Virus record (IMG/VR): IMGVR_UViG_3300046616_000314
Location: 248,001-312,000 of that record
Strand: one strand, 5' to 3'
Length of the DNA stretch: 64,000 nucleotides
Below, piece by piece: positions 1-64,000 of the stretch. Under the pieces are notes generated by a model. The model saw nothing but the letters and a program-made list of their open reading frames with translations. It ran no database searches and was not told the DNA's origin. A program made the position numbers and the translations under genes. How positions within the stretch are numbered: the stretch's first letter is position 1; each line of letters begins with the position of its first letter.

Positions 1-3000
1 GTACGTTGTTTGAGTTGCCGTATAAGGCAAATCACCCGTCAACTTACCATCCAAGGACACAGACAGATGGCTTCCCGCTAGCGTAGTGCTATCGAGATAA
101 TATTCGAGTGGCGGTTGACCGTTGGCGTCCGTAGCCAACAGTTGAATGACAGGAAGGGCGTTATTAGAAATATACGATCCTAGATCGGCATCCGTTTGCC
201 ACACAGGCGGGAAGTTTTCTTCAACCACCAGATTGAAGGTACGATCCTTTTGCGTCGCGCCGCTGTCTGCCCGAATGGTGAAGGTATAGGTCTGAGAGCC
301 GCCTTGTAGAGGCGTAGTGCCATCAATAAATGCAGGTTGTCCCGGTGCAGGATTTGGATTGAAGTTCAACCCAAGCGGAAGCGTGCCACTGATCATGGTG
401 TAATTCATGTTCGCGGCATTATCACCACCGGCTTCAAATGTAAGCGGAGCAATGATTGAATTTTCCAGCACTTTTAGATCAATGGGCGTAATCCACTCAG
501 GTTCACCCGTGTATAGAATAGTCAACGTGACGCTATGTGTACCGTCATCAACTAGGCTAAACTGCGAGCCGCTGTCTGAAGCCCATGTTCTATCCCACGC
601 ACCGATGTTGAACGAAACTGTTGTATTTTCGGTTACTGGCGGAAGTTTGCCGCGCATTTCACCCGAAATCATATTCAGTTCGACGCTACCGATGATGTCG
701 GCTTTATCTCTGAATACGTACGTTGTCGCCCAATGATTTTGATCACCAATGCTCAAAATAGAACCTGGGGACATTCCTAAACCAGTGTATACGATTGCTT
801 GTGCATTCCAGAAACGTTGATCCGGGTCAAACTGTGTCGGGTCTTGGACACCATTGACCATTGCATCGACCGTATTATAGTCATATGCATTAAACGTAAT
901 ATTGCTGAATGTTGAATTCTCATTGAACGTAAAGTCGTAAACGTTGTTCGGATTAAGCTTGGGTCCAGTATTGAATAGGGCAGTATACGTCACCATCAAC
1001 GGAACAGAATTATTAATACCATCCGAAGCAACGATGATATCGTATGGTTGCAACGGCGGGATAGCCGCGCGCTCATCGTACTGAATACTTGAATTGGAAG
1101 TAAGTTTGTGACCCCATGGCGGGAAACGCCCGTTCATGGTTTTAGCAACCTTGATGTCCAAATCTTGATTTTGCGACACGTAAGTCATACCCGACCCATT
1201 GTCTAAGACCAGATAGTCTATAACAGTCGTGTTAGTGAGATCATTGTATGGATCAAGATAGTAATTGATAGTATGCCCCTGGCTAATTGGCGCGGTCATG
1301 CCAATGTTTCCGGGTGTAACTAGCGTATTGTTTACATAATAATAAACAAAGTCTCCATTGGGGTCGATTGCATTAATAAGGTGTTCACCACTACGAATTT
1401 CGGTACGACCAAAAATCGAACCCAAATCAAGAATATGCATTCCAAGCGCAGGATTATATGGAATGTTGCCTTGCCAAACCGGAGGCTTATCTTTATTGAT
1501 GATTACTGTATAGGTAACAGTATTCGTGACGTTCACGCCATCGCTGGCAGTGAATACGAAATCATACGACTCAGAATCGGTATTGATAACCGAATTGTGG
1601 ATTGTGCCCGCGCCCGTAGCAGCGTTGAACGTGTAAAGATTTACCGGTGCATTCGAGCTAACAAGGTGGTACGTGAAGACGTTGGTTTCGCGGTCAGTAA
1701 CGGATACGGTGAACGAACTAGTTGCCGTGTCTTTCTTAGTCAAGATCACGCCACTATTAGCGGTCCAAGTCGGAACAGTGTTGAACCAAGCTGTAACTTT
1801 AGCGTTGGCGCGAAGAATGTGAACACCATCGGTAACTTCGACATCCATAATCATGTCAATGTCTTGGGACGGAGTAGCCGGAAGCGTGCCGCTGACCATG
1901 CCGGTGTTGGCATCAAACACCATCGGCGACCATGTTGACGAATGGACAGTGTAAATTAGATTTGTGCCGTTAGGATCGGTTGCCAGCGGTAATGTAAATG
2001 ATGGCGTCACGCCGCCCAAATATGAGCCCAACGACACGAAACCGTTAACAATGGGGTAGTTCCATTCAGGCGGATAGTTCTTGAGAACCCGGAACCAGCC
2101 TTGCGTGGATGATTTCTTCAAACCATCGTTGGCGGTAACAGTGAACTTATAAACGTTAGGGTCGATTTTCACGCCCGGCTCAAGCTCAACGTATGCATTG
2201 GCGAGTGCGGTAATGACAACCGAGTTGGTGACAGCATTCAGGGTTGCGTCATACGCGGTCGAAGCCGTGTACGTTGCGCCAGCCGGAAGGCTGTTTGCGG
2301 TATACGTAACGAATTGATCGTCTTCAGGCGCCAGTGCAATGTATTCCAGATTCACTAATGTATTTTCAAGGAATTCATTAGTGACTGGGTATGTAGAAAA
2401 ATACGGAGGTAGATTGTTCTTTGTTGTGATCGTGAACAATTGTGTATTGTAGTTATTGAAATCGCATGTGATCGCAATAGCAAACGTATACGTTTCCGTG
2501 TTGATGACTTCGGGAAGAATACCAGCCAACCGCCCGGTGTTTGGATTCAGGAACACGCCTTCGGTGATATCATTCGGCTTCGTCGGCGGTGAGCCCGCGC
2601 GAATGACAAACGTGATAGGGCGCATGGCGTCGTCGTGTGCCAACAGGCTGAAGTCAAAAAACTCACCTTCGTATTTCGCAAGACCAAGCGGACCTTGGGG
2701 AGTATCCCAGATAGGCGGCGGAACAGAATATGTGTTATCAACCAAAATGGTAAAATCGCGGGGAGACGACCACAGACCATTCGAAGCAGTAACGGTGAAA
2801 TCAAAAATTTGCGTGTTATCGACGCTTGGGAGATCACCGGTGATTTCGCCCGTGTCTTGATTAAGCTCAAGAGTATAGGGGAATTCGCCACCGGTCAGAT
2901 AGTATTTGATGGGACGTGCTTGCGGATCGGTTGCAACGAGTGTGAAGTTAAATGCAGTAAATTCCACGCCGACGCCAATAACACCAATGGGCGTAACCCA

Positions 3001-3090
3001 CTGGGGAGCATCGGGATTACCGACTGTAGATTTGACAAAATTCAAATTTACAGGACCGATCAAACTGATTTTCTTCAAATTGACAGACAA
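1..3090 (-). CDS. Large virion structural protein with tandem putative-Ig (He_PIG/cadherin-like) repeats; partial, runs off the window's left edge
   Basis: Not in the supplied ORF track. Manual translation from TTG at 3090 (GGAG 7 nt upstream) gives LSVNLKKISLIGPVNLNFVKSTVGNPDAPQWVTPIGVIG...LVATDPQARPIKYYLTGGEFPYTLELNQDTGEITGDLP. The same frame ends ...GKLTGDLPYTATQTTY at base 1. Start and end were frame-checked, not every internal codon. Same repeat style as 20031-30368. Confidence 0.85.
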   Translation of the reverse strand, partial: MSVNLKKISLIGPVNLNFVKSTVGNPDAPQWVTPIGVIGVGVEFTAFNFTLVATDPQARPIKYYLTGGEFPYTLELNQDTGEITGDLPSVDNTQIFDFTVTASNGLWSSPRDFTILVDNTYSVPPPIWDTPQGPLGLAKYEGEFFDFSLLAHDDAMRPITFVIRAGSPPTKPNDITEGVFLNPNTGRLAGILPEVINTETYTFAIAITCDFNNYNTQLFTITTKNNLPPYFSTYPVTNEFLENTLVNLEYIALAPEDDQFVTYTANSLPAGATYTASTAYDATLNAVTNSVVITALANAYVELEPGVKIDPNVYKFTVTANDGLKKSSTQGWFRVLKNYPPEWNYPIVNGFVSLGSYLGGVTPSFTLPLATDPNGTNLIYTVHSSTWSPMVFDANTGMVSGTLPATPSQDIDMIMDVEVTDGVHILRANAKVTAWFNTVPTWTANSGVILTKKDTATSSFTVSVTDRETNVFTYHLVSSNAPVNLYTFNAATGAGTIHNSVINTDSESYDFVFTASDGVNVTNTVTYTVIINKDKPPVWQGNIPYNPALGMHILDLGSIFGRTEIRSGEHLINAIDPNGDFVYYYVNNTLVTPGNIGMTAPISQGHTINYYLDPYNDLTNTTVIDYLVLDNGSGMTYVSQNQDLDIKVAKTMNGRFPPWGHKLTSNSSIQYDERAAIPPLQPYDIIVASDGINNSVPLMVTYTALFNTGPKLNPNNVYDFTFNENSTFSNITFNAYDYNTVDAMVNGVQDPTQFDPDQRFWNAQAIVYTGLGMSPGSILSIGDQNHWATTYVFRDKADIIGSVELNMISGEMRGKLPPVTENTTVSFNIGAWDRTWASDSGSQFSLVDDGTHSVTLTILYTGEPEWITPIDLKVLENSIIAPLTFEAGGDNAANMNYTMISGTLPLGLNFNPNPAPGQPAFIDGTTPLQGGSQTYTFTIRADSGATQKDRTFNLVVEENFPPVWQTDADLGSYISNNALPVIQLLATDANGQPPLEYYLDSTTLAGSHLSVSLDGKLTGDLPYTATQTTY

Positions 3091-3114
3091 GTTACTACTC
3101 CACGAATGATAAGG

Positions 3115-3122
3115 TATTTATG
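3115..3122 (-). promoter_or_regulatory. T4-like late promoter (CATAAATA)
   Basis: TAAATA core ~25 nt upstream of the Ig-repeat structural gene start. Confidence 0.6.
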
Positions 3123-3289
3123 CCTTGTAAAAATTGGAGTTTTTAAAAAACTTTCGTAGATCGGCATTTTTATGTTGCATCCCGCCCCGGTATTCGGTAT
3201 TCTATAAAAAGAGTGAGGCGACAGAGAAATCCGAACCAAACCGAACCAAACTCGTCAGTAACAAATAGCGTTTTTGACGAAATTTATTA

Positions 3290-3318
3290 TTGACACCGAG
3301 CCGTGGAAACGGTAAGGT
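3290..3318 (+). promoter_or_regulatory. sigma70-type promoter driving the large ncRNA
   Basis: TTGACA (3290-3295), 17 nt spacer, TAAGGT (3313-3318), AT-rich upstream. Confidence 0.7.
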
Positions 3319-3324
3319 ACAAAT

Positions 3325-4450
3325 CCTAGCCCACTTAGGCAGAAGGTCTTTGGTTCGCCGAAGATTGCGTAGTGGAAGTAGCCTCACCCGCAAGGGGTGT
3401 ACTCGTTGGATCGAGAAAGGCGAAAATAGGTAATCAACTTCGGTTGATTCGATGAATTGATAAACAAAAGTTCCCTGGTGGGGGAGTACCGCAGTAAACG
3501 CGAGGTTTATCTATTCATCCAATCATCTGAGGATGGTACAGAATTGCAGCTTGGGCTAGATAGTGTGAGGGAAACCTTACATGAAAGGGGCGAGGGATCA
3601 CACGACCCCCTACCAGTAATGGTCAATTCAAGCAAGTCCAGACTTGCCCGAAAGGGTTCTTCTAGTATCGCAAGGTATTAGGAGATAGGTCGGAAAGTGA
3701 TGTATGGGTTTCCTGAGAGGGAAATGTTGAGTGGCTGGACGTTCCGGCTTCTGGCTTGCCAGGGGTTGTAAACGGGCTCTCATAAATTGGGTTCGCATCC
3801 GATGCCTTACGCGAAAATCACTCATGACGGATAGTCAATGGATAGTCGAAGGGTTCAAGCCTTAGCGGGCGAGGGCGTTCGGCAGTTTGAAGGTTGGTGG
3901 GACACCCTAATCCGGTGGCACACATGACCTGAAAAACACCCAGAAGTCTCTTAGCGGAGACGAGGGAAGAGGCGTAAATGTATTAGCTTGGGAAACCGAG
4001 TTAGCATTTGTCGATATGGCACGTCTTGTGATCTTGGGAAACATACAGATGGTATCTTAACCAACTTGGTGGCTAATACCCACTACGTTTTGAAAGCCCA
4101 AGTCTGTATCGGACTCATGTCTGAAGTTGCTTAAGCTCTGACCGAAAGGAATCAGGGGACGCGGTAGCTGCAAGGCGAAACGTTTGATGGTGAAGAAACT
4201 CATAATCGGGCAAGCACCCGACGAACTGGCTCGCAAGGCTTGGTGGGGATTACGGTAGCCGTCGAAAGGACATGAGGTACGCGGGAATTCGCCACCCAAT
4301 CACCCGTAATGGGCGCGATGAAAGGCAGCAACGGTGAATACGGTTTGACCCGCAAGGGCAGATCGTGGATAAGGCGAAGAAACCAGACTCCCAAAGTTTG
4401 GCATAATATCGCCCAAAGATCACCACGATACGCGGTAGTCTCACGCTATC
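3325..4450 (+). ncRNA. Large structured ncRNA, GOLLD-like (~1.1 kb)
   Basis: No credible ORF; bounded by a promoter and an intrinsic terminator. Many GNRA/UUCG-capped stems: 3432-3449 cUUCGg, 3565-3580 GAAA, 3662-3681 GCAA, 3709-3724 GAGA, 3985-4002 GAAA. Long-range pair 3326-3333/3552-3559. The 3' end (GCGGTAGTCTCACGC, 4432-4446) resembles GOLLD 3' ends from memory only. Confidence 0.8.
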
Positions 4451-4455
4451 AAAAC

Positions 4456-4484
4456 AAAAAGGCGTCCTTCGGGGCGCCTTTTTT
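4456..4484 (+). terminator. Intrinsic terminator
   Basis: AAAAAGGCGTCC-TTCG-GGGCGCC-TTTTTT. Confidence 0.9.
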
Positions 4485-4495
4485 GTTGTCTAAAT

Positions 4496-4903
4496 ATGTG
4501 CATGAGGGTGCATATGACAGCGGGAAGATTTAACGTCGGAAGTTCGGACGATGGTCCGATGATCCTGTACTATGCCCCGCCAAGCCGAACCTGCGTCGGT
4601 GTTCCGATGATGGTTCTCGCACCCGATGAAATTGGAATGAATGGCGGGCGCCTGACCAATTTCCACGACGAAGATTTGGATTTTCCTATTCGCGTAATGG
4701 TTGGCTCCGATGATGAATTCGCCGCCATCGTAACTTGGGTTGCGCAGAACACCGGACCATGGTCTTTTTCGGAAGGTGTATTGGACACCACATTTAATAG
4801 ATTTTTATCTTGGGGTTGGGATCGCGGTAGACCGCTCCCAATCCTTTTTTCGTTTTTAAGTGATGACGACGCCGCCATATTCAAATTGAAATGGTCGAAA
4901 TAA
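4496..4903 (+). CDS. Hypothetical protein, 'FxxExDAxxFKLKW' family
   Basis: C-terminus FLSDDDAAIFKLKWSK; likely start ATG 4514 after GAGGG. Confidence 0.75.
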   Translation: MCMRVHMTAGRFNVGSSDDGPMILYYAPPSRTCVGVPMMVLAPDEIGMNGGRLTNFHDEDLDFPIRVMVGSDDEFAAIVTWVAQNTGPWSFSEGVLDTTFNRFLSWGWDRGRPLPILFSFLSDDDAAIFKLKWSK

Positions 4904-4909
4904 TTTCGT

Positions 4910-5200
4910 ATGATCCCTAGGCAATTTTGGGGAACCGCAATGCTTTACACCATGGGTAATCGCGAAAGTTACGAAACGTATTTCGCTACCGATCCCAAGC
5001 CCATGAAACTTGGCATTCGGGATGATTACAAAGGCGGCATCGTGTTTTCCTCCGTCAAGGAAGCCGAAGGCTACATCCAAAAACATAATCACACCACGTA
5101 TGCGGTCTATGGATTGGATTGCACCTGGGAAGATGCGTATTGGTCAGCCGACGATCAATTTTTCCGACTGACCAATACGGTGCCGCTAGTCCAGATTTGA
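4910..5200 (+). CDS. Hypothetical phage protein
   Basis: 96 aa ORF, gene-like composition, directly follows the previous gene. Confidence 0.7.
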   Translation: MIPRQFWGTAMLYTMGNRESYETYFATDPKPMKLGIRDDYKGGIVFSSVKEAEGYIQKHNHTTYAVYGLDCTWEDAYWSADDQFFRLTNTVPLVQI

Positions 5201-5362
5201 CAATCGTCTTAGCTTGGCGATCATCGCAGTTAGTTCGGTGTAGCGGCGATACTCGTCAAAATTTTCATATTTTGTGACGTTGCAGCACGCGCATACATCC
5301 TTGTTGATGTTGAGCGTGTCAACGTACGCCTGAATGGCATCAGCGGCTTGTGAGAGGTTCAT
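5186..5362 (-). CDS. Hypothetical 58 aa protein
   Basis: Manual: MNLSQAADAIQAYVDTLNINKDVCACCNVTKYENFDEYRRYTELTAMIAKLRRLSNLD; GGAG RBS upstream. Confidence 0.65.
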   Translation of the reverse strand: MNLSQAADAIQAYVDTLNINKDVCACCNVTKYENFDEYRRYTELTAMIAKLRRLSNLD

Positions 5363-5441
5363 GGTGTGCTCCTGGCTACCCCCTTACTAAGGGCAAGATT
5401 TGGGTCTCATGTGCGCCGAAACTGAGAAATATTTTTTATGG

Positions 5442-5469
5442 TTAAACGATATTTAATTTGTGCAGTGCA
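5442..5469. promoter_or_regulatory. CtrA-like box (TTAA-N7-TTAA, 5442-5456) next to a TGC-N3-GCA (PhaR-like) motif
   Basis: GTTAAACGATATTTAA is an exact TTAA-N7-TTAA; TGCAGTGCA at 5461-5469. Confidence 0.4.
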
Positions 5470-5480
5470 GCATGAAGTGG

Positions 5481-5488
5481 TATAAATA
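5481..5488 (+). promoter_or_regulatory. TATAAATA promoter element
   Basis: Exact T4 late promoter consensus 30 nt upstream of a small ORF. Confidence 0.55.
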
Positions 5489-5517
5489 AGGCTCTAAACA
5501 AAGAGTGAAATGAGAAA

Positions 5518-5622
5518 ATGAAAACGAGTCCTACAGAACGAGTGATGAAGTTCATCGCTCCTGCCACCCTTGGCATTACCGCTTTGATGACTTTGGCGAT
5601 TATCTTTACCGCCGCTCACTAA
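5518..5622 (+). CDS. 34 aa single-TM peptide
   Basis: Manual: MKTSPTERVMKFIAPATLGITALMTLAIIFTAAH; flanked by a promoter and a terminator. Confidence 0.65.
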   Translation: MKTSPTERVMKFIAPATLGITALMTLAIIFTAAH

Positions 5623-5648
5623 GCACAAAAACTAAATTTGATAGTGTG

Positions 5649-5678
5649 AAGCCCCTATGCCTGCATGGGGGCTTTTTG
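5649..5678 (+). terminator. Intrinsic terminator
   Basis: AAGCCCC...GGGGGCTTTTT. Confidence 0.8.
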
Positions 5679-5730
5679 CTTGACTAAAATTAAAATCGTG
5701 GGATAGTTTAGAGATATAAGGATTCAGTTC

Positions 5731-5895
5731 ATGCTCATCGGTACGGCTATTCAGTTGTTTGCAGTTCTTGGTTTCACGGCGGGGCTCATCGGGCACATTC
5801 GCGGGATCAAGAAATGGTGGTCGGGGAGCACATGGTATGGTGCTCTTTGGGCGATCTTGATAACCGGAACGGTCCTGGCAGCAAATAATATCTAG
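5731..5895 (+). CDS. 54 aa membrane protein
   Basis: Manual: MLIGTAIQLFAVLGFTAGLIGHIRGIKKWWSGSTWYGALWAILITGTVLAANNI; AAGGA RBS; two hydrophobic segments. Confidence 0.65.
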   Translation: MLIGTAIQLFAVLGFTAGLIGHIRGIKKWWSGSTWYGALWAILITGTVLAANNI

Positions 5896-5905
5896 GAGAC
5901 ATGAT

Positions 5906-6019
5906 ATGCGCGGATATTTGATTAACGGTTTCTGGTGGATTGGTTTCCGTCATGAAGGTAAGTTGCTCTTGCTGCGCAAGGTCGGCAAGTCTGGCGACTG
6001 TATTTCGCTCGAAAACTAA
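5906..6019 (+). CDS. 37 aa hypothetical protein
   Basis: Manual: MRGYLINGFWWIGFRHEGKLLLLRKVGKSGDCISLEN; AGGAG RBS. Confidence 0.5.
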   Translation: MRGYLINGFWWIGFRHEGKLLLLRKVGKSGDCISLEN

Positions 6020-6084
6020 ACGCTTGACATATACTCTTAATGTGAGAGTATATGTCATCGTTTGATTTATAAGGACTTATAACC

Positions 6085-6294
6085 ATGTCGGTACCTATCG
6101 TCGTTGTGATCGAACAGACCGAAGATCATTTCGTTGTCTCGGACAACGGCGGTGCCTATGACATGCGGGAATACGATCCCGAGTATTACGACACCTACGA
6201 GGAAGCCGAAGAAGACGCGGATGACCGTAAGGTGGAATACGAACGCCTGGGTGCCAACGTCAGCATCGACAACCAAGTTCCGGGGAAGAACTAA
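6085..6294 (+). CDS. Small acidic hypothetical protein
   Basis: AAGGA RBS; TTGACA promoter-like element ~6026; strongly acidic. Confidence 0.7.
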   Translation: MSVPIVVVIEQTEDHFVVSDNGGAYDMREYDPEYYDTYEEAEEDADDRKVEYERLGANVSIDNQVPGKN

Positions 6295-6755
6295 TGTCCC
6301 ATTACGCTTTCTATCTCGCGACTCAAGACGCTTTGGCGTCTCTGAAGGCGCGTCATGAAGCCATTGTTGCGCTGTATGCCAGCAACAGAAATGGCATCGA
6401 AAATTCCCCGGAACGCATTCAATGGCTGGCGGATGGCGATGACGTGGTGAAGCTCATGGTCGATTACGGAAGTAGCCCGCATGACGAAGAAAAGGCGCGA
6501 AAGCAAGTCCGAGAAATTTTCAATGGATATGTGCTAGACGCTGCGAAGCCATATGATCGCGTGATGTCACTAGTGTACGTTTCCGGTCTGACCCCGGCTC
6601 AACTTCTGACCTATATCGATAGCTTGGAAGCCCCGGCGGTATCTATTTTGCTGGCAAAATCGTCAATTGGCGAATACAAGCTTCCGTTTTCGCCCCGTCG
6701 AATGAAGAATTTCGATCTGTTCGCAACGCAATTCCGCCAATACATCTTGGATTAG
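6294..6755 (+). CDS. Hypothetical protein (paralogue of 6760-7263)
   Basis: Shared ER(I/V)QWL, xEIFxG and ILLAKxSIxxYKLP...NFDxF motifs. Confidence 0.8.
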   Translation: MSHYAFYLATQDALASLKARHEAIVALYASNRNGIENSPERIQWLADGDDVVKLMVDYGSSPHDEEKARKQVREIFNGYVLDAAKPYDRVMSLVYVSGLTPAQLLTYIDSLEAPAVSILLAKSSIGEYKLPFSPRRMKNFDLFATQFRQYILD

Positions 6756-6759
6756 ACCC

Positions 6760-7263
6760 ATGACCAAATACGAACTGTACAAGCAAGCCATCGCTGGTCT
6801 CCACGCTCTGGTAAACAGCGCGGCATTTGTCGATGGTCTGTTCACCGGTGAACGCACCGCAGATCGTGGTTATAAGGTTCATGGACCTGAATTCGACGCT
6901 TGGAATATCTCTGCCGAGCGCGTTCAATGGCTTCTGGATGCCGATGCTTGGTTTGCGAAGACCATGCAAGACATTGATCCGACCGCAACGGACGGTGCCG
7001 AAAATCCCGTTGCTCGCGCTCAGACCAAGGAAATTTTCGAAGGTTTCAAATCGCAAACCAAGCATCCTTCGTCGCCACCCGAGTATTTTGCCTCGTTGAG
7101 CGAGCAAGAATTCGAAGATTTTATCAACAATCTCGAATTGCCGTCCATCGTCATCTTGCTTGCTAAGCAATCGATCTCGACTTACAAGCTTCCGTGGGAC
7201 ACGCAGCGGGTGATGAATTTCGATGTCTTCACGAAGCGGTATCGTAATCTGATCATGGGCTAG
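6760..7263 (+). CDS. Hypothetical protein (paralogue of 6294-6755)
   Basis: Same motifs; tandem arrangement. Confidence 0.8.
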   Translation: MTKYELYKQAIAGLHALVNSAAFVDGLFTGERTADRGYKVHGPEFDAWNISAERVQWLLDADAWFAKTMQDIDPTATDGAENPVARAQTKEIFEGFKSQTKHPSSPPEYFASLSEQEFEDFINNLELPSIVILLAKQSISTYKLPWDTQRVMNFDVFTKRYRNLIMG

Positions 7264-8013
7264 TTGATGTACGGGTATCGTGGTAAGCCGCTTAAAGAAC
7301 TAACGTGCCCGTGGTGTGGTGAGAGCCCGTCTGTCATCACACACAATAACGAGCACAACCCGTACGACGATTATGCCTCATATTCGGACACGACCCGGTA
7401 TTGGATCACTTTGGGATGCAACAAATACCCGAAGTGTAATACGAGTGTTTACACGCAACCGAGTGTTACGATTGATTCGCATAGTCGTAGAGGCAATCAC
7501 GTAAACGACCTGATTCAACAAGGGATCGAGCAATGGCAACGTGGCGAGATCGTCATTCCGTTCCGCCTGGAATTGCCTAAAAATATCAAACTTCTTTCCA
7601 AGATACCCAAGGTCGGTCCCAGTTGGGTTAAGAAAACCGAACTGAAGTTTTGGATTTCCAATGAACGCGGGATCATGAAACATATTCATGATGCTCTAGA
7701 ATTCATGTCCATAACAGACCATACGGGCAAGCACACCGGGTACCATCCCTATGCTTTCACATTGTCTTATCCGGTTGGGTACGGCAATGAACAAATGTTC
7801 CGTGCGAGAATTACGGATTACAACTGGGGGCGTAGCGAGTTTACGTTCACGGGTGATGAAAGTTCGTCTTATCCTTATCGCGGCAACAAAGCCGATGGAG
7901 GATGGCTCAAAAAAGAGGCATCGAACGGGCATATGGCGCCGATAAACGATTTTCTCTTGAATAAAATTCGTGATAGTGTAGCTCACGAAGAGGACGAAGA
8001 CGATGACGCTTAG
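7264..8013 (+). CDS. Hypothetical protein with N-terminal Zn-ribbon (Lar-like)
   Basis: LTCPWCGE...LGCNKYPKC. Confidence 0.7.
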   Translation: MMYGYRGKPLKELTCPWCGESPSVITHNNEHNPYDDYASYSDTTRYWITLGCNKYPKCNTSVYTQPSVTIDSHSRRGNHVNDLIQQGIEQWQRGEIVIPFRLELPKNIKLLSKIPKVGPSWVKKTELKFWISNERGIMKHIHDALEFMSITDHTGKHTGYHPYAFTLSYPVGYGNEQMFRARITDYNWGRSEFTFTGDESSSYPYRGNKADGGWLKKEASNGHMAPINDFLLNKIRDSVAHEEDEDDDA

Positions 8014-8275
8014 CCCGAGTTTTAAAGCACTATACGACGCATTCGAATCGCCTGGGGCTAAAGACGTTGTGCCAGCCAAAGAGGGGGCAACTGACATTGC
8101 CTATGCCATTTTGGAACTGATCAGAACTGACAAGGCTTTGGATAAAGCCAAGGACAAAGTTCCGTCTTACACCGGGCAATACGACCCGCCTGATTACTAC
8201 GCCCGAGAGCAAGAAGAATTCAACAGGGCTTGTGACGAATTTCTAGAAGCTCTGACTAAAATCGTACAAAAATAA
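8003..8275 (+). CDS. Hypothetical protein
   Basis: Overlapping start, gene-like ORF. Confidence 0.7.
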   Translation: MTLSPSFKALYDAFESPGAKDVVPAKEGATDIAYAILELIRTDKALDKAKDKVPSYTGQYDPPDYYAREQEEFNRACDEFLEALTKIVQK

Positions 8276-8292
8276 AAAATATAGGTGAGGAA

Positions 8293-8505
8293 ATGCTAGG
8301 AAGAACACTCGCGGTTTACGCCGTGATCGGACTCGTGCTTGCTCTGTTTACCGAACTGCGCGCTTGGAGACGTGCTCCAAGAGGTAATTTGGTTTTGAAC
8401 ATTCTGTATAGCATGTCGCTATTTTCGTTTGGGTGGTTCCCAATCTTTGTAATTGCTGGATATTTTAGGCTCATCGATGGACGTTCAATCCCTAAGCATT
8501 CATAG
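8293..8505 (+). CDS. Small membrane protein
   Basis: GAGG RBS; two hydrophobic segments. Confidence 0.7.
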   Translation: MLGRTLAVYAVIGLVLALFTELRAWRRAPRGNLVLNILYSMSLFSFGWFPIFVIAGYFRLIDGRSIPKHS

Positions 8506-8794
8506 TCAGCGATACCTTGTACAACTAGAAGCGATGATGTCGCCCGAACGGCATCGCAAAGCTGCACGCATCATGGAAAAGAAAAACGACAAGGGCGAGC
8601 CGATGTTCTATTTCATGCCCTTCGATGTTTTAGGCGTGAAAGGTTTCTACGCGACTGCGACCACTATGGCGGGCGTCAACTGGACACTCCAAGGGCAAGT
8701 AGCCAGCTATCGGACAACCACCGCGCATTTCCCTGGTGGCGAGCATTCACCTATCCCTGACATGGAAAAATTCACGGGTATCCAGTGGTGCTAG
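8477..8794 (+). CDS. Hypothetical protein
   Basis: ORF from ATG 8477, coupled to its neighbours. Confidence 0.65.
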   Translation: MDVQSLSIHSQRYLVQLEAMMSPERHRKAARIMEKKNDKGEPMFYFMPFDVLGVKGFYATATTMAGVNWTLQGQVASYRTTTAHFPGGEHSPIPDMEKFTGIQWC

Positions 8795-9291
8795 TTCGTC
8801 CAAAATTTTCCCACCACCATTCTAAGTTTGAGCTATCGGTGGAGAGCATCGACACCGCGCCCGTAGGCGGGAGATTTGCCACCGATTTTCAAAAGCGTGC
8901 AAAGCGTCTCTGGCGTAGTGGTTGGATCGGTGTGTACATCGGTTGTGTGTCCAGTTTTGAACACGATGCCATTGTGGCGTGGACGAATACGCAAGATCGT
9001 CGGCATATGATGCGATCACAACGCTTGGTCTCTAGTGATGGTTATTCGAACCCTCACATGCTGGTCTGGTTTAAGAAACTAGACATTCATAATGCCTTTG
9101 TAGAATATGTGAAAACATTACGGCGCCCAAATCGTGTTTATCTTAAACCCGATAAAATGGACCGTGCTGTTGACTATCTAACAACAAACGGCGCAAATTT
9201 CTTAACGGTGAATTGGTACGCCACGAATCAGCAATTTAATATGACGATTGGTGATGATGACCATGCCGCGATGGTACGGCTACTGTCCTAG
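8785..9291 (+). CDS. Hypothetical protein
   Basis: 168 aa ORF; C-terminal 'DDDHAAMVRL' weakly resembles the FKLKW-family tail. Confidence 0.65.
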   Translation: MVLVRPKFSHHHSKFELSVESIDTAPVGGRFATDFQKRAKRLWRSGWIGVYIGCVSSFEHDAIVAWTNTQDRRHMMRSQRLVSSDGYSNPHMLVWFKKLDIHNAFVEYVKTLRRPNRVYLKPDKMDRAVDYLTTNGANFLTVNWYATNQQFNMTIGDDDHAAMVRLLS

Positions 9292-10463
9292 TAGCCGTAC
9301 CGCTTGATGTTCAAGCCATTGTCGCGAGCCCATTGACGAAGGGCTTGTTCTTCATACGGACGCATCAGGCGATTCGCGTAGCCACGAATCTGAACGATGT
9401 TGCGATCCACATTGTTGATTTCCAGAGTCAACGCGCGCTCGTAATCGAGAGCCTTACCGGGCTTCACCATGACAGACCAAATGCTGGTCTTGCCGCTGAT
9501 GCATTGCGACTGATAGGAGTAGACGCAATGGTGCATCTTGCTCCCTTCTTCGGCGAGAGCCTTACTCGTCTTGATTTGAACGAAACGCCAGGAATTTTTC
9601 TTCCCGGTGATCTTGTCTTCAAGGTCTGGGATCATATCATCCGATACGTCCAGACCAATCCACGTCGCGTTACCCATGCGGCGCGCACGCGCCAAGGTGC
9701 GGTGCCAGATTTCCATACCGGTTTCTAGCGAAGACAGGGTACGCCCTTGGATGACCCATTCACGATTCTCTTGACGAGCCGTCGTGATGTAGTCGATCAA
9801 GTCATTCATTTTGTTGATCGGAACGGGATTGACGCAGAAGAAACGGCACACGTCGCGCCAGAATTCGGTCTTGTAATCCTTGCTGATCAGTTTGGACTTA
9901 TAGATGCGCGTAATAACGCCCACGTCGCTAGTGTGCGACTTAGCCAGGGCATACCAGATCGCTTCGTCAAAGGTCAGTTTCATCGAGCAATTCAAGAAGG
10001 CGTGCGTTTCCTTCTTGGTCATAAAGCCCTTGGTGCGTTCCTTATACAGCGAGCCACCCGAGGCGACGATCACGTACCACATGCGGCGTTCAGCCACCGG
10101 ATCAACGGTGTTCGGATTCGCCGCGACTTCTTCATACGAGCGATAGCGATTGTCTTTACGCAGATCGGAATACCACGTCGCTTGAAGATGGTAGGGCGCG
10201 CTGTACTTACCGAACAAGTGAGCGGCGTAAGCAAGACGCATCTTGCCTTCATCCTTGGTCTTCAGGGAATGGTTGAAGGTCGAAAGAGGGCGAACCACGT
10301 GGTTCGGAAAGTTGCGAGCAATCGCCTCACCGATAGCCTTCGGCGTGCGCGATTCTTCGGCGGGTTTGTGTTTTTGGGTTTTCAGAGAAGCGACATAGCG
10401 CGCATCAAATTCCGCGCGTTGTTCTTGTGCTTCGCGAAGTCTGCTACGAGCTTTCATATCCAA
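9288..10463 (-). CDS. PcfJ-domain protein
   Basis: C-terminal LAEEGSKMHHCVYSY...LTLEI...IVQIRGYANR, typical of PcfJ-like domains. Confidence 0.8.
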   Translation of the reverse strand: MDMKARSRLREAQEQRAEFDARYVASLKTQKHKPAEESRTPKAIGEAIARNFPNHVVRPLSTFNHSLKTKDEGKMRLAYAAHLFGKYSAPYHLQATWYSDLRKDNRYRSYEEVAANPNTVDPVAERRMWYVIVASGGSLYKERTKGFMTKKETHAFLNCSMKLTFDEAIWYALAKSHTSDVGVITRIYKSKLISKDYKTEFWRDVCRFFCVNPVPINKMNDLIDYITTARQENREWVIQGRTLSSLETGMEIWHRTLARARRMGNATWIGLDVSDDMIPDLEDKITGKKNSWRFVQIKTSKALAEEGSKMHHCVYSYQSQCISGKTSIWSVMVKPGKALDYERALTLEINNVDRNIVQIRGYANRLMRPYEEQALRQWARDNGLNIKRYGY

Positions 10464-10583
10464 ACCAATCTAACGAATAATACCTACTGTATATCAATAA
10501 TTTAGGAATGGCAAGTACAAATATATTGATTAATGCCCCGAAACTACGTTAAACTTTGATTATAAATTTTTGATTGAGTTTTC

Positions 10584-11417
10584 ATGTCCAACATTACTAT
10601 AGTTTCCGCTTTCTTCGATATTGGGCGAGGAAACTGGAAACAAAACGTTTCCAAGAACGGTGGACCGCTCCCACATTATCTAGAACGAAGCGCAGAAACC
10701 TATATCGAGCGTTTCTCGTTCCTCTGTCAACTGGAAAACGAAGTCATCGTTTACACCAGTCCAGAATACGCGCCCAAGCTTGAAAAGATCAAGACCGATC
10801 TCAATAAACAAAATATGACCGTGGTTCCGATTGACTTCCCTGGTCATTATTCTGATTTGCGCGCCAAGATCGAAAAAATCCAACAAGACCCGGAATTCCT
10901 TCCGAAGATCAATCCCCAACAAGTTCGGAACCCGGAATACTGGTCCCCGGATTATGTGTTGGTGACTTCACTCAAGGCGCATTTTGTTGCTGATGCTATT
11001 GATCGTGGCATGGTTACAAATGAAATGGTCGCATGGATCGACTTCGGTTATTGTCGCGATGGTGCAGCCCTGAACAAGACGAAGAAGTGGGATTACGATT
11101 TCAATCCCGACAAGATTCATTTCTTCAATTGTAAGCCGGTCGATCTAGACAATTCGAACGCCCAAATCGGTCATGCAGTCGTCAACAACGACGTGATCAT
11201 TTTCGGCGCCAAAGTGGTTGCCGCGAAGAAATTTTGGAAGCCTCTCGCCAACAACATGCATCAATGCCTAGATATCCTGATGGAATCGGGGCTGGTGGAT
11301 GATGACCAAGGTTTGTGGCTCATGAGCTATTTTTCAAATCCGGCTCTGTTTGAGCTACATGCCATCGACTACAACAACCCCTTTATCGTGTTCAACAAAT
11401 TTAACAAATATGAATAA
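10584..11417 (+). CDS. HtrL/YibB (WlaTC) family glycosyltransferase-like protein
   Basis: ITIVSAFFDIGRGNW...YIERFSFL; RNPEYWSPDYVLV; AWIDFGYCR; VDDDQ. Confidence 0.8.
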   Translation: MSNITIVSAFFDIGRGNWKQNVSKNGGPLPHYLERSAETYIERFSFLCQLENEVIVYTSPEYAPKLEKIKTDLNKQNMTVVPIDFPGHYSDLRAKIEKIQQDPEFLPKINPQQVRNPEYWSPDYVLVTSLKAHFVADAIDRGMVTNEMVAWIDFGYCRDGAALNKTKKWDYDFNPDKIHFFNCKPVDLDNSNAQIGHAVVNNDVIIFGAKVVAAKKFWKPLANNMHQCLDILMESGLVDDDQGLWLMSYFSNPALFELHAIDYNNPFIVFNKFNKYE

Positions 11418-12789
11418 GCTTATTATTTTCGACCTTGATGGCGTCCTTATTGAAAGTCGTGATCTCCATTACGAAACACTGAACGATGCCTTGCGTGAAG
11501 TTGCAGGGCAAGATTTTGTGATTTCCAGAGAAGAACATCTGAGTTTGTTTGATGGTCTAAACACCACGCGCAAGCTCGATATGCTCACTGAACGCAAGGG
11601 TCTGTCCAAGAAACTTCACAAGGCGATCTGGGAAGCCAAGCAACAGGCGACCTTCAAGTTCGTGAAGGCTTTCCCTCAAGATCAGAAAGCCATGAGTGTC
11701 TTCGCTGCGATCAAGGATCGTGGGTGGAAAATCGGCGTAGCGTCGAATAGCATTCGTGAAACCCTGAAGCTTTCGCTCATGGCGATTGGTGTTCTAGAAT
11801 TCGTTGACCTGTTTGTCAGCAACGAAGACGTGAAGCGCACAAAGCCTTATCCCGAAATGTATTGGAAGTGCATGACCGAATTGAATGCCCTTCCTAAGAA
11901 CACAATCATCGTTGAGGACTCGCATATTGGTCGCCAAGGTGCCGTAGATTCCGGGGCTCATCTGCTAGCAGTTGAGAACGTTTCAGATTGGGACCACGAC
12001 AGAATTTTTGAAGAGATTAATAAAATGGAAAACAAAGAACACAAGTCCGTGCCGTGGCGCGATAAGAAGCTGAACGTTCTGATCCCGATGGCGGGTGCAG
12101 GTAGCCGCTTCGCACAAGCTGGCTACACCTTCCCCAAGCCTCTGATCGAAGTTCGCGGCAAGCCGATGATCGAAGTCGTTGTTCGCAACCTCAACATCGA
12201 AGCCAACTACATTTTCGTGTGCCAAAAAGAACACTACGAAAAGTACGACCTAGAGCATGTCCTGAACAACATCGCCCCTGGCTGTAAGATCGTGTTAACC
12301 GAAGGTATGACAGAAGGTGCCGCTTGTACGGCTCTGTTGGCTAAGGAACATATCGATAGCGAAGCTCCGCTGTTCTTCGCCAACTCCGATCAGTTCGTTG
12401 AGTGGAACGCCAACGAATGCATGTATGCTTTCAAGGCTGATGGTGTTGACGGTGGTATCATGACTTTCACGGCATCGCACCCGAAATGGTCGTATGCCAA
12501 GTTGGGCGAAGATGGTTTCGTGTCGGAAGTCGCTGAAAAGAAAGTGATTTCGGATCAAGCCACCGTTGGCTTCTACTATTGGAAGCACGGCGCGGATTTC
12601 GTCAAGTATGCCGAACAGATGATCGAAAAAGACATTCGCGTAAACGGTGAATTCTACGTCGCGCCCGTTTTCAATGAAGCCATTGGCGATGGTAAGAAGA
12701 TTCGCGTGAAGACTATTGATTCCATGGCGGGGATCGGCACGCCGGAAGATTTGAACGCTTTCTTGCAAAATTACAAGGGCGAAGTCTAA
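11410..12789 (+). CDS. HAD-family phosphatase fused to a nucleotidyltransferase (NTP_transf) domain
   Basis: N-terminal IFDLDGVL, KPYPE, EDS HAD motifs; C-terminal LIPMAGAGSRF...FPKPLI and NGEFY(V)AP. Confidence 0.9.
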   Translation: MNKLIIFDLDGVLIESRDLHYETLNDALREVAGQDFVISREEHLSLFDGLNTTRKLDMLTERKGLSKKLHKAIWEAKQQATFKFVKAFPQDQKAMSVFAAIKDRGWKIGVASNSIRETLKLSLMAIGVLEFVDLFVSNEDVKRTKPYPEMYWKCMTELNALPKNTIIVEDSHIGRQGAVDSGAHLLAVENVSDWDHDRIFEEINKMENKEHKSVPWRDKKLNVLIPMAGAGSRFAQAGYTFPKPLIEVRGKPMIEVVVRNLNIEANYIFVCQKEHYEKYDLEHVLNNIAPGCKIVLTEGMTEGAACTALLAKEHIDSEAPLFFANSDQFVEWNANECMYAFKADGVDGGIMTFTASHPKWSYAKLGEDGFVSEVAEKKVISDQATVGFYYWKHGADFVKYAEQMIEKDIRVNGEFYVAPVFNEAIGDGKKIRVKTIDSMAGIGTPEDLNAFLQNYKGEV

Positions 12790-13118
12790 TGTTGGATCGG
12801 TATTGGGTCATCAAACATGCGCTCAATACCGAGTCCTACAGATTTGGTGAAATTCGCGAAGACATTGAAGCTATGAAGGAAAAGGCGATTCGTCTTAGTC
12901 CTGAAGGCGTCACGTTCTACGATTTCTATGTGAATTTCGGACCAGATAAAGTTGAGCGTATGGTCGTTTGGTATACGCTCAACGAAAACGCTGCGATTAG
13001 TTTTTCACTCTATGTCGGCGGCGAAGTATCGGAGTATCTGATTGATGATGACGTTCCCGAGAAATATCGCGAGAGTTTGATACCAGCATTTATTTTTGAA
13101 GTATTGCACAATGACTGA
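12789..13118 (+). CDS. Hypothetical protein (paralogue of 13111-13449)
   Basis: Shared YWxI, AMxEKA, WYT and GGxx motifs. Confidence 0.7.
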   Translation: MLDRYWVIKHALNTESYRFGEIREDIEAMKEKAIRLSPEGVTFYDFYVNFGPDKVERMVVWYTLNENAAISFSLYVGGEVSEYLIDDDVPEKYRESLIPAFIFEVLHND

Positions 13119-13449
13119 ACTGAAAGAATATTGGATTATTCGAAAAGAGATTAAAAAAGAGCGTGGCATACTAACGGATGATATGCTGACGGCAATGGAA
13201 GAAAAAGCTTACGAACGTTTTGGGGCTCCTATTATTCGTTCGTGGATGCAAGACTACATTGGTGAATCTCAAGAATATAGATATTGGTACACATTCGTTG
13301 AGGAACATGGTGTTGCTTTTATATTGCAAAATGGTGGCGATATAGCACATAATGTAATTCCTGAAGATATACTTCCCGAAGATAGAATGTACTATCCAGA
13401 GAAAGTAATGCGCCAAATAACAAGTAAACATTGGAATAAAAACAAATGA
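13111..13449 (+). CDS. Hypothetical protein (paralogue of 12789-13118)
   Basis: Same motifs; AT-rich. Confidence 0.7.
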
Positions 13450-13748
13450 ATTTTCGTCCCCTAGCTGACCGTATTGTGGTCCGTCGTGTAGAAGAAATGG
13501 CTCAAACCAAGGGTGGTATTTTCATCCCTGAAGTCGCCAAGGAAAAGCCCCAAGAAGGCGAAATTCTGGCTGTTGGTGCTGGTGCCTATGAGAATGGCAA
13601 TCTGGTCCCGATGACGTTGAATGTCGGTGACAAGGTTCTGTTCGGTAAGTGGGCAGGTACCGAGATCACCGTTGACGGTGAGAAGGTCATGATTATGCAG
13701 GAAAAGGATGTCCTGGGTATCATCACTAAGCCGGTGGAAGCCGTCTAA
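13446..13748 (+). CDS. groES: Co-chaperonin GroES
   Basis: [12 protein letters not shown]...[24 protein letters not shown]...[15 protein letters not shown]. Confidence 0.97.
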
Positions 13749-13749
13749 A

Positions 13750-13953
13750 ATGAATCCGAATCTCCGCTTTTGCCGAGAGAATTTTGAATGGACTTACCTT
13801 CATGAAGGGGAACACCTTTCATTGAAGGAAGCCATTCAACTTGGTCTCTATGAACCGGGTCCGCCAAATCCCGCGCCTCAACGTGGTGGACCCGCGATTG
13901 TTCGTTCGTATCATGAATGCCCAACATGCGGGCATCGCACATTTGGTGATTAA
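13750..13953 (+). CDS. Small hypothetical protein with CxxC
   Basis: MNPNLRFC...ECPTCGHRTF. Confidence 0.6.
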   Translation: MNPNLRFCRENFEWTYLHEGEHLSLKEAIQLGLYEPGPPNPAPQRGGPAIVRSYHECPTCGHRTFGD

Positions 13954-14198
13954 TGACATACGTGATGACATTAAATAATGGCGACCAAATTGAGGTTGAC
14001 AAGAGAGATTCGGAACCCGTTGGTCTTTGGGTAACGTTAGTCAAGGGTCATCGTGATATGGAAGCCATTTCTGCCGCCATGCAGAGATATATTGATACAC
14101 AAGAAATTCTTCACCTTCAAGTTCAACTTGGTGGCATTACTAGAACCATTTCTCAATGCAAATATTACCCCAAGAGTCAAGTATATCTATATAAATGA
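13953..14198 (+). CDS. Hypothetical protein
   Basis: Translationally coupled ORF. Confidence 0.65.
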   Translation: MTYVMTLNNGDQIEVDKRDSEPVGLWVTLVKGHRDMEAISAAMQRYIDTQEILHLQVQLGGITRTISQCKYYPKSQVYLYK

Positions 14199-14983
14199 AG
14201 ACAGCCGTTATTATTACTGGGTTTCTGCGTAGAAACCAACCTGCCGACAAAGCATTCAAACAATTTGCTGAACTACCGAATACAGATTTCTACTTAACAT
14301 GCTGGGACCTTATGTCTACTCGTGCCCCTGGTGGGTTGTCGATGGACATTGACGAAATTGTCACCGAACAGCACGTCCGCGATAGATACCCAGTCAACAT
14401 CAAGGATATCAATATTGTATCCTATGATGACTACCTCAATAATCGTCCCTTCGTCCCAGTTTTCCAAAACCGACCAATGGACATTCTACGGGATGCTCCG
14501 CGTGCGCGAGCACACTATGATGGTGGGTACGCTCAACGAATTCCAGATATGTTCTATCTGAACCAACTGGCTGCGGATCGTGTGCCGATGGATGAATACG
14601 ACCGGATCATCAAGCTTCGACATGATATGTCATTTACTGGACCCATCCCGATTGATGCCATGGGTGACGTTCTCAATATTGATGATCACCAGCAAGTAAA
14701 CAGCATCAACTCTAACAGTAGCTACCATGGTGCTAAATCTGTAAACCTAACGCATACTGACCTTGCGCCCTATGGTTTGAGCTATCAATTGGCTTGGGGT
14801 AAACCTGCCGTTATGAAACCATACATGCGAACTTTCGATAGTATTCGCAAGATGTATGAAGAAGATAACGTTGATATCTCGGCATATGAACACACCATGT
14901 CATACTATATTCAGCGTGTGGCTAAATTACCTTATAAAGCTCATTACGTTCAACATCATTATAGTTTCATAAGGCAATCATGA
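14195..14983 (+). CDS. Putative glycosyltransferase-like protein
   Basis: MKTAVIITGFLR...YDRIIKLRHD; same architecture as 14980-15693. Confidence 0.6.
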   Translation: MKTAVIITGFLRRNQPADKAFKQFAELPNTDFYLTCWDLMSTRAPGGLSMDIDEIVTEQHVRDRYPVNIKDINIVSYDDYLNNRPFVPVFQNRPMDILRDAPRARAHYDGGYAQRIPDMFYLNQLAADRVPMDEYDRIIKLRHDMSFTGPIPIDAMGDVLNIDDHQQVNSINSNSSYHGAKSVNLTHTDLAPYGLSYQLAWGKPAVMKPYMRTFDSIRKMYEEDNVDISAYEHTMSYYIQRVAKLPYKAHYVQHHYSFIRQS

Positions 14984-15693
14984 AAACTGCAATTGTACTC
15001 ACGGGGCACATGCGCTGCTGGCAACAAGTGTTCCCAAATTTCAAAGAACGGATTATCGACCGTTACAAGAACCCTGACATCTTCATCCATACGTGGAAAG
15101 ATGAGGCATGGTGGGCTCCCCAAGAGGGCGCAAAGGGTTTCGTTGAAGGAACCCCTAACATCGATATCCAGGGTGTCAAAGCCCACTACAACCCGGTTGA
15201 AATGGTTGTCGAAGACTTCGATGAGTATCTACCAATCTTTGAATCCAGAACCGGTGATTTCCCGAATTTCTACCACCGTCCTAAGAACATCATGTCCATG
15301 TTCTACAAGATCGGTGCTGGCTTAAATCTTCTGGAAAATCATGTACTTAAGACTGGGACCGAATATGATCTAGTAATTCGTATGCGTCCCGACATGATCC
15401 TGCATGATTACTTGCCTGCGTTCGACTTGAACAAGTTCTATACGCTGGCTCATCGTAATCACATGGGCGGCGGCACGGGTGATATGTTCCAGATTGGTAG
15501 CCTTGAGAACGTATCCAAGTTCTCTCGCATTGGTCTAGAGCTTGGTTCTCTCTATCGGGACACCGACTTGCTTTGCCCGCACGTGTTGTCGCAGCATTAC
15601 ATATCTAAGTACCAAATGCCGTGGCAAGAATTCATGGTCAACAAGACCCTTCAACATACGCCAGCGGGGCAATACCAAGCGGTGCGCGTATGA
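14980..15693 (+). CDS. Putative glycosyltransferase-like protein (capsule-locus type)
   Basis: MKTAIVLTGHMR...DIFIHTW...YDLVIRMRPD...GDMFQIG. Confidence 0.65.
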   Translation: MKTAIVLTGHMRCWQQVFPNFKERIIDRYKNPDIFIHTWKDEAWWAPQEGAKGFVEGTPNIDIQGVKAHYNPVEMVVEDFDEYLPIFESRTGDFPNFYHRPKNIMSMFYKIGAGLNLLENHVLKTGTEYDLVIRMRPDMILHDYLPAFDLNKFYTLAHRNHMGGGTGDMFQIGSLENVSKFSRIGLELGSLYRDTDLLCPHVLSQHYISKYQMPWQEFMVNKTLQHTPAGQYQAVRV

Positions 15694-16151
15694 AATTCAT
15701 TGCTCACCGAGGATTGACCGAAGGTCCGAGTGAGACTTTGGAAAATAACGTGTTGCAGATCAATCGAGCAATAGCCGATGGCTTCGATTGTGAAATTGAT
15801 CTGCGATACGATGGTGTTGATTTTTGGCTAGGTCACGACGAAGCTACGTATAAGATTGATTATGCGTGGTTGATTGAGCGGTCCAAATATCTCTGGGTTC
15901 ATTGTAAGAATTATGAAGCTTTGCTAGAGTTGAAGCGACGTAATTCTAATCTGAATTATTTCTGGCATCAAGAAGACGACTATACCATCACCAGTCACGG
16001 GCGCATCTGGGTTTACCCTGGTAAGGTAGTTTCCAAGGAAGCTGTTTGCGTCATGCCCGAATGGGATGACGATTGGCGACATCAATGCCCCTTCACCGGA
16101 TACGGTGTTTGTAGCGATTATATTCGCGAAATCCGAGAACGTTCTATTTGA
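15690..16151 (+). CDS. Glycerophosphodiester phosphodiesterase-like protein
   Basis: MKFIAHRG...EN...GFDCEIDL...LGHD...WVHCKN...GVCSDY. Confidence 0.85.
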   Translation: MKFIAHRGLTEGPSETLENNVLQINRAIADGFDCEIDLRYDGVDFWLGHDEATYKIDYAWLIERSKYLWVHCKNYEALLELKRRNSNLNYFWHQEDDYTITSHGRIWVYPGKVVSKEAVCVMPEWDDDWRHQCPFTGYGVCSDYIREIRERSI

Positions 16152-16203
16152 ATTTCTTCCTAAACCATTGTACAATGCGTACTTGGTTTAGGAAGAAATT
16201 ACT

Positions 16204-17469
16204 ATGAGTGACCTGTCGGAAAATGATCACCGTCGTATTGGGCGTGATCTGAAGTTGTTCCACGTTCAAGAAGAAGCCGCCGGAAGCGTTTTCTGGCACG
16301 CGAACGGCTGGACACTTTTCCGAACTATCGAAAATTATATTCGCGCCAAGCTGGACGCCCGTGGCTATTTCGAAGTCCGCACTCCGCAGTTGTTCACCCG
16401 TAAGCTGTTCCAGCAATCGGGGCACTGGGACAATTATTCGGACAAGATGTTCTGCACGGGCGATCTTCATAGCTCGTATGAAGACCTGTATCCAGAAATG
16501 GCAGACGAACAGTATTCGTACGGCGTCAGTGATGCAACTCATGCCATCAAGCCGATGAATTGCCCGGCGCACGTTCAGATTTTCAACGCCGACAATGTGA
16601 GCCATAAACAGCTTCCGATGCGGATGGCTGAATTTGGATGCTGTCACCGTAACGAGCCTTCGGGCTCGCTGCATGGCATCATGCGCGTTCGTCAGTTCAC
16701 TCAGGATGACGCCCACATTTTCTGTACCGAGGATCAGATCAAGAGCGAAACCGCTGCGTTCTGTCGCTTGCTCCTGGGCGTCTACGAGGACTTCGGGTTC
16801 ACTGATGTCAAGATTGGCTTCTCAACTCGTCCCGAAGTTCGGGCGGGTGACGATGCCACTTGGGATCGTGCCGAAGCTGCGTTGGCTGAAGCCGTCGAGT
16901 TTTGCGGTCTGGAATACGAAGTGTATCCCGGCGAGGGCGCCTTCTATGGTCCGAAGCTGGAATTCGCTTTGAAGGACAGCAAGGGTCGTGAATGGCAATG
17001 CGGAACCCTTCAGTTGGATTTCGTTCTGCCGGAATCGCTGAATGCTCGATATATGGGCGAGGATGGCACTCATCACCGCCCGGTCATGCTGCACCGTGCG
17101 ATCCTGGGTTCGTTTGAGCGTTTCATCGGGATTTTGCTTGAACACTATGACGGTGTTCTGCCTAAGTGGCTGGCTCCGGTTCAAGTTGCCGTGGTCGCCA
17201 TCCGTCAGGATTCGGTGGGCTATGCGAAGGAAGTTGCGGAGAAATTTAAGTCGTTGGGTCTTCGGGTTGAACTGGATATCCGTGACGAAAATGTCTCGCA
17301 AAAAATCAAAGAGCATAGTAACATGGCTGTTCCATATATCGTGGCGGTTGGTCCTCGTGACGAAGCGGCACGAAACGTTTCTGTGAGAGAATTTGGTTCT
17401 CCGCAACAACGTGTGGTTAGTTTAGATCAAGGAATGTTTGAAATCGGAAGTGCCTGTAAAACAAAATAA
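16204..17469 (+). CDS. thrS: Threonyl-tRNA synthetase, catalytic and anticodon domains only
   Basis: DHRRIGRDLKLF, KPMNCPAH, HRNEPSG, RVRQFTQDDAHIF, GEGAFYGPKLEF, WQCGTLQLDF, MLHRAILGSFERF; no N-terminal TGS/editing domains. Confidence 0.97.
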   Translation: MSDLSENDHRRIGRDLKLFHVQEEAAGSVFWHANGWTLFRTIENYIRAKLDARGYFEVRTPQLFTRKLFQQSGHWDNYSDKMFCTGDLHSSYEDLYPEMADEQYSYGVSDATHAIKPMNCPAHVQIFNADNVSHKQLPMRMAEFGCCHRNEPSGSLHGIMRVRQFTQDDAHIFCTEDQIKSETAAFCRLLLGVYEDFGFTDVKIGFSTRPEVRAGDDATWDRAEAALAEAVEFCGLEYEVYPGEGAFYGPKLEFALKDSKGREWQCGTLQLDFVLPESLNARYMGEDGTHHRPVMLHRAILGSFERFIGILLEHYDGVLPKWLAPVQVAVVAIRQDSVGYAKEVAEKFKSLGLRVELDIRDENVSQKIKEHSNMAVPYIVAVGPRDEAARNVSVREFGSPQQRVVSLDQGMFEIGSACKTK

Positions 17470-17479
17470 GTGAGGTATC

Positions 17480-17752
17480 ATGAGTGCGCCTAACCGTCGA
17501 AACGGGAAGACCAACGAAGCCTGGGATAAAATGTGTACCAGTAAGACCCGATACTCTGAAGAGTTTTCGGCTCGTGCTGGCGCCTTTCATCTTTTCGAAG
17601 TGGGCGAAAAGCACCGTGATGCTGAAATGTATGTTTATCAGTGTCCAAACTGTCGTGGATGGCACATGACAGGAAAACGAAATCACCTTCCTGCAATCAC
17701 GTTCTTCGGAATGTGGGGCGAAACTGAAGAGACCGTGAAAACCACGGCATAG
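17480..17752 (+). CDS. Hypothetical protein with CPxC..WH motif
   Basis: YVYQCPNCRGWHMT; GAGG RBS. Confidence 0.7.
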   Translation: MSAPNRRNGKTNEAWDKMCTSKTRYSEEFSARAGAFHLFEVGEKHRDAEMYVYQCPNCRGWHMTGKRNHLPAITFFGMWGETEETVKTTA

Positions 17753-17762
17753 GGGTAATAAA

Positions 17763-18227
17763 ATGTCTGTTCTGGAAACAATTAAGGCTGATCAACTCAA
17801 GGCGCGTCTGGCTAAGGACAAGGAAGCAACCTCGTTGCTGACGACTCTGATCGGCGAAGCGTCGAAAATTTCTGAAGAAGATTTCAAGGCTGGTGTGACC
17901 GAAGTGTCGGACAAGCAAGTTCTCGCGGTCATCACGAAGTTCCTCAAGAACGTGACGCAACTGCGCGAATTGCAAGAAGCCGAACTGGTGAAGAAGCCGG
18001 GCGACGAGAAGTTGCAAATTGCCATCGTGACTGCGATGCGCGAGCAAAATATCCTGTCCGGTTATCTGCCGACGAAGCTGACTCGTGAAGCTCTGACGGA
18101 AATCATCGCCCGTTTCAAGTCGGAAACTCCCGAGGCGAACATGGGTCAGATCATGACGTTCCTGAAGACGAACTACGAAGACCAATACGAAGGCAAGATC
18201 GCTAGCGAAGTTGCCCGCTCCGTATGA
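17763..18227 (+). CDS. GatB/YqeY domain protein
   Basis: LETIKADQLKARLAKDK...EQNILSGYLPTKLT...MGQIM. Confidence 0.85.
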   Translation: MSVLETIKADQLKARLAKDKEATSLLTTLIGEASKISEEDFKAGVTEVSDKQVLAVITKFLKNVTQLRELQEAELVKKPGDEKLQIAIVTAMREQNILSGYLPTKLTREALTEIIARFKSETPEANMGQIMTFLKTNYEDQYEGKIASEVARSV

Positions 18228-18430
18228 TGGCTACACGTCTAATCTTGGTTATGTTTGCGGCGAGTCTGGTGATGTTTGTCACCGGACTCGTTCTGCAAAT
18301 TTTTTGGAACAACGACATTCCACGTCTACTAGCTCTCGCGGGAGCCTGTGGATGGTGGATGTCAGCTAGTGCGGCTGAGAGTTTGCATCACTTACGTAGT
18401 GATGATACAGACGATAAAACCGCCGATTGA
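18224..18430 (+). CDS. Small membrane protein
   Basis: Two hydrophobic helices. Confidence 0.6.
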   Translation: MMATRLILVMFAASLVMFVTGLVLQIFWNNDIPRLLALAGACGWWMSASAAESLHHLRSDDTDDKTAD

Positions 18431-19124
18431 GTTTCTTCGTATATTCGTCGTTTAATGCCAGGAAGAAATTCTTCGGCATTTCCGGCATGAAACGTCTGGC
18501 AAAATTCCCAAAGCTTTTCAAGACTTCGGTCTTATATTCATCTTTCATGCGTGCCATAGCCGCATCAATATGAGCCACGCCTTGTTGATAGTGGGCGTTG
18601 AATTCCACCGGATTGTTGTAGTATTCTTCGGCTGTCTGACCCTTGTAGGTCTTCCCATCGGCGCCTTTGGCTGAACGTTGCTTGGCAACAGCTTCCAAGC
18701 CACGACGATAGTCGAAGAAGTGAATAATTTCGTGGATCATGGATGACCATGAAATTGAGTACGCAACGTCTACTTCATGCGAGGGGTCGTAATCGACCAT
18801 TCCAAGCACATAATATGTCGAATCTAGAAGTTGCGGATGCTTCGACATCATCAAGCCCTTGGTGCCTGGGCGTTTGGGATCATAACCAAAACCGATGTTG
18901 AGTTTCTTGAACGACGGCGAGCGCAATCCTAATACGGCGGCTGGGACCGTAAACGTGCTCACACCCTGAATGTATTCCAGATTGATTTCTGGAATTTCCC
19001 CTAGTGGAGTATCTTCGTTGTTTTCGTGAATCCACTTCGCAAACGCAGCCTCAACATGCTTAGCTTGCTTGATCGCGATCAAATCTTGCGCGGGACCTTC
19101 GGTAAGGAAATCAGATATCTTCAT
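18366..19124 (-). CDS. Putative zincin metallopeptidase (HEXXH), probable head-packaged protein
   Basis: MIHEIIHFFD and downstream YYNNPVEFNAH; N-terminus MKISDFLTE. Confidence 0.7.
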   Translation of the reverse strand: MKISDFLTEGPAQDLIAIKQAKHVEAAFAKWIHENNEDTPLGEIPEINLEYIQGVSTFTVPAAVLGLRSPSFKKLNIGFGYDPKRPGTKGLMMSKHPQLLDSTYYVLGMVDYDPSHEVDVAYSISWSSMIHEIIHFFDYRRGLEAVAKQRSAKGADGKTYKGQTAEEYYNNPVEFNAHYQQGVAHIDAAMARMKDEYKTEVLKSFGNFARRFMPEMPKNFFLALNDEYTKKLNRRFYRLYHHYVSDANSQPH

Positions 19125-19230
19125 AGATGGTCAGCACGCTATTCAAATAGGTCTTGGCTTGTTTTAGGAGTAGCATCCATAAGCCAAAGATACCTGCCGC
19201 GATACCAACACCAAGAAGAATTTGTAACAT
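19111..19230 (-). CDS. 39 aa membrane peptide
   Basis: Manual: MLQILLGVGIAAGIFGLWMLLLKQAKTYLNSVLTIYEDI; fills the gap between neighbours. Confidence 0.55.
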   Translation of the reverse strand: MLQILLGVGIAAGIFGLWMLLLKQAKTYLNSVLTIYEDI

Positions 19231-19231
19231 A

Positions 19232-19774
19232 CTAAACCTCAAACTTGGCATCAGTGTCTAAGTTATATTTAGGCTTAGGTGCTTCAATTTCGGACCAATA
19301 CTCAATCTCGCCACGCGCGTATACGCGAGTATTAAAGATCGTTGCTTCTTCAACCGATTTCACGGCGCGACCATCATCCGCTCTCACAAACAAATGCCCG
19401 GTTTTCGGATTGAAACGCAATTCTACACCGTCCAGGGATGGGTCTGTATGGCTCAGAGAGCCCGCTACAGCCGCCATAGGAAATTTGGCATGTCCGTTCA
19501 CGATGGACACTCTAGCGGTCTGGTTGACCACGAAATAGGCTTCTGTGAGGGTGACTGCGATGTCGTACCCTACTGCCTTCGCGGTTGGCGATCCATTCGC
19601 GTGAACTGTTTGGAGAAAATAAAATTTTTCATCTTTTTCGATGCGAGAATTCAAATTTAGCCGAACAGCAACATGGGTTCCTGTAGCCAAATCTCGATTA
19701 TGAAAAAGTTTCTTGCGTAAGCGTGATGCAACCACACGGGAGTTGGTCACGTCGGAATCTACAATGGGCAACAC
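19232..19774 (-). CDS. Conserved phage hypothetical protein
   Basis: VAVRLNLN, KFPMAAVAG, LRFNPKTGHLFV. Confidence 0.7.
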   Translation of the reverse strand: MLPIVDSDVTNSRVVASRLRKKLFHNRDLATGTHVAVRLNLNSRIEKDEKFYFLQTVHANGSPTAKAVGYDIAVTLTEAYFVVNQTARVSIVNGHAKFPMAAVAGSLSHTDPSLDGVELRFNPKTGHLFVRADDGRAVKSVEEATIFNTRVYARGEIEYWSEIEAPKPKYNLDTDAKFEV

Positions 19775-19789
19775 GGTAAAATACTTTCA

Positions 19790-19960
19790 AAAAATCTACC
19801 TGACAGTAGGGATCGGTCCATCCCATAGCCTTCCGGTAATATAACCGAAGGGGGTAGTCTCCTACGACCATCGCTCTACGGATTAGGTCAGCCATCCGAG
19901 AGCCCTATACGGGGGCTCCGTCCGCTCGTTTGGTATTCTGCGTCAAACGTATCGCAGACC
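19790..19960 (-). ncRNA. Candidate structured RNA / 5' leader with ~7 hairpins
   Basis: Consecutive inverted repeats downstream of TTGTCG-N17-TACAAA (19995-19967). Confidence 0.45.
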
Positions 19961-19997
19961 AAATTTTTTGTACGATATTTTTTGGTAAACGACAAGG

Positions 19998-20030
19998 CAA
20001 AAAAGAGCCCGCCGAAGCGGGCTCTTTCCT
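19998..20030 (-). terminator. Intrinsic terminator after the giant structural gene
   Basis: AAAGAGCCCGC-TTCG-GCGGGCTCTTTTTT on the minus strand. Confidence 0.9.
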
Positions 20031-23000
20031 TTAGAAGTTGCCGAGTTGTCCCGGCGGTGTGAATGGTGTGACATAACGAGCCACGCCCTTTGTGATTCTG
20101 ATGTCATCCAAATAACCGTTGAGGTTAGCGGTATAGGATGCAACCGGATTACCACCTAGCAATAGCGCGCTTCCGGTTCCGCTTGGGAACGAGAATGACG
20201 ATGTTTGTGAACCGACGAGATTTCCATTCAAGTAGCAACGGAAAACGCCCGATTGTCTGACAATGGCAATGTGATGCCATGTATTAACAGGGATGCTTGC
20301 CGATGGGCTGAACGTAAACGTGCTGCCCGAACCGCTATAGAACGAGATAGCAGTTCCCGCCGAAGCAGTAGGACCGCCGACGTGTAAGCTCCAAACGCTT
20401 GCAGTGGAAACGTTTGTTGCAGCAGGCGGTGAATAGTGCAGTAGTTGTGAACGATAGTCGCCGCCGCCAGCAGCAGTCAGTGCAGTAATATTGAACCATG
20501 TTTCCATGGTGAAATCACCGGTTCCGAAATCTAGACCAGCGGTAGGGTTGGTCTGGCTTTGAGTGATAGTTTGAGTAACGGTACCTGGGAAGGATACCGA
20601 AGAGTTACCAAACTGCTTCTTAACCGTCGAGATCGATGCGCCATTGGCGGTAAAGGTACAGTTGCCAGTAGAATCGGTAAGAGTGCCTTCACCGTTTACG
20701 AGAACGCTAACGCTCGCGTATTGCGGATCATCATTCGGAAGCAATGTGAATTGTTGCGTCGGTGGTGTGAAGGTTCCGCTATAACGAGATACGCCATTGG
20801 TGATACGAAGATCGGTAATGGCTCCGTTATATCCGTAGTTCGCCGGGACTTGTTCATAACCACCAAGACCGATGCGCGCGGAGGTTTGACCCCAATCCGA
20901 TACTGTTCCGTTTGTTGAACCGACCGCGACACCATTGACCCAAAGGGTAGAAAGTGTACCCGAGCGAGTAAGAGCAATGTGAGTCCACGTGTTGAGCGGG
21001 ATAACCGGACCAACGATGCGGTCAACCGCTGATTCGCGCAGAACCAATTGTTGCGAAGCATTGACACCGATGAAGTAACCCGGTCCTGAACCGTTCGGGT
21101 TGTTGGACAGATAGAAACTATACAGACCGTTCGGTGGCGCCGCCGACGCTGGTTGAATTTGGTGAATCCACGCTTCGATGGTATAGGCGCCAGTCATTTG
21201 AGGAATGCCGCCGACATACGAGAAATTACCAAACGAGAAACCAGCCGTTGTTTGATTGCCCCACTTGCTTACCAATTGGGTCAATACACCGCCACCGCCT
21301 TGAATGGTGATAGCCTTGCCCGAAGAACGTTCGGTCAATTGTGCGCCTGGGTTGCCGATCATTGGCATCTGAACAATAGTATTCGCCAGATACGGGTCAA
21401 CGACAACGTTATATGTAACAACCGCATTTGACGTAGAAGATGCATTGGTCGCGGATACCGTGGTATTGTAAACCGTAGTATTCGATAGGAATGGCATCTT
21501 GCCTGTCAGCAACGAACCGTTGGCAATAAGACCGGTTGGTTCATTTGCCAACGTGAACGAGTTAGCATTGAACGTTGCGCTATAGTTCAAGACGGCGTTC
21601 GAATACGCTGTTGTATTGTTCAACAGGATTTGCGGAGCCGTGTTTGGTTTGTTAGGCAACGGTTGTGTCGGCGGTGTGAAGTTCGCTGTATAGCGACCAA
21701 CGCCCTTCGTATAGCGGAAGTCATTGGTGAAACCAACGTGACCAGCGGACGCGGCTTGACCTTCATAACCACCAACTGTCAGTCGTTGTGTGCTGGGGCA
21801 GAACGTTCCAACGTATACTTGGCTCGTACCGATCAAGTTACCATTCATGAAGAAATAGCTGGTGCCCGCAACACGTGACCATGCAAGGTGGACCCATTGA
21901 TTCAGCGGGAAGGTAACGCCAGCGCCGCCACCGATAATGTAATCGGTCGTCGGAACGTAGAAGCGCAATTGACCAGCCAAGTTAGTATACATCAGTGTAT
22001 CGTTTGCAGTAGTAGTAGTGTAGGAGCCAAAGAACGCATCATATGCTGTAGCATACGCGGTTTTGTAGAACCAACCTTCAACAGTGAAGTTACCGGGTGA
22101 AGACAGTACGCCACCAGTATTGGTAACGAATGCATAGTTGTTAGCCAATGTTTGGAACGACTGTGTTCCCCACTTGCTTTGTGTTGCAGACAACACCGGA
22201 GTACCGGTTGTGGTAACGGACTTACCAGTAAGTTCGGCTGGGACAGTTCCAACAGTACCGTACATCGGCATCATAGCAACGACGTTAGCATAATAGGTGT
22301 CGAGAATTTCCGAATCGACCGCTTGGAAATTAATAACACGGTCGGTGTAGAATACGTCAGCAAGAGCGCGAACCGTTACGTTAGCAGTAGCCGCAGTAGT
22401 ATTTGCGAATGTTACAGCCATTGTACCGGTAGTGCTGTTAATTGTAGCAACGCCCGGCGGCGTGCTTGAAGCAATCGTATAGGTGATCGCAGCCGAAGTA
22501 TCAACCGATGTCGCGGCAATAGTCTTTTGAATAACCGAGTTTGCGTAACCAACCGCAGTATTAGCCGAAGGAGTATTCGTAAAGATCGGGTTCTTGATGA
22601 TACCACCCAAGCGACCTGGGGGAGTGAAGTTCGTAGTATAACGAGCATTGCCGTTAGTAATACGAGCATCATCCATGAAGCCGTTGTACGGAGAAGTCCA
22701 GCTAGTTACGTTAATTCCACCAAACTGAATGAAACCGTTGGGCGGGAAATACATAGAAGCCGTAGGACCGGTGAATGCATTGGTTGTGGTTCCAACGTTT
22801 ACGCCGTTGAGGAAGTGCAACATATTTGCACCGCTACGAACGAACGCAACGTGATGCCATGTGTTCAACGGGAATGTCGCTTCGGAGAACGTAGCCGCCG
22901 TATTGAGCATCGCCGCGCCACTATTGGATTGGTCACGGGCTTGGAAACCCAGACCGCTAACACCGGTAGCAGTACCGCTTAGGTAGAAGCCCATTGCGTT

Positions 23001-26000
23001 ATATGTATTTACGGTCGATCCATCGGTTAGATTCCACAGACAGCCAGAATAACCCGCATTCGATGTATTGGTCAGACCGGGTGTATAAACCCACGCTTCG
23101 AAAGTCCAATCGTTTGAGCCAAAGCTGAAGCGTGGGCTTGGTGTTGTGCGAGCAATAGTTCCGACTTGGCCATTGAAGGACAAGCTTGCTGTGCCATATT
23201 TGTATGTCGATGTCGAACGTGTGGCAGTGAACAACGTGATTGTTTTACCAGTAGCGTCAACCAGATCATCTTGATAGAGCAAGACAACGTTGGAATAGAA
23301 CGGATCGGCTGTTTCGGCAATAACGGTGATGTCTCGAATTGGCGCGGTACGTGACTTGCTGTCTGTCGCCATAAAGCTAACAGTTGAAGCATTGCCAACG
23401 GTCGCGGGAGCATTACCGGTCAGTGCGCCAGTGGAGTCAATACCGATACCCGAAGTCGTGGCATTGGCTAGACCGTAGGACACTGTAGTATTTCCAAACG
23501 AAGCAGCGGTATATGCCACCTGAATTGGAGCATTGTTCGCAACGTATACTGTTGTGCTTTTCGAATTCCAGTACGGTTGAACGAAAGAATTCCAGCTTGG
23601 GGTGAAGTTGGTATTGTACTTCACGGTTGACCAAATATTCATCGAACGAATCAAGAGGTTCGAAATGTTATTGATAGTACCAGCGTTGCCGTTGTTGTAG
23701 TTACCGATAGTCATGGTATCACTATCGAAATATGTCAATGCAGGCGTGGTAACAGCACTTGATGCCACGTTTACACCATCGGCGTACAGATAGATCGTTG
23801 AGTTAATTTTGACCACGGCAAGGTGATGCCAAGTATTCAGAGACAATGTTCCGAACGAATTGGTAACGTTGTTGTAAACGTTCTTCCATTGGTTATCCGC
23901 TGGATCATAATAGACGAAGAATTTAGCTGTAGAACCAATACCGAATACAAAGCGAGTATTAGTAGCACCCGGCGATGCCAGTGGGTTCAACCATACTTCG
24001 TAAGTGAAATCGCCAACCAGCGCACGGATAGAAGAAGTATCCGTGGTCATTTTGGTGACGGTTTGGTTGTAGTAAGCAGCGGTATCGCCCGAATAACCTG
24101 GGGCGGCAACCATGGTCGGACCAGTGGCATAAGTAGTGACCGCCGCAGTACCAACGTCAGGAGCCAAGTTAGTATAGGTGACTCCGGTCGCGCGGTTCAA
24201 ACGCCAGCTAAGAGCAAGAGCCGGGGTTGGGAACACGGACGGGATTACGCTAAAGGTACGAGTAGATGATTTGTTACCGTTGCCTTCTGTTTTCTGAATA
24301 CCAAAGGCATAGCCAGTTGGACCAGCCGCGTATGGCAAGGTCCCGGTGATAGCACCGGTGTTGGCGTTCAAAGTCAGAGTGGACGGAAGGGCGCCGCTTG
24401 TAACTTCGTATAGTGCGTAGCCGAGGTTGTAAGGATCGGTAGCGGAGACAACAACGTTCGCTGTCGATTCTTCGGTAGTTGTCGCCAGGGCGCCCGCCGG
24501 GGTGTTCCACAACGGAGCATTACCATATGGGAATTCAGGTACGACATACGACGCGCCCGAATAACGAGCAACATCTGTCAAACGAACATCATCGGTGTAA
24601 CCACGGAATGTCCAACGCGGGCTTGCACCCGTACCGCCGATGTTGAGACCGGCAGTAGATGTTGCGCGTGTAATGGCTGCGTTGGAAACACGAGTGCCAT
24701 TGACGTAGGTTTGGACAGTAGAGTTACTTACGGAATATGAAACATTAAACCATGTATTCAGTGGAACAGCAGCAGCCGAGTTACCAATGCTTACTGCACT
24801 TGTGCCATTGTATGTGAAGAATTCAACCTTGCTTGTAGCATTGCTGACACGTGCGCTGAAGTATTCACCGACGCTAGCTGTTTTGTAGAACAAATAGTTG
24901 TAGCTTTCAGCAGCGGTCGGATAGGCAGTGAGATAGAACCAACCTTCAACGGTGAAACTACCCGATGTGGTATTTTGATTTGTACCTGTCGCAGCCGCCG
25001 GAATAACCATCGCAGTTGCATTAGACATGCGAGCCGAAGCAGCACCAAACTTGGAAACAGCCGACGAAGTATTAACCGCGCCAATTTGTTGAGTATAAGT
25101 GCCGTAATAATCTTGTAACGGCATTTGATTTTGAGACGGCGTGAAATTAGATGAATAACGCGACGTGCCTACGGTCATACGAATGTCATCGAATTTACCG
25201 AGGAAATTGAAATTCGATAGACCAGTTCCACCAGCAACGAATGTTGTCGCACTAGTCAAAGTACCATCATAGTAATTGGCTGGGGCTCCTTGCGAAACAC
25301 CATCAACGAACAAAGTAACCGCCGTTCCGTTGGAACACATTGCCACATGGTGCCAATCCGTAATATCCGAAATTGCAGCATTCGATACCAAGATACCAAC
25401 GGTATTTTCCAGAATGCGAATGGTGTTATTAGTTAGGAATTCCATACTAATAGTATTCGGAAGACCCTGACCGCCAACAGCCACAATACCTTCACGGTTT
25501 ACACCCAAGCGGTCGCGCTTAAGCCAGAATTCTATTGTAAATGGCTTATTATCCAACGATGATGGTAGAGCAACGACCGCAGTCGAGCTATTTTCCGCAG
25601 CAATAAGGCAACCACTACCGTATTTGGGAGCCGTGGTCCCGACTGTACCAACACCCGAGTTTGTATATCCGGCGTAGTTTATGGTATCGCCATTGAAAGG
25701 TAGGAACACGACGACATTTGCCCACTCAGAATCGGGCATCGAATCGAAGTGGTTGAGATATGTAACTTTGTCAGAATTTTGGTCGAGATAGCTTGTGTCG
25801 TTCTTGACTGTGAAGTTGAATGTCTTTTCAGACCACTTGCCCCAAACGTCAGTAGCGCGGGCAGTGAATTCCGCTCCAAGATCGTTGTTTGTGCTAGGAG
25901 CCAGACCACGAACGGCGCCATTCGAATACAGGGTAATCGTGCCCGGCAATGCAGGGCTGTTGACCATGGTATAAGTGACAGCATCACCATCGGGATCGGT

Positions 26001-29000
26001 GGCAAGTAATGTAACCGAATATTGCGAGCTTTCGTTCGCATCGGCAAGAACAGTGTTAGTAATCCAAACCGGGGCTTGGTTTTGCGTCAATGCAATCGTG
26101 AAGGTACGACCGGTCGAGAAGTGACCATCCGATGCGGCGATGTCGAAATTATACGACGAACCATTAGAGTAAGCCGGAAGAGTACCACGAATTGCACCGT
26201 TAGAATACAGAGTCAATGCACCGGGTAGGCTTGTGCCGTTGTCCAGAGCATAGGTTACTGTATTACCATTGGGGTCAACCGCCAAGACAGAAGTATTGGC
26301 ATACGAAGCTTCAATTTGTGTGAGAATAACACCAGCATTGGTAATCCAAACAGCCGGGGTATCTAGCTTAGATGTCAGCGTGAAATCACGGTCAACGCGA
26401 GTGAAGCCATCCGAAGCACCAACGCGGATGGTGTATGTGGTGTCTTCGGTGACAGCAGGTAGAGTACCGTAGATAGCCGCCGAATTTCCAACGTCCAGTG
26501 TAACGCCAGGAGGAACGGTACCCGAGACGTGTTCATAAGTCAGAGGCGTTCCATTCGGATCAGTGGCGACCAACGGGAAGTTAAATGTTGTTCCAGCCAA
26601 CGCAGTGATTAGACCCGCGTCTGTAGTCCAGACCGGCGGGATATTGTTGATAACCGAGAACGTGAAGGTACGATCAGTTGTCTTGCCTTGCGGATTATGA
26701 GCAGTAGCCAGGAAGCTATAAGGAGTATCCGAACCAACCGAAGGCAACATACCGGTCAACGCACCATTGGCATTCAGGGTCAAGAATGCCGGTAGGTTGT
26801 TAGATGTATAGGTGACTTGATCGCCGTTGCTTGTTGCAACGAGGGTCTTCGAATACGGAGACGATTCCAATTCGTTACCCAGAGCGGATGCTGTAGTCCA
26901 AGCAGGAGGCGAATTGAAGGTGGAAACCAACGAGAAGGAACGCGGAACCGAACGACGCGAATCCGAAGCGGTGATCGTGAAGTTATAAGTCGTGTCTGTA
27001 GCAATCGGGGGAAGAGTACCCGAAATCTGTCCAGTGTTATTGTTCAACGAAACGTTGGCAGGCAACGCACCACCAGTAACGGTATACGTAATAGTCAAAC
27101 CTTCAGGATCGTTTGCATGAACCGTTGCCGAGAATGCAGAACCCTCCGGTTGCGTACCCAAGCTACCAGCAGGAGTAGTCCAGACCGGAAGCAGGTTCTT
27201 CAGAACAGTGATAGAGAACGTACGTTCAGGACCAGTCAGCGTGCCATCGCTTGCGGTGACAGTGAAGGTGTAGGTCTGATCGGTGTCGCTAACTGGGGTA
27301 CCATTGATATCAACGGTATGAACCGCGCCGCTAGTATTGAATGTGGAATTCGGAGGAAGTGTGCCTGAAGTCATAGTATAGCTGACGGGCAAACCTTCTG
27401 GGTCATGTGCCGAGAAATTAAAGTTGAAAGTGTAACCGCTCAGAGTGTTACCCAAGGTACCAGCCGGGGTATCCCAGATTGGAACCGTGTCAACATTCAC
27501 GTCGATGCTGAATTCACGTTCGACAGGCGCGGCGCTGCCATCGGTGACAGTCATCGTGAACGGATAATTTGTGTTGCTCGAAACGTTTGGAGCCAAACCA
27601 GTAATGCGACCAGTTGACGAATTCAACGACAGACCGGTTGGCAACGTTGAACCAACAGCCAGGGCGTAAGTCAGTGCAGAATTTTCAAGATCAGTTGCGA
27701 CAACGCCCGTGTTTACCGGCTTGTTCTTTTGACCAGTGAAAATCGAACCAGAAGGTGTGACCCAGTTCGGAAGTTGGTTCGAATAAGCCGTGACCGAGAA
27801 CGCGCGATCAACACGGGATTGACCATCGGAAGCCCCAACTTCAAAATTATACGTTGTAGCATTGGCAACGATTGCCAGCTTACCAGCGATACGACCCGAC
27901 GTTGACATAGTAACGCCAGCCGGAAGAGTAGTGCTGTTTACGAGAGTATACGTTAGCGGAGTACCGTTGGCATCAGAAGCAACGAGTTGTACTTCGAATG
28001 TATTATTGCCGTAGAACGAACCGATTGTGCCAGCGTTGCTAACCCAAACCGGCGGAACATTGTGTTGAACAGTCAGTGTGAAGGATTGATCGGCGCCCTT
28101 AATACCGTTGAAAGCATTGATAGTGAAATTGAATACAGTGTCGCTAGCGACAGCAGGGGACACGCCCGAGAGCATACCAGCCTTAGTCAGAGTCCAACCA
28201 GCCGGTAGAGCACCAGACTTCAGGGTGTAGACCATAGGACCATTGCCAACGCCGGTTGCCGACAGTTGGTTGGAGTACGCTGCATTTTCAATAATATTTC
28301 CGAGGTTCGAACCTGTGATCCAAACCGGAGCCGAATTGAACATAACATCGATAGTGAAATTGCGTTCGACTTCGTTATAATTATCCAACGAGCCATCCGA
28401 CAGAACAACGTCAAATGACGGATGAGCATCTTGAAGAACAGTCGGAAGCGTGCCCGAGATACGACCAGTGCCCGACAGGTAAAGACCGAAGGGCAATGAA
28501 CCCGGATATTTCAGACGATACGAAACCGCATAACCATCGGGATCGTAGCCTTGAAGTTGATAGCTGAATGGAGTTTGTTCGAACCCGCCACCAATCGAAC
28601 CCGCCGCCGTCAACCACACCGGGGCGGCATTGACGCGATTGATGATCGAGAAAGTACGAGCAACGGTGTTGTAACCGTCGAACAAGTTGACGGTGAATTC
28701 AGATTCGGTATCCGAAACAACAGCAGGTAGTGTACCCGAGATACGACCAGCAGCCGACAAGGTAATACCAGCCGGGAGTGTTCCGCTTTCCAGCGAATAG
28801 CTCACTGGCAAGCCATTGGGGTCATAGCCTTCCAATTGAACGGAAATGGCAGTCTTAGCCAGGGCGTTAGCGATCAGACCAGAAGCAGTATTCCAGATCG
28901 GGTCCAGATTTTCCTTAACGATCAAGCTGAAATCACGCGGAGTGGTCAGTACGCCATCCGAAGCGTCGATAGTCAGATCAAAGGTGAAGTCGCTACCGTA

Positions 29001-30368
29001 GTTAGCCGGTGTGCCCGAAATAACACCAGTTGCACCATTCAACGATAGACCGGAAGGCAGGGTGCTTGCGTTCAGAGCATACGAAATATCCGAGAAAGCT
29101 TCGGGATCGACTGCGCTTAGGGTAAAGGTATAAGGAACGCTCGAAATCGCATTCGACAAATTCAGAGTATTCCAAACCGGCGGCGTGTTCAGGACGGCGC
29201 GAATCTTCAGTGTACGCGGCGAAGGGTTGACACCATCAAATGCGTCAATAGTGAACGTATAGTCGGTAGATTCTTCGACTTGCGGTAGGAAGCCATAGAT
29301 AGCACCCGCGCTTGTGAGAGTGACACCATCAGGCAGGGTGCCCGAAGTCAGCGAGAACGTCAGTGGCAAACCGTTGGGATCATAGGCTTGCAATTGGGTA
29401 TTGATGTAATTGCCGCCGAGATCGGTAACGATAGTACCTTGCGAAATCCAAACAGCCGGAAGATTTTTATCAACGGCAATGGAGAAATCACGATTCAGAC
29501 CGCGCAGACCATCCGAGGCGCGCAGGGTGAAGCGACGTTCTTGGCTATAACCAACTTGGCTGACAACACCGTTGATCCAACCAGTGTTGGAGTTTAGGGA
29601 CATACCAACCGGCAATGAACCGCTAACCAACGAATAGCTAACAACATCACCGTTATCGGCATCCGTTGCCACGACAGCATAATTGGCAGTTGCGTATTCA
29701 ACCGCATGACCAAGCAAGCCCGCCGGGGTTTGCCATGTGGGCGGCGCGTTGTAATCGACGGTGAAGCTGAATGCACGGTTGAGGGAAAGAATTCCGTCCG
29801 ACGCAGCAATAGTGAAGAAGAAGGTAGTATCACCACCAACGCCCGAAAGAATACCGCTGATAACACCCGTGTCAGTGTTCAGGGTCAAACCATCAGGAAG
29901 CGAACCGGCTGCAACGCTATACGTGACCGGCTCACCCTCTGGATCGGTGGCGACCACGACGACGTTTGCAAAAGTACCATCGCGTTGAGTACCCAAGGTA
30001 CCAGCAGGAGTAGTCCAAACCGGAGCCGAGTTTTGAGTGACATCAAGCGAGAATTCGCGAGAAACCGAAGCCGTGTTGCTTGTGCAGGTAATCGTAAACG
30101 CATACGATTGAGCGACGTTATCTAGAACGCCCGACAAAGCACCGGTTTGATTATTGAAAGATAGACCATCGGGAATAGTACCCGAGGTAATGGAGAAGGT
30201 AGGCGCGGGACCGCTTACAACGCGGACCTTAACGGGTAGATAGACGGTCGATCCACCCAAGAAAGAACCCAACGATCCTTCGTCGGGGCTTAGCCAAGTC
30301 AAAAAGGTGTCATCTGATGCGTTTTGCTTAATCCAAACGAGCTTCAGACCGTCATACTTAATTCCCAT
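20031..30368 (-). CDS. Giant virion fibre/adhesin, 3445 aa: ~20 putative-Ig repeats and ~7 LamG/concanavalin-A-like modules
   Basis: Repeated PxWxTxxGxL...ATDPxG..(L/V)xY...GxLPxGLxL...GxISG units; repeated D(P)xxxNVVL...WHHxA...GYxDDxRxTxGxARYTxxFTPP units. Confidence 0.9.
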   Translation of the reverse strand: MGIKYDGLKLVWIKQNASDDTFLTWLSPDEGSLGSFLGGSTVYLPVKVRVVSGPAPTFSITSGTIPDGLSFNNQTGALSGVLDNVAQSYAFTITCTSNTASVSREFSLDVTQNSAPVWTTPAGTLGTQRDGTFANVVVVATDPEGEPVTYSVAAGSLPDGLTLNTDTGVISGILSGVGGDTTFFFTIAASDGILSLNRAFSFTVDYNAPPTWQTPAGLLGHAVEYATANYAVVATDADNGDVVSYSLVSGSLPVGMSLNSNTGWINGVVSQVGYSQERRFTLRASDGLRGLNRDFSIAVDKNLPAVWISQGTIVTDLGGNYINTQLQAYDPNGLPLTFSLTSGTLPDGVTLTSAGAIYGFLPQVEESTDYTFTIDAFDGVNPSPRTLKIRAVLNTPPVWNTLNLSNAISSVPYTFTLSAVDPEAFSDISYALNASTLPSGLSLNGATGVISGTPANYGSDFTFDLTIDASDGVLTTPRDFSLIVKENLDPIWNTASGLIANALAKTAISVQLEGYDPNGLPVSYSLESGTLPAGITLSAAGRISGTLPAVVSDTESEFTVNLFDGYNTVARTFSIINRVNAAPVWLTAAGSIGGGFEQTPFSYQLQGYDPDGYAVSYRLKYPGSLPFGLYLSGTGRISGTLPTVLQDAHPSFDVVLSDGSLDNYNEVERNFTIDVMFNSAPVWITGSNLGNIIENAAYSNQLSATGVGNGPMVYTLKSGALPAGWTLTKAGMLSGVSPAVASDTVFNFTINAFNGIKGADQSFTLTVQHNVPPVWVSNAGTIGSFYGNNTFEVQLVASDANGTPLTYTLVNSTTLPAGVTMSTSGRIAGKLAIVANATTYNFEVGASDGQSRVDRAFSVTAYSNQLPNWVTPSGSIFTGQKNKPVNTGVVATDLENSALTYALAVGSTLPTGLSLNSSTGRITGLAPNVSSNTNYPFTMTVTDGSAAPVEREFSIDVNVDTVPIWDTPAGTLGNTLSGYTFNFNFSAHDPEGLPVSYTMTSGTLPPNSTFNTSGAVHTVDINGTPVSDTDQTYTFTVTASDGTLTGPERTFSITVLKNLLPVWTTPAGSLGTQPEGSAFSATVHANDPEGLTITYTVTGGALPANVSLNNNTGQISGTLPPIATDTTYNFTITASDSRRSVPRSFSLVSTFNSPPAWTTASALGNELESSPYSKTLVATSNGDQVTYTSNNLPAFLTLNANGALTGMLPSVGSDTPYSFLATAHNPQGKTTDRTFTFSVINNIPPVWTTDAGLITALAGTTFNFPLVATDPNGTPLTYEHVSGTVPPGVTLDVGNSAAIYGTLPAVTEDTTYTIRVGASDGFTRVDRDFTLTSKLDTPAVWITNAGVILTQIEASYANTSVLAVDPNGNTVTYALDNGTSLPGALTLYSNGAIRGTLPAYSNGSSYNFDIAASDGHFSTGRTFTIALTQNQAPVWITNTVLADANESSQYSVTLLATDPDGDAVTYTMVNSPALPGTITLYSNGAVRGLAPSTNNDLGAEFTARATDVWGKWSEKTFNFTVKNDTSYLDQNSDKVTYLNHFDSMPDSEWANVVVFLPFNGDTINYAGYTNSGVGTVGTTAPKYGSGCLIAAENSSTAVVALPSSLDNKPFTIEFWLKRDRLGVNREGIVAVGGQGLPNTISMEFLTNNTIRILENTVGILVSNAAISDITDWHHVAMCSNGTAVTLFVDGVSQGAPANYYDGTLTSATTFVAGGTGLSNFNFLGKFDDIRMTVGTSRYSSNFTPSQNQMPLQDYYGTYTQQIGAVNTSSAVSKFGAASARMSNATAMVIPAAATGTNQNTTSGSFTVEGWFYLTAYPTAAESYNYLFYKTASVGEYFSARVSNATSKVEFFTYNGTSAVSIGNSAAAVPLNTWFNVSYSVSNSTVQTYVNGTRVSNAAITRATSTAGLNIGGTGASPRWTFRGYTDDVRLTDVARYSGASYVVPEFPYGNAPLWNTPAGALATTTEESTANVVVSATDPYNLGYALYEVTSGALPSTLTLNANTGAITGTLPYAAGPTGYAFGIQKTEGNGNKSSTRTFSVIPSVFPTPALALSWRLNRATGVTYTNLAPDVGTAAVTTYATGPTMVAAPGYSGDTAAYYNQTVTKMTTDTSSIRALVGDFTYEVWLNPLASPGATNTRFVFGIGSTAKFFVYYDPADNQWKNVYNNVTNSFGTLSLNTWHHLAVVKINSTIYLYADGVNVASSAVTTPALTYFDSDTMTIGNYNNGNAGTINNISNLLIRSMNIWSTVKYNTNFTPSWNSFVQPYWNSKSTTVYVANNAPIQVAYTAASFGNTTVSYGLANATTSGIGIDSTGALTGNAPATVGNASTVSFMATDSKSRTAPIRDITVIAETADPFYSNVVLLYQDDLVDATGKTITLFTATRSTSTYKYGTASLSFNGQVGTIARTTPSPRFSFGSNDWTFEAWVYTPGLTNTSNAGYSGCLWNLTDGSTVNTYNAMGFYLSGTATGVSGLGFQARDQSNSGAAMLNTAATFSEATFPLNTWHHVAFVRSGANMLHFLNGVNVGTTTNAFTGPTASMYFPPNGFIQFGGINVTSWTSPYNGFMDDARITNGNARYTTNFTPPGRLGGIIKNPIFTNTPSANTAVGYANSVIQKTIAATSVDTSAAITYTIASSTPPGVATINSTTGTMAVTFANTTAATANVTVRALADVFYTDRVINFQAVDSEILDTYYANVVAMMPMYGTVGTVPAELTGKSVTTTGTPVLSATQSKWGTQSFQTLANNYAFVTNTGGVLSSPGNFTVEGWFYKTAYATAYDAFFGSYTTTTANDTLMYTNLAGQLRFYVPTTDYIIGGGAGVTFPLNQWVHLAWSRVAGTSYFFMNGNLIGTSQVYVGTFCPSTQRLTVGGYEGQAASAGHVGFTNDFRYTKGVGRYTANFTPPTQPLPNKPNTAPQILLNNTTAYSNAVLNYSATFNANSFTLANEPTGLIANGSLLTGKMPFLSNTTVYNTTVSATNASSTSNAVVTYNVVVDPYLANTIVQMPMIGNPGAQLTERSSGKAITIQGGGGVLTQLVSKWGNQTTAGFSFGNFSYVGGIPQMTGAYTIEAWIHQIQPASAAPPNGLYSFYLSNNPNGSGPGYFIGVNASQQLVLRESAVDRIVGPVIPLNTWTHIALTRSGTLSTLWVNGVAVGSTNGTVSDWGQTSARIGLGGYEQVPANYGYNGAITDLRITNGVSRYSGTFTPPTQQFTLLPNDDPQYASVSVLVNGEGTLTDSTGNCTFTANGASISTVKKQFGNSSVSFPGTVTQTITQSQTNPTAGLDFGTGDFTMETWFNITALTAAGGGDYRSQLLHYSPPAATNVSTASVWSLHVGGPTASAGTAISFYSGSGSTFTFSPSASIPVNTWHHIAIVRQSGVFRCYLNGNLVGSQTSSFSFPSGTGSALLLGGNPVASYTANLNGYLDDIRITKGVARYVTPFTPPGQLGNF

Positions 30369-30410
30369 GAGATTTTTCCAGATGCTTGTGTCAAACGACA
30401 GTGTGTTTGA

Positions 30411-30418
30411 TATTTATG
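30411..30418 (-). promoter_or_regulatory. T4-like late promoter (CATAAATA)
   Basis: ~42 nt upstream of the giant gene's ATG. Confidence 0.6.
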
Positions 30419-30482
30419 CATCTGAAATTGGGTATATTCTGGATTTAACTCCGTTTCAGAAAATACGTCTACAGGTTGCTTA

Positions 30483-30857
30483 TTACTGTTTTTCAACAAC
30501 TTTTAGGTTGCCTCCGGTGCGTTCGAACAGCGTGCAAATCATATTGATGTCGCGCTTAGGAACGTCGCGAAGAACGGGACCGGTCGTTGACATTTCGATC
30601 ATATCCTTGGCTTCCTTGAGCCCCAAAGACAAATCGCCCGTATATACACGGGAAAGCTCACGAAGAATCTTGATAGCGTTGATCTTCTTGTCGGGGATCG
30701 AGCCCATATAGATGTCGTAAACCGCATCTTGCCTGGGAAGAGTGGGGTTGCCGTGTTCGGGAAAACCGAACTTGTTGTACAGTCGTAGATAGAGCGCATA
30801 CGCATCTTTTGTATCGAGACCATCAACAAACGTGTTCATATCGATATTAACGTGCAT
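30483..30857 (-). CDS. Ribosomal protein bL12 (L7/L12) C-terminal-domain-like protein
   Basis: YDIYMGSIPDKKINAIKILRE...LGLKEAKDMIE...VLRDVPKRD...FERTGG.LKV matches the bL12 CTD signature; AGAGGA RBS. Confidence 0.8.
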   Translation of the reverse strand: MHVNIDMNTFVDGLDTKDAYALYLRLYNKFGFPEHGNPTLPRQDAVYDIYMGSIPDKKINAIKILRELSRVYTGDLSLGLKEAKDMIEMSTTGPVLRDVPKRDINMICTLFERTGGNLKVVEKQ

Positions 30858-30892
30858 GGCTGTCCTCTCTAGCAATACCAACTTGTATAGCA

Positions 30893-30899
30893 ATAAATA
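30893..30899 (+). promoter_or_regulatory. T4-like late promoter, 5 nt before ATG
   Basis: ATAAATA-acact-ATG, no SD. Confidence 0.6.
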
Positions 30900-30904
30900 A
30901 CACT

Positions 30905-31720
30905 ATGTGCAACGATATTCGCAAACATCTTAATTTATTTGAGAACGTAGAGTTTTTGGAAGAGACCAAAGCCGCTCAATATAATCTCAAAGCTCGTTAC
31001 GACGAATTCAATCAGAAATTCTTCAACAACGAATTGCCTGAAATTCCCCTGAAATTCGGTACCCTAAAGAATTCCGGCGGCGTTGTGAAATTCAAGGTGA
31101 GCCGCGTCGGTCCCAAGCCAACTGCACGAACTATTCGTTATGGTCTAAACACACCCAATACGACGACTACGTTGATCCCCGGTACATTGACGATGGTTAT
31201 CTCGGATGCCTATCAGCGTAGTGAAGCCGAATTTGACGGTTTGTTGTTGCATGAAATGATCCATGTCTATTTTGCTCATACTGGAAAGTATTATGAGAGC
31301 CATGGTCCATTGTTCATGAAAATGTTACGAGAGTTATCGCAACGTAGTGGAATGGATATTCCTCTGACCGATGACACCAGCACGGCTTTACTCTCAAACG
31401 ATGCCGTCAAACCTGTTGGTGTTGTGATTGTTGAAAAGAAGTCGGGTGGTTTCTCGTTTGCGATGTATAATCCGAACGTTCTCACCACAAAAATTGAAGA
31501 ATTCAAAGCAGTATGGGAACGTTACAATCCAAGTTATGCAAAGGAAGTCCGTGCATACTTGGTGACGGGACCAGCTTGGACGAGAATGGCAATGGAAGTC
31601 CCGGTTGGGCGCCTTCCTAAGAAAGGTAATTTTTACCGGCTAGACGACGAAGACAAAGAAAAATTGTTCGCTGAAATAGCAGAGCATGGCGAAGTGGTCG
31701 CAGAACTTAAAATATCATAA
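30905..31720 (+). CDS. SprT-like zinc metallopeptidase
   Basis: YDEFNQKFFNNELP...LLLHEMIHVY...HGPLF. Confidence 0.85.
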   Translation: MCNDIRKHLNLFENVEFLEETKAAQYNLKARYDEFNQKFFNNELPEIPLKFGTLKNSGGVVKFKVSRVGPKPTARTIRYGLNTPNTTTTLIPGTLTMVISDAYQRSEAEFDGLLLHEMIHVYFAHTGKYYESHGPLFMKMLRELSQRSGMDIPLTDDTSTALLSNDAVKPVGVVIVEKKSGGFSFAMYNPNVLTTKIEEFKAVWERYNPSYAKEVRAYLVTGPAWTRMAMEVPVGRLPKKGNFYRLDDEDKEKLFAEIAEHGEVVAELKIS

Positions 31721-31750
31721 AAAAGAACCCGGCGGGCAACCACCGGGTTC
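31719..31750 (-). terminator. Intrinsic terminator (possibly bidirectional)
   Basis: GAACCCGG...CCGGGTTC followed by a minus-strand U-run. Confidence 0.8.
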
Positions 31751-31855
31751 TCTCAACAACAGAACAACCTTCAACATACTATGTCGAGACGTTGAAGACC
31801 AATGCCCAACCACCCGGTCAGTTCCAACGAGGTTGCCTACTGGGTCTCGTTGACC
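31725..31855 (-). ncRNA. Candidate ~130 nt sRNA
   Basis: TTGACA-N16-TAATCT (31888-31861), two hairpins, then a terminator; no credible ORF. Confidence 0.45.
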
Positions 31856-31889
31856 CGCGTAGATTACAAACCCGGTTTGGGTTGTCAAG

Positions 31890-34793
31890 CTACATGATCC
31901 AAATTTTTCCAGTAGCTTCCTCAAGCAACTCATCGAAGGCTTGCTTGACCTGATTCGGTAATTCCGACCAAAGGTGTTGAGCCGCAGCACGTCTCTCAGG
32001 ATCGGTTGTCAAATCCATGCCTTCGTCAAAGTGATCCGGCAACGGGTTCAGAGTAATTTTTCCAGTAATGATATACTGCGCAAAGCTTTCGTGAATCCAT
32101 TCAGATGCCGTGACCAGTTTATTCGACCGCGCCGAACGCATAGTACCCAAATAATGACCCATCATCTTAGTATAGATTTCATGGTGATCATGATAAATGA
32201 TATGTCCATACTGTGTATCTTGATCTGGCCACTCGTGATCATAGCCAATTTCCAAGATGTTATGGACAAAATTTTCAAAGACATAGGCTGCACTATAGGA
32301 CGACGCTAGCTTGTTACGTCCACTGATCAGAGTATGCGCCATTCGGTGAGCAATGATCCATGGGCTACGCAAGCTGATGTAGTCTTGATCCGACATATTG
32401 CTTCCGAGGATCATCGTAATATGGTTCGGATTTGCCTTGCTCAAATATTCATAGGCTTCCTTACCGAGTTTCTTTTGAACCCATTCCAAATCTACGTAAC
32501 CCTTTTGTGTCGTGGGATCATAGTCGGGATTGGTCGATTGCCAAAAATACATATCGAATGTGAATAGGGTTTTCATGAAAGCATTTTGGGCTTTCTTGAT
32601 TACGCCAGGATCACGCATGGCTTTCTTATCGACGGCTGACCAGTGTGGAGCTTCCATTTCGTAGCCAGTGAATTTCGACATCATTTCTTTTTCATTGGAG
32701 TCGAAATTCGGATCAACCTGCCAATCACCAATCGGGGCTTCGGTTAAACCAGCACCAAATTGATGAATGTCTTGTAATTTCCAAGTTTCGTGATCTTTAA
32801 AATATACTTGCCATCCCTTCAAGAATTTTTGAAGATACGGATTATTAATCAAATTATCCGATGATTGATACTTAGAATAAAATTCTAGTTCTAGATTACT
32901 TCCTCGCCAACCCAAGCTAATACAGTTTACCAATCCTTGAACATTAAAATGTGTTTTAAGATCATGATGAGTAGCATTGGCTGCATCCCATGCAATAATA
33001 CCATCTGGCATTACAAACATTCGAACCCAACCAAAATTTTGCAATAAACGTTCTAATTCGCCGTGAGAACCAATCTTATAAGTTTGCAAGTTAGAATTTT
33101 TCAGTTCCACTTTATCGAATGGAGCTTCGTCCAGAATTTCTTCCTCTATCGGTTCAGACGCCGTGATCAATTCTGTTAAGTTACCGAAGTATCTAATGAA
33201 TTTTGCTTGCTTGTCGGGAGATTCGATACCGTATTCGTTCTCGCCCATGACGATAACAAACAATCCAAGCGACGTTTTCCAAACTTCTCCTGCACCCGCC
33301 CAATCATTGCTTTCAAGCATTTCATCTGAATTCGTAGCTGCAATAAAGGGTTCCCAACGGTTGGACGCGGAGACATACAGCGCGTCACGCGCGTCCGCGT
33401 GCGAACTGTCCATGGCATCCCACATATAGATGTCCCCGGTGGAAGCATCATAGGCGCCCCGAATACCAGACGTTGCCGAATTCAACAGAGATTGGAATTC
33501 ACCACGGGTCGGATCGATGAAAAATTTTACGTTATTATTCCAAACCGAAGTCTCTTCGAAACGTTCGGTCAACTCGTCATCGGTCTCTTCATCTTCGTCA
33601 TCAAGCATCGTCCAATCGCCATAGATATCTTGGTCATAGTAATCGACTTCGATTTCTGGGAAATTGTTGACTAGCCAATCGCAACCGTGCGCCAATTCGG
33701 CGCCAACTTTATCACTATGCCACCAGATTGTGTTCAGTGAAGCATCTGTGACCGTGAGCATGATCGGTTGACCAAATTTGGTGCTATAAGCGTAAACTGG
33801 AATAGCATCCTTTGGAAGATTCAATTCCGCATGAACTGTGTTGTGGACAGCATCATAGGCAGACCATGCATAAAAATCTTTCCCAACGGCATAGCCGCGC
33901 GCCATCTGGTGTTTGCCTAAGCATTCCCGCCATTCTTTGGAATTGGGATTGATAAAGACGGTGACGATATGTTCTTTGCGCGGACCATATTGCGGCTTGA
34001 AAGCGTGGGCAAAGGCTTCCTTGACCGGCTCTGGATCGGAATGAACGGGTTGTTCGGGGAAATCCAGAACATCCGAGTAGTGCGCCTTGAAGTCTACGAC
34101 CGCGTGACCATTGCGACCAATGGCGTTGAATTTTACATTCGGTGGTAGCGTGATAGGCGCACGCCGACGCTTGCCCCAAGATGCTTTATACCCTTCGTTT
34201 CCGTAGACGGTTCCTGCCATGATATCGAACAAAAGTTCTTGGTCATCGCGCGTAGTTGATTGAATATTGCTGAAGGGCTCATCATCCCAATCGACCTGCG
34301 ACGGGTGCATTGTTACGTCTACGTGACGCATTTCTACGGAAATACTTGTGACATATTTCCAAATATTTGTCAGATCACCGATCAAAAACTCTTCGGATTC
34401 ATCCGACGAGACATCGCGCATACCAAGTGTACCCGCAATGGTGTCGATAGGTTCACGATAGGTTTGGTTACGCGGTTTGTTGCGATATGGCGCATAGCGC
34501 ATCGGAACAACCTTATGATTGTGCTTCAGACGTTGCAGGCTGAAGCCGATACGCCAAGCCTTGATCCCGCCTCTAGCGTAGGTATCTTGGATATCGAAGA
34601 ATGCATTGCGGGTAAGGCTGACGCCCTGGACAGTGGCATCATTGATCGTGTGGGGTGTTCGCCCGGTGATCGTCTGTGTCTTGAAAATCATCCGCAGAGC
34701 ATCAGCCGTAGTCCAGTGATAGACTTGTTGATCTGGTGCATTGACTAGTTCGTCAATACGGTCTTCGTTTAATAGGTCCATAAGGTCGCGCAT
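31890..34793 (-). CDS. Multi-domain late protein: ART-like N-domain, three internal repeats, zincin-like C-domain
   Basis: Start MRDLMDLLNE 5 nt after CATAAATA; VYHWT..GVSLTR..ESEE; repeats ending (A/M)WxAxxxxH; SPWIIAHRMAH...HESFAQY. Confidence 0.8.
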   Translation of the reverse strand: MRDLMDLLNEDRIDELVNAPDQQVYHWTTADALRMIFKTQTITGRTPHTINDATVQGVSLTRNAFFDIQDTYARGGIKAWRIGFSLQRLKHNHKVVPMRYAPYRNKPRNQTYREPIDTIAGTLGMRDVSSDESEEFLIGDLTNIWKYVTSISVEMRHVDVTMHPSQVDWDDEPFSNIQSTTRDDQELLFDIMAGTVYGNEGYKASWGKRRRAPITLPPNVKFNAIGRNGHAVVDFKAHYSDVLDFPEQPVHSDPEPVKEAFAHAFKPQYGPRKEHIVTVFINPNSKEWRECLGKHQMARGYAVGKDFYAWSAYDAVHNTVHAELNLPKDAIPVYAYSTKFGQPIMLTVTDASLNTIWWHSDKVGAELAHGCDWLVNNFPEIEVDYYDQDIYGDWTMLDDEDEETDDELTERFEETSVWNNNVKFFIDPTRGEFQSLLNSATSGIRGAYDASTGDIYMWDAMDSSHADARDALYVSASNRWEPFIAATNSDEMLESNDWAGAGEVWKTSLGLFVIVMGENEYGIESPDKQAKFIRYFGNLTELITASEPIEEEILDEAPFDKVELKNSNLQTYKIGSHGELERLLQNFGWVRMFVMPDGIIAWDAANATHHDLKTHFNVQGLVNCISLGWRGSNLELEFYSKYQSSDNLINNPYLQKFLKGWQVYFKDHETWKLQDIHQFGAGLTEAPIGDWQVDPNFDSNEKEMMSKFTGYEMEAPHWSAVDKKAMRDPGVIKKAQNAFMKTLFTFDMYFWQSTNPDYDPTTQKGYVDLEWVQKKLGKEAYEYLSKANPNHITMILGSNMSDQDYISLRSPWIIAHRMAHTLISGRNKLASSYSAAYVFENFVHNILEIGYDHEWPDQDTQYGHIIYHDHHEIYTKMMGHYLGTMRSARSNKLVTASEWIHESFAQYIITGKITLNPLPDHFDEGMDLTTDPERRAAAQHLWSELPNQVKQAFDELLEEATGKIWIM

Positions 34794-34861
34794 ACGGTTA
34801 TTTATGGCTTGACATTTGGTAGTGTTTTGGTACGGTCCCAATAATTGTTTGGAGATATCTT

Positions 34862-35389
34862 TTGACTTCTGATCGTCCTAAAATCCGAATTGGTCAACGC
34901 GATAAGCATCGTCATACGATGCCGATCTATAAGGATGATGTTCCGGTTGCAGAATTGTATTGGCGCATTGATCGCCAGTATCTACGCACGTGGCGTGGAG
35001 CCTTCGGTAAGAAATCAACCGAATACAAGACCACGCGCATCGGCAAGCTGACGATTTTCCCGATCTTGGGTCCGCTTGATATTTCGAACCTATCGGATGC
35101 TCATACCGCGAAGCGTTACGCTCGCATGGTGGTCGAATACGGCTATGAAAACCTGATTCGGTATGAATATAAGAAAGATACTTTCACCAAAAATGACATC
35201 GTGATCGGTTGGACGCATCCGACTTTTGTATCCGAAGTTAACGAATGGTGTAAAAAACACATGCGGGATACGCCCGTGCTCAATGCTATGAAAAAGCAAG
35301 TGTCGCCGCTCTACAAAACGACGTGCATTTACGAAGTGGTTTTCTCTTGCGAAGAGGATGCCCTGATGTTCAAGTTGAAGTGGCTATGA
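34862..35389 (+). CDS. Hypothetical protein, FKLKW family
   Basis: C-terminus VFSCEEDALMFKLKWL. Confidence 0.8.
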   Translation: MTSDRPKIRIGQRDKHRHTMPIYKDDVPVAELYWRIDRQYLRTWRGAFGKKSTEYKTTRIGKLTIFPILGPLDISNLSDAHTAKRYARMVVEYGYENLIRYEYKKDTFTKNDIVIGWTHPTFVSEVNEWCKKHMRDTPVLNAMKKQVSPLYKTTCIYEVVFSCEEDALMFKLKWL

Positions 35390-35859
35390 AAGTAACGTTC
35401 ACCAAGCTAAATCCCGATGGATACAACACCCGTTTCATCCTGTACGAGGGTGAACGGGTCGGGAAGGTCACGTTCTATCGCAATCGCAAGCGCGATGGAA
35501 ACAGGGACGTGTCGTTCACTGGGGGAGATTTTGTAAATTATCTTCACAAGTCTTCTATGGGTTTGTCTAAGTTCGACACGTGGATCGAAGTAAAGCGTTT
35601 CATCAAAGCATCGTACGCTTCAGGTGGTAAGCTACTCGTGATGCGATTTTCTCAAGACCCAAAGTGTCTTGTGAATATTGCTTTCATCAAACATAATCAT
35701 ACGGCGCATTTCTATGATCATGTGAAGGATTGGCTTGCCACGAAAGAAATCTCTGCTTATCTTGTCTCCCGGTCGCGGTTTGACGATCCGAAACACCAAT
35801 ATGATATTTTCTTTTCAAGCATGGATGATGCAACTATGTTCAAGATGAAGTGGTTGTAA
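35386..35859 (+). CDS. Hypothetical protein, FKLKW family
   Basis: MKVTFT...IFFSSMDDATMFKMKWL. Confidence 0.8.
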   Translation: MKVTFTKLNPDGYNTRFILYEGERVGKVTFYRNRKRDGNRDVSFTGGDFVNYLHKSSMGLSKFDTWIEVKRFIKASYASGGKLLVMRFSQDPKCLVNIAFIKHNHTAHFYDHVKDWLATKEISAYLVSRSRFDDPKHQYDIFFSSMDDATMFKMKWL

Positions 35860-36344
35860 TGACCAAAGTCACCTTCACTCGTTCCGATGACATCTATGCC
35901 GATGGTCAGCATGTGGGCTATTTTTCGTATAGCGCATCCCGTTGGTACATTAATAGTTTCAAGACTATGGGTGGTAGCAGGATTGCTCGATACGGGACCG
36001 AAGTTATTTGCACGGTATATTGCTCAGATGGTGAGAGCAAAGAATTGTCGCAGTTCTTTTCTAAGTCCCATGTAAAGCAATTCCTTCGGGTCTATTTTGG
36101 GGGAGGCAGGGGTATTCCGCCCATCAAAATCCACGTGGTGCGCGAGCATTCTTTGTTCCGCCATATCGATTTCTTTACCGACAAACCGCCGGTCATTCGC
36201 GATAGCTTGCTAGAATGGATCGGGCAAAATCTTAGTGCCACGCCGTTTTTCAAGCGAGTAGGATCGACTTCAACTGGTGGATACTGGAATATCTATTTCG
36301 CCAGTGAAGAAGATGCGATGATATTCAAGATGAAGTGGCTATAA
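35859..36344 (+). CDS. Hypothetical protein, FKLKW family
   Basis: MTKVTFT...IYFASEEDAMIFKMKWL. Confidence 0.8.
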   Translation: MTKVTFTRSDDIYADGQHVGYFSYSASRWYINSFKTMGGSRIARYGTEVICTVYCSDGESKELSQFFSKSHVKQFLRVYFGGGRGIPPIKIHVVREHSLFRHIDFFTDKPPVIRDSLLEWIGQNLSATPFFKRVGSTSTGGYWNIYFASEEDAMIFKMKWL

Positions 36345-36405
36345 CGCTTGACAATCTAATACACTGTGGTATCTATAGTGTATTATTTGATTGATCGGAG
36401 TCACC

Positions 36406-36612
36406 ATGAGCCGCGAACAAGAAATCCGCCAAGCCATTATCGCTCATATCCAAAAGAAGGGCTCGTGCCCTGCTTTTGAAAGCGTCGGTACGGATTGGAC
36501 CGAAGGTAATCCTATCTTCGAAGCGATGCTCGCTGAAGGTGTTCTGGTCGAGACCATTCGCATGAGCCCGAAGGGGCGTCGCATGACCGTCATTCGCCTG
36601 GGAGAAATCTAA
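36406..36612 (+). CDS. Hypothetical protein
   Basis: GGAG RBS; TTGACA promoter-like element upstream (~36349). Confidence 0.7.
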   Translation: MSREQEIRQAIIAHIQKKGSCPAFESVGTDWTEGNPIFEAMLAEGVLVETIRMSPKGRRMTVIRLGEI

Positions 36613-36827
36613 TGATTCAAGCTTGGGCTGCAAAGAAGAAAAATGGCGGGCTGTATCTGTATACGGTCGCCGGTTCGAAGAAGGTTGCGATGGCTCGTTT
36701 CATCGACAATTACACTCAGACTAAGATGCGCGACATGCGCGGTCTGCCCCTGGCGGACATTCAAGCCCGGTTCGACGCTTTGCCCTATGGGCAGACCGTG
36801 ACGCTGATCGACATTAAGGAACGCTAA
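36612..36827 (+). CDS. Hypothetical protein
   Basis: Coupled ORF, GGAG RBS. Confidence 0.7.
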   Translation: MIQAWAAKKKNGGLYLYTVAGSKKVAMARFIDNYTQTKMRDMRGLPLADIQARFDALPYGQTVTLIDIKER

Positions 36828-37088
36828 ATGGAAACGATGTTCAAAATCGGCGGCGGTCTGGTGATTGTCGTTATCGTTTCTGTCATCGTGGCAGGCGCCC
36901 AAGCGGCGGCAAAGCAAGACGCTATCGACGCAATCACGTCGCGTGGCTATCACGTTGCTTCGGTGACGCCGCGCGTGTTCGGCTGCATGAAGCATCGATA
37001 TCACTACGATATCGTGACCACCGAGGGTCCGAGCTACAAGGTGTGCGCTGGCAGCTTCATTGGTCCTTCGGTGGAACCGCTACGCTAG
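36828..37088 (+). CDS. Small secreted or membrane-anchored protein
   Basis: N-terminal hydrophobic segment, Cys pair. Confidence 0.7.
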   Translation: METMFKIGGGLVIVVIVSVIVAGAQAAAKQDAIDAITSRGYHVASVTPRVFGCMKHRYHYDIVTTEGPSYKVCAGSFIGPSVEPLR

Positions 37089-37420
37089 TTTTTCTTGTGG
37101 GAATCTTCCCACTCCATCACTAGTTCCATCGCAACTTCGTCGTTGCGAGCCTTGGAAAGACGACGATAGAAGTCCTTAGAAGCCTCTAAGTCATCGACAG
37201 GTCGAACACCACACCCCGCGCCGCAAGTGCCCTTAAAACCGCTTACAAGCCCTTCAGTGGCATAGGTGAACGTGTGGGTTCGGTTGTCACGGGTAATACC
37301 CGTGATGCGACTGGGCTCATAACGACAATCTTCGATGAGATCACCGATGGCGTAGTCTGATTTTACGGACTGCCACTTAAAGTTTTCGATGGCTTCCGCG
37401 AGAGGACGAAACATTTTCAT
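37085..37420 (-). CDS. Hypothetical protein
   Basis: GAGGA RBS; GDLIEDCRY motif. Confidence 0.7.
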   Translation of the reverse strand: MKMFRPLAEAIENFKWQSVKSDYAIGDLIEDCRYEPSRITGITRDNRTHTFTYATEGLVSGFKGTCGAGCGVRPVDDLEASKDFYRRLSKARNDEVAMELVMEWEDSHKKN

Positions 37421-37500
37421 GTAAGTCCTCTATCACAACACAACAAAGATGTCCACAGGCATGAAAAGGCGTTGACGCCTTTCTTGGATTTGGTATTATG

Positions 37501-37585
37501 ACGTTGGTCATTGCCCCCAATGACCAGACGCCCGGTTGTGTTGAGCCCCGCCCCCGTTGGGTTCCGCGACCGGGCGTCAAATATT
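37501..37585 (+). ncRNA. Candidate sRNA with two CCCC-loop hairpins
   Basis: 9 bp stem 37505-37526 with CCCC loop; long stem 37527-37578 topped by CCCC; TTGACG...TATTAT (37472-37499) upstream. Confidence 0.5.
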
Positions 37586-37618
37586 TTGATTTCCGAAAAT
37601 AATTTGGTATGATGCCTG

Positions 37619-38242
37619 ATGTATTTTTTGTCCATCCCCGGTGATCTCATCGACCGAAATGAAGAATGTACTTTCTCAGATTTGCTGGGATTGACCTTCG
37701 TCACGGCTGAGTCTTCAGAAAAGCGCGTTGATTTCGTCGCGGATTTCGGCGCGCGAATCACCATGTATCACGAACAAAACTGTTGTGAGAGCGTGTACGT
37801 CGAAGATATTAACGGCGATCTAAACGATTTGGTGGGAAGCCCGATTCTGCGCGCTGATGAGCGGACAAACGTCAAGAAGTACGGGCGGGACGTAAACGAA
37901 GACGGCGACCCTATTGGCGACCCGCCTCCCGAAAACGATGACGACTATCTTCCCGAACTTCAGCAATGGACGTTCTATGGTCTTTCGACCATCAAGGGCT
38001 CCGTTGATTTCCGGTTCTATGGATCGTCAAACGGATATTATTCAGTGAGCGTCACCACCCGAATGGTCCGTTTCACCCCAGAAGTCATGCAATTCTGTAA
38101 GGAAAAGCAAATCACCGCTTGGCTGATGGGCAACCATCCCAACGACGAAGATTTCGACCATGACTTTGTTGCGACATTCCAAAACGAAGAAGACCTTCTA
38201 GTCTTCAAGCTAAAGTTTGGTGGGGACTTGTGTAAGGTGTAG
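37619..38242 (+). CDS. Conserved phage domain (CCE...GSSNGYYS) fused to an FKLKF-type tail
   Basis: MYHEQNCCESVYVEDINGDLNDLVGSPIL, WTFY, YGSSNGYYS; ends FQNEEDLLVFKLKFGG. Confidence 0.8.
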   Translation: MYFLSIPGDLIDRNEECTFSDLLGLTFVTAESSEKRVDFVADFGARITMYHEQNCCESVYVEDINGDLNDLVGSPILRADERTNVKKYGRDVNEDGDPIGDPPPENDDDYLPELQQWTFYGLSTIKGSVDFRFYGSSNGYYSVSVTTRMVRFTPEVMQFCKEKQITAWLMGNHPNDEDFDHDFVATFQNEEDLLVFKLKFGGDLCKV

Positions 38243-38488
38243 CCATGTGCTATGCCTTACACTTCGCATGATCGTCCCTGGACGATGAAGACGTAAGTGG
38301 TAGAGTCTGAACGACCCAAAGGGAATTAACCTTTGCAGATCATCCACCCCCTGATGATGGTTATCTAAGGGGGATTTTTGGCGGTGATTGAGGGAGCCGA
38401 GATAACTGGCATCGCCACCATGCGAATTAATTTGCTATCATTAACCAAATTTGGTAAGAATGGTTCATAAATTTTATGAGCCATTTTT

Positions 38489-39121
38489 ATGCCGATCAAG
38501 AAGGCGACCAAGCGCGTCGCATCTACCGACAGCACGTTCAAGTATGCCCTGCGCGTAATCGAGACGGGTAAATTCTGGACCGGGAATGTTCGTTCCCCAA
38601 ACCGCTACGCCCGTAGTCGGTATGCTGTCGCCAGCCTTCCCCGCTGGGTTCCGCAATACCAAGAAATTCCGATGCTCTGGAACAACATCGCCACGGCGAA
38701 ACGCAAGTGGTCGATTCACGAAACCGAACGCCAGTGTGGTATCGCTGTTCCAGAGTTGGAAATCGTCACCTTCGAAATGAAGACGGTTGAGACGGGCGTT
38801 CAGGTTCCCGACGTAGACCCCATTACCGTTCGCGTGACCCGCCTGCATCGGTTTGTGGGATCGGCGGTTGGTACCGCGTTTGAACGCCTAGTGGACTCTC
38901 GCATTGATGGCATGGAATTTAATTATGCAGTCAAGCGTCGCGGCAAAACCAAAGACCTCATCGACGGTAGACTGTCGGATTCATTCTCATTTAGCACCGT
39001 AACCTTCATCAAAACCGAAGAAGATTTGATGCACGCCAAGTTGCTTCTGGGTTCGAACTTTGCTACAGCTTATGATCTGAACAACATCAAGGTCGGGGAT
39101 AATGACGGAGAAGAAGAGTAA
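38489..39121 (+). CDS. Hypothetical protein
   Basis: 210 aa ORF; FIKTEEDLMHAKL tail. Confidence 0.75.
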   Translation: MPIKKATKRVASTDSTFKYALRVIETGKFWTGNVRSPNRYARSRYAVASLPRWVPQYQEIPMLWNNIATAKRKWSIHETERQCGIAVPELEIVTFEMKTVETGVQVPDVDPITVRVTRLHRFVGSAVGTAFERLVDSRIDGMEFNYAVKRRGKTKDLIDGRLSDSFSFSTVTFIKTEEDLMHAKLLLGSNFATAYDLNNIKVGDNDGEEE

Positions 39122-39344
39122 GCCGCTGGGTCTGCACAAAGAACGCGAGCTAGCTAAACATTTGAGAAAACAATTGGCTTCGATTCCAAAGATGCCGATG
39201 GCTGTCACCGAAATGACGCCGAATGAATACGCACTCTTCGAATCACTAGCTAAAGTGATCGGCACGCTTCAATTCGTTTCCGATTATATTGATCCCGTCA
39301 CTCGGGAATCACGCCGTTTGGTTGAACATTCAAAGATTACTTGA
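39102..39344 (+). CDS. Hypothetical protein
   Basis: Overlapping ORF in a co-directional run. Confidence 0.6.
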   Translation: MTEKKSKPLGLHKERELAKHLRKQLASIPKMPMAVTEMTPNEYALFESLAKVIGTLQFVSDYIDPVTRESRRLVEHSKIT

Positions 39345-39374
39345 CAATACTCTGGGTCATGCTAAATTATAAAC

Positions 39375-39713
39375 ATGACCCAGAACCCTTATGACCGCAA
39401 TAATTTCCCCGGCAAGTTCAAGACCAATTATATTGGTTTTGCTGACGGATTTTATTGCCTGCGTCTGAGCATGGATGCTGGTGAAGGTCTCGACGCCCTC
39501 ATGTGGCAGATGGAAGTCAGCGAATGGCTTTTCAACACGCTGGGCGGCAAGTGGCACATGGGGAACGATTTCCCCTACAAGGACCATCCGCAAATCAACC
39601 TGTCGGCTTGGTCGAAGAACGACTATTTCGTTCTGATCGAAAAATTTCATGAAGTCGTGCTGTTCGAAGATGCGTTCGTCGTCTCGGGTATTACCCCGTC
39701 GCAGTTGGTCTAA
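39375..39713 (+). CDS. Hypothetical protein
   Basis: TTGACA-N17-TAAATT promoter-like element upstream. Confidence 0.7.
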   Translation: MTQNPYDRNNFPGKFKTNYIGFADGFYCLRLSMDAGEGLDALMWQMEVSEWLFNTLGGKWHMGNDFPYKDHPQINLSAWSKNDYFVLIEKFHEVVLFEDAFVVSGITPSQLV

Positions 39714-40000
39714 TGGCATATTGGCACGGTAAAGGCTATCGAATGACTTCGCACGATGAGCGGAAGTTGCTGCTTCAGCAATATCCGTTTGAGGGGTCGT
39801 GCCTACGGAAGAGTAAGGAAAATGATCTTCATTTCCTGGCGGGAACCGATCTTCTCGCCATCGTAGATTATTTGTCAGACCAAATGCCAAAAACAACGGA
39901 AGCAACTTGGACTTATGACAAACTCAAGGATTGTCTGCGGTTCTCTACTGCTAAATTTCGTGACGAAACCGAGACCATCTTTAAATTGAAATTTGGTTGA
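39713..40000 (+). CDS. Hypothetical protein, FKLK(F/W) family
   Basis: Ends ETETIFKLKFG. Confidence 0.7.
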   Translation: MAYWHGKGYRMTSHDERKLLLQQYPFEGSCLRKSKENDLHFLAGTDLLAIVDYLSDQMPKTTEATWTYDKLKDCLRFSTAKFRDETETIFKLKFG

Positions 40001-40020
40001 TCGTTTGATACAGTAGCTCA

Positions 40021-40350
40021 ATGAGCTACGAAATATCCGTTGACGACATTTACGACATGATTGGTGAAATCGAAGTCGAAGAACGGATGAAAGTCGGCTC
40101 CAATAAGGAAGCCTATCGCGGCGTTTCTCATACCTTGATTGCCGCCATGCTGGCAGAGCGCAAGAGTATCAAGTTATCCCCTGAAGAAATAGCCGGATAC
40201 GTAGCACTAGTTCAGTTGTCTATTCAGACGCTTTGGGAACACGGAAAACTGTTTCTTATTCGTCACAACTATCATCATCCTACGAATTATTATTCGTGCT
40301 ATCCTACTGCAAAATTTAAAGAAATATTTCGAAACTCCGATGGAACGTAA
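40021..40350 (+). CDS. Hypothetical protein
   Basis: Gene-like ORF. Confidence 0.65.
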   Translation: MSYEISVDDIYDMIGEIEVEERMKVGSNKEAYRGVSHTLIAAMLAERKSIKLSPEEIAGYVALVQLSIQTLWEHGKLFLIRHNYHHPTNYYSCYPTAKFKEIFRNSDGT

Positions 40351-40639
40351 TCGTTTAGCCGTTATCATTCACGAACAAGTCTATGACCTTGAGGTTGCCG
40401 CGCGACTGATCGGTAAAGGCTACGACGGTGCCTCCAAGGAAGAAATTTACCAAGCAACGGTTAACGCTTGCGAAACGCAAAAAGCTGGTCGGTTCAACTC
40501 TATGGAATTCGATTTGGTGTTTAGAAAAATGTGTCGTTGCGATGATAGTCTTGCGCGCAACCTACATTATATGCTATCTACACGGGGACAGACTTTTTCG
40601 ACCTTGGACCCAACCGAATTTACAAAGACCTTCAGATGA
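40340..40639 (+). CDS. Hypothetical protein
   Basis: Coupled ORF. Confidence 0.65.
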   Translation: MERNRLAVIIHEQVYDLEVAARLIGKGYDGASKEEIYQATVNACETQKAGRFNSMEFDLVFRKMCRCDDSLARNLHYMLSTRGQTFSTLDPTEFTKTFR

Positions 40640-41436
40640 CCAATGAGATTGACGATAGCAAGCCCGATGAGCCGCACCCCACGATGGGTCCTGGCTGGTT
40701 CATCCGTTTTCCGAAGGATTGGAAGACCAAGCACGTCGATCTTCGGACCTATTATCTGATCGAGGATCAGCCCTGGTTCACCAAAGCTCCGACCACGATT
40801 TGTGATCTTCTAGGCTTCAAGATCGAACCGGGTAAGTTGAACAACCTGTTGTCGTTCGCCAATAGCGAACTGTCGTTCTGGTATTTCCTGACCTATGTCA
40901 TTGGTGAACACGCCGATGATGCAGAGACCACCAACGAAATCATCAACTTTATTCTTGGTTCCCTGGCGGGAGCCCTGAAGAACCCGCCGGGTGGGACGGG
41001 TATCGCTCTGGAATTCAAGGACATCAACAAGGTGATCCATGTCGGCGCCATTCGTGAGTACGCGAATGCGATTGCGCTGGGTATGGTCCCCAAGAGCATT
41101 CGCAAGGCTCTGGACATTCTGTTGATCACGGAATTCAACGCCACGCATTCGGTCACGGTTAGTCACACCGTTTCGGCTGAAGAAGCCACGCGCATCGTCC
41201 TATACGAAATGATCGCTGAGTTGACGGAAGAAATTCTGGCGCAACCGTCTGGTGAATCTATCGTGCCGATGTTCCTGAAGGTGCTTGAGGATAACCCCAA
41301 ACAAGCTGATTTGCTGCGCGCTGAACCCGACAACCAAAAGCTGATCGGCTGGGCGATGGGTCAAATCATGCGCGCGAGCGTCGTGAAGCTTGATCCGAAC
41401 TTTGTTCGTGGTGTGATTATCGAGCAACTGAAGTGA
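40636..41436 (+). CDS. Protein with C-terminal GatB tail (GatB/YqeY) domain
   Basis: KVLEDNPKQADLLRA...KLIGWAMGQIMRAS...DPNFV resembles the GatB C-terminal tRNA-binding domain. Confidence 0.7.
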   Translation: MTNEIDDSKPDEPHPTMGPGWFIRFPKDWKTKHVDLRTYYLIEDQPWFTKAPTTICDLLGFKIEPGKLNNLLSFANSELSFWYFLTYVIGEHADDAETTNEIINFILGSLAGALKNPPGGTGIALEFKDINKVIHVGAIREYANAIALGMVPKSIRKALDILLITEFNATHSVTVSHTVSAEEATRIVLYEMIAELTEEILAQPSGESIVPMFLKVLEDNPKQADLLRAEPDNQKLIGWAMGQIMRASVVKLDPNFVRGVIIEQLK

Positions 41437-41609
41437 GCATCTTCACCGACACGATCTCGGACGAGAGTACCGTAACGTATTTCGAACGTTTCTGGGATCG
41501 CGCCCGTGCTGTAGTGTGGTTCACTTTCCTAAGTCTAACGGTCCCGGTTGTCACCGTGTACCCGTGGTTCTTGGGAATGCGAGAAATATTGCATAAGGTT
41601 TTCGGATGA
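41433..41609 (+). CDS. Small membrane protein
   Basis: Manual: MSIFTDTISDESTVTYFERFWDRARAVVWFTFLSLTVPVVTVYPWFLGMREILHKVFG (GTG start). Confidence 0.55.
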   Translation: MSIFTDTISDESTVTYFERFWDRARAVVWFTFLSLTVPVVTVYPWFLGMREILHKVFG

Positions 41610-41875
41610 CCGAAAAACTTCAGGAGTATTATACGCCTGCTGCCATGCAAATTCTTCTGAAATATCCCGTGCCACATTGGCTGGTTCTGCGCGCGTTAGT
41701 CAACGAGCATCTTTCTCGCACGGATGCTTCGATGGTGGGAACCCCTGACATCGATATTAGTTCATTGATAATCTGCGTTCGACGCGGTATTAAACTAAGC
41801 GAATTCCTCAAATACCTCGAAAAGGTATTTGGTGAATATTTTAGTGCTTATGAGGATGATCGCGCTGTTCTTTAA
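41606..41875 (+). CDS. Hypothetical protein
   Basis: Coupled ORF. Confidence 0.6.
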   Translation: MTEKLQEYYTPAAMQILLKYPVPHWLVLRALVNEHLSRTDASMVGTPDIDISSLIICVRRGIKLSEFLKYLEKVFGEYFSAYEDDRAVL

Positions 41876-42365
41876 CAGCCGACGCAATGCTACCGCTATG
41901 GAAACCTAGAACCTTGATGGTTCGGTTCAGGTGCTTACAGCAAACGCCCTTTAGATGGGGGTTGCGAATATGCGGGAAGCGGACTTCGGGAATAATCGCC
42001 GATTCCGCCTGAGTCATGATGTACTGATAGCCCCAGTATTTGTAAGCTGGGCACGGGCAGTGAACCCGAATATTACCTGCCCATAGCAGCAAACGCGCTG
42101 CTTCTGGTGCGGTGATGTTTTCATCATCGACTTGCTCATACCATTCGGGGAACTGAATGTAGGTATTCCAGCCGTTGTATTTGTTGGGAACGAAGAACTT
42201 CATAACGTTGTTCTTGATAGCAACAAATTTGACGTAAGGGATTAGTGGCGAATAGTCTTTGTGAGGCATCCAATTAGGATCAACCTGTTGCAGAAGAACC
42301 TTATAGGTTTCTTCGTCAAGCACGGGTGGGTGCTCATCACTAAAATATCGCTTCAAGTCCATCAT
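41841..42365 (-). CDS. SWIM-type zinc-finger protein (jumbo-phage conserved)
   Basis: VHCPCPAYKYWGYQY...RNPHLKGVCCKHL; GATAAATA immediately before the start. Confidence 0.8.
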   Translation of the reverse strand: MMDLKRYFSDEHPPVLDEETYKVLLQQVDPNWMPHKDYSPLIPYVKFVAIKNNVMKFFVPNKYNGWNTYIQFPEWYEQVDDENITAPEAARLLLWAGNIRVHCPCPAYKYWGYQYIMTQAESAIIPEVRFPHIRNPHLKGVCCKHLNRTIKVLGFHSGSIASAVKEQRDHPHKH

Positions 42366-42410
42366 TTATTTATCTCTTGAAATTTTCGTAATCCGTGCTA
42401 TATTCGAGGG

Positions 42411-43337
42411 ATGTATGACGCGGCATTCACACGAGCGGGAAACGACCCTTGGGTTCTAGATTATGAACCTAACAAGGGACCGCGTTACCGTATCAAAGTC
42501 CGCCTCTGCGAATCTCAAAATTATCGTTGCTGCATCTGTGGCAACCACATTGAAGCTATGGCTTTCAATGGTGATCCCAAACAATGCGCTCTGGCATCCA
42601 TTGATCGCACCAAGCCGACCAACTACAAAAACGAAGTGGTGGTTTGTCAGTCGTGCGCGGGTCCGATGTCAGGCTATACGCATCTGTTGGATTACTACAA
42701 TGCTGTTCACTCGGGTCAAATTGTGAACGGTAAGAAAGTTAAGGCGGAAAAGGTTCGTGTGGTTCATACCGAAACCATACCTCTGATTAAGCAATTACTT
42801 GCTGAGCAAGGATATTCTAGCGTAAAGGTTCCGGTCGATTATCAGTATGCTCCCCCGACAACCGCGCCGAAGATAGCGAAATTTTTGAGTGCTGCCGAGA
42901 AACGTCAAGAAAATAAAAAAAGCAAGCATCGCCCGCCGCCCTGGTTCCGCTGGCGCGATGAGAAAAAACGCGAGTTGATGGAATGCCAAAATCACAAATG
43001 CTGCTATTGCGGCTCTGTGATGACGGTTGAGTTTTTGCGTCACCCTCGTTACGCGACGTGGGAACACGTCATTGAATTGTCTAAGGGTGGTACGTGGGAC
43101 TTAGACAATCTTGTGATTGCCTGTTCGGTTTGTAATCATCTTCGTTCGGCTATGAAGCTGGACGCTTATGAATTTTACGAATGGGCAAAGGATCACCTTG
43201 CTGAAATCGAAGAACGGGTACGCAATCGTTTCGTCCGTGCGCGGAATTATAATAGACCGCCCATTGTGGAAGAACGAAAAACAAGATCGTTCATGAAGGG
43301 CGCATCACAGTGGAAGGGTCCGATTTATGGGCGGTAG
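42411..43337 (+). CDS. HNH endonuclease with two HNH-like Zn modules
   Basis: CESQNYRCCICG...VCQSC and ECQNHKCCYCG...TWEHVIELSKGG...NLVIACSVCN. Confidence 0.85.
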   Translation: MYDAAFTRAGNDPWVLDYEPNKGPRYRIKVRLCESQNYRCCICGNHIEAMAFNGDPKQCALASIDRTKPTNYKNEVVVCQSCAGPMSGYTHLLDYYNAVHSGQIVNGKKVKAEKVRVVHTETIPLIKQLLAEQGYSSVKVPVDYQYAPPTTAPKIAKFLSAAEKRQENKKSKHRPPPWFRWRDEKKRELMECQNHKCCYCGSVMTVEFLRHPRYATWEHVIELSKGGTWDLDNLVIACSVCNHLRSAMKLDAYEFYEWAKDHLAEIEERVRNRFVRARNYNRPPIVEERKTRSFMKGASQWKGPIYGR

Positions 43338-43998
43338 CATCAACGTAACTGTTCGCAAGACGGACGGTCAAATTTTCAATCTCGATTCGTACACCAATTC
43401 GATGCCCTATTGGTTACGGAATATCAGAATCTACAACTGTGACGATACTCACTTGGAAGAGTACATCGAGGAACATCGTCCAACTGCACAACTTATTCCG
43501 ACTGGAACTGCCCCTAGTGGCTATGGTTTGGTCCTCGTTGACTATATGACCAAGACGTTTCTGTCGATGCAGGGATATTGCGGTTTCGATGAATTTTCTA
43601 CTATCGAACTGACCGGGCGGCACGAACGTAAAGAAAATTTCTTAGAATTTCTCGACGCTGGGCTCATCGAAGTTCAGATGCTTGAAGTCAATAAATCGAA
43701 CAATCATTACGAGAAAACTGGTAGGATCACTGGCTTTGACAACATCAAGGCTTTGCTAGATTCGCCAAAGTCTAGATTTGAATTCGACAGTGGCACGAAA
43801 GATGCCCCGTATTACAACTATGAAATCAACTGGTCGCCCAAGTGGACATACTGGGATTCCGAATCATCCCTAAGTACCTCAATTGAACTTTACAGAAAAG
43901 TCAAAGACCTGGGCTTTGATTTGGACATCAATGGCTGGCGCGAATGGTTCGAAGAGAACGGACGTTTTGTGTTGGATAAGCCTACGGAAGCATTCTAG
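43327..43998 (+). CDS. Hypothetical protein
   Basis: MGGSINVTVR...FLSMQGYC; 223 aa. Confidence 0.75.
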   Translation: MGGSINVTVRKTDGQIFNLDSYTNSMPYWLRNIRIYNCDDTHLEEYIEEHRPTAQLIPTGTAPSGYGLVLVDYMTKTFLSMQGYCGFDEFSTIELTGRHERKENFLEFLDAGLIEVQMLEVNKSNNHYEKTGRITGFDNIKALLDSPKSRFEFDSGTKDAPYYNYEINWSPKWTYWDSESSLSTSIELYRKVKDLGFDLDINGWREWFEENGRFVLDKPTEAF

Positions 43999-44207
43999 TG
44001 GGTTGGGGTCGCTATTATCGCCAAAAAGTGCATTTTTACGTTGAGCACGTCACAAAGGCTGGGGTCGTCCCGGCTCTGGCTTGTGGCAAACCCAATCGGA
44101 CTAAGACACGATACAGTGGTACCGCGCCGCTAGTGACTTGTGGCAATTGTCAACGAATGCAATCGCACATTGAAGCGATGGTGTTTGACAAACTGAGCCA
44201 GCAATGA
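43998..44207 (+). CDS. Small Zn-binding protein (triad member 1)
   Basis: H..., ACG, VTCGNCQR, HIEAM. Confidence 0.7.
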   Translation: MGWGRYYRQKVHFYVEHVTKAGVVPALACGKPNRTKTRYSGTAPLVTCGNCQRMQSHIEAMVFDKLSQQ

Positions 44208-44416
44208 AACGTCATTTCAAAATCTATCGACTAATGACGAGTGCAGCGGCATGTATCGATGAAGGCATTGCGGCGTGTGGAAATAAGGGCGGTCCATTCG
44301 GTGATACGACGTGGCTTCAGTTATTTGGAAACCCCGAAGCAGTTACTTGCTTGCATTGCAAGAAAACGCAAGCACACATAGAAGCAATGGTTCTAGTTAA
44401 GTTAAAACGAAAATGA
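44204..44416 (+). CDS. Small Zn-binding protein (triad member 2)
   Basis: H..., ACG, VTCLHCKK, HIEAM. Confidence 0.7.
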   Translation: MKRHFKIYRLMTSAAACIDEGIAACGNKGGPFGDTTWLQLFGNPEAVTCLHCKKTQAHIEAMVLVKLKRK

Positions 44417-44604
44417 AATACCGGTCGCGCCGATATCATTTACAGCATCCGAAACATCAATTTGTCGCGGTCTGTGGAAAAAATACTTTAGATTCCGATC
44501 TGTTAATGTCGGACTACCCGTCAGACGTTGAATGTAAAGCGTGTAAGCGAACAACGCATTTCGCTGAACAATCGATTTTTTGGAAGATTAAAGAATCGTC
44601 TTGA
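44413..44604 (+). CDS. Small Zn-binding protein (triad member 3)
   Basis: H..., VCG, VECKACKR. Confidence 0.7.
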   Translation: MKYRSRRYHLQHPKHQFVAVCGKNTLDSDLLMSDYPSDVECKACKRTTHFAEQSIFWKIKESS

Positions 44605-44639
44605 CGCCATATACCATATTGGGCTATAAATAGTTCAGT

Positions 44640-44912
44640 ATGAAAAATGAAAAATTGATGGTAGAAAATTCGTTCTACCAAGCGTGCGCCGACCTTCTAG
44701 GGGTCTCGTACGATTATTCGCCCTATCCGTTCTCGCGTCGTACGCGCTGGAATAATCGCGCCCCTGGCAACGGTCGTTTCCCCGACCACGGGCTCATCCG
44801 TATGCACGGACCCAATCTCATCAATGTTAGTTTGAAGAATCCCCGTATGTCGGGGTTCTATTACAGCGTTGAATCTGCCTTAGACGCTATCAAGAAAGCA
44901 CTGAAAAAGTGA
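44640..44912 (+). CDS. Conserved phage hypothetical protein
   Basis: RTRWNNRAPGNGRFPDHGLIR; TTGACG...TATAAA upstream. Confidence 0.75.
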   Translation: MKNEKLMVENSFYQACADLLGVSYDYSPYPFSRRTRWNNRAPGNGRFPDHGLIRMHGPNLINVSLKNPRMSGFYYSVESALDAIKKALKK

Positions 44913-45196
44913 TCAACTCTCAAGAAGATATCGAACAAGATCGCAAAGAAATCGCCTTTGCCCTGGCTGAAGCTGGTGTGAACGTTGCGGCTTTTGAGCC
45001 CGGTACGTTTGGCTATCATGAGATTGTTAATACATCCTCGTTGATCTTGGATTTGATCGCTACTCTGCTAGAACATCCTGCTACCGCAAACGATCCCGAA
45101 GCCTTCCGTATGGTCCATAAAGCTCATGGTGCTTTGTTTGAAGCCTATACTTATATGGGCGAAAAACATTTGCCGGAAAATCCAGAGCGCGACTAA
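44909..45196 (+). CDS. Hypothetical protein
   Basis: FEPGTFGYHE motif. Confidence 0.7.
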   Translation: MINSQEDIEQDRKEIAFALAEAGVNVAAFEPGTFGYHEIVNTSSLILDLIATLLEHPATANDPEAFRMVHKAHGALFEAYTYMGEKHLPENPERD

Positions 45197-45204
45197 ATAC
45201 TGTC

Positions 45205-45534
45205 ATGCGCGAATTGATGGATATTTTGGGTGACGTACAGGCTGACAACGCATACGATGCGGTCGCCACCATCTTGCGTAAGGTGTTTGGTAAGCCGTAC
45301 AATCCTGAAATGATGCGATATAACGGCGGGGGTTCGGCAGTTAGTCAAACAATTTGGGGCAATCATGGATTGACCTATCGGTTGGAACGCCTAGGTTTTG
45401 TGCGTGGCGCCGGTGAACCGGCTACAGACGGTGATTATTCACTGAGTGTATTCCGTCATCCTGACGGAACATCCGTCAAGATTTGGCATCGTTCCTATGG
45501 CACACGTTTCAGTGTTTTGCTCACACACAATTAA
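45205..45534 (+). CDS. Late small protein
   Basis: CTAAATA (45193-45199) 5 nt before ATG; starts MRELMDIL. Confidence 0.7.
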   Translation: MRELMDILGDVQADNAYDAVATILRKVFGKPYNPEMMRYNGGGSAVSQTIWGNHGLTYRLERLGFVRGAGEPATDGDYSLSVFRHPDGTSVKIWHRSYGTRFSVLLTHN

Positions 45535-45577
45535 CACCATAAATACACTAATAGCCTAATTCTAGGAGTGTATTTTC

Positions 45578-46777
45578 ATGCGACAGTGGATTAACATAGT
45601 CGAACACCGGGAACCCATCAACGAACTATTTGATGATTCGCCATCGTTGACCGCTATTCCTGACGCTGAACTTCCGCATTCGGGGCTCCCGCAATTACCC
45701 AGTGTGCCGACACTTAAGGCTTATAAATTTAAGGTAGGGTCGGAACGCTATGCGGTCTGGTTCATAAAACATTCCGATGCCGTGGAATGTCTATTTGCTA
45801 AATTCGTCCCGGCTCCGAACGGCACACAAACCATTTCATTTGAGCTAACACCGTCAGCAAGTGCCGTACAGGTGTTCTCCGCTGTCATGGTAGCCATCAA
45901 CACGTTCTGTTCGACGGTTAGACCTGAAACGATTGTATTCCCTGGTTGGAATGCAAGACAGAGCAATTTCTATAAGCGTCTAGCTCGTTATGCCGACAAG
46001 ACCGGTGTCTTGTCGAATGCGTATGAACTGTACACGCATGAACTTGACGGCAAAGAAATAACTGCGATCCGAAAGAAAGTTACGCCCAAGGCTTTCGAAG
46101 ACATCAGCGAAGATGTCTCGCCTGGGTTTAAGGCATGGTTCGGGGATAGCAAGGTGGTTGACGAACACGGCAACCCTCTAAAAGTTTATCACGGCACGAA
46201 TCAGCCGCTCACTAAATTTTCTAAAGATCGTGGCGGTGCCGCCACTGGTCCTCGCCACGGCGCGGCGCATGGTTTCTTCTTTACAAAATCGCCAGTTGTT
46301 GCATCAATGTATGCGGTTCATGCTGGCACTACGAATATTGCGGGTATGGAAGACCACGAACAAAAATCAGCACAATATCAAAAAGAAATTGCTGCTGCTG
46401 AGCGCAAAGGTGATTGGGATCGCTACGAACAACTCATGAGCGATTACGAAGATCACGAAATCAATGCAACTCGGGAAGACCCAATTCACGGTCAAAACGT
46501 AATTCCGGCGTATCTGTCTTTACAGCATCCTAAAATTTTAAATTATCAAGGTGGAAGTGGTGGTACATTTAGTGTTCATGGCGATTTGGATGTGGTTATT
46601 GATCAAGCCAAAGCCGAAGGCTACGATGGTTTGATTATGCTCAATGTCGATGATACTCCTAGCGATTCCGTCGTTACGGATCACTACGTTGCATTTAGCC
46701 CGAAGCAAATCAAATCGGTGTTCAACGGAAGCTTCAATCCGAACAGCGATCACATTAGCGAGACTTCACGAAAATAA
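45578..46777 (+). CDS. Protein with C-terminal ART-PolyVal-like ADP-ribosyltransferase domain
   Basis: FKAWFGDSKVVDEHGNPLKVYHGT, GFFFT, VIPAYLSL, GYDG, YVAFSPKQIKS; CATAAATA promoter and AGGAG RBS. Confidence 0.8.
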   Translation: MRQWINIVEHREPINELFDDSPSLTAIPDAELPHSGLPQLPSVPTLKAYKFKVGSERYAVWFIKHSDAVECLFAKFVPAPNGTQTISFELTPSASAVQVFSAVMVAINTFCSTVRPETIVFPGWNARQSNFYKRLARYADKTGVLSNAYELYTHELDGKEITAIRKKVTPKAFEDISEDVSPGFKAWFGDSKVVDEHGNPLKVYHGTNQPLTKFSKDRGGAATGPRHGAAHGFFFTKSPVVASMYAVHAGTTNIAGMEDHEQKSAQYQKEIAAAERKGDWDRYEQLMSDYEDHEINATREDPIHGQNVIPAYLSLQHPKILNYQGGSGGTFSVHGDLDVVIDQAKAEGYDGLIMLNVDDTPSDSVVTDHYVAFSPKQIKSVFNGSFNPNSDHISETSRK

Positions 46778-46837
46778 TTGCACCGCTTTGGTTTTTGTGC
46801 GATGATACCTTGTCTTTTAGATGAGGAAACAATTTCC

Positions 46838-47557
46838 ATGACGACAACCGTGTCTGCCTCGCAGACTGAAACCTACGATGTTGGTCTGCGCGCTTTCATG
46901 ACCGGCGTCTACAATCGCATGTTCGGTGCCATCGCCCTCACCGGCATTCTTGCCTATCTTGCGAGCATCGAGCCCCTGAAGTCGCTGTTCTTCACGCTCA
47001 ATGACAAGGGTCAACTGACCTATACCCTGTTGGGTATCGTCGTCGCCTTCGCACCGCTGGGCATCATCCTGGCTCAAGGCTTCCTGAAGTCCGTGAGCGG
47101 CAAGTTCGTTCTCTGGTCCGTCTCGGCACTGTTCGGGTTGAGCCTGGGTTCGATCTTCCTGAAATATACCGGCGGGTCCATCGCTTCGACGTTCTTCGCC
47201 ACGGCGGCGGCGTTCGGCGGTCTGAGCCTGTGGGGTTACACCACCAAGCGCAATCTGAGCGGTTGGGGTAGCTTCCTTCTGGTCGCCCTTATCGGGCTGA
47301 TCGTGGTGTCGCTGATCAACGTGTTCCTGCTGCATTCGAGCGGCTTGGACTTGATCGTGTCGGGTGCCGGGGTTCTGATCTTCGCGGGCTTCATCGCCTA
47401 CGATACGCAGACGACCAAGAACTTCTACTCGGAGTCCCTGTCGTCGTCGGAACTGGGTGACGTGCAAGATTCGGCTGCACTGAACCTCTATCTCGACTTC
47501 ATCAACCTGTTCCTGTACCTGCTGCGCTTCATGGGCGTCGGCAAGTCCAGCGACTAA
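46838..47557 (+). CDS. BAX inhibitor-1/YccA family membrane protein
   Basis: YDVGLRAFMTGVY, YTTKRNLS, IFAGFIAYDTQ, ALNLYLDFINLFLYLLR. Confidence 0.92.
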   Translation: MTTTVSASQTETYDVGLRAFMTGVYNRMFGAIALTGILAYLASIEPLKSLFFTLNDKGQLTYTLLGIVVAFAPLGIILAQGFLKSVSGKFVLWSVSALFGLSLGSIFLKYTGGSIASTFFATAAAFGGLSLWGYTTKRNLSGWGSFLLVALIGLIVVSLINVFLLHSSGLDLIVSGAGVLIFAGFIAYDTQTTKNFYSESLSSSELGDVQDSAALNLYLDFINLFLYLLRFMGVGKSSD

Positions 47558-47578
47558 CGGTTGACGTTAGTCACAAAG

Positions 47579-47614
47579 AGCCGGGCGTCTGAAAAGGCTC
47601 CCGGCTTTTTCTTT
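47579..47614 (+). terminator. Intrinsic terminator
   Basis: AGCCGGG...CCCGGCTTTTT. Confidence 0.8.
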
Positions 47615-47631
47615 GTCAAAATGAGTGCGCT

Positions 47632-47955
47632 ATGTCTGATCTGATTCAAGCCAGAACAAAATATAAAAAATTAAAAGATTCCCTGGATAAGGCTCAAAAG
47701 AAAGTCACCAAAGCCCACGGCAAAGCCGAAGAGGCAGGGTGGGACGATCAGAGCCTAGCGCGTTTCGAGCACGCTCTTGAGGCTGTTCAAACTCTTGACG
47801 AAGAGATCGCAATCGCAGAAGCCGATCTGCGACAAGGCGTGACCGAAGCCTTGGAAGAAATCAAACGCTTGGAACAAAAAGCCAAAGAACTTCGAAGCGA
47901 AGCCTATCAATTAGAGGCTAAGCGAGATCGGGTTTATGCGAGCATTTGGCACTAA
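47632..47955 (+). CDS. Coiled-coil hypothetical protein
   Basis: Heptad-rich, charged helical sequence. Confidence 0.7.
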   Translation: MSDLIQARTKYKKLKDSLDKAQKKVTKAHGKAEEAGWDDQSLARFEHALEAVQTLDEEIAIAEADLRQGVTEALEEIKRLEQKAKELRSEAYQLEAKRDRVYASIWH

Positions 47956-48029
47956 ACACTTAGTGCTTGACAATACTTAGGAAGGTGTTAGATTACGTAT
48001 ATTGATTGACGCAATTCGGAGACATCTTC

Positions 48030-49193
48030 ATGGACACCCGCACGAAGTTCCTGATTCCTGAAGCGAACTATCCCAAGTTCGAAGCTCAGATCGCGAAGCT
48101 GTCGCGCAAGTCGATGAAGCTGATCGGCGAAGAAATCATGCCGGTCGTCTTCGGCTACGAATACAAGCCCTTTTCGGAAGGCAGCAAGGAAACCTATAAG
48201 GTTTTCAACGTTCTGCTGACCGCCTCGACTCCGGTGCTGGACGGTTGGGAATTCGTCGCCCGCCTGGACCACACCAACGAAACCGGTACCATCGTCCGTA
48301 CCGTGCCGACTTATCACGGCGAAATCCCGACCAAGTATCGTGAATCGGTGGTCAAGTGCGATCACTGCAACGTGCAACGCTATCGCCGCGACACGTTCGT
48401 TCTGCGCAACGAACAAGGCGAATTTCAACAAGTCGGCTCGACTTGCCTGAAGGATTTCTTCGGTCACGACCCCTACAAGATCGCCAAGCTGGCTGAACTG
48501 CTGGGCTATGTGAACGAATGCGCTCGCGCCGCTCAAGAGTGGGGTGAATTCACCCCCGCGAACCGTCGCTGGGTTGAACTGGTCCCGTTCCTGGCTTGCG
48601 CCGCTCAAGAAGTTCGCAAGAACGGTTGGGTTTCGCGCACGGTCGCCAAGGAAAAGGACATCAACGCTACGGCTGATTACGCCATCACCGACTATCTGGG
48701 CGGTGGTCGCTATCCTGAACAAGTCCCCACTCAAGCCGATTTCGATCTGGCTGAACAAGCTCTGGAATGGGCTCAATCGCTGTCGGCGAAGGAATACCTG
48801 AACGACTACGAAAACAACCTGCTGGTGATCGCCAATGCCGAATGGATCGAATTCCGTTCGTGCGGTCTGGCGGCTTCCATCGTCGGTGTGTTCTTCATGA
48901 ACCAAGAGCGCGCCAAGAAGGCGGCTGCTGGTCCGAGCAAGCACGTCGGCACGCTGGGCGAGCGCGTCACGGTTGAAGCCGTGGTGACGGGCAATTCGAG
49001 CCGCGAAAACAACTTCGGCGGGATCACCTACAACTATCGTTTCCTCTCGGGTGATGACGTGGTTGTCTGGTTCGCTTCGGTAAACTCCAACCTGTCGATT
49101 GGTGACAAGGTGAAGCTGACGGGCACTGTCAAGAAGCTCGACAACTTCAACGGCAAGAACCAAACCATCCTGACCCGTTGTAAGGTGGCGTAA
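48030..49193 (+). CDS. Conserved phage protein with Zn site and C-terminal OB-fold-like domain
   Basis: CDHCN..R.R, QVGSTCLKDF, C-terminal HVGTLGER...GDKVKLTGTVK...QTILTRCKV; TTGACA promoter and GGAG RBS. Confidence 0.8.
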   Translation: MDTRTKFLIPEANYPKFEAQIAKLSRKSMKLIGEEIMPVVFGYEYKPFSEGSKETYKVFNVLLTASTPVLDGWEFVARLDHTNETGTIVRTVPTYHGEIPTKYRESVVKCDHCNVQRYRRDTFVLRNEQGEFQQVGSTCLKDFFGHDPYKIAKLAELLGYVNECARAAQEWGEFTPANRRWVELVPFLACAAQEVRKNGWVSRTVAKEKDINATADYAITDYLGGGRYPEQVPTQADFDLAEQALEWAQSLSAKEYLNDYENNLLVIANAEWIEFRSCGLAASIVGVFFMNQERAKKAAAGPSKHVGTLGERVTVEAVVTGNSSRENNFGGITYNYRFLSGDDVVVWFASVNSNLSIGDKVKLTGTVKKLDNFNGKNQTILTRCKVA

Positions 49194-49603
49194 TGGATGT
49201 TGCCACCCTCAATCTTCTTGCCGATATGGTGGTTGCATCCTGTCGGGATAAGATTTTGACTTTTGATGTAACCGATAAGTCATTTGGTACATCATCGCTG
49301 CATACGACACACGAATTCGTCGGAGCCGGAATCACTCTTGATGTTGTTTTGGAACGCAAGAGTGGTGCCCGCTATATCACGTTCACGGGCGAAGGCTGGA
49401 AAGTAAAAGTCTACGCCATGGACGCCATTTCCCGTGTTCGGTACAATACCGACGAAGCGTTGATCAATCGTAATTTCATATATTACAACGAAAATGAATA
49501 TCTGACTTTTCGCAAGGCGGAAGTCCTCGGCGGCGATCCTAGCGAAGCCCTAACGACGCTTTTGCTGTTCAAACATAAATGGTTTGTGCAAGATGGATAC
49601 TAA
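49193..49603 (+). CDS. Hypothetical protein, paralogue family B
   Basis: GEGWKV..., tail ...LLLFKHKW. Confidence 0.7.
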   Translation: MDVATLNLLADMVVASCRDKILTFDVTDKSFGTSSLHTTHEFVGAGITLDVVLERKSGARYITFTGEGWKVKVYAMDAISRVRYNTDEALINRNFIYYNENEYLTFRKAEVLGGDPSEALTTLLLFKHKWFVQDGY

Positions 49604-50036
49604 CACGATAGAGCTTCTTCTTGATCTGGCATTGTATCTTCGTCAACGTCGCGATGATCACCGAGACACGCCCGAAGATTGGGAGCGTGCCCGTGGGCGC
49701 GTCCCTAAGATGCCATCGTTCGTGGTCCCTGGAACCGAGATCAAAATCAATTACAAAGAACAGCCGCGCAAACATCGGGCACAAACTCCCGATATTATTC
49801 TCACATGCGGTAATCGTTGGTCCGTTCATTTTCAGCCCGTTCTTCTGACGGAAATTACTTCAAAGAACGCGGAGGGAGTTGTTTCGCGTAAGGCTGTCGT
49901 TCCGGGTGATGTCGTCGGAAGATGGACCCGGCATCTTTTCGCCGCACGCCCCGCAACTCGTGGCTGGGAAGCCCTACAAGAAGATTTGGTATACCTAGCG
50001 TTGTTCAAGAATCGGTGGGTGTTGCCCACGGAATAA
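49593..50036 (+). CDS. Hypothetical protein, paralogue family B
   Basis: GNRWSVHF..., tail QEDLVYLALFKNRW. Confidence 0.7.
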   Translation: MDTNTIELLLDLALYLRQRRDDHRDTPEDWERARGRVPKMPSFVVPGTEIKINYKEQPRKHRAQTPDIILTCGNRWSVHFQPVLLTEITSKNAEGVVSRKAVVPGDVVGRWTRHLFAARPATRGWEALQEDLVYLALFKNRWVLPTE

Positions 50037-50080
50037 ATTCCTGTTATATTACAATAGAATATGAGCATTGGATTGAGTGC

Positions 50081-50491
50081 GTGGAATTAGACAAGCTTGA
50101 GTTGCATGGGTCGAACAAGCAAGAAATTCTTGCCTTGTTCAACGCCGTCTCGAATGAAGATAGCGATTGGCTTGTGACCAAGACCTATGCCCGAACGGTG
50201 CGTGACATCAGCGGAACCAAGATTTACGTTCGGTGTAATTTCAACGCTCAGAACAAAGTGACAGAAGTTTCAATCGGTGGTGAGAATGGTTGGATGATGC
50301 GTTTCCAACTTCGTCTTCGTCCCACAGGTATGACCAAGGATTACATTAGAGCAAGTCTATGGTTGTGCGACGGCGAAGAGACGGGATTGGCGACTTATAT
50401 TCTCTATGATCCGCTCTTGATGAGTCCCGGTGTGTTTCAAGAGGATATGGTAACGCTTCGGCTGTTCGCTACAAAATGGATGCCGCAATGA
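50081..50491 (+). CDS. Hypothetical protein, paralogue family B
   Basis: GTG start; ENGWMMRF..., tail FQEDMVTLRLFATKW. Confidence 0.7.
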   Translation: MELDKLELHGSNKQEILALFNAVSNEDSDWLVTKTYARTVRDISGTKIYVRCNFNAQNKVTEVSIGGENGWMMRFQLRLRPTGMTKDYIRASLWLCDGEETGLATYILYDPLLMSPGVFQEDMVTLRLFATKWMPQ

Positions 50492-50548
50492 ACCAGACGC
50501 AGAAAGGCGCGTTTTAGCCCTCGGGTTTATGAGACCAATGGGAAAAGT

Positions 50549-50917
50549 ATGATGGTGAATAACGTACCGATGTCGTTCGTGACGCGGGTTTGTGAGGCAG
50601 TCTATTCCAAGACAAAGCCCGGCGTGACGACGATTGTGATCGGCGCCGTTTCTCTCAAATTATTCATCAAACAATATGGCACGACTTACGAGCGTTTCAT
50701 GTTGATTGGTGATGATTGGTCGCTGGGCTTCAACGCTTTCGTAAAAGGTTCCGATACCGAGAACTTGGAAGCAGTCGCGGACCCGACTGAATATCGTATT
50801 TTCTTGACGAACATGCGTATCTTTGATGTCGCGGTTCATGATGATGAAAATTTCATTCGAGACATGGCGGTTCTACGTATGACCGAACATGAATGGGCGA
50901 AAGAATTCGCTTCGTAA
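50549..50917 (+). CDS. Hypothetical protein, paralogue family B
   Basis: GDDWSLGF..., tail FIRDMAVLRMTEHEW. Confidence 0.7.
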   Translation: MMVNNVPMSFVTRVCEAVYSKTKPGVTTIVIGAVSLKLFIKQYGTTYERFMLIGDDWSLGFNAFVKGSDTENLEAVADPTEYRIFLTNMRIFDVAVHDDENFIRDMAVLRMTEHEWAKEFAS

Positions 50918-50938
50918 TTCTACGCGCCTAAATAATGG

Positions 50939-52867
50939 ATGCGTTATCGTGACATTATCAAGGAAAATGGTGGACTCGTTGTCCCTGGTGTGAACACCAC
51001 TCCTGACGTTCAGCCAGGAGAGATCGCGCGCCAAGCCGCCAAGCTTGGTTTCAAAGTTGACGCCAACGGATTGCCGCCCATCTGGACGGGTCACGATGCC
51101 TCTACGGGCGCCAAGGACACCCCTAACAAGGGCGAAGCGTTCTATAAGAAGAATGGTGCCCGCCCCAACAAAAAAGCCCCTAAGCTCAAGAAAAACGTGT
51201 CCGAAAGCGTACTCGTTGAGAGCTTGCGCGGTTGGTTTTGGAATGCAAACACTGGGGAAACTTTAGACATCCCCGGAACCCAAATGATGCACGTTGAGTA
51301 CATCAAGGGTTATCCAGAAAATTTTGGCTTGTCGATTGCAGACGTTAAAGACGTAAATCTACGTAACTCGATTGAAGCTGGCAAATTACTACACATGGTA
51401 TTGGCGATGGGCTGGATTCGTTGCGCGAATTCCTTCTCCGGTCACACCGCATTTTTGAACGCAGCTTCGAAGCGTTACGCCAATATGGCAATCAAACATT
51501 TTGCTAAGATGTTTACCGAGCTAGTGGTTGAGATCACCGAGAACGGTGAAGCCCCTGGTGGAGGCGTTAGCTTCCGATTGAAAGACCCCATGGCGGTGCG
51601 TCAATTCCTTCGTACGGGTGTAACCGGTGAAGAATGGATTGACGATCAGCTTTCCGCTCTAACCGAAGCTCGCCGGAATCCTGAACAGAATAGAGGCGAA
51701 CGAAATCAAGGCTTCGGAGCCGCCCTAAAGAACTATATCGGACCCGATAGCTTCATCAGCTTTACAATGATTGACAAGGTTGGCGCCAACCCGCGCACGC
51801 AATTTTCTACGCCCATAGGCATCTATACCTATCCGCTTGACGAAGAAACTTGGCAAGACGTGATGGATGACGATATTCCGTTCGCTGGGGATTTGAAATA
51901 CATCAACATTATCAAGTCCAGAGCTTCGAAAGTCATGGACAGCGCGAATTACGCACAAGGCGATATGGTCAGCAATGAAATCAAATTGCGCGAATGCTTA
52001 CTAGACTATTGGATGGAAGACCCGGATGGCATCTATCAATTCTTGAAGGATGCTCAGACTTCGGCATTCCGAAAGAAGAATTCTCCTTTCATGGCGATGA
52101 CATGGAATCAAACACGCTGGGTAGCCATGGCAATTAGCACGGCTCGTAAGAACAAAACTCTTGACCCGGAAAAACGTTTGACACTCGTTGACGTTGCGAA
52201 TCATGTAGCTAAAGAATATGACGACAACTGGAACAGTAATCCGCAGTTGTGGAATCACGTTCTATCCAATGTTCTCGGATACGATATGATCTTGGATCGA
52301 GGCGCGGGTATCATTCACAGTAATGAACCTAAGCAAGCACTGTTCTTGAAGCTCTCTGCTTTACAGTTGATGGAGCGCAAGATCAATCCAAACTGGAATG
52401 AAGATGCAAAGACGGAAAAGAAAATCACTATGGGTTATTTGCCCTTACTGATCGGAACAGAGCGTCTTCCAATCAATAAGATTTTCTGGGGGATCAATAC
52501 TGCCATCGCCAATAAGCGTGCTTATGACAATGATCAGGATATGCATAACGCCTTGGGCGGCAAGTACATAGTAACAATAAAAGACGATTTCAATAGTGAT
52601 TTCAAAGTCTTTGTAACTAATCTTCTAAATCATGTTGATGTCTCTAAGCTGAACGTAGGGCAAGCCAAAAGTTTGAATATTGGAATATATGAAATGTTCA
52701 AACATGCTGACGCAATCCGATCATTACCTCATGATATGGTTGTCGGTCTATGTGTGATGCTTAAGAAAGCAACTACTATACACCACGGACAACGAATCGC
52801 GCTTCCTGAATACATTCGTGGTTTCATAACGCCCGAAGAAGTCGAGAATATCAATGCTAATTACTGA
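50939..52867 (+). CDS. Multi-domain late protein (probable head-packaged) with C-terminal ART-like domain
   Basis: CTAAATA 4 nt before ATG; MRYRDIIKE; VPGVNTTPDV module; after LTEA: SFTMIDKVGANP..TPIGIYTYP...LGYDMILD..IIHSNEP.QALF. Confidence 0.8.
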   Translation: MRYRDIIKENGGLVVPGVNTTPDVQPGEIARQAAKLGFKVDANGLPPIWTGHDASTGAKDTPNKGEAFYKKNGARPNKKAPKLKKNVSESVLVESLRGWFWNANTGETLDIPGTQMMHVEYIKGYPENFGLSIADVKDVNLRNSIEAGKLLHMVLAMGWIRCANSFSGHTAFLNAASKRYANMAIKHFAKMFTELVVEITENGEAPGGGVSFRLKDPMAVRQFLRTGVTGEEWIDDQLSALTEARRNPEQNRGERNQGFGAALKNYIGPDSFISFTMIDKVGANPRTQFSTPIGIYTYPLDEETWQDVMDDDIPFAGDLKYINIIKSRASKVMDSANYAQGDMVSNEIKLRECLLDYWMEDPDGIYQFLKDAQTSAFRKKNSPFMAMTWNQTRWVAMAISTARKNKTLDPEKRLTLVDVANHVAKEYDDNWNSNPQLWNHVLSNVLGYDMILDRGAGIIHSNEPKQALFLKLSALQLMERKINPNWNEDAKTEKKITMGYLPLLIGTERLPINKIFWGINTAIANKRAYDNDQDMHNALGGKYIVTIKDDFNSDFKVFVTNLLNHVDVSKLNVGQAKSLNIGIYEMFKHADAIRSLPHDMVVGLCVMLKKATTIHHGQRIALPEYIRGFITPEEVENINANY

Positions 52868-54056
52868 ATTGTTTGAAGCACGTTCTAACCCAACGCAGAA
52901 CAAAGACAACCGAGCTTCGGATGTTTCTGAATATTTGCGCGGTCTAGACTACGAAACTGGCGAACTGTTTATGAGTTTTACTCAAATCGATAAAGTTGGC
53001 ATGAACCCGCAATCGACTTACAACACGCCACTAGGTGTGTATTGCTATCCGATCAATCGCCACACTATCGAAGATTACGACAACAACAGTCTTCCATTTG
53101 CGGGCGATGCCAAGTTCGTGAACATTATCAAGTCACGCGGTAGTCAACTGAATGTTCAGGACTATGGCGATGATGATCTAGCCGACGACTCCAAGCGGTT
53201 GACCAGATATCTACTTAAGATTTTTCCCGAAAATGAAAATGAGATTGATCAAATTCATGCGCTAGCCGTACAGGATGCCAAGAATGGTACTCATGGCAAG
53301 AAAACGGCGGCTTCTTATATCTGGAATTACACTCGCTGGGCAGCTTACTTGCTGGACATCAAAGACCCGAAGGCAATCATTCGTAAGATGTCGGGATTTG
53401 ATTCTACCACACCAAGCAAGACAGCCGCGACTTGGAATGCCGTCCTGCGTAAGGTGCTAGGATATGATTCGGTAGTCGATAACGGCTGGGGCATCATTCA
53501 CGAAAACGAACCGACACAGGCGGTGTTCTTGGATGTTCGTGGTTTCCAGTTAGTATCGCGCCGCGTGAACACCAATTGGTCAGGTCGCCTCCTGAAGAAA
53601 ATTAATCTGAGTACAGTTCCGTGGTTGTGGAAGAATAACAATATCGCTTTCCGTTCCATCCTCGCGGCTTTGGAAATTTTTATTACTAAGGCGCCCGTAG
53701 TGCTCAATCGCAAATATGAAGTGAACCGAGACAAACTTCGACAGGAAGTTCCAGGGTATTTTGCGGCATTGCGATCAGTGATAAGATACACGCATGTCAC
53801 TATGCAGGAAGCTAGTTATATCGCTCATGGTATCATGAGTCATATCCGCAATGGTGGTATCTTGGAACATCTGAACCAAGACGAACGATTGGAACTGTTG
53901 GAGTGGTGGCTACCATTTTTCCAAAAAGGCTTTTCTACCCAAACCGATTTGGCTAGCAATGAAACGTTCAAGAGAGATTACATGAACGTATTTGTTCACG
54001 TCCTAGACGACGCACATTATGCTAAATTTGAGGAATTTGTGGCTAATTATGGATAA
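52854..54056 (+). CDS. Paralogue of the C-terminal domain of 50939-52867
   Basis: MLITELFEARSNP; SFTQIDKVGMNP..TPLGVYCYP...LGYDSVVD..IIHENEP.QAVF. Confidence 0.8.
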   Translation: MLITELFEARSNPTQNKDNRASDVSEYLRGLDYETGELFMSFTQIDKVGMNPQSTYNTPLGVYCYPINRHTIEDYDNNSLPFAGDAKFVNIIKSRGSQLNVQDYGDDDLADDSKRLTRYLLKIFPENENEIDQIHALAVQDAKNGTHGKKTAASYIWNYTRWAAYLLDIKDPKAIIRKMSGFDSTTPSKTAATWNAVLRKVLGYDSVVDNGWGIIHENEPTQAVFLDVRGFQLVSRRVNTNWSGRLLKKINLSTVPWLWKNNNIAFRSILAALEIFITKAPVVLNRKYEVNRDKLRQEVPGYFAALRSVIRYTHVTMQEASYIAHGIMSHIRNGGILEHLNQDERLELLEWWLPFFQKGFSTQTDLASNETFKRDYMNVFVHVLDDAHYAKFEEFVANYG

Positions 54057-55320
54057 TACATTTGCAGTAATGTCGGCTGATGAATTTAGAGAATTTATCA
54101 ACCGCACGCGCGAGATCAATTCAGACCTAGCACCGGGGCATGACAATTTCCACACGGATCGAATCAAGTACGTCTATCCTTTGGATAAGAATGAGCATTT
54201 GGTTGTGCTCAACGGTGATCACATTATTGCTATGGCAGGCGTTGAAACCAATCCGTATGACCATGAACAGCTTTGGATTAAGTATGTAAGCGTTGACCCA
54301 GAATATCGCGGTCAAGGTCTAGGGCGTTTCCTTCTAGAAAAGGTTTTCCAATACGCGGTCGCCCATGGTCAGAAGGTCAAGAATAGCAGCTTCACCGAAC
54401 TAGGCGCCGAACGTCTCAAGCATCTGCACCCGGAATTCGAGAAGAAATATCCACAAGCTGCATTCGCCCGAAACGAACAGGGTAAGTACGTAAACTCTCG
54501 CGGTCAGGTCATGGAAGAATGCAACTTCACGCTTGAGCGCGAAGCGGCGAGCCATCTACCTACGGAATGGCTGAACGAAGCATCGACCGAAACCCCGGAT
54601 GCCCCAACGGTCGATACGACCAAGGATGGTCAGACGATCACCTTTGAGCGTTTCAAGGATATCGAAGGCAATAAGAATCGCGGCTGGCGCGTAGACAAAA
54701 TCGAAGCCAAGATCGGTAACGAGTTAGTGGGCTACATTAAGATTTCGTATATTCCGAAGACTCGCTTCAGACAATATTACAAGAGTGTCTTCAATTTTGC
54801 TCATCAGATGCTAGGTCAGACTGTCTTTCCATTCGGAAAAGAAACTGCCTCACTAGAAAGCTTGAATAACAAAGAATTGTTTGACGCACTCTACCGTGTA
54901 TACAGAGAAAAGAGTTACAGTTTAGCCGAGCAACTAGACCCTAAGATGCCACGCAAGCAAGTTATGCTTTTGCTTAAGAAGCAAGAGTTGGCGTGGATGA
55001 ACGATGAAACTAACGAACCGTATGGTGAGAAATTCAAGAAGTTCTATCGCTACCACGTTGATAAGCCGATGGTCGATGCGATTCGCGTCGAAGATGGTAG
55101 CGGATCATTGGGTACCGCCGGTAAGCCGTCACATTTGCGTAGAGGAATCGGGCGCAAGCTCTATGCCGCCGCGTCAGAATGGATGCAAGAACGCGGTCTA
55201 CGACTACACGCATCGGGTTGCCAGACGAACGATGCCAAGGCGTGCTGGACAAAGTTTGATTCTGAAGGCGGCGTTAAGAGCGATGCCGATGGACGCCGTT
55301 ATATCGATTTCATGAAATAA
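54049..55320 (+). CDS. Tandem GNAT acetyltransferase-domain protein
   Basis: Motif A twice: VSVDPEYRGQGLG and HLRRGIGRKLY...SGCQTNDAKACW. Confidence 0.8.
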   Translation: MDNTFAVMSADEFREFINRTREINSDLAPGHDNFHTDRIKYVYPLDKNEHLVVLNGDHIIAMAGVETNPYDHEQLWIKYVSVDPEYRGQGLGRFLLEKVFQYAVAHGQKVKNSSFTELGAERLKHLHPEFEKKYPQAAFARNEQGKYVNSRGQVMEECNFTLEREAASHLPTEWLNEASTETPDAPTVDTTKDGQTITFERFKDIEGNKNRGWRVDKIEAKIGNELVGYIKISYIPKTRFRQYYKSVFNFAHQMLGQTVFPFGKETASLESLNNKELFDALYRVYREKSYSLAEQLDPKMPRKQVMLLLKKQELAWMNDETNEPYGEKFKKFYRYHVDKPMVDAIRVEDGSGSLGTAGKPSHLRRGIGRKLYAAASEWMQERGLRLHASGCQTNDAKACWTKFDSEGGVKSDADGRRYIDFMK

Positions 55321-55373
55321 CGGAACCAAACCGCTATTCGAGTATTTTGGTACTGAACCGTGCGGAGGTACCA

Positions 55374-55517
55374 ATGTTCTTCAAATCTAAAAAGATCATC
55401 AAAGTAGAAAAGCAGCCGAGCATCAATCGCTATCTCATCGATCAAATGATGAAAGCGAACCCGGCTGCTTCATATGTCGTAGACATCGGCACTAAGGGCA
55501 AGTTTACTCAGTCTTGA
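55374..55517 (+). CDS. 47 aa hypothetical protein
   Basis: Manual; GGAGG RBS; MFFKSKKIIKVEKQPSINRYLIDQMMKANP... Confidence 0.55.
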   Translation: MFFKSKKIIKVEKQPSINRYLIDQMMKANPAASYVVDIGTKGKFTQS

Positions 55518-55782
55518 TGAACTTGCTCTGGTGTTGCGCCATGTCCTCTGGGGACTCGTAACCGAGCAATTGCCACTCGGGAATCGGGAGAACCAGAGGC
55601 AGGACGAAGTAGCGCATATGCGCGTTGTCCACCGTTTGTTGAGCCTTGGCTTTCCACGCGGCGCGAGCTTGAGCCGGATCGCTGAAGACACCAACCACGT
55701 CAAGGTTGTCTGGGTCCTTGAAGATCGTGCCTTGAACGTGAACCAGTTCACCGCCGATTACCAGTAGAAGTTTCTGTTCCAT
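55504..55782 (-). CDS. DUF4170-family protein (alphaproteobacterial)
   Basis: LLVIGGEL...LDVVGVF...AWKAKAQQTVDNAHMRYF. Confidence 0.85.
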   Translation of the reverse strand: MEQKLLLVIGGELVHVQGTIFKDPDNLDVVGVFSDPAQARAAWKAKAQQTVDNAHMRYFVLPLVLPIPEWQLLGYESPEDMAQHQSKFIKTE

Positions 55783-55789
55783 CTTACCC

Positions 55790-56143
55790 TCACAAATTGA
55801 TTTTTAGCATCATCATGTCGGCGTCAAACATTTCCTTGTCGCCGTTCCATGCGAAACAATCGCAGCTTTTGTCAGTGATATTATGCTGACTCGAAAAGCT
55901 GTAAAATTCAGCAACCCATTCATCCGCTTCAATTATGAAATGGGTAGATGAATTGGTCTTGAGTTGCCCGTAGTCTTCCGCCGGTTGGAAAAAGATTTTT
56001 ACCGTGAAGTTCTTGCCAGAAAAATCCACGTGCCGCATGGCGCCGCATTTTTCCTTACCATTCCCGAAGAAGAAAGAATCCAACTCGGGTAGAACGAAGC
56101 GCATCAAGAGACGCTTATATTCCGGCTCAATGATGCGCTTCAT
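55790..56143 (-). CDS. Hypothetical protein, family-B-like
   Basis: ADEWVAEF..., tail MFDADMMMLKINL. Confidence 0.65.
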   Translation of the reverse strand: MKRIIEPEYKRLLMRFVLPELDSFFFGNGKEKCGAMRHVDFSGKNFTVKIFFQPAEDYGQLKTNSSTHFIIEADEWVAEFYSFSSQHNITDKSCDCFAWNGDKEMFDADMMMLKINL

Positions 56144-56148
56144 CGTTC

Positions 56149-57942
56149 CTAGTTCCGCCAGCGGTTCACGATGGGATAGCGACGATCCCGACCAAAAATC
56201 TTGCTTCCGATCTTAACACCGGGAGCCGCTTGGCGACGCTTGTATTCAGCGTTATCCACAAGTTTGCGGATTTTCTGAACAACATCCAATCGAACTTCAA
56301 GTTCGACAACGATGTCAGCGACCGACAGTTCTTCTTCGATCATCGCCTTGAGGATCGAATCGAGAACCGGATAGGGCGGCAGGCTGTCTTCGTCCTTTTG
56401 ATCGGGACGCAGTTCAGCCGAAGGCGGCTTCACGATGATCTCTTCGGGAACCACTTGAGTTGCCCGACCCAAGAAGCCAAATTCCGTCAGATATTTTTGC
56501 GGAATGGCATTGCGCCAGCGGCACAAGTCCCAAACCGTCGTCTTGTAGCAATCCTTGATCGGATTGAAGCCACCGCTCATGTCGCCGTAGAGGGTCGAGT
56601 AACCCACGCTGACTTCCGACTTGTTGCCGGTGGTCAGGAGGATATGACCCTCTTGGTTGGAGATCGCCATCAGGATAGTACCACGGGCACGCGCCTGGAT
56701 ATTTTCATCCGCAACGCCTTCAAGCTCACGAAGACCAGCAGTCATACCCTTTTCGTACTGGGCACTGCTATAGGCAACGCGCAGCGAATTCACGACGTTC
56801 TCAATCGGGATGGTTCGCATTTGCGCACCAAGGCGATCAGCCCCGGCTTCTGCATCCGATAGCGAGTGATCCGAAGAGAATGCCGAAGGCAGGCGAACCA
56901 AGTGAACGTTCTCGGGACCGATGGCGTCACAGGCGACAGCCGCGACCAGACCGGAGTCCACCCCGCCGCTGTAGCCGAGAACCACTGACTTGAAGCCTTG
57001 CTTTAGAAGGTAGTCACGGGTACCGAGCACGACAGCTTGATAGATTTCCTGTTCGTGTGGTGTAACGATCTTCGGATAAAGATGCAAGGGAGCCCGATTT
57101 TCCGGCGGCTTGATCCAGTGCGAGAACGAACCGTCATCGCGCACCGAGCCCACAATCGTAGTCGGAACGCCCGCGTCATTATATTCGAAATGGCGCGAAC
57201 GGGTTTGCGGGTGGAATTCGAAGGCGAACAAACCTTCTTTGAAATATGGCGCCGACTGATAGCCCTTGGCGTCGTAGTAGAACGATCCGCCGTCGAACAC
57301 CAGTTCGTCTTGACCACCGATCATGTTGACGTACAGGAACGGCAAGCCGGTTTCCTTGATGCGGTTGGCGATCACTTGGTGACGAGTGACATTCTTACCG
57401 GCTTCGAACGGTGAACCGTTGATGCTCAGAAGGAACGTGGCGTCATTGTCCGACAGCGAACGGCTCACGCTGGGGAACCAGCAGTCTTCGCAGATCATCA
57501 GACCGATGCGTTGACCCCGGAATTCGATGGGAAACGGTTCGGCGGTATTTGCTTCGAACACGCGCTTTTCATCGAACACACCGTAGTTCGGTAGTTCGGT
57601 CTTGTGGATCAGATCGACCTTCTTGAGAACCGGATCGATCAAGTACGCACTGTTGCGCGGTTTGACGTTGCCCTTCGTCGGCGTGCCGAAGATGATCCCG
57701 GCGTCCATGAAGCCGCCGCCCATGACAGCATCAATGATGCGTTGGTTGGCGCGTTCAACCGCGTCCATGAACGAATGGCGCGACACCAAGTCTTCGATGG
57801 GATAGCCGGTCACGGCGCACTCTGGGAAGACGACCAGATCAAAGCCCGATTTTGCGGCGTTCTCGTATTGGGCAATGATTTGATCCGCGTTGCCGACGAT
57901 ATCACCGACGACCGGGTTAAATTGAATGACAGCAATTCTCAT
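56149..57942 (-). CDS. nadE: Glutamine-dependent NAD+ synthetase
   Basis: Nitrilase-fold glutaminase with E-K-C triad (FPECAVTGY, KTELPNYGVFDEKR, ICEDCW) plus synthetase SGGVDS, ENIQARARG, TGNKSE, YKRRQAAPG. Confidence 0.97.
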   Translation of the reverse strand: MRIAVIQFNPVVGDIVGNADQIIAQYENAAKSGFDLVVFPECAVTGYPIEDLVSRHSFMDAVERANQRIIDAVMGGGFMDAGIIFGTPTKGNVKPRNSAYLIDPVLKKVDLIHKTELPNYGVFDEKRVFEANTAEPFPIEFRGQRIGLMICEDCWFPSVSRSLSDNDATFLLSINGSPFEAGKNVTRHQVIANRIKETGLPFLYVNMIGGQDELVFDGGSFYYDAKGYQSAPYFKEGLFAFEFHPQTRSRHFEYNDAGVPTTIVGSVRDDGSFSHWIKPPENRAPLHLYPKIVTPHEQEIYQAVVLGTRDYLLKQGFKSVVLGYSGGVDSGLVAAVACDAIGPENVHLVRLPSAFSSDHSLSDAEAGADRLGAQMRTIPIENVVNSLRVAYSSAQYEKGMTAGLRELEGVADENIQARARGTILMAISNQEGHILLTTGNKSEVSVGYSTLYGDMSGGFNPIKDCYKTTVWDLCRWRNAIPQKYLTEFGFLGRATQVVPEEIIVKPPSAELRPDQKDEDSLPPYPVLDSILKAMIEEELSVADIVVELEVRLDVVQKIRKLVDNAEYKRRQAAPGVKIGSKIFGRDRRYPIVNRWRN

Positions 57943-57944
57943 TT

Positions 57945-58286
57945 TTATTCCTCAATATCAACGGGAGTGATATGCCAAACCGAACGGCTCTGGGGTTTCA
58001 CTCCGGTACGCATGGCGTCCATCACTTGACTGATATTACTGATTCCGCCAGTAATTTCAACAAAGCCAACGCCGACGATGTTTAGGGCAAGCGCATCCGC
58101 ACCCGCCGTGATGTTTTGAACCTTGTCATTCTTAAGAATGATTTCAGTACAATCGACCAAGTTCTTGATGTTCTTGATCGCTTTCACGTGTCCAATTTTC
58201 AGAGCCACCTTGGCTGCATCATCTTCATTGTGGGCGAAGATGCTGCAACCAGAGTTGGCAGAATTGGTGATGCGGTAGATACGCAT
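57945..58286 (-). CDS. Hypothetical protein inside the NAD operon
   Basis: 113 aa ORF abutting pncA and nadE. Confidence 0.7.
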   Translation of the reverse strand: MRIYRITNSANSGCSIFAHNEDDAAKVALKIGHVKAIKNIKNLVDCTEIILKNDKVQNITAGADALALNIVGVGFVEITGGISNISQVMDAMRTGVKPQSRSVWHITPVDIEE

Positions 58287-58931
58287 TTAGTCCTCGTGCG
58301 GATAGGCGTGAGCGAAGGTCAGGTTTTCGTTACCCGGAAACTCTTCCAAGATAACTTGCTGCATGTCGCGCACGATGCCCTTGGTCAGGTCAGCCATGAC
58401 GATCACCTTGAAGCCACGCTTCAGGAAACCTTCAATCGCCCAAAAGACGCAGAAGTCGGCAGCAAAACCGGTGATGATGATCGTATCGACGCCTTGCGCC
58501 TTCAGATCGGCGAAGAATTCATCGCGATCATAGTACGAGTTGGTCAGCGCGAGACGCAGATCGCGCAGATACAACTTGTCTTCTTCCCACATATTGAAGA
58601 CGCCCTTTTCCAGGGCATAGACCGGGATGGCGAAATTGATCAACGCCGGATTGATGACGTTCTCCCAACCGGGTGTGCCCTTTTCACAGTGCAGATTGAA
58701 GCCTGGGGCGCCCACTTCCGGGTTGCCGAGATTTTCCGGCGAGCCGATGAAGGTTTCTTCGGTGTGCGTATCGAAGGTGTTCAGAACACCCGCGATTTCG
58801 TCAGGGTTCAAGCTGGCGTTCCAACGCAGCAGCTTGGAAACCACGGCTTCAGCACCTTCCACCGGCAGGGCAAAGCCCTTGAAGATGAAATCGGCTTGGG
58901 TATCAACGTTGACCACAAATTTGTTTTTCAT
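58287..58931 (-). CDS. pncA: Nicotinamidase (isochorismatase family)
   Basis: VDTQADF, DTH, HC..GTPG, KG, GFAADFCV catalytic D-K-C and metal ligands; operon context. Confidence 0.9.
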   Translation of the reverse strand: MKNKFVVNVDTQADFIFKGFALPVEGAEAVVSKLLRWNASLNPDEIAGVLNTFDTHTEETFIGSPENLGNPEVGAPGFNLHCEKGTPGWENVINPALINFAIPVYALEKGVFNMWEEDKLYLRDLRLALTNSYYDRDEFFADLKAQGVDTIIITGFAADFCVFWAIEGFLKRGFKVIVMADLTKGIVRDMQQVILEEFPGNENLTFAHAYPHED

Positions 58932-58943
58932 AATATTTTTTCC

Positions 58944-60278
58944 TTAAACCAGAACCGGAGCACCATCGAGACCTTCGATCCCGAACAGTGCGCGGTAGCG
59001 GTCCACTTCAGAGGCGGGACCAGTTGCCTTGTTATAGTTGTCCGACATCTTCACGGCAGGACGCCCATCGGCATCCTTGATCTTGGCAACAACCGAGATC
59101 GAACCCATGTAGTCGTCAGCTTCGCCAGGGACGCAGCCATAGAAATCGTTCGACAGGTTGGTACCCCAACCAAAGCCCATGCGGACCTTGCCACGGAAGT
59201 AGGCTTCGATTTCCAAGATGTCTTCACCGTGGGTGTCGTAGCCATCGATCTTGACATCAAGACCGTCGCTGAAAATAATCAGCTTTTCTTGCGGGTTCTC
59301 GCCGTGCGTCTTCCAATATTTGATCAGTTCGTCACCGCCAGGAATCGGCTTCTTGGAGTCGGGGCGAGCACCCGTCCACTGAGAAACCCATTGCGGGGCA
59401 TTCTCAAGGAACTGGGTCGTGCCGAACGTGTCGGGCAGGAAGACCAGCAGTCCGCCGCGATATTGCGCCGCCCACTTCAGGAGCACCTTGTATTGTGCAT
59501 CCTTCAGTTCGGCATCGTCTTGCGCCAGAGCCGCCAGGGTCATCGGTAGTTCATGGGCGTTCGTGCCCTTGGCTTCCAAACCATGCTTCATGGCGAGATA
59601 TGCGTTCGACGTACCGGTGAAGCGGTCGCCAAGAACTTCCTTCGCCAGCAGCATGGCGTATTCTTGCCAAAGGAAGCTATGGCGACGGCGAGTGGCGAAG
59701 TCCGTCAGGTTCAGGTCTTCGACAGTCGCCAGCTTTTCGAGCTTGGCGTACAGCTTCGCCTTGGCGCGGGCATACATGATGTCGATTTGGGTAGCCGTCA
59801 GCTTTGACATCCGCGAACGAGCAAGAAGCTCATTGATGATGGTCAGTGCGTAGATTTCCCAAAGCGTCACTTCGGTCCAAGTGCCGTGGAATTCGAGGAT
59901 GTATTGACCGGTTTCTTCGTCAACTTCCAATGAATATTCCGGCAGTTGGAACGTCTTCAGATATTCGATATAGCCCGGCTTGAACAGTCGGTCTTGACCG
60001 TAGAAGGTGTTTCCCTTGAGCCAGTGAATCTCGTTCGGCTGGAAACGCAGCGTGCGAGCATGGTCGAGTTGCGCGCGGAGTTGCTTGATATTGATGTTCC
60101 GCGCGAGCTTCACTCGCTTGGTACGATTGGTGACGGCGAACGTCACCTTCGTATTGAAGAAATCTTCACGGATAAGCTGTTGCATCAGCAGCTTATAAAA
60201 ATCGATGTCCAGCAGCGACCGAACGATGGGGTCGATGTCGTAAAGAAGGGCGTCTTTGGCGCGTTTTGCAAAATCCAT
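58944..60278 (-). CDS. pncB: Nicotinate phosphoribosyltransferase
   Basis: SLLDIDFYKLLM, DFATRRRHS, GTSN, GTNAHE, LPDTFGT, RPDS, FSDGL, FGWGTNL, K(M)SDN. Confidence 0.96.
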   Translation of the reverse strand: MDFAKRAKDALLYDIDPIVRSLLDIDFYKLLMQQLIREDFFNTKVTFAVTNRTKRVKLARNINIKQLRAQLDHARTLRFQPNEIHWLKGNTFYGQDRLFKPGYIEYLKTFQLPEYSLEVDEETGQYILEFHGTWTEVTLWEIYALTIINELLARSRMSKLTATQIDIMYARAKAKLYAKLEKLATVEDLNLTDFATRRRHSFLWQEYAMLLAKEVLGDRFTGTSNAYLAMKHGLEAKGTNAHELPMTLAALAQDDAELKDAQYKVLLKWAAQYRGGLLVFLPDTFGTTQFLENAPQWVSQWTGARPDSKKPIPGGDELIKYWKTHGENPQEKLIIFSDGLDVKIDGYDTHGEDILEIEAYFRGKVRMGFGWGTNLSNDFYGCVPGEADDYMGSISVVAKIKDADGRPAVKMSDNYNKATGPASEVDRYRALFGIEGLDGAPVLV

Positions 60279-60283
60279 AATAA

Positions 60284-61375
60284 TTAAACTTTCTTAATCA
60301 GAGCTTCGGAGTCGCTGATCATCTTCCAATGATCTTCGAAATATTCGTAACGCGGAATGGTATCCGGGTCCTTCCAAACGGCGCGCTTGGCGTCCGACGC
60401 CGCGCGAACCTTCGGATACGCCAGGGCTTCGCGAACCTTGGTGATATCGGTCACGCCCGGCGGAATCTTCGGAGTCAGATTGATGAAGGTGGTGTGGCTG
60501 ACGGTGCGCTTGCGAGTCGAGCGATTGGGATCATCGTAGGTTTTTTCGCCGATGATGCTGTTGCGTAGAGTTTCGCGAGCGACCTTCAGACGGGTCTCTT
60601 CGTACAGTTCCTTGATCGCAGCGTCCGCAGCCGTTTGATTTTCGCAGTGACCACCGGGGACCGCCCACAGACCCTTACCGGGGAAGCCGCCGCGCTGGAC
60701 CAAAAGAACCTTGCGCGCTTGGCGAACGACCGAATCCGCCGTGTAGAAAATCGGCGGATAGGGAGCACTGTCCCATTGCCCCAGATAGTTTTGCATGAAC
60801 ACCTTCTCGGCAAGAAGGCTTTCAAGATATTCGGGGGTTTGACGGAATTCTTGAAGGAAGGCGATCACGCCTGGGGCGAGATATTCAGTCGCTTCGCCGT
60901 TCAGGAATTCCGAGACGAGGCGTTGATCTTCGACAATATATTTGTCGCGCGCATAGGTCGCGTTGATCCCACGGAAGTTGGGGACTTCGACGCTTTCCCA
61001 ATCGGGGAACTGCGACAGATAATAGCCGGTGGGTTGATCTTTCTTGTGACCGACAAGGGCGGTGGGATCATCTTGAACGATATCCCGCGTGGCATCATGC
61101 ACGGCGGCTTGCCATTGCGAAATGTTGCCATAGTCCATGACGTTGACGAACTTGACCCGACGCAGTTGTTCGGGAGGCAGCATACGCCGCCACATTTCTT
61201 CACGTTCAAATTCTCGGAAGGGAACATGGTCCCATCGCCGTGCGGCGAAAGAAGAACCGTTGACGACAACTAGTTCTTCGCATTCTTGTAGCCCGGCTGC
61301 AACTACGGCGCCGTGAGCTAGTGTTACTGGTTGACCGCGAACAACGGTCACACCGTGACGATAACGATACTTCAA
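60284..61375 (-). CDS. nadM: Bifunctional (Na)MN adenylyltransferase / Nudix ADP-ribose pyrophosphatase (NadM-Nudix)
   Basis: RGQPVTLAH (HxGH variant), VGHKKD..YYL..FP.W, INAT; Nudix PPIFYTAD..VLLVQR..PGKGLWAVPGG...KELYEET, ASDA. Confidence 0.9.
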   Translation of the reverse strand: MKYRYRHGVTVVRGQPVTLAHGAVVAAGLQECEELVVVNGSSFAARRWDHVPFREFEREEMWRRMLPPEQLRRVKFVNVMDYGNISQWQAAVHDATRDIVQDDPTALVGHKKDQPTGYYLSQFPDWESVEVPNFRGINATYARDKYIVEDQRLVSEFLNGEATEYLAPGVIAFLQEFRQTPEYLESLLAEKVFMQNYLGQWDSAPYPPIFYTADSVVRQARKVLLVQRGGFPGKGLWAVPGGHCENQTAADAAIKELYEETRLKVARETLRNSIIGEKTYDDPNRSTRKRTVSHTTFINLTPKIPPGVTDITKVREALAYPKVRAASDAKRAVWKDPDTIPRYEYFEDHWKMISDSEALIKKV

Positions 61376-61430
61376 GGTAAATCCTACCGAGCTATGGTAG
61401 CGCGTGGACTATTCCTGCGCCATGTTTTTA

Positions 61431-61459
61431 TTTATACCAAACTTTTTTCGTAAACGCAA
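61431..61459 (-). promoter_or_regulatory. Promoter of the NAD operon (TTGCGT-N17-TATAAA, overlapping TATAAATA)
   Basis: Both a sigma70-like spacing and an exact late consensus at 61429-61436. Confidence 0.55.
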
Positions 61460-61476
61460 TTAAAAAATGCGGGCAA

Positions 61477-61506
61477 GAAAAAGCCCGGCGATTGCTCGCC
61501 GGGCTC
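61477..61506 (-). terminator. Intrinsic terminator after mucR
   Basis: GAGCCCGGCGAG-CAAT-CGCCGGGCTTTTT (minus strand). Confidence 0.85.
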
Positions 61507-61535
61507 TTGTAGTCTCTATAGCTGGCGCCGAGAGA

Positions 61536-62090
61536 TTAGGCTTCGGTCGAAGCCAGATCAGCAGCGGCGTTCTTGGCTTCCGATTCCACGACGGTTTCCT
61601 TGGCGGGCTTGCGAGCCTTGGTCGCCTTCGGAGCCTTCGCAGCCGGGGCAGCAGCCTTCGCCTTGCGACCGCCTTGACCCAGACCCAGAGCCTTCGCCAT
61701 CGCCGAACGGGCTTCCGAGTAGGCGGGCGCCGTGGTCGGGTAGTCGTTCGGGAGACCGAACTTCGCCTTGTATTCGGCGACGGTCATGCCGTTGGTGGTC
61801 AGGTGACGCTTCAGGGTCTTGTAGGGCTTGCCGTCGATGAAGCTGATCAGCGCGTCGTTGGTCACGGACTTGCGGATTTGAGCCGGGGTCGCCTTGGCTT
61901 GCTCGTCAGCGACGACAGCGACCGGCGAAGCGGCGTTGGTCAGACCGGTCAGAGCCGCCGAAATGGCGCCGATGACGCCGGGGATGTCGGTCGCCGACAC
62001 GGCGTTGTGCGAGAAATAGGCACCAGCAACAGCGGCGGTCAGTTCGACGGTCGAAGTCGCGGACGACACGGGTTGAGTTTGATCAGTCAT
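61536..62090 (-). CDS. mucR: MucR/Ros family transcriptional regulator (Zn-free type) with Ala/Lys-rich tail
   Basis: ELTAAVAGAYFSHN, PAQIRKSV..DALISFIDGKPYKTLKRHL, YKAKFGLPNDYP.TAPAYSEARS.MAKALGLG. Confidence 0.95.
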   Translation of the reverse strand: MTDQTQPVSSATSTVELTAAVAGAYFSHNAVSATDIPGVIGAISAALTGLTNAASPVAVVADEQAKATPAQIRKSVTNDALISFIDGKPYKTLKRHLTTNGMTVAEYKAKFGLPNDYPTTAPAYSEARSAMAKALGLGQGGRKAKAAAPAAKAPKATKARKPAKETVVESEAKNAAADLASTEA

Positions 62091-62152
62091 ATTCGCTCTC
62101 TGTCTGTTTCACAAAAGGATGCCGCAACCATCAGCGGCGTTGGAGAGCCTTG

Positions 62153-62181
62153 AAATTAGTTCGCTGCTTTCAAGGTGTCAA
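62153..62181 (-). promoter_or_regulatory. sigma70-type promoter of mucR
   Basis: TTGACA-N17-TAATTT. Confidence 0.7.
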
Positions 62182-62413
62182 CAGCACTCATAGAGATTTT
62201 TTGATTTTATGCTGTTTTGGCAAGCCTAGACACTGATTTTAGACCAACGGATACATGAGCTAGATGCAAAAGGTTTAATGAAAAAATCAATAAAATCATA
62301 TAGTTATGGTGGAGGTTCCGTAGAGGCTCACCGCTTTGGGGGCTTCTGAAACTTTTTTTGCTTTTTTGCTTGGAACCAAAGCTTTTCGAAAGATATTGCG
62401 CGTAAAAGGGACC

Positions 62414-62914
62414 ATGAGTTATGATTATCAGATGACAACGAAACTTGATCTCGGCTTCAAACACGGTGGATTGGCTCGCCAGCTATCCAATCTCTACGCT
62501 TACCCTTTCGTGCTCGATGGCACGCAATGCGGCTCTATTGAGGGCTTTCTTCAGGGTGTGAAATTCCAGGGCTTGGAAGAACAAGCCTTGATTGCGTCTT
62601 TGCAGGGCTACGAAGCTTATAAGACCGGGCAACTAGGGAACGACTGGAAAGAAACTCAAACCCTGTGGTGGCAGGGTAAGGCTTTTCCTCGCCTTAGTAG
62701 AGAGTACCATACTCTCTTAGAGCGGGCGTACGATGCGTGCTTCGATCAGAACCCGGCTTTCGTACAAGCATTGATCGACAGCGGCATTGATGTCCTGACA
62801 CATTATATGGGGCATCACGATCCGCATAATTCGGTGCTCACCGAATGGGAATACATCTATCTTATGTATCGAGCGCGTACGAAGGCGTTCCAAGGGATCA
62901 TGGCAGAAACTTGA
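62414..62914 (+). CDS. NADAR-family hydrolase, T4 gp30.3/AdfN-like
   Basis: LSNLYAYPFVLDG..GSIEGFLQGVK...TLWWQG..F.R.S..Y..L..AY...QN..F..AL..S...LTH..G...SVLTE parallels T4 gp30.3 as I recall it. Confidence 0.85.
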   Translation: MSYDYQMTTKLDLGFKHGGLARQLSNLYAYPFVLDGTQCGSIEGFLQGVKFQGLEEQALIASLQGYEAYKTGQLGNDWKETQTLWWQGKAFPRLSREYHTLLERAYDACFDQNPAFVQALIDSGIDVLTHYMGHHDPHNSVLTEWEYIYLMYRARTKAFQGIMAET

Positions 62915-62964
62915 CAGTGCCTTAACGAAAGTTTATAGACAGGATTCCGGTCGAGGGAATTTCT

Positions 62965-63207
62965 ATGTCATCTGACGAATTTGGTATTTTGTTTCTCGCT
63001 GCGGTGTGTCTTGGACCATTTGTGTTAGTTTGTTTTTTTGCCCTGAACGAAAACCGCAACAAGGGCAAGTGGGAAACCGTCAAGGATGACGGGCGTTATT
63101 CCTATCAACAACACAAGGTGACGGGTAAGCGGCGCCTTTGGGTGTCTAAAGTTGGTCTCCTTCCTGTAAATCAGGATTGGGTAGACGGCAAAACTGATAT
63201 TCTTTAG
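62965..63207 (+). CDS. Small membrane-anchored protein
   Basis: N-terminal TM; TTGACA promoter-like element overlapping the upstream stop codon. Confidence 0.7.
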   Translation: MSSDEFGILFLAAVCLGPFVLVCFFALNENRNKGKWETVKDDGRYSYQQHKVTGKRRLWVSKVGLLPVNQDWVDGKTDIL

Positions 63208-63209
63208 GA

Positions 63210-63515
63210 ATGAAAATGACCGCTTCCGTCCGTCAGCCCGTCGTGTGGGTGAAATCCCCGGTGAAACAAGAAGAAGAAAACGCCCGATTGGCGCGTGAAA
63301 AATCTGCAATGATCGTCAAAGTGCAGGTTCCCTTCATTGAAGACGGCGAAGTGTCGGTGTATCGTGAAGGTCGAAAGGGTTTGAAGCACCAAGCCCTGAC
63401 CGTCGAAGAACAAGCCATGCTGGGCGATGACCGCAAGGCGCATTTTAAGGCGTTATGGAACGTCGATGCCGTTCGATGGGATTTGCTGAAGCGGGTTAAG
63501 GACCAAGCGTGGTAA
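63210..63515 (+). CDS. Hypothetical protein
   Basis: Gene-like ORF. Confidence 0.7.
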   Translation: MKMTASVRQPVVWVKSPVKQEEENARLAREKSAMIVKVQVPFIEDGEVSVYREGRKGLKHQALTVEEQAMLGDDRKAHFKALWNVDAVRWDLLKRVKDQAW

Positions 63516-63826
63516 CTTCCATTAAGTGGTATGCGCGGGTAAAAGAGACCTCTGGTGGAATTTTGAAAACGATTGACTGGGTTGAAGAAAATTGCCCCGG
63601 TTGGTCGTTTTTCGATATTAAAAGCAAAGATGGTCCGCTACCTGAAATCAAAAGTATTTTGAGCTTGAGTGCGATAGATGCACCCGAGCGCAATATGGAA
63701 TATGAAATCTATTTTGTTCAAGAAGAACATTTTGCGATATTTAAGCTATATAAGTCTGAAAGGATAATTGCATCTTCGACTGTTTGGGTAAGTAATATTC
63801 CCAATCTTTCGTGGGGACCAGAATAA
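63509..63826 (+). CDS. Hypothetical protein, FKLK family-like
   Basis: IYFVQEEHFAIFKLYK. Confidence 0.65.
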   Translation: MVTSIKWYARVKETSGGILKTIDWVEENCPGWSFFDIKSKDGPLPEIKSILSLSAIDAPERNMEYEIYFVQEEHFAIFKLYKSERIIASSTVWVSNIPNLSWGPE

Positions 63827-64000
63827 CCAATTATCATGATTAAGATTGAGCTAGATGTTAAGAATTCCGACATGCGTTCATTGCATGTGTGGCTCGACGC
63901 CAATTGCATTGGTTGGTGCTATCAAGGTGCAGGAAACCGTTTGTCCAACGAGCTTTGGGCAAAGAAAATGAACAAAAACATCGGCGCCCGCCAGAACGAT

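What the first reader, a model, noticed from the sequence alone, without database searches (positions are those of the whole stretch)
55504..61459. Complete four-enzyme deamidating NAD+ salvage operon: a candidate NAD-reconstitution pathway distinct from NARP1/NARP2
Seen: a tightly packed minus-strand operon nadM-Nudix, pncB, pncA, ORF, Gln-dependent nadE, ORF, DUF4170, under one promoter. Known chemistry: PncA (Nam to Na), PncB (Na+PRPP to NaMN), adenylyltransferase (to NaAD) and NadE (to NAD+) rebuild NAD+ from nicotinamide. The Nudix domain would split ADP-ribose to AMP and ribose-5-P. Nam and ADPR are exactly the products of NAD-depleting defences (Thoeris, DSR, SIR2-HerA, Sir2-pAgo). The described phage NARP1 (Adps+Namat) and NARP2 (Nampt+Nmnat) use amidated routes. 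Inference: this Preiss-Handler-type set recycles both NADase products and may be a third anti-defence route, also feeding the phage's own ART-like proteins. If NadM is NMN-specific, NadE might instead amidate NaMN, as in the Francisella route. The Nudix box looks slightly degenerate (GGHCENQT...KELYEET).
Basis: partly seen in the sequence, partly recalled or inferred. Interest (0 to 1): 0.8.

Follow-up and report, generated by a model that had tools for sequence, protein, structure and literature searches.

The report
Phage nicotinamide-to-NAD+ deamidating salvage operon
A giant uncultivated phage carries a complete four-enzyme operon that should rebuild NAD+ from nicotinamide via nicotinic acid; it looks like a rewired version of a known phage counter-defence pathway (NARP2) and sits behind a previously undescribed conserved RNA leader that marks NAD-salvage genes in many phages and some bacteria.

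Summary
Window 55504-61459 (minus strand) holds seven genes 0-12 nt apart: NadM-Nudix, PncB, PncA, orf113, glutamine-dependent NadE, orf117 and DUF4170. A terminator and a sigma70-like promoter lie upstream. Catalytic residues of all four enzymes are present, and the Nudix box is only mildly degenerate.

The operon is not unique. At least ten other phage-like contigs carry nadM-pncB-pncA-nadE in the same order. A second module type (nadE-pncB-Nudix-NMNAT-pncA) occurs in Phosso-like jumbo phages.

Among the 80 best NadM-Nudix loci in IMG/VR, 63 sit beside NadV (the NARP2 arrangement), 6 beside PncB and none beside both. The PncB-linked NadMs group together in a quick tree. So this is best read as NARP2 with Nampt replaced by PncA+PncB+NadE.

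The anti-defence role is plausible but untested. "Third route" is out of date: NARP3 is PnuC+NadR (2026), and Preiss-Handler clusters in jumbo phages were reported in silico in 2024.

By-product: a covarying two-hairpin 5' leader (invariant GAUAGAC loop, Shine-Dalgarno-presenting hairpin) precedes nadM here. It also precedes nadM, nadV, nadA and pnuC in more than 100 phage and gammaproteobacterial loci, and it is absent from Rfam 15.

The parts
61536..62090 (-). ROS/MucR-family regulator (184 aa). It lacks the two zinc-binding Cys positions. It is the conserved upstream neighbour of nadM in related phage contigs.
   Evidence: Pfam PF05443 126 bits. Homologues at 34-44% identity lie directly upstream of nadM in L017, L018, L020 and L029. 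GC3 is 0.76.
61478..61505 (-). Intrinsic-terminator-like hairpin (9-bp GC-rich stem, then T5) that ends the MucR transcript.
   Evidence: Sequence read. Relatives L017, L020 and L029 have an equivalent hairpin plus T-run at the same place.
61431..61459 (-). Sigma70-like promoter: -35 TTGCGT (61459-61454), 17-nt spacer, -10 TATAAA (61436-61431).
   Evidence: Relatives have strong TTGACA-17-TATAAT-type boxes at the homologous position. The consensus scan missed this one because the -35 matches only 3 of 6.
61373..61427 (-). Structured 5' leader. P1 is a hairpin whose loop (AUAG here) corresponds to the family's near-invariant G-AUAGA-C. It is followed by a CCAUAGC linker. P2 is a hairpin that presents the Shine-Dalgarno GGA in its loop and closes just before the TTG start.
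   Evidence: This is the only covariance-model hit in the 64-kb window (R1 48.9 bits, R2 42 bits). On 117 distinct family members the covariation score is 0.825, against 0.177 for shuffles (0/500). No Rfam 15 family matches.
60284..61375 (-). NadM-Nudix: an NMN/NaMN adenylyltransferase fused to an ADP-ribose pyrophosphatase-type Nudix domain (363 aa, TTG start).
   Evidence: phmmer against PDB 2QJO gives E=1e-49 over residues 1-335, and against 2QJT E=4e-36. NCBIfam PRK05379 scores 252 bits, below cutoff. Motifs are RGQPVTLAH, INATYAR and the Nudix box GGHCENQ...KELYEET.
58944..60278 (-). PncB, nicotinate phosphoribosyltransferase (444 aa).
   Evidence: NF003704 424 bits, above cutoff 379. The best PDB match is Agrobacterium tumefaciens NAPRTase 1YBE at 488 bits, and the RRRHS His motif is kept.
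58287..58931 (-). PncA, nicotinamidase of the isochorismatase fold (214 aa).
   Evidence: Pfam Isochorismatase 42 bits. Alignments to the nicotinamidases 1ILW, 3PL1 and 2WT9 show the catalytic Asp (VDTQADF), Lys (EKG) and Cys (ADFCV), plus the Asp/His/His metal site (FDTH...LHC).
57945..58286 (-). orf113, a small protein of unknown function. It is probably an inserted phage gene and not a pathway member.
   Evidence: No Pfam, NCBIfam or PHROG hit. The exhaustive phmmer search finds only 11 weak relatives, in phage-like contigs without NAD genes. GC is 0.47, against 0.54-0.55 for the flanking enzyme genes.
56149..57942 (-). Glutamine-dependent NAD+ synthetase NadE: a nitrilase-type glutaminase fused to the synthetase domain (597 aa).
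   Evidence: NF010588 635 bits, above cutoff 479. PDB 3N05 aligns full-length at E=1.5e-128. The FPE / K / ICEDCW triad and the SGGVDS P-loop are present.
55790..56143 (-). orf117, an ORFan.
   Evidence: No family hit. The only hit among 5.8 billion clusters is itself. GC is 0.44.
55504..55782 (-). DUF4170 protein (92 aa), the last gene of the row. No NAD link was found.
   Evidence: PF13773 75 bits. It is absent from all related NAD loci.

Best explanation
This is a phage-encoded, complete deamidating nicotinamide salvage pathway.

Inferred chemistry:
1. PncA deamidates nicotinamide to nicotinate.
2. PncB makes NaMN from nicotinate, PRPP and ATP.
3. The adenylyltransferase domain of NadM makes NaAD.
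4. The fused glutamine-dependent NadE amidates NaAD to NAD+.
5. The Nudix domain of NadM probably cleaves ADP-ribose to AMP and ribose-5-phosphate.

The row is transcribed from one sigma70-type promoter (probably early, by host RNA polymerase) through a conserved structured leader.

In evolutionary terms it is the NARP2-type nadM module in which Nampt (NadV) has been replaced by PncA+PncB+NadE. Its physiological effect would be to keep or rebuild the NAD+ pool of the infected cell. That effect would also blunt NAD+-depleting defences.

Shown here: the genes, their order, intact catalytic motifs, recurrence in phages, the lineage link to NARP2-type NadM, and the shared leader.

Inferred: the substrate preferences of NadM and NadE, the timing of expression, and any anti-defence effect. 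I put about 0.8 on the pathway chemistry and about 0.45 on counter-defence being the main selective advantage.
For: Gene row and families.

Catalytic residues: NadM-Nudix against 2QJO/2QJT, PncA, NadE, PncB.

Recurrence:
- The same order nadM-pncB-pncA-nadE occurs in L010, L011 and L013 (Logan contigs with Macro, Metallophos and NUMOD3 genes).
- L014 keeps nadM-pncB-pncA but has no nadE in the 11.5 kb held.
- The same order also occurs in the IMG/VR contigs L017, L020 and L029, preceded by MucR and ending in a glutamine-dependent NadE 58-62% identical to the window's. L016 and L018 carry nadM-pncB-pncA, and no nadE was found there.

Partner survey of the 80 best IMG/VR NadM-Nudix loci: 63 NadV-linked, 6 PncB-linked, 0 with both.

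All 11 PncB-linked NadMs, plus 4 relatives of unknown context, fall into one group in a quick ML tree (SH-aLRT 93).

No cellular relative of this NadM turned up in the GTDB species-representative scan with peptide patterns drawn from this protein, which reaches close relatives only.

The same covarying leader precedes nadM in PncB-type loci and nadM/nadV in NARP2-type loci.

Precedents from the literature: a bifunctional NadM works with a fused NADS in Acinetobacter (PMC3376133). NARP2 (Nampt plus NadM-type Nmnat from KVP40) abolishes Thoeris and DSR2 defence (10.1101/2024.02.11.579819).
Against: - No experiment exists for this or any phage PncA/PncB/NadE set.
- NadM family enzymes often prefer NMN. 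The NaMN activity of this one is assumed.
- The HxGH motif is TLAH and the first Glu of the Nudix box is Gln, so either domain could be weakened. Against that worry, G->A in this motif is the commonest state in NadV-linked phage NadMs.
- The route costs more ATP than NARP2 and still needs PRPP.
- Removing nicotinamide would relieve product inhibition of Sir2-type NADases (my own knowledge).
- Only 71 of the 561 kb of this phage genome were seen, so a NadV or PnuC/NadR elsewhere cannot be excluded.
- The tree is a quick search, and the key branch is below the 95% mark.
Confidence: 0.7

Rival explanations
1. The operon is a general metabolic self-sufficiency module. It maintains NAD+ for the phage's own NAD-consuming enzymes (ART-like proteins, ligases) during the long infection of a 561-kb phage. 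It was not specifically selected by NADase defences.
For: This is the interpretation given for 174 'NAD-jumbo phages', including Preiss-Handler clusters (PMC11662467). NARP2 itself raises NAD+ even without a defence system. An ART-PolyVal gene lies 9 kb away. Infection by jumbo phage PA5oct up-regulates the host pncA-pncB1-nadE operon (PMC7318152).
Against: The closest functional analogue that has been tested (NARP2) does counter Thoeris and DSR2. In relatives the operon lies next to PnuC plus a NadR-like kinase, which is the NARP3 type, and next to Macro-domain genes. The two roles are not mutually exclusive.
Confidence: 0.4
2. Francisella-like order of steps: NadE amidates NaMN to NMN, and an NMN-specific NadM then makes NAD+.
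For: NadM enzymes use NMN efficiently, and Francisella pairs NadM with an NMN synthetase (PMC3376133).
Against: NMN synthetase activity is described for a NadE homologue adapted in Francisella; that it is a single-domain enzyme is my recollection. Here NadE is the fused glutamine-dependent type (NF010588 635 bits). This fused type acts on NaAD together with a bifunctional NadM in Acinetobacter.
Confidence: 0.1
3. The operon is a recently captured host operon carried as a passenger, with no phage-specific function.
For: GC3 of the enzyme genes, MucR and DUF4170 is 0.60-0.76, against 0.45-0.53 for neighbouring phage genes. PncB is closest to the Agrobacterium enzyme among solved structures. MucR and DUF4170 are families typical of Alphaproteobacteria (my own knowledge).
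Against: The same gene order recurs in at least 10 divergent phage contigs at only 35-60% protein identity. The NadM clade has no cellular member above 40% identity. The window's copy is a mosaic of two phage module types.
Confidence: 0.07

Closest known systems
NARP2 (Vibrio phage KVP40 Nampt/NadV + Nmnat/NatV)
   Same: A NadM-Nudix-type adenylyltransferase is the common core. Nicotinamide, PRPP and ATP are the inputs. Many uncultivated NARP2-type loci, and Rhodobacter phage RcXuper, carry the same 5' leader in front of nadM and nadV.
   Different: There is no Nampt. The PRTase is a PncB (it has NAPRTase_N, not NAMPT_N). Two extra enzymes, PncA and NadE, route the flux through nicotinate, NaMN and NaAD. 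NARP2 has been tested against defences and this operon has not.
Preiss-Handler gene clusters of gut 'NAD-jumbo phages' (e.g. Kuafu_71 pncB-nadD-nadE; PMC11662467)
   Same: Phage-encoded PncB and NadE are clustered in very large phage genomes. This prior work is in silico only.
   Different: Here the adenylyltransferase is NadM-Nudix rather than NadD. A nicotinamidase is included, so the start point is nicotinamide (the NADase product) rather than nicotinate. NadE is glutamine-dependent. The hosts are probably Alphaproteobacteria, not Bacteroidota.
Module of Phosso-like jumbo phages of Rhizobiaceae (nadE-pncB-...-Nudix-NMNAT-pncA-x-nucleoside deoxyribosyltransferase-like)
   Same: The same five activities are present. 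The window's PncA (38-47% identity) and its glutamine-dependent NadE (54% to L004, 46% to Atu_ph07) belong to this lineage. In Atu_ph07 itself the NadE and PncB homologues lie about 90 kb apart.
   Different: The gene order differs. Nudix and NMNAT are separate genes in the opposite order. No leader motif was detected there.
Acinetobacter NAD network (PncA, PncB, bifunctional NadM, fused NadE; Sorci 2010, cited in PMC3376133)
   Same: The same four-enzyme logic applies, with NadM taking the place of NadD.
   Different: That network is cellular and its genes are not in one operon. The window's NadM is at most about 38% identical to bacterial NadMs.
NARP3 (PnuC + NadR; PMC13464706)
   Same: It is a phage NAD+-restoring module. 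In relatives L010, L011 and L013 a PnuC gene follows the nadM-pncB-pncA-nadE operon directly, with an AAA_28 kinase gene after it in L010 and L011.
   Different: NARP3 uses imported nicotinamide riboside. Neither of its genes is present in the 71 kb seen here.

Membership tests
NARP2 | Nampt (NadV-type nicotinamide phosphoribosyltransferase) | tested here: not met
   The only PRTase is PncB (NF003704 424 bits; NAPRTase_N present, no NAMPT_N). tblastn with a phage NadV finds nothing in the window or in the 7.4 kb beyond it.
NARP2 | NadM-type Nmnat encoded with it | tested here: met
   Full-length alignment to the 2QJO NadM-Nudix structure at E=1e-49.
NARP2 | Restores NAD+ and overcomes NADase defences | not testable with these tools
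   This needs infection assays and LC-MS.
NARP1 | Adps (Prs-like ADPR pyrophosphokinase) plus Namat | tested here: not met
   None of the seven operon proteins hits a Prs-like family or a Namat/Nampt-type family. The rest of the window was not scanned for Prs-like genes.
NARP3 | PnuC transporter plus NadR-like kinase/adenylyltransferase | tested here: not met
   There is no PnuC homologue in the window or the 7.4 kb beyond it; NadR was not searched for. The pair is present next to the operon in relatives only.
Deamidating salvage (PncA + Preiss-Handler) | Nicotinamidase with the Asp-Lys-Cys triad and Asp/His/His metal site | tested here: met
   Alignments to 1ILW and 3PL1 and the sequence itself. 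The family scores are weak, however: Pfam 42 bits, and NCBIfam PncA 31 bits against a cutoff of 174.
Deamidating salvage (PncA + Preiss-Handler) | Nicotinate phosphoribosyltransferase | tested here: met
   NF003704 above cutoff. 1YBE matches at 488 bits.
Deamidating salvage (PncA + Preiss-Handler) | NaMN adenylyltransferase (canonically NadD) | tested here: inconclusive
   There is no NadD. NadM is present, but its NaMN activity cannot be read from the sequence. The precedent is the bifunctional NadM of Acinetobacter and archaea.
Deamidating salvage (PncA + Preiss-Handler) | NAD+ synthetase | tested here: met
   NF010588 635 bits, above cutoff 479. Glutaminase triad and P-loop are present.
NadM-Nudix (PRK05379) | (H/T)xGH and ISSTxxR nucleotidyltransferase motifs | tested here: inconclusive
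   The motifs read TLAH (Gly->Ala) and INATYAR. TxAH/TxPH is conserved across the 9 closest relatives, and HNAH is the commonest form in NadV-linked phage NadMs. There is no PF01467 hit, and all NCBIfam equivalog scores are below cutoff.
NadM-Nudix (PRK05379) | Nudix box GX5EX7REUXEEXGU | tested here: inconclusive
   The box is GGHCENQTAADAAIKELYEETRL. It has a one-residue deletion, the first Glu is Gln and Arg is Lys, but the E-x2-EE core is kept. The final x-G-U reads T-R-L, as in the Synechocystis enzyme.
Known NAD+ riboswitches (Rfam nadA and pnuC motifs) | Match to the Rfam covariance models | tested here: not met
   No such hit even at E<=10 on the window leader, nor at E<=5 on L050. Nothing reaches gathering score in 8 whole loci.

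The most novel reading that the evidence does not exclude
The operon is a fourth, deamidating NAD+ reconstitution pathway. It evolved from NARP2 by swapping Nampt for PncA+PncB+NadE. It would be controlled by a so far undescribed NAD-salvage-specific regulatory RNA (GAUAGAC hairpin plus Shine-Dalgarno-presenting hairpin) that phages share with Gammaproteobacteria. That RNA could be a new riboswitch class or a new protein-RNA operator that senses an NAD-related metabolite.
Probability: 0.3. Interest if true: 0.85.

Novelty: new variant of a known kind. Interest (0 to 1): 0.62.

Why it matters
NAD+ depletion is one of the commonest outcomes of bacterial immunity, and three phage pathways that rebuild NAD+ are known.

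If the PncA-PncB-NadM-NadE operon also rescues phages, several things follow:
- Phages can reach NAD+ through the deamidated branch as well.
- The NadM-Nudix core would be shown to be a platform onto which alternative upstream branches are grafted.
- NAD+-dependent defences in soil and rhizosphere Alphaproteobacteria would face a further counter-measure.

The conserved leader matters independently. It is a testable candidate for a new NAD-related cis-regulatory RNA that precedes nadM, nadV, nadA and pnuC. It also offers a sequence tag for finding NAD-salvage genes, including three unannotated small-protein families, in phage genomes.

Tried and rejected
1. T4-type late promoter. TATAAATA lies 54 nt upstream of nadM, but there are only 3 copies in the window against 1.4 expected. 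In relatives the box is the -10 of clear TTGACA-17-TATAAT promoters. I rejected the late-promoter reading in favour of a sigma70-type promoter.

2. 'TLAH means a dead adenylyltransferase'. I rejected this as an argument. The variant is conserved in the clade, and G->A is the majority state in NadV-linked phage NadMs.

3. orf113 and orf117 as pathway components. They have no family hits and no homologues in related NAD loci. They are ORFans in the indexed search. The weak relatives of orf113 lie in non-NAD contexts.

4. Leader as an NrtR or NadR DNA operator. Those are palindromes with conserved arms (TG-N7-CA; TGTTTA-N6-TAAACA). Here the arms covary and the asymmetric centre is invariant, so I rejected this.

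5. Rfam search of the leader found nothing.

6. Megablast of 24 kb of the window against GenBank phages gave no match.

7. The GTDB scan for close NadM relatives found none.

8. The KVP40 region I fetched did not contain natV. The KVP40-like phage nt-1, phiM12, a Klebsiella Slopekvirus and Aeromonas Aes508 show no leader with model R1.

10. The KVP40 salvage paper (PMC5388814) is not held.

Full report
**1. What is there**

The window comes from IMG/VR contig IMGVR_UViG_3300046616_000314, which is 561,116 bp long. It looks like part of a very large phage:
- a T4 gp30.3-family protein, an HNH endonuclease, an ART-PolyVal protein, a class II aminoacyl-tRNA synthetase, a 3445-aa ORF and many PHROG-only families;
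- no close relative among GenBank phages.

On the minus strand between 61375 and 55504 lie seven ORFs separated by 0-12 nt. In order they are:
- NadM-Nudix (363 aa);
- PncB (444 aa);
- PncA (214 aa);
- orf113;
- glutamine-dependent NadE (597 aa);
- orf117;
- a DUF4170 protein.

Upstream lies the terminator hairpin of the preceding gene (61505-61478). After it comes -35 TTGCGT (61459-61454), a 17-nt spacer and -10 TATAAA (61436-61431).

**2. Are the enzymes intact?**

- PncB scores above the curated NCBIfam cutoff. It matches the Agrobacterium tumefaciens enzyme 1YBE far better than any other solved NAPRTase (488 bits against 146 or less), and the RRRHS histidine motif is present.
- NadE aligns end to end with fused NAD+ synthetases. 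It keeps the Glu/Lys/Cys glutaminase triad (FPE, K, ICEDCW) and the SGGVDS P-loop.
- PncA has weak family scores. Even so, it aligns with the P. horikoshii and M. tuberculosis nicotinamidases and keeps the Asp-Lys-Cys triad and the Asp/His/His metal site.
- NadM-Nudix aligns over its whole length with the Synechocystis and Francisella NadM-Nudix structures.
  - Its HxGH motif reads TLAH, and ISSTxxR reads INATYAR.
  - Its Nudix box has a one-residue deletion, Gln in place of the first Glu and Lys in place of Arg, but the E-x2-EE core is kept.
  - These deviations are conserved in its nearest relatives.
  - Gly->Ala in the first motif is the majority state among NadV-linked phage NadMs.
  - I therefore do not read these deviations as decay.

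**3. Is it a one-off?**

No. There are two recurring arrangements.

*The NadM-led arrangement*
- The nearest NadM homologues (46-51% identity) all come from metagenome assemblies.
- In L010, L011 and L013 the contigs carry nadM-Nudix, pncB, pncA and a short NH3-type nadE in that order. A Gcw_chp protein and PnuC follow, and an AAA_28 kinase follows PnuC in L010 and L011.
- Macro, Metallophos, NUMOD3 and many small ORFs sit around them.
- L014 keeps nadM-pncB-pncA beside an integrase, with no nadE in the stretch held.
- In IMG/VR, L017, L020 and L029 (contigs of 82-578 kb) carry a MucR-like gene, then nadM, pncB, an isochorismatase-type PncA and a glutamine-dependent NadE that is 58-62% identical to the window's.
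- L016 and L018 have nadM-pncB-pncA.

*The second arrangement*
- The order is nadE-pncB-small ORFs-Nudix-NMNAT-pncA-x-nucleoside-deoxyribosyltransferase-like.
- It sits near the T4 gp15 homologue of jumbo phages related to Sinorhizobium phage Phosso and Agrobacterium phage Atu_ph07.

The window's copy is a mosaic. NadM belongs to the first lineage, while PncA and NadE are closest to the second.

The enzyme genes, MucR and DUF4170 have higher GC3 (0.60-0.76) than neighbouring phage genes (0.45-0.53). The two orphan ORFs have background composition.

**4. Relation to NARP2**

I searched IMG/VR with a NadM alignment and fetched the 80 best loci. Within about 8 kb of nadM:
- 63 have a NadV (Nampt; the NAMPT_N domain was confirmed in L023);
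- 6 have PncB;
- 11 have neither, and most of these are truncated;
- none has both.

In a quick maximum-likelihood tree of 99 NadM-Nudix proteins, all 11 PncB-linked sequences, plus four close relatives of unknown context, form one group. Its SH-aLRT support is 93, just under the program's 95 mark. The window sits in a 100%-supported subclade.

PncB-linked NadMs share His after the GG of the Nudix box, whereas NadV-linked ones have Phe or Tyr.

NARP2, the KVP40 Nampt plus NadM-type Nmnat, has been shown to cancel Thoeris and DSR2 defence. The simplest reading is that this operon is a NARP2 derivative in which the one-step amidated branch was exchanged for the three-step deamidated branch.

Bacterial precedents exist for each pairing:
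- a bifunctional NadM with a fused NADS in Acinetobacter;
- nadM-pncB adjacency in Hahella, and a pncA-pncB-nadE operon in Pseudomonas.

**5. A conserved leader (by-product)**

The 55 nt between the -10 box and the TTG start are conserved in every PncB-linked locus that has upstream sequence. Each folds on its own into the same two hairpins.

*How widely it occurs*
- A covariance model built from eight of them found 52 hits in 1.35 Mb. All are on the nadM strand, and only one is in the 64-kb window.
- A refined model gave 129 hits at E<=0.001.
- The ORF that starts at the 3' end of each of those hits is:
  - nadM, 63 times;
  - nadV, 45 times;
  - nadA, twice;
  - one of a few families of small unannotated proteins inside NAD clusters, 16 times;
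  - a radical-SAM protein, once;
  - something else, twice.
- A weaker hit precedes a PnuC.

*Structure and covariation*
- P1 has a near-invariant G-AUAGA-C apex on a stem whose sequence varies freely.
- P2 holds the AGGA Shine-Dalgarno sequence in its loop and closes next to the start codon.
- On 117 distinct sequences, 98.6% of cells pair and all seven pairs show double-sided changes.
- The covariation score is 0.825, against 0.177 for shuffles (0 of 500 reach it) and 0.134 or less for slid partners.

*Caveats*
- The alignment is fitted to the model.
- The loci were chosen for having nadM.
- The window's own leader is not unusually stable (z = -1.0).

*An answer to the selection bias*
- A gene-blind pattern scan of 185,579 bacterial and archaeal genomes returned a chance-level number of pattern matches.
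- Among them, ten of the eleven covariance-model hits of 25 bits or more lie directly upstream of nadV or nadM in Gammaproteobacteria.
- These include second copies that the pattern itself had not selected.

*Other points*
- The cultured Rhodobacter phage RcXuper has the motif before both nadM and nadV.
- Rfam 15 has no matching family.
- It does not look like an NrtR or NadR operator.
- I found no paper linking nadV to a riboswitch.

The motif ties this operon by regulation to NARP2-type genes. It is also a candidate new NAD-related cis-regulatory RNA.

**6. What it most likely does**

- The chemistry Nam -> Na -> NaMN -> NaAD -> NAD+ is well supported by sequence. It remains inferred for the NadM step.
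- The Nudix domain would turn ADPR into AMP and ribose-5-P. It does not feed ADPR into the pathway directly.
- The sigma70-type promoters of the relatives suggest early transcription by host polymerase.
- Sequence cannot settle whether the selective value is counter-defence or general NAD+ autonomy. Both interpretations are in the literature, and they are compatible.

**7. Novelty**

NARP3 is PnuC+NadR, and Preiss-Handler clusters in jumbo phages were reported in silico.
- I found no description in the held literature of the NadM-Nudix/PncA/PncB/Gln-NadE architecture, its descent from the NARP2 lineage, the MucR neighbour, or the shared leader.
- I therefore rate it a new variant of a known kind, with a more novel regulatory element attached.

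Noticed in passing
window 61373-61427 (-); also L010, L012-L014, L016-L094, L096, L106, L132, L139, L140, L155, L159, L165, L221-L262: A conserved, covarying two-hairpin 5' leader (G-AUAGA-C loop; Shine-Dalgarno-presenting hairpin) lies directly upstream of nadM, nadV, nadA, pnuC and a few small ORF families, in phages and in Gammaproteobacteria. It is not in Rfam 15.
   Followed up: yes
window 61536-62090 (-): A ROS/MucR-family regulator (126 bits) lacks the two Cys zinc ligands. It is conserved directly upstream of nadM in L017, L018, L020 and L029. Together with DUF4170 and the Agrobacterium-like PncB, it points to an alphaproteobacterial host.
   Followed up: partly
L078:7467-7820, L045:7678-7995, L074:7627-7998 (and their homologues): Three families of small proteins (about 118, 106 and 124 aa, no Pfam hit) sit just upstream of nadM in NARP2-type loci. 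Each is preceded by its own copy of the leader, so they are candidate unrecognised members of the phage NAD-salvage regulon.
   Followed up: partly
L010:15029-17751, L011:5943-8582, L013:4747-6177: In relatives the nadM-pncB-pncA-nadE operon is followed by a Gcw_chp (PF09694) protein and then PnuC, with an AAA_28 kinase after PnuC in L010 and L011. A NARP3-like pair is thus fused onto the same locus, together with an unexplained Gcw_chp partner.
   Followed up: no
window 45578-46777 (+): A 399-aa protein with an ART-PolyVal ADP-ribosyltransferase domain (68 bits), a likely NAD+ consumer encoded 9 kb from the operon.
   Followed up: no
window 20031-30368 (-) and 31890-34841 (-): Giant ORFs of 3445 aa and 983 aa. 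The 983-aa ORF has no Pfam or PHROG hit, and the 3445-aa ORF was not searched.
   Followed up: no
window 16204-17469 (+): A phage-encoded class II aminoacyl-tRNA synthetase (tRNA-synt_2b plus HGTP_anticodon domains; phrog_18916 524 bits).
   Followed up: no
window 55375-55517 (+): A small plus-strand ORF with a strong GGAGG ribosome-binding site converges on the DUF4170 gene and overlaps its 3' end by 14 nt. No terminator-like site was found between the convergent genes.
   Followed up: no
window 54019-55320 (+): A 433-aa protein with an N-terminal GNAT acetyltransferase domain lies immediately downstream of, and convergent with, the NAD operon.
   Followed up: no
L016:1115-3471: A cluster of eight tRNA genes and a group I intron lies 4.5 kb upstream of the nadM-pncB-pncA operon of a 240-kb phage contig.
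   Followed up: no

What the first reader, a model, noticed from the sequence alone, without database searches (positions are those of the whole stretch)
61536..62181. Phage-encoded MucR/Ros xenogeneic silencer
Seen: an intact MucR with its own sigma70 promoter and terminator and visibly high GC3. The Cys ligands are replaced (ISFIDG...RHLTTN), and there is a histone-like AAPAAKAPKATKARKPAK tail. Known: MucR/Ros is the H-NS-like silencer of AT-rich DNA in alphaproteobacteria, and in Caulobacter MucR1/2 gate cell-cycle and capsule genes. Inference: the phage may silence AT-rich host defence islands, act as a dominant-negative to free its own AT-richer genome from host MucR, or rewire capsule/pilus state.
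Basis: partly seen in the sequence, partly recalled or inferred. Interest (0 to 1): 0.65.

Follow-up and report, generated by a model that had tools for sequence, protein, structure and literature searches.

The report
Jumbo phage carries a host-type MucR
A 561-kb T4-like phage from a rhizosphere metagenome carries an intact copy of the Caulobacter-type DNA silencer MucR, so the phage probably supplies its own silencer during infection; the missing zinc-binding cysteines that looked odd are normal for this bacterial lineage.

Summary
Window 61536-62090 (-) encodes an intact 184-aa Ros/MucR protein (Pfam 9e-37). It lies in a 561,116-bp virus record with a T4-type capsid gene. The nearest cultured relatives are Sinorhizobium and Agrobacterium jumbo phages, and neither has a MucR hit.

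The gene is the GC-richest ORF of the genome (63.8% against 48.1%). It has AT-rich flanks of its own, a TTGACA-N17-TAATTT promoter-like site of a class enriched 6-10 fold in this genome, and a strong hairpin terminator.

The Ser/Asp/His/Asn replacement of the zinc ligands is native to Caulobacter MucR1-type proteins and to the zinc-free Ml4/Ml5. The basic tail is also native to this lineage.

- **DNA-binding domain:** 91% identical to C. vibrioides MucR1, and it keeps the residues whose mutation gives loss-of-function alleles.
- **N-terminal oligomerisation domain:** only 31-52% identical to any relative, but it keeps the hydrophobic triad.
- **C-terminal extension:** 20 residues, acidic, and seen in none of the Caulobacter-clade relatives.

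Best reading: a functional silencer captured from a host, made by the phage. Whether it silences host loci, organises phage DNA or counteracts host MucR is untested. This is a new member of a known kind and of moderate interest.

The parts
61536..62090 (-). mucR coding sequence, 184 aa plus TAA stop (protein P0001)
   Evidence: ORF list and translation. Pfam ROS_MUCR E 9.2e-37 over the full profile. It is the only MucR match in the 561-kb record.
61947..62066 (-). N-terminal oligomerisation domain: two helices (residues 9-28 and 33-48)
   Evidence: AF2 model, pLDDT about 80. I36/V39/I40 align with the Brucella L36/L39/I40 triad, and A22/Y25/F26 align with the packing residues V22/Y25/V26 (PMC6250670, PMC11662661). 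It is only 31-52% identical to any relative. It has no Lys or Arg.
61896..61934 (-). flexible linker (residues 53-65)
   Evidence: pLDDT below 50 for residues 54-64. It is poorly conserved in the alignments.
61662..61895 (-). zinc-free Ros-type DNA-binding domain (residues 66-143); ligand positions S83, D86, H96, N100
   Evidence: 91% identical to C. vibrioides MucR1. Ros87 (2JSP) matches at E 9e-19 by sequence, and by Foldseek at probability 1.00, TM 0.53. R73, R95, L97, Y107 and R128 are conserved. dN/dS is about 0.16-0.27 against Caulobacter genes. A 205-bp core is 88% identical at DNA level to Caulobacter mucR.
61599..61661 (-). basic Ala/Pro/Lys-rich tail (residues 144-164; 7 K+R, no D/E)
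   Evidence: Sequence and charge count. It is disordered in the model. Shorter versions occur in the Caulobacter homologues. The tail contributes to DNA contact and c-di-GMP binding in S. fredii and Brucella MucR (PMC12560781, PMC11662661).
61539..61598 (-). acidic C-terminal extension (residues 165-184; 5 D/E, 1 K)
   Evidence: It is absent from all Caulobacter-clade relatives aligned. Only some Methylobacterium homologues have long mixed tails. It is disordered in the model. Its function is unknown.
61475..61508 (-). intrinsic terminator: 13-bp GC-rich stem, 4-nt loop, U-run
   Evidence: RNA fold of 61455-61540 (-): -35.1 kcal/mol, z -5.0. It separates mucR from the NAD gene cluster downstream.
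62153..62181 (-). sigma-70-like promoter candidate, TTGACA-N17-TAATTT, 63 nt upstream of the ATG
   Evidence: Sequence. The pattern class is 6-10 fold over-represented in the genome and concentrated in intergenic DNA. It has not been tested experimentally. Its 17-nt spacer and lack of an extended TG make it an atypical member (52 of 68 have a 16-nt spacer).
62148..62175 (-). perfect 8-bp inverted repeat (CCTTGAAA-N12-TTTCAAGG) overlapping the promoter spacer and -10; possible operator
   Evidence: Read directly from the sequence. No test was done and its significance is unknown.
62121..62138 (-). short GC hairpin followed by a T-rich run in the 5' leader
   Evidence: Listed as terminator-like by the scanner. 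It could be an attenuator or chance.

Best explanation
The gene encodes a functional MucR1-type nucleoid-associated protein that is competent to bind DNA and to oligomerise. A 561-kb T4-like jumbo phage of alphaproteobacteria captured it from a Caulobacteraceae-like bacterium.

Only the coding sequence was captured. It now sits between phage-type AT-rich flanks as a one-gene unit, with a sigma-70-like promoter (probably read by unmodified host RNA polymerase, so early; this is inference) and its own terminator.

Its zinc-free DNA-binding domain is nearly identical to that of host MucR1. It should therefore recognise the same AT-rich, TpA-containing DNA. Its N-terminal two-helix domain keeps the hydrophobic core needed for ring-shaped oligomers, so it should bridge and silence DNA.

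The most likely use is that the phage tops up or replaces host MucR during infection. That would keep the MucR regulon and AT-rich accessory DNA shut: G1-phase, surface, pilus and capsule genes, mobile islands and defence islands. The strongly diverged, uncharged N-terminal domain would make it a largely self-associating ('private') oligomer.

Shown: identity, intactness, host origin, conservation of functional residues, purifying selection, compositional foreignness and the transcription-unit signals.

Inferred: expression timing, DNA binding, oligomer state, targets and benefit to the phage.
For: - Family and architecture: Pfam full-length match; Ros87 by sequence and by fold; AF2 model with two N-terminal helices, a linker, the DNA-binding domain and a disordered tail.
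- Host origin: best hits are Caulobacter MucR at 60-71% identity. The tree places it in a Caulobacteraceae clade (SH-aLRT 90-93) on a long branch. GC and GC3 are the extreme of the genome. A 205-bp core is 88% identical to Caulobacter mucR while the flanks have no bacterial match.
- Function retained: the DNA-binding domain is 91% identical to C. vibrioides MucR1. R95, L97 and Y107 (MucR1 R85, L87, Y97; PMC4083442) and R73 and R128 (S. fredii R69, R125; PMC12560781) are kept. The triad I36/V39/I40 is hydrophobic (PMC6250670). dN/dS is 0.16-0.27 in the DNA-binding domain.
- Heterologous MucRs from Agrobacterium, Brucella, Bartonella and Sinorhizobium partially complement Caulobacter mucR1/2 mutants (PMC4241560), so a 91%-identical domain should work in such a host.
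- Unit structure: promoter class and terminator.
- Alphaproteobacterial host, independently supported: the capsid protein is 81% identical to that of Sinorhizobium phage Phosso and 67.5% to that of Agrobacterium phage Atu_ph07. The neighbouring NadM-Nudix gene is closest to genes of phages of Rhodobacter, Ruegeria, Mesorhizobium and Sphingobium.
- Real DNA: one 40-kb contig spans the locus with 0 differences in the rhizosphere run. Pieces of the flanks at 95-100% identity occur in two other studies.
Against: - No expression data: no RNA run holds the stretch.
- No binding, oligomer or phenotype data.
- The host is not identified. Caulobacteraceae is inferred from mucR itself, while the nearest cultured phages infect Rhizobiaceae. 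The one other gene tested, Bax1-I, is only 42-53% identical to any of 301 alphaproteobacterial genomes and gives no signal.
- The N-terminal domain differs at a packing position (Val to Ala at residue 22), has three helix glycines and no charged Lys/Arg. Single substitutions in this domain abolish oligomerisation and bridging in S. meliloti MucR2/3 (PMC13297338). Oligomerisation and bridging therefore cannot be assumed.
- The acidic extension has no precedent in the clade and could change DNA binding.
- No other phage of this group carries the gene, and no close relative of this protein exists among 5.8 billion proteins. Conservation across a phage lineage, which would argue for a selected role, cannot be shown.
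- A lytic phage has no obvious need to silence host genes that are already silent.
Confidence: 0.45

Rival explanations
1. Counter-silencer. The phage protein occupies the same AT-rich sites as host MucR, using an identical DNA-binding domain. Its private N-terminal domain and acidic tail stop it from bridging. It either forms non-bridging oligomers or poisons host MucR rings. Either way it frees the 48%-GC phage genome, which must look 'foreign' in a host of about 67% GC, from host silencing.
For: - The N-terminal domain is at most 52% identical to any relative while the DNA-binding domain is 88-92% identical.
- Val to Ala at a packing position, glycines in both helices, and no Lys/Arg.
- A unique acidic extension follows the DNA-contacting basic tail.
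- Precedents: S. meliloti MucR2/3 bind MucR1 sites but do not bridge, because of small N-terminal changes (PMC13297338). Truncated or point-mutant MucR1 is trans-dominant over MucR2 through hetero-oligomers (PMC4083442).
- The phage genome is 48% GC.
Against: - The three residues defined as critical for oligomerisation stay hydrophobic.
- The same split, with a divergent N-terminal domain and a conserved DNA-binding domain, separates ordinary Caulobacter paralogue groups: MucR1 against L086 is 36% and 92%. It is therefore not a phage-specific signature.
- One Caulobacteraceae MAG protein (L093) has the same Ala-Tyr-Phe / Ile-Val-Ile signature.
- Known anti-silencers are usually truncated proteins or DNA mimics, not full-length homologues (own knowledge).
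- The complex prediction that would bear on hetero-oligomers could not be run.
Confidence: 0.2
2. The phage's own chromatin or timing protein. The MucR copy acts mainly on the phage's 561-kb genome. It could coat or compact it, or shut off a temporal gene class such as early genes with AT-rich promoters, rather than acting on host genes.
For: - Measured against a GC-rich host, the whole phage genome is a MucR-type substrate at 48% GC.
- The gene's own upstream region is 41.6% GC, and MucR proteins repress their own promoters (PMC5881533, PMC7710501).
- An inverted repeat overlaps the promoter.
- Very large phage genomes commonly carry nucleoid-associated proteins (own knowledge).
Against: - The closest large relatives, Phosso at 469 kb and Atu_ph07 at 490 kb, manage without a MucR, so it is not a core requirement of this phage type.
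- The gene looks like a lineage-specific acquisition, being a compositional outlier.
- No repeated MucR-specific motif is known that could be scanned for; the published consensus is degenerate and simply AT-rich (PMC4083442).
Confidence: 0.22
3. Passenger gene: a recently picked-up host gene with no selected role in the phage.
For: - It is found in this one record only.
- Its GC3 is still host-like, 0.85 in the DNA-binding domain.
Against: - The frame is intact.
- dN/dS is well below 1.
- Synonymous divergence of 0.43-0.75 from every sampled bacterial gene gave time for decay.
- The flanks were replaced by phage-type promoter and terminator signals, with no bacterial flank retained.
Confidence: 0.1
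4. Assembly chimera: a bacterial mucR fragment wrongly joined into a phage contig.
For: - There is a sharp GC step at both ends of the ORF.
- Other contigs of bacterial mucR, at 85-90% identity, pile up on the DNA-binding-domain part in the same sample.
Against: - An independent assembly of the run gives one 40,159-bp contig across both junctions with 0 differences, at the same depth (38) as the flanks.
- The GC steps coincide exactly with the start and stop codons, not with read-length joints.
- The gene is no more than 88% identical at DNA level to any bacterial gene found.
- A watershed-run contig (62161-62353) covers the promoter and leader next to the gene.
Confidence: 0.03

Closest known systems
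Caulobacter MucR1 (CC_0933 / CCNA_00982) and the MucR1-type paralogues of Caulobacteraceae
   Same: - Same family and architecture.
- The DNA-binding domain is 91% identical.
- Same zinc-free Ser/Asp/His ligand pattern.
- Same conserved R, L and Y residues of the recognition helices.
- Same kind of Ala/Pro/Lys basic tail.
   Different: - Encoded by a phage.
- The N-terminal domain is only 31-44% identical, uncharged, and has Val to Ala at one packing position.
- The fourth ligand position is Asn instead of His. Asn also occurs in bacterial relatives, mostly Methylobacterium.
- About 7 extra N-terminal residues, a longer basic tail and a 20-residue acidic extension.
- Lower GC3 than the bacterial genes.
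Zinc-free Ros/MucR members Ml4 and Ml5 of Mesorhizobium loti
   Same: The first Cys is replaced by Ser, and the fold and DNA binding hold without metal. Ml5 still forms ring oligomers through a Leu/Leu/Ile triad (PMC9779718, PMC11662661). Together with Caulobacter MucR1, they show that loss of the Cys ligands does not mean loss of function.
   Different: They belong to a different lineage and are chromosomal.
MucR homologues annotated in other phages (Erythrobacter phages vB_EliS_R6L gp61 and ZS04, Mesorhizobium phage Cp1R7A-A1, two metagenomic phage records) and in IMG/VR contigs of 70 kb or less
   Same: They are phage- or prophage-borne full-length MucR genes. A review has noted phages as vehicles of mucR transfer (PMC7710501). 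None has been studied functionally in the papers found.
   Different: - They are only 37-42% identical to this protein.
- They are 133-149 aa with short tails. Two keep Cys/Asp ligands.
- Their genomes are 65-131 kb, against 561 kb here.
- None of the 34 IMG/VR loci lies on a contig over 70 kb.
Horizontally carried H-NS-family silencers (phage-encoded H-NS, Skennerton et al. 2011; plasmid 'stealth' H-NS-like proteins) and phage anti-H-NS factors (T7 gp5.5, T4 Arn)
   Same: The logic is the same: a mobile element brings its own copy, or its own antagonist, of the host's AT-rich-DNA silencer. These are cited in PMC7710501 and otherwise rest on own knowledge.
   Different: They are unrelated protein families. 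MucR is the convergent alphaproteobacterial counterpart (PMC9410896). Which of the two logics applies here is not known.
S. meliloti plasmid-borne MucR2 and MucR3
   Same: They are accessory-replicon copies with a conserved DNA-binding domain and an altered N-terminal domain. They bind MucR1 sites (PMC13297338).
   Different: They have Thr at a critical Val/Ile position, and MucR2 also has a 20-residue N-terminal extension. They are monomeric or weakly oligomeric and do not bridge. The phage protein keeps Val at that position (V39), and its oligomer state is unknown.

Membership tests
Ros/MucR family (Pfam PF05443) | Sequence match to the family profile above the curated threshold, over the full length | tested here: met
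   126.3 bits against a cut-off of 25.4, E 9.2e-37, profile positions 2-123 of 123. Confirmed on the genome record.
Ros/MucR family (Pfam PF05443) | C-terminal DNA-binding domain with the Ros87 fold | tested here: met
   phmmer against PDB: 2JSP chain A, E 9.2e-19, residues 68-143. Foldseek ranks 2JSP first, probability 1.00, TM 0.53 on the target, 51% identity, though E is only 0.014 for the whole model. AF2 pLDDT is about 80-84 over residues 70-120.
Ros/MucR family (Pfam PF05443) | Zinc coordination by Cys2His2 (Ros) or Cys-Asp-His-His (Brucella MucR, Ml1-3) | tested here: not met
   The positions read S83, D86, H96, N100. This places the protein in the recognised zinc-free subgroup (Ml4/Ml5, Caulobacter MucR1). 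It does not exclude it from the family (PMC9779718, PMC11662661). Actual metal content is not testable here.
Ros/MucR family (Pfam PF05443) | N-terminal two-helix oligomerisation domain with a hydrophobic triad (Brucella L36, L39, I40) | tested here: met
   Helices at 9-28 and 33-48. The triad is I36/V39/I40. The packing residues are A22/Y25/F26 where the usual pattern is V/Y/V. Whether rings form is not testable here.
Ros/MucR family (Pfam PF05443) | Conserved basic DNA-contact residues in the recognition helix and basic regions | tested here: met
   R73, K94/R95, R128 and a basic tail are present. L97 and Y107 are also kept. Residue roles are taken from PMC4083442, PMC12560781 and PMC11662661.
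Xenogeneic silencer / H-NS-like DNA bridger (functional class) | Preferential binding of AT-rich DNA, DNA-protein-DNA bridging, and repression of bound genes | not testable with these tools
   Only inferred, from 91% identity of the DNA-binding domain with MucR1 and from the retained triad. The altered N-terminal domain and acidic tail leave bridging open (PMC13297338 shows that bridging can be lost while binding stays).
   The residues whose mutation gives trans-dominant MucR1 alleles are intact (PMC4083442), which argues against a DNA-binding-dead decoy. Interaction with host MucR could not be predicted because the complex tool was unreachable in nine tries.
Phage-encoded gene (not bacterial contamination) | Physical linkage to phage hallmark genes on one molecule, with independent support for the junctions | tested here: met
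   Virus record with a T4-type capsid gene 25 kb away. Phage gp30.3 and the NAD module lie beside it. A second assembly spans the locus without differences.

The most novel reading that the evidence does not exclude
The phage protein is a purpose-built counter-silencer. It carries the host's own DNA-reading head on a private, uncharged oligomerisation domain, plus an acidic tail that folds back on the basic tail. It would out-compete host MucR on the AT-rich phage genome without bridging it. This would be the first MucR-directed anti-silencing device, and a full-length rather than truncated one.
Probability: 0.18. Interest if true: 0.7.

Novelty: new member of a known kind. Interest (0 to 1): 0.45.

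Why it matters
MucR is the alphaproteobacterial counterpart of H-NS. How mobile elements deal with it is largely unexplored: the reviews list replication and integration of phage genes as an open question (PMC9779718), and the papers found contain no functional study of a phage MucR.

This gene offers a natural experiment. A lytic-type megaphage keeps the host's DNA-reading domain almost unchanged while its assembly domain and tail have diverged. That separates target choice from oligomer behaviour. It can be tested directly in Caulobacter crescentus, where MucR1/2 reporters, mutants and ChIP tools already exist.

It also corrects a tempting misreading. Loss of the zinc ligands is the normal state of Caulobacter MucR1-type proteins and not a sign of a decoy.

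Tried and rejected
- **Complex prediction** (host MucR1 residues 1-56 with phage residues 1-62): nine tries, and the machine was unreachable each time. There is no result, so nothing is claimed about hetero-oligomers.
- **Word search on the N-terminal 65 residues alone:** it found only the query. At this database size a 65-aa query needs a high score, so this says only that there are no close relatives.
- **Synteny with relatives:** megablast of 58000-64000 against phages gave no match. The NadM-Nudix neighbour found no relative in IMG/VR. An 'empty site' comparison was therefore not possible.
- **Host inference from a second GC-rich gene (Bax1-I, 46778-47557):** 290 of 301 alphaproteobacterial genomes match, at only 42-53% identity, and no kinship labels were given. 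This was uninformative.
- **T4-type late promoter TATAAATA** downstream of mucR (61429): 20 copies in the genome against 23 expected. Rejected as chance.
- **Caulobacter cell-cycle companions** GcrA (PF07750) and CcrM-type methylase (PF01555): not found in the record.
- **Mosaic origin** (N-terminal and DNA-binding parts from different donors): GC3 is 0.71 against 0.85, and dS is higher in the N-terminal part. The same dS asymmetry appears between bacterial orthologues, and the counts are small. Not claimed.
- **Flanks of bacterial origin:** no similarity of either flank to 100 bacterial or viral mucR loci.
- **The search of protein representatives:** not used.
- It was re-run reading the stored protein by id.
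- **Operators' limits:** no alternative genetic code was used.
Full report
**What is there**

On the minus strand, 61536-62090 is an ATG-to-TAA frame of 184 codons. It matches the Pfam ROS_MUCR profile end to end (E 9.2e-37, 126 bits against a curated cut-off of 25.4). By sequence its only solved relative is the Ros DNA-binding domain 2JSP (E 9e-19, residues 68-143).

An AlphaFold2 model built on 16 relatives gives the textbook MucR layout:
- two N-terminal helices (9-28 and 33-48, pLDDT about 80);
- a disordered linker (54-64);
- a folded domain (66-138, pLDDT about 80-84);
- a disordered tail (140-184).

Foldseek puts 2JSP first (probability 1.00).

**Whose gene it is**

The window is positions 248001-312000 of a 561,116-bp virus record rated 97% complete, with a single MucR copy.
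- The record has a T4-type gp23 capsid gene. Its product is 81% identical to that of Sinorhizobium phage Phosso (469 kb) and 67.5% to that of Agrobacterium phage Atu_ph07 (490 kb).
- The gene on one side of mucR is a T4 gp30.3-family gene. On the other side is a run of NAD genes.
- The NadM-Nudix gene is closest to genes of phages of Rhodobacter, Ruegeria, Mesorhizobium and Sphingobium.

So this is a jumbo phage of an alphaproteobacterium. The stretch is held without a single difference by one 40-kb contig of a rhizosphere metagenome run, which is probably its source. Short pieces of the flanks at 95-100% identity occur in a watershed run and a freshwater run from other studies. No RNA run holds it, so expression is unknown.

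**Foreign in the phage, native in Caulobacteraceae**

- At 63.8% GC, mucR is the GC-richest of about 790 ORFs in a 48.1% GC genome. Its GC3 of 75.7% is at the 99.9th percentile.
- The intergenic DNA on either side is 41.6% and 47.5% GC.
- Among 5.8 billion proteins the best matches are MucR proteins of Caulobacter species and uncultured relatives, at 60-71% identity. Nothing is closer.
- In a tree of 114 relatives it falls inside a Caulobacteraceae clade (SH-aLRT 90-93, not starred), on a long branch and not inside any species cluster.
- A 205-bp core of the DNA-binding domain is 88% identical at DNA level to Caulobacter mucR. Neither flank resembles any bacterial mucR locus.
- In the source sample, further contigs at 85-90% identity pile up on that core. 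These are presumably the bacterial genes of co-occurring hosts.
- Only five of 50,697 phage records have any MucR hit, all at 37-42% identity. Phosso and Atu_ph07 are not among them. The gene is therefore a lineage-specific capture and not part of this phage type's core.

**The 'replaced cysteines' are not a phage feature**

Aligned to Ros, the four zinc positions read S83, D86, H96 and N100. C. vibrioides carries two MucR genes 20 kb apart. One reads Cys..Asp. The other reads Ser..Asp..His..His, and its numbering fits the published MucR1 alleles R85, L87 and Y97 (PMC4083442). So Caulobacter MucR1 is itself 'cysteine-less'.

Of 113 relatives collected, 78 read SDHH and 18 read SDHN like the phage. 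The set was fetched with patterns that include this motif, so the proportions are biased, but the existence of these forms is not. Zinc-free Ml4/Ml5 fold, bind DNA and, in the case of Ml5, form rings (PMC9779718, PMC11662661). The Ala/Pro/Lys tail is likewise present, in shorter form, in the bacterial proteins.

**What is special**

*1. The two domains have diverged very unequally.*
- The DNA-binding domain (66-143) is 91% identical to C. vibrioides MucR1.
- The N-terminal domain (14-52) is 31% identical to MucR1 and at most 52% to anything collected.
- The same asymmetry separates ordinary Caulobacter paralogue groups: MucR1 against another group is 36% and 92%. So the phage copy behaves like one more paralogue with its own assembly domain.

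*2. The N-terminal domain keeps its core but differs in detail.*
- It keeps the hydrophobic triad shown to be essential in Brucella MucR (L36/L39/I40; here I36/V39/I40).
- It has Ala for Val at one packing position, three glycines in the helices, and no Lys or Arg (PMC6250670, PMC11662661).
- One Caulobacteraceae MAG protein shares the Ala-Tyr-Phe / Ile-Val-Ile signature.

*3. The tail is longer.*
- After a longer basic tail comes a 20-residue acidic extension (5 Asp/Glu) that no Caulobacter-clade relative has.
- Only some Methylobacterium homologues have long mixed tails.
- Other phage MucRs are 133-149 aa with short tails.

**Signs of function**

- R95, L97 and Y107 correspond to the MucR1 residues whose substitution gives loss-of-function, trans-dominant alleles. 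All three are intact (PMC4083442).
- R73 and R128 correspond to residues important for DNA binding or c-di-GMP response in S. fredii MucR1 (PMC12560781).
- Against Caulobacter genes, the DNA-binding domain shows dS of 0.43-0.75 and dN/dS of about 0.16-0.27. There has been time to decay, yet the protein is under purifying selection.
- MucRs from four other genera partially complement Caulobacter mucR1/2 mutants (PMC4241560).

**Transcription unit**

- Sixty-three nucleotides upstream of the ATG lies TTGACA-N17-TAATTT.
- The pattern TTGACA-N16-18-TANNNT occurs 68 times in the genome against 6-11 expected, and 40 of those lie in the 9% of the genome that is intergenic. It is therefore a real promoter class of this phage. 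The mucR copy is an atypical member, with a 17-nt spacer and no extended TG.
- A perfect 8-bp inverted repeat overlaps its spacer and -10.
- Downstream, a 13-bp stem with a U-run (z -5.0) separates mucR from the NAD cluster.
- In T4-like phages sigma-70-type promoters are early promoters. This rests on my own knowledge, so early expression is an inference.

**How it most likely works, and the rivals**

*Best reading (0.45):* a working MucR1-type silencer made by the phage. It reads the same AT-rich, TpA-containing DNA as host MucR1 and assembles mainly with itself. It would keep the MucR regulon and AT-rich accessory DNA shut while the phage replicates. That includes the G1-phase, pilus and capsule control genes known in Caulobacter, and mobile or defence islands.

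*Counter-silencer (0.20):* same head, non-bridging body. [quoted passage not shown] Nothing in the sequence shows that oligomerisation is lost.

*Phage chromatin or timing protein (0.22):* it would act on the phage's own 48%-GC genome. This is possible, but the closest large relatives do without it.

*Passenger gene (0.10) and assembly chimera (0.03):* both are unlikely, for the reasons given under the rivals.

The prediction that might have borne on hetero-oligomers could not be run.

**Comparison and novelty**

Phage-borne mucR genes are already annotated (Erythrobacter phage R6L gp61, PMC5463345). A review names phages as vehicles of mucR transfer (PMC7710501). A survey of 224 jumbo phages does not mention MucR or H-NS (PMC7824862), and I found no functional study of a phage MucR.

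This is therefore a new member of a known kind. It is the first seen here in a jumbo phage, and it has a divergent assembly domain and an unusual acidic tail. Interest is moderate. The finding is testable with existing Caulobacter tools, but phage-borne silencer homologues are an established idea from the H-NS world.

**Limits**

- The host is not identified. Caulobacteraceae is the donor of the gene by phylogeny, not a proven host.
- There are no expression, binding or oligomer data.
- The relative sets were fetched with sequence patterns and are biased towards the Ser/Asp type.
- One unpublished genome (G042) was among 301 searched.

Noticed in passing
window 56149-61375 (-): mucR sits at the head of a minus-strand NAD+ module. 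It comprises NadM-type NMN adenylyltransferase fused to Nudix (60284-61375), nicotinate phosphoribosyltransferase (58944-60278), an isochorismatase/nicotinamidase-like gene (58287-58931), a 113-aa ORF and a glutamine-dependent NAD synthetase (56149-57942). Together these make a near-complete Preiss-Handler/salvage route, fuller than the 2-3 gene NAD sets described for jumbo phages (PMC7824862). It probably counters NAD-depleting defence. All genes are 53-55% GC, above the genome mean.
   Followed up: partly
window 45578-47557 (+): An ADP-ribosyltransferase of the 'polyvalent protein' type (ART-PolyVal, E 1.5e-18) is directly followed by a Bax1-inhibitor/YccA-family membrane protein (E 1e-49). 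The latter has the highest GC3 (0.77) of the ORFs listed in the genome-wide table, slightly above mucR's 0.757. It is only 42-53% identical to alphaproteobacterial homologues.
   Followed up: partly
whole record G000; examples in window at 39341, 47967 (+) and 31888 (-): A phage promoter class, TTGACA-N16-(often TG)-TAnnnT, occurs 68 times against 6-11 expected and mostly in intergenic DNA. It could be used to map the early regulon of this phage. The T4 late motif TATAAATA is not enriched (20 against 23 expected).
   Followed up: partly
window 62148-62175 (-): A perfect 8-bp inverted repeat with a 12-nt spacer overlaps the spacer and -10 of the mucR promoter candidate. It may be an operator for another regulator or for autoregulation.
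   Followed up: no
window 62121-62138 (-): A short GC hairpin followed by a T-rich run lies inside the 5' leader of mucR, about 30 nt before the start codon. It is terminator-like and could be an attenuator or chance.
   Followed up: no
G000:C1:334319-337573 (L123/L124) and the record as a whole: At 561 kb the record is larger than its nearest cultured relatives, Phosso (469 kb) and Atu_ph07 (490 kb), while the capsid protein is 81% identical to Phosso's. No end repeats are reported, and mucR occurs only once, so there is no sign of a concatemer.
   Followed up: partly
window 61467-62153 (+): A 228-aa ORF runs antisense to mucR. It is an Arg/Gly/Ser-rich shadow frame of the kind that high-GC genes produce. 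A naive longest-ORF caller picks it instead of mucR.
   Followed up: yes
window 58500-63500 in runs X2 (watershed) and X3 (freshwater): Low-depth 150-195-bp contigs at 95-100% identity are scattered over the NAD genes, the mucR promoter region and downstream genes. Close relatives of this phage therefore exist outside the rhizosphere sample. Coverage is too thin to say whether they carry mucR.
   Followed up: partly
window 54019-55320 (+): A 433-aa protein with an N-terminal GNAT acetyltransferase domain and a long unassigned C-terminal part. The neighbouring 400-aa and 642-aa ORFs (50939-54056) have no Pfam match.
   Followed up: no
L125 (Mesorhizobium phage Cp1R7A-A1): This 131-kb phage also carries both a MucR homologue (Cys/Asp type) and a NadM-Nudix gene, about 28 kb apart. 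The pairing of the two functions in alphaproteobacterial phages may be worth a census.
   Followed up: no
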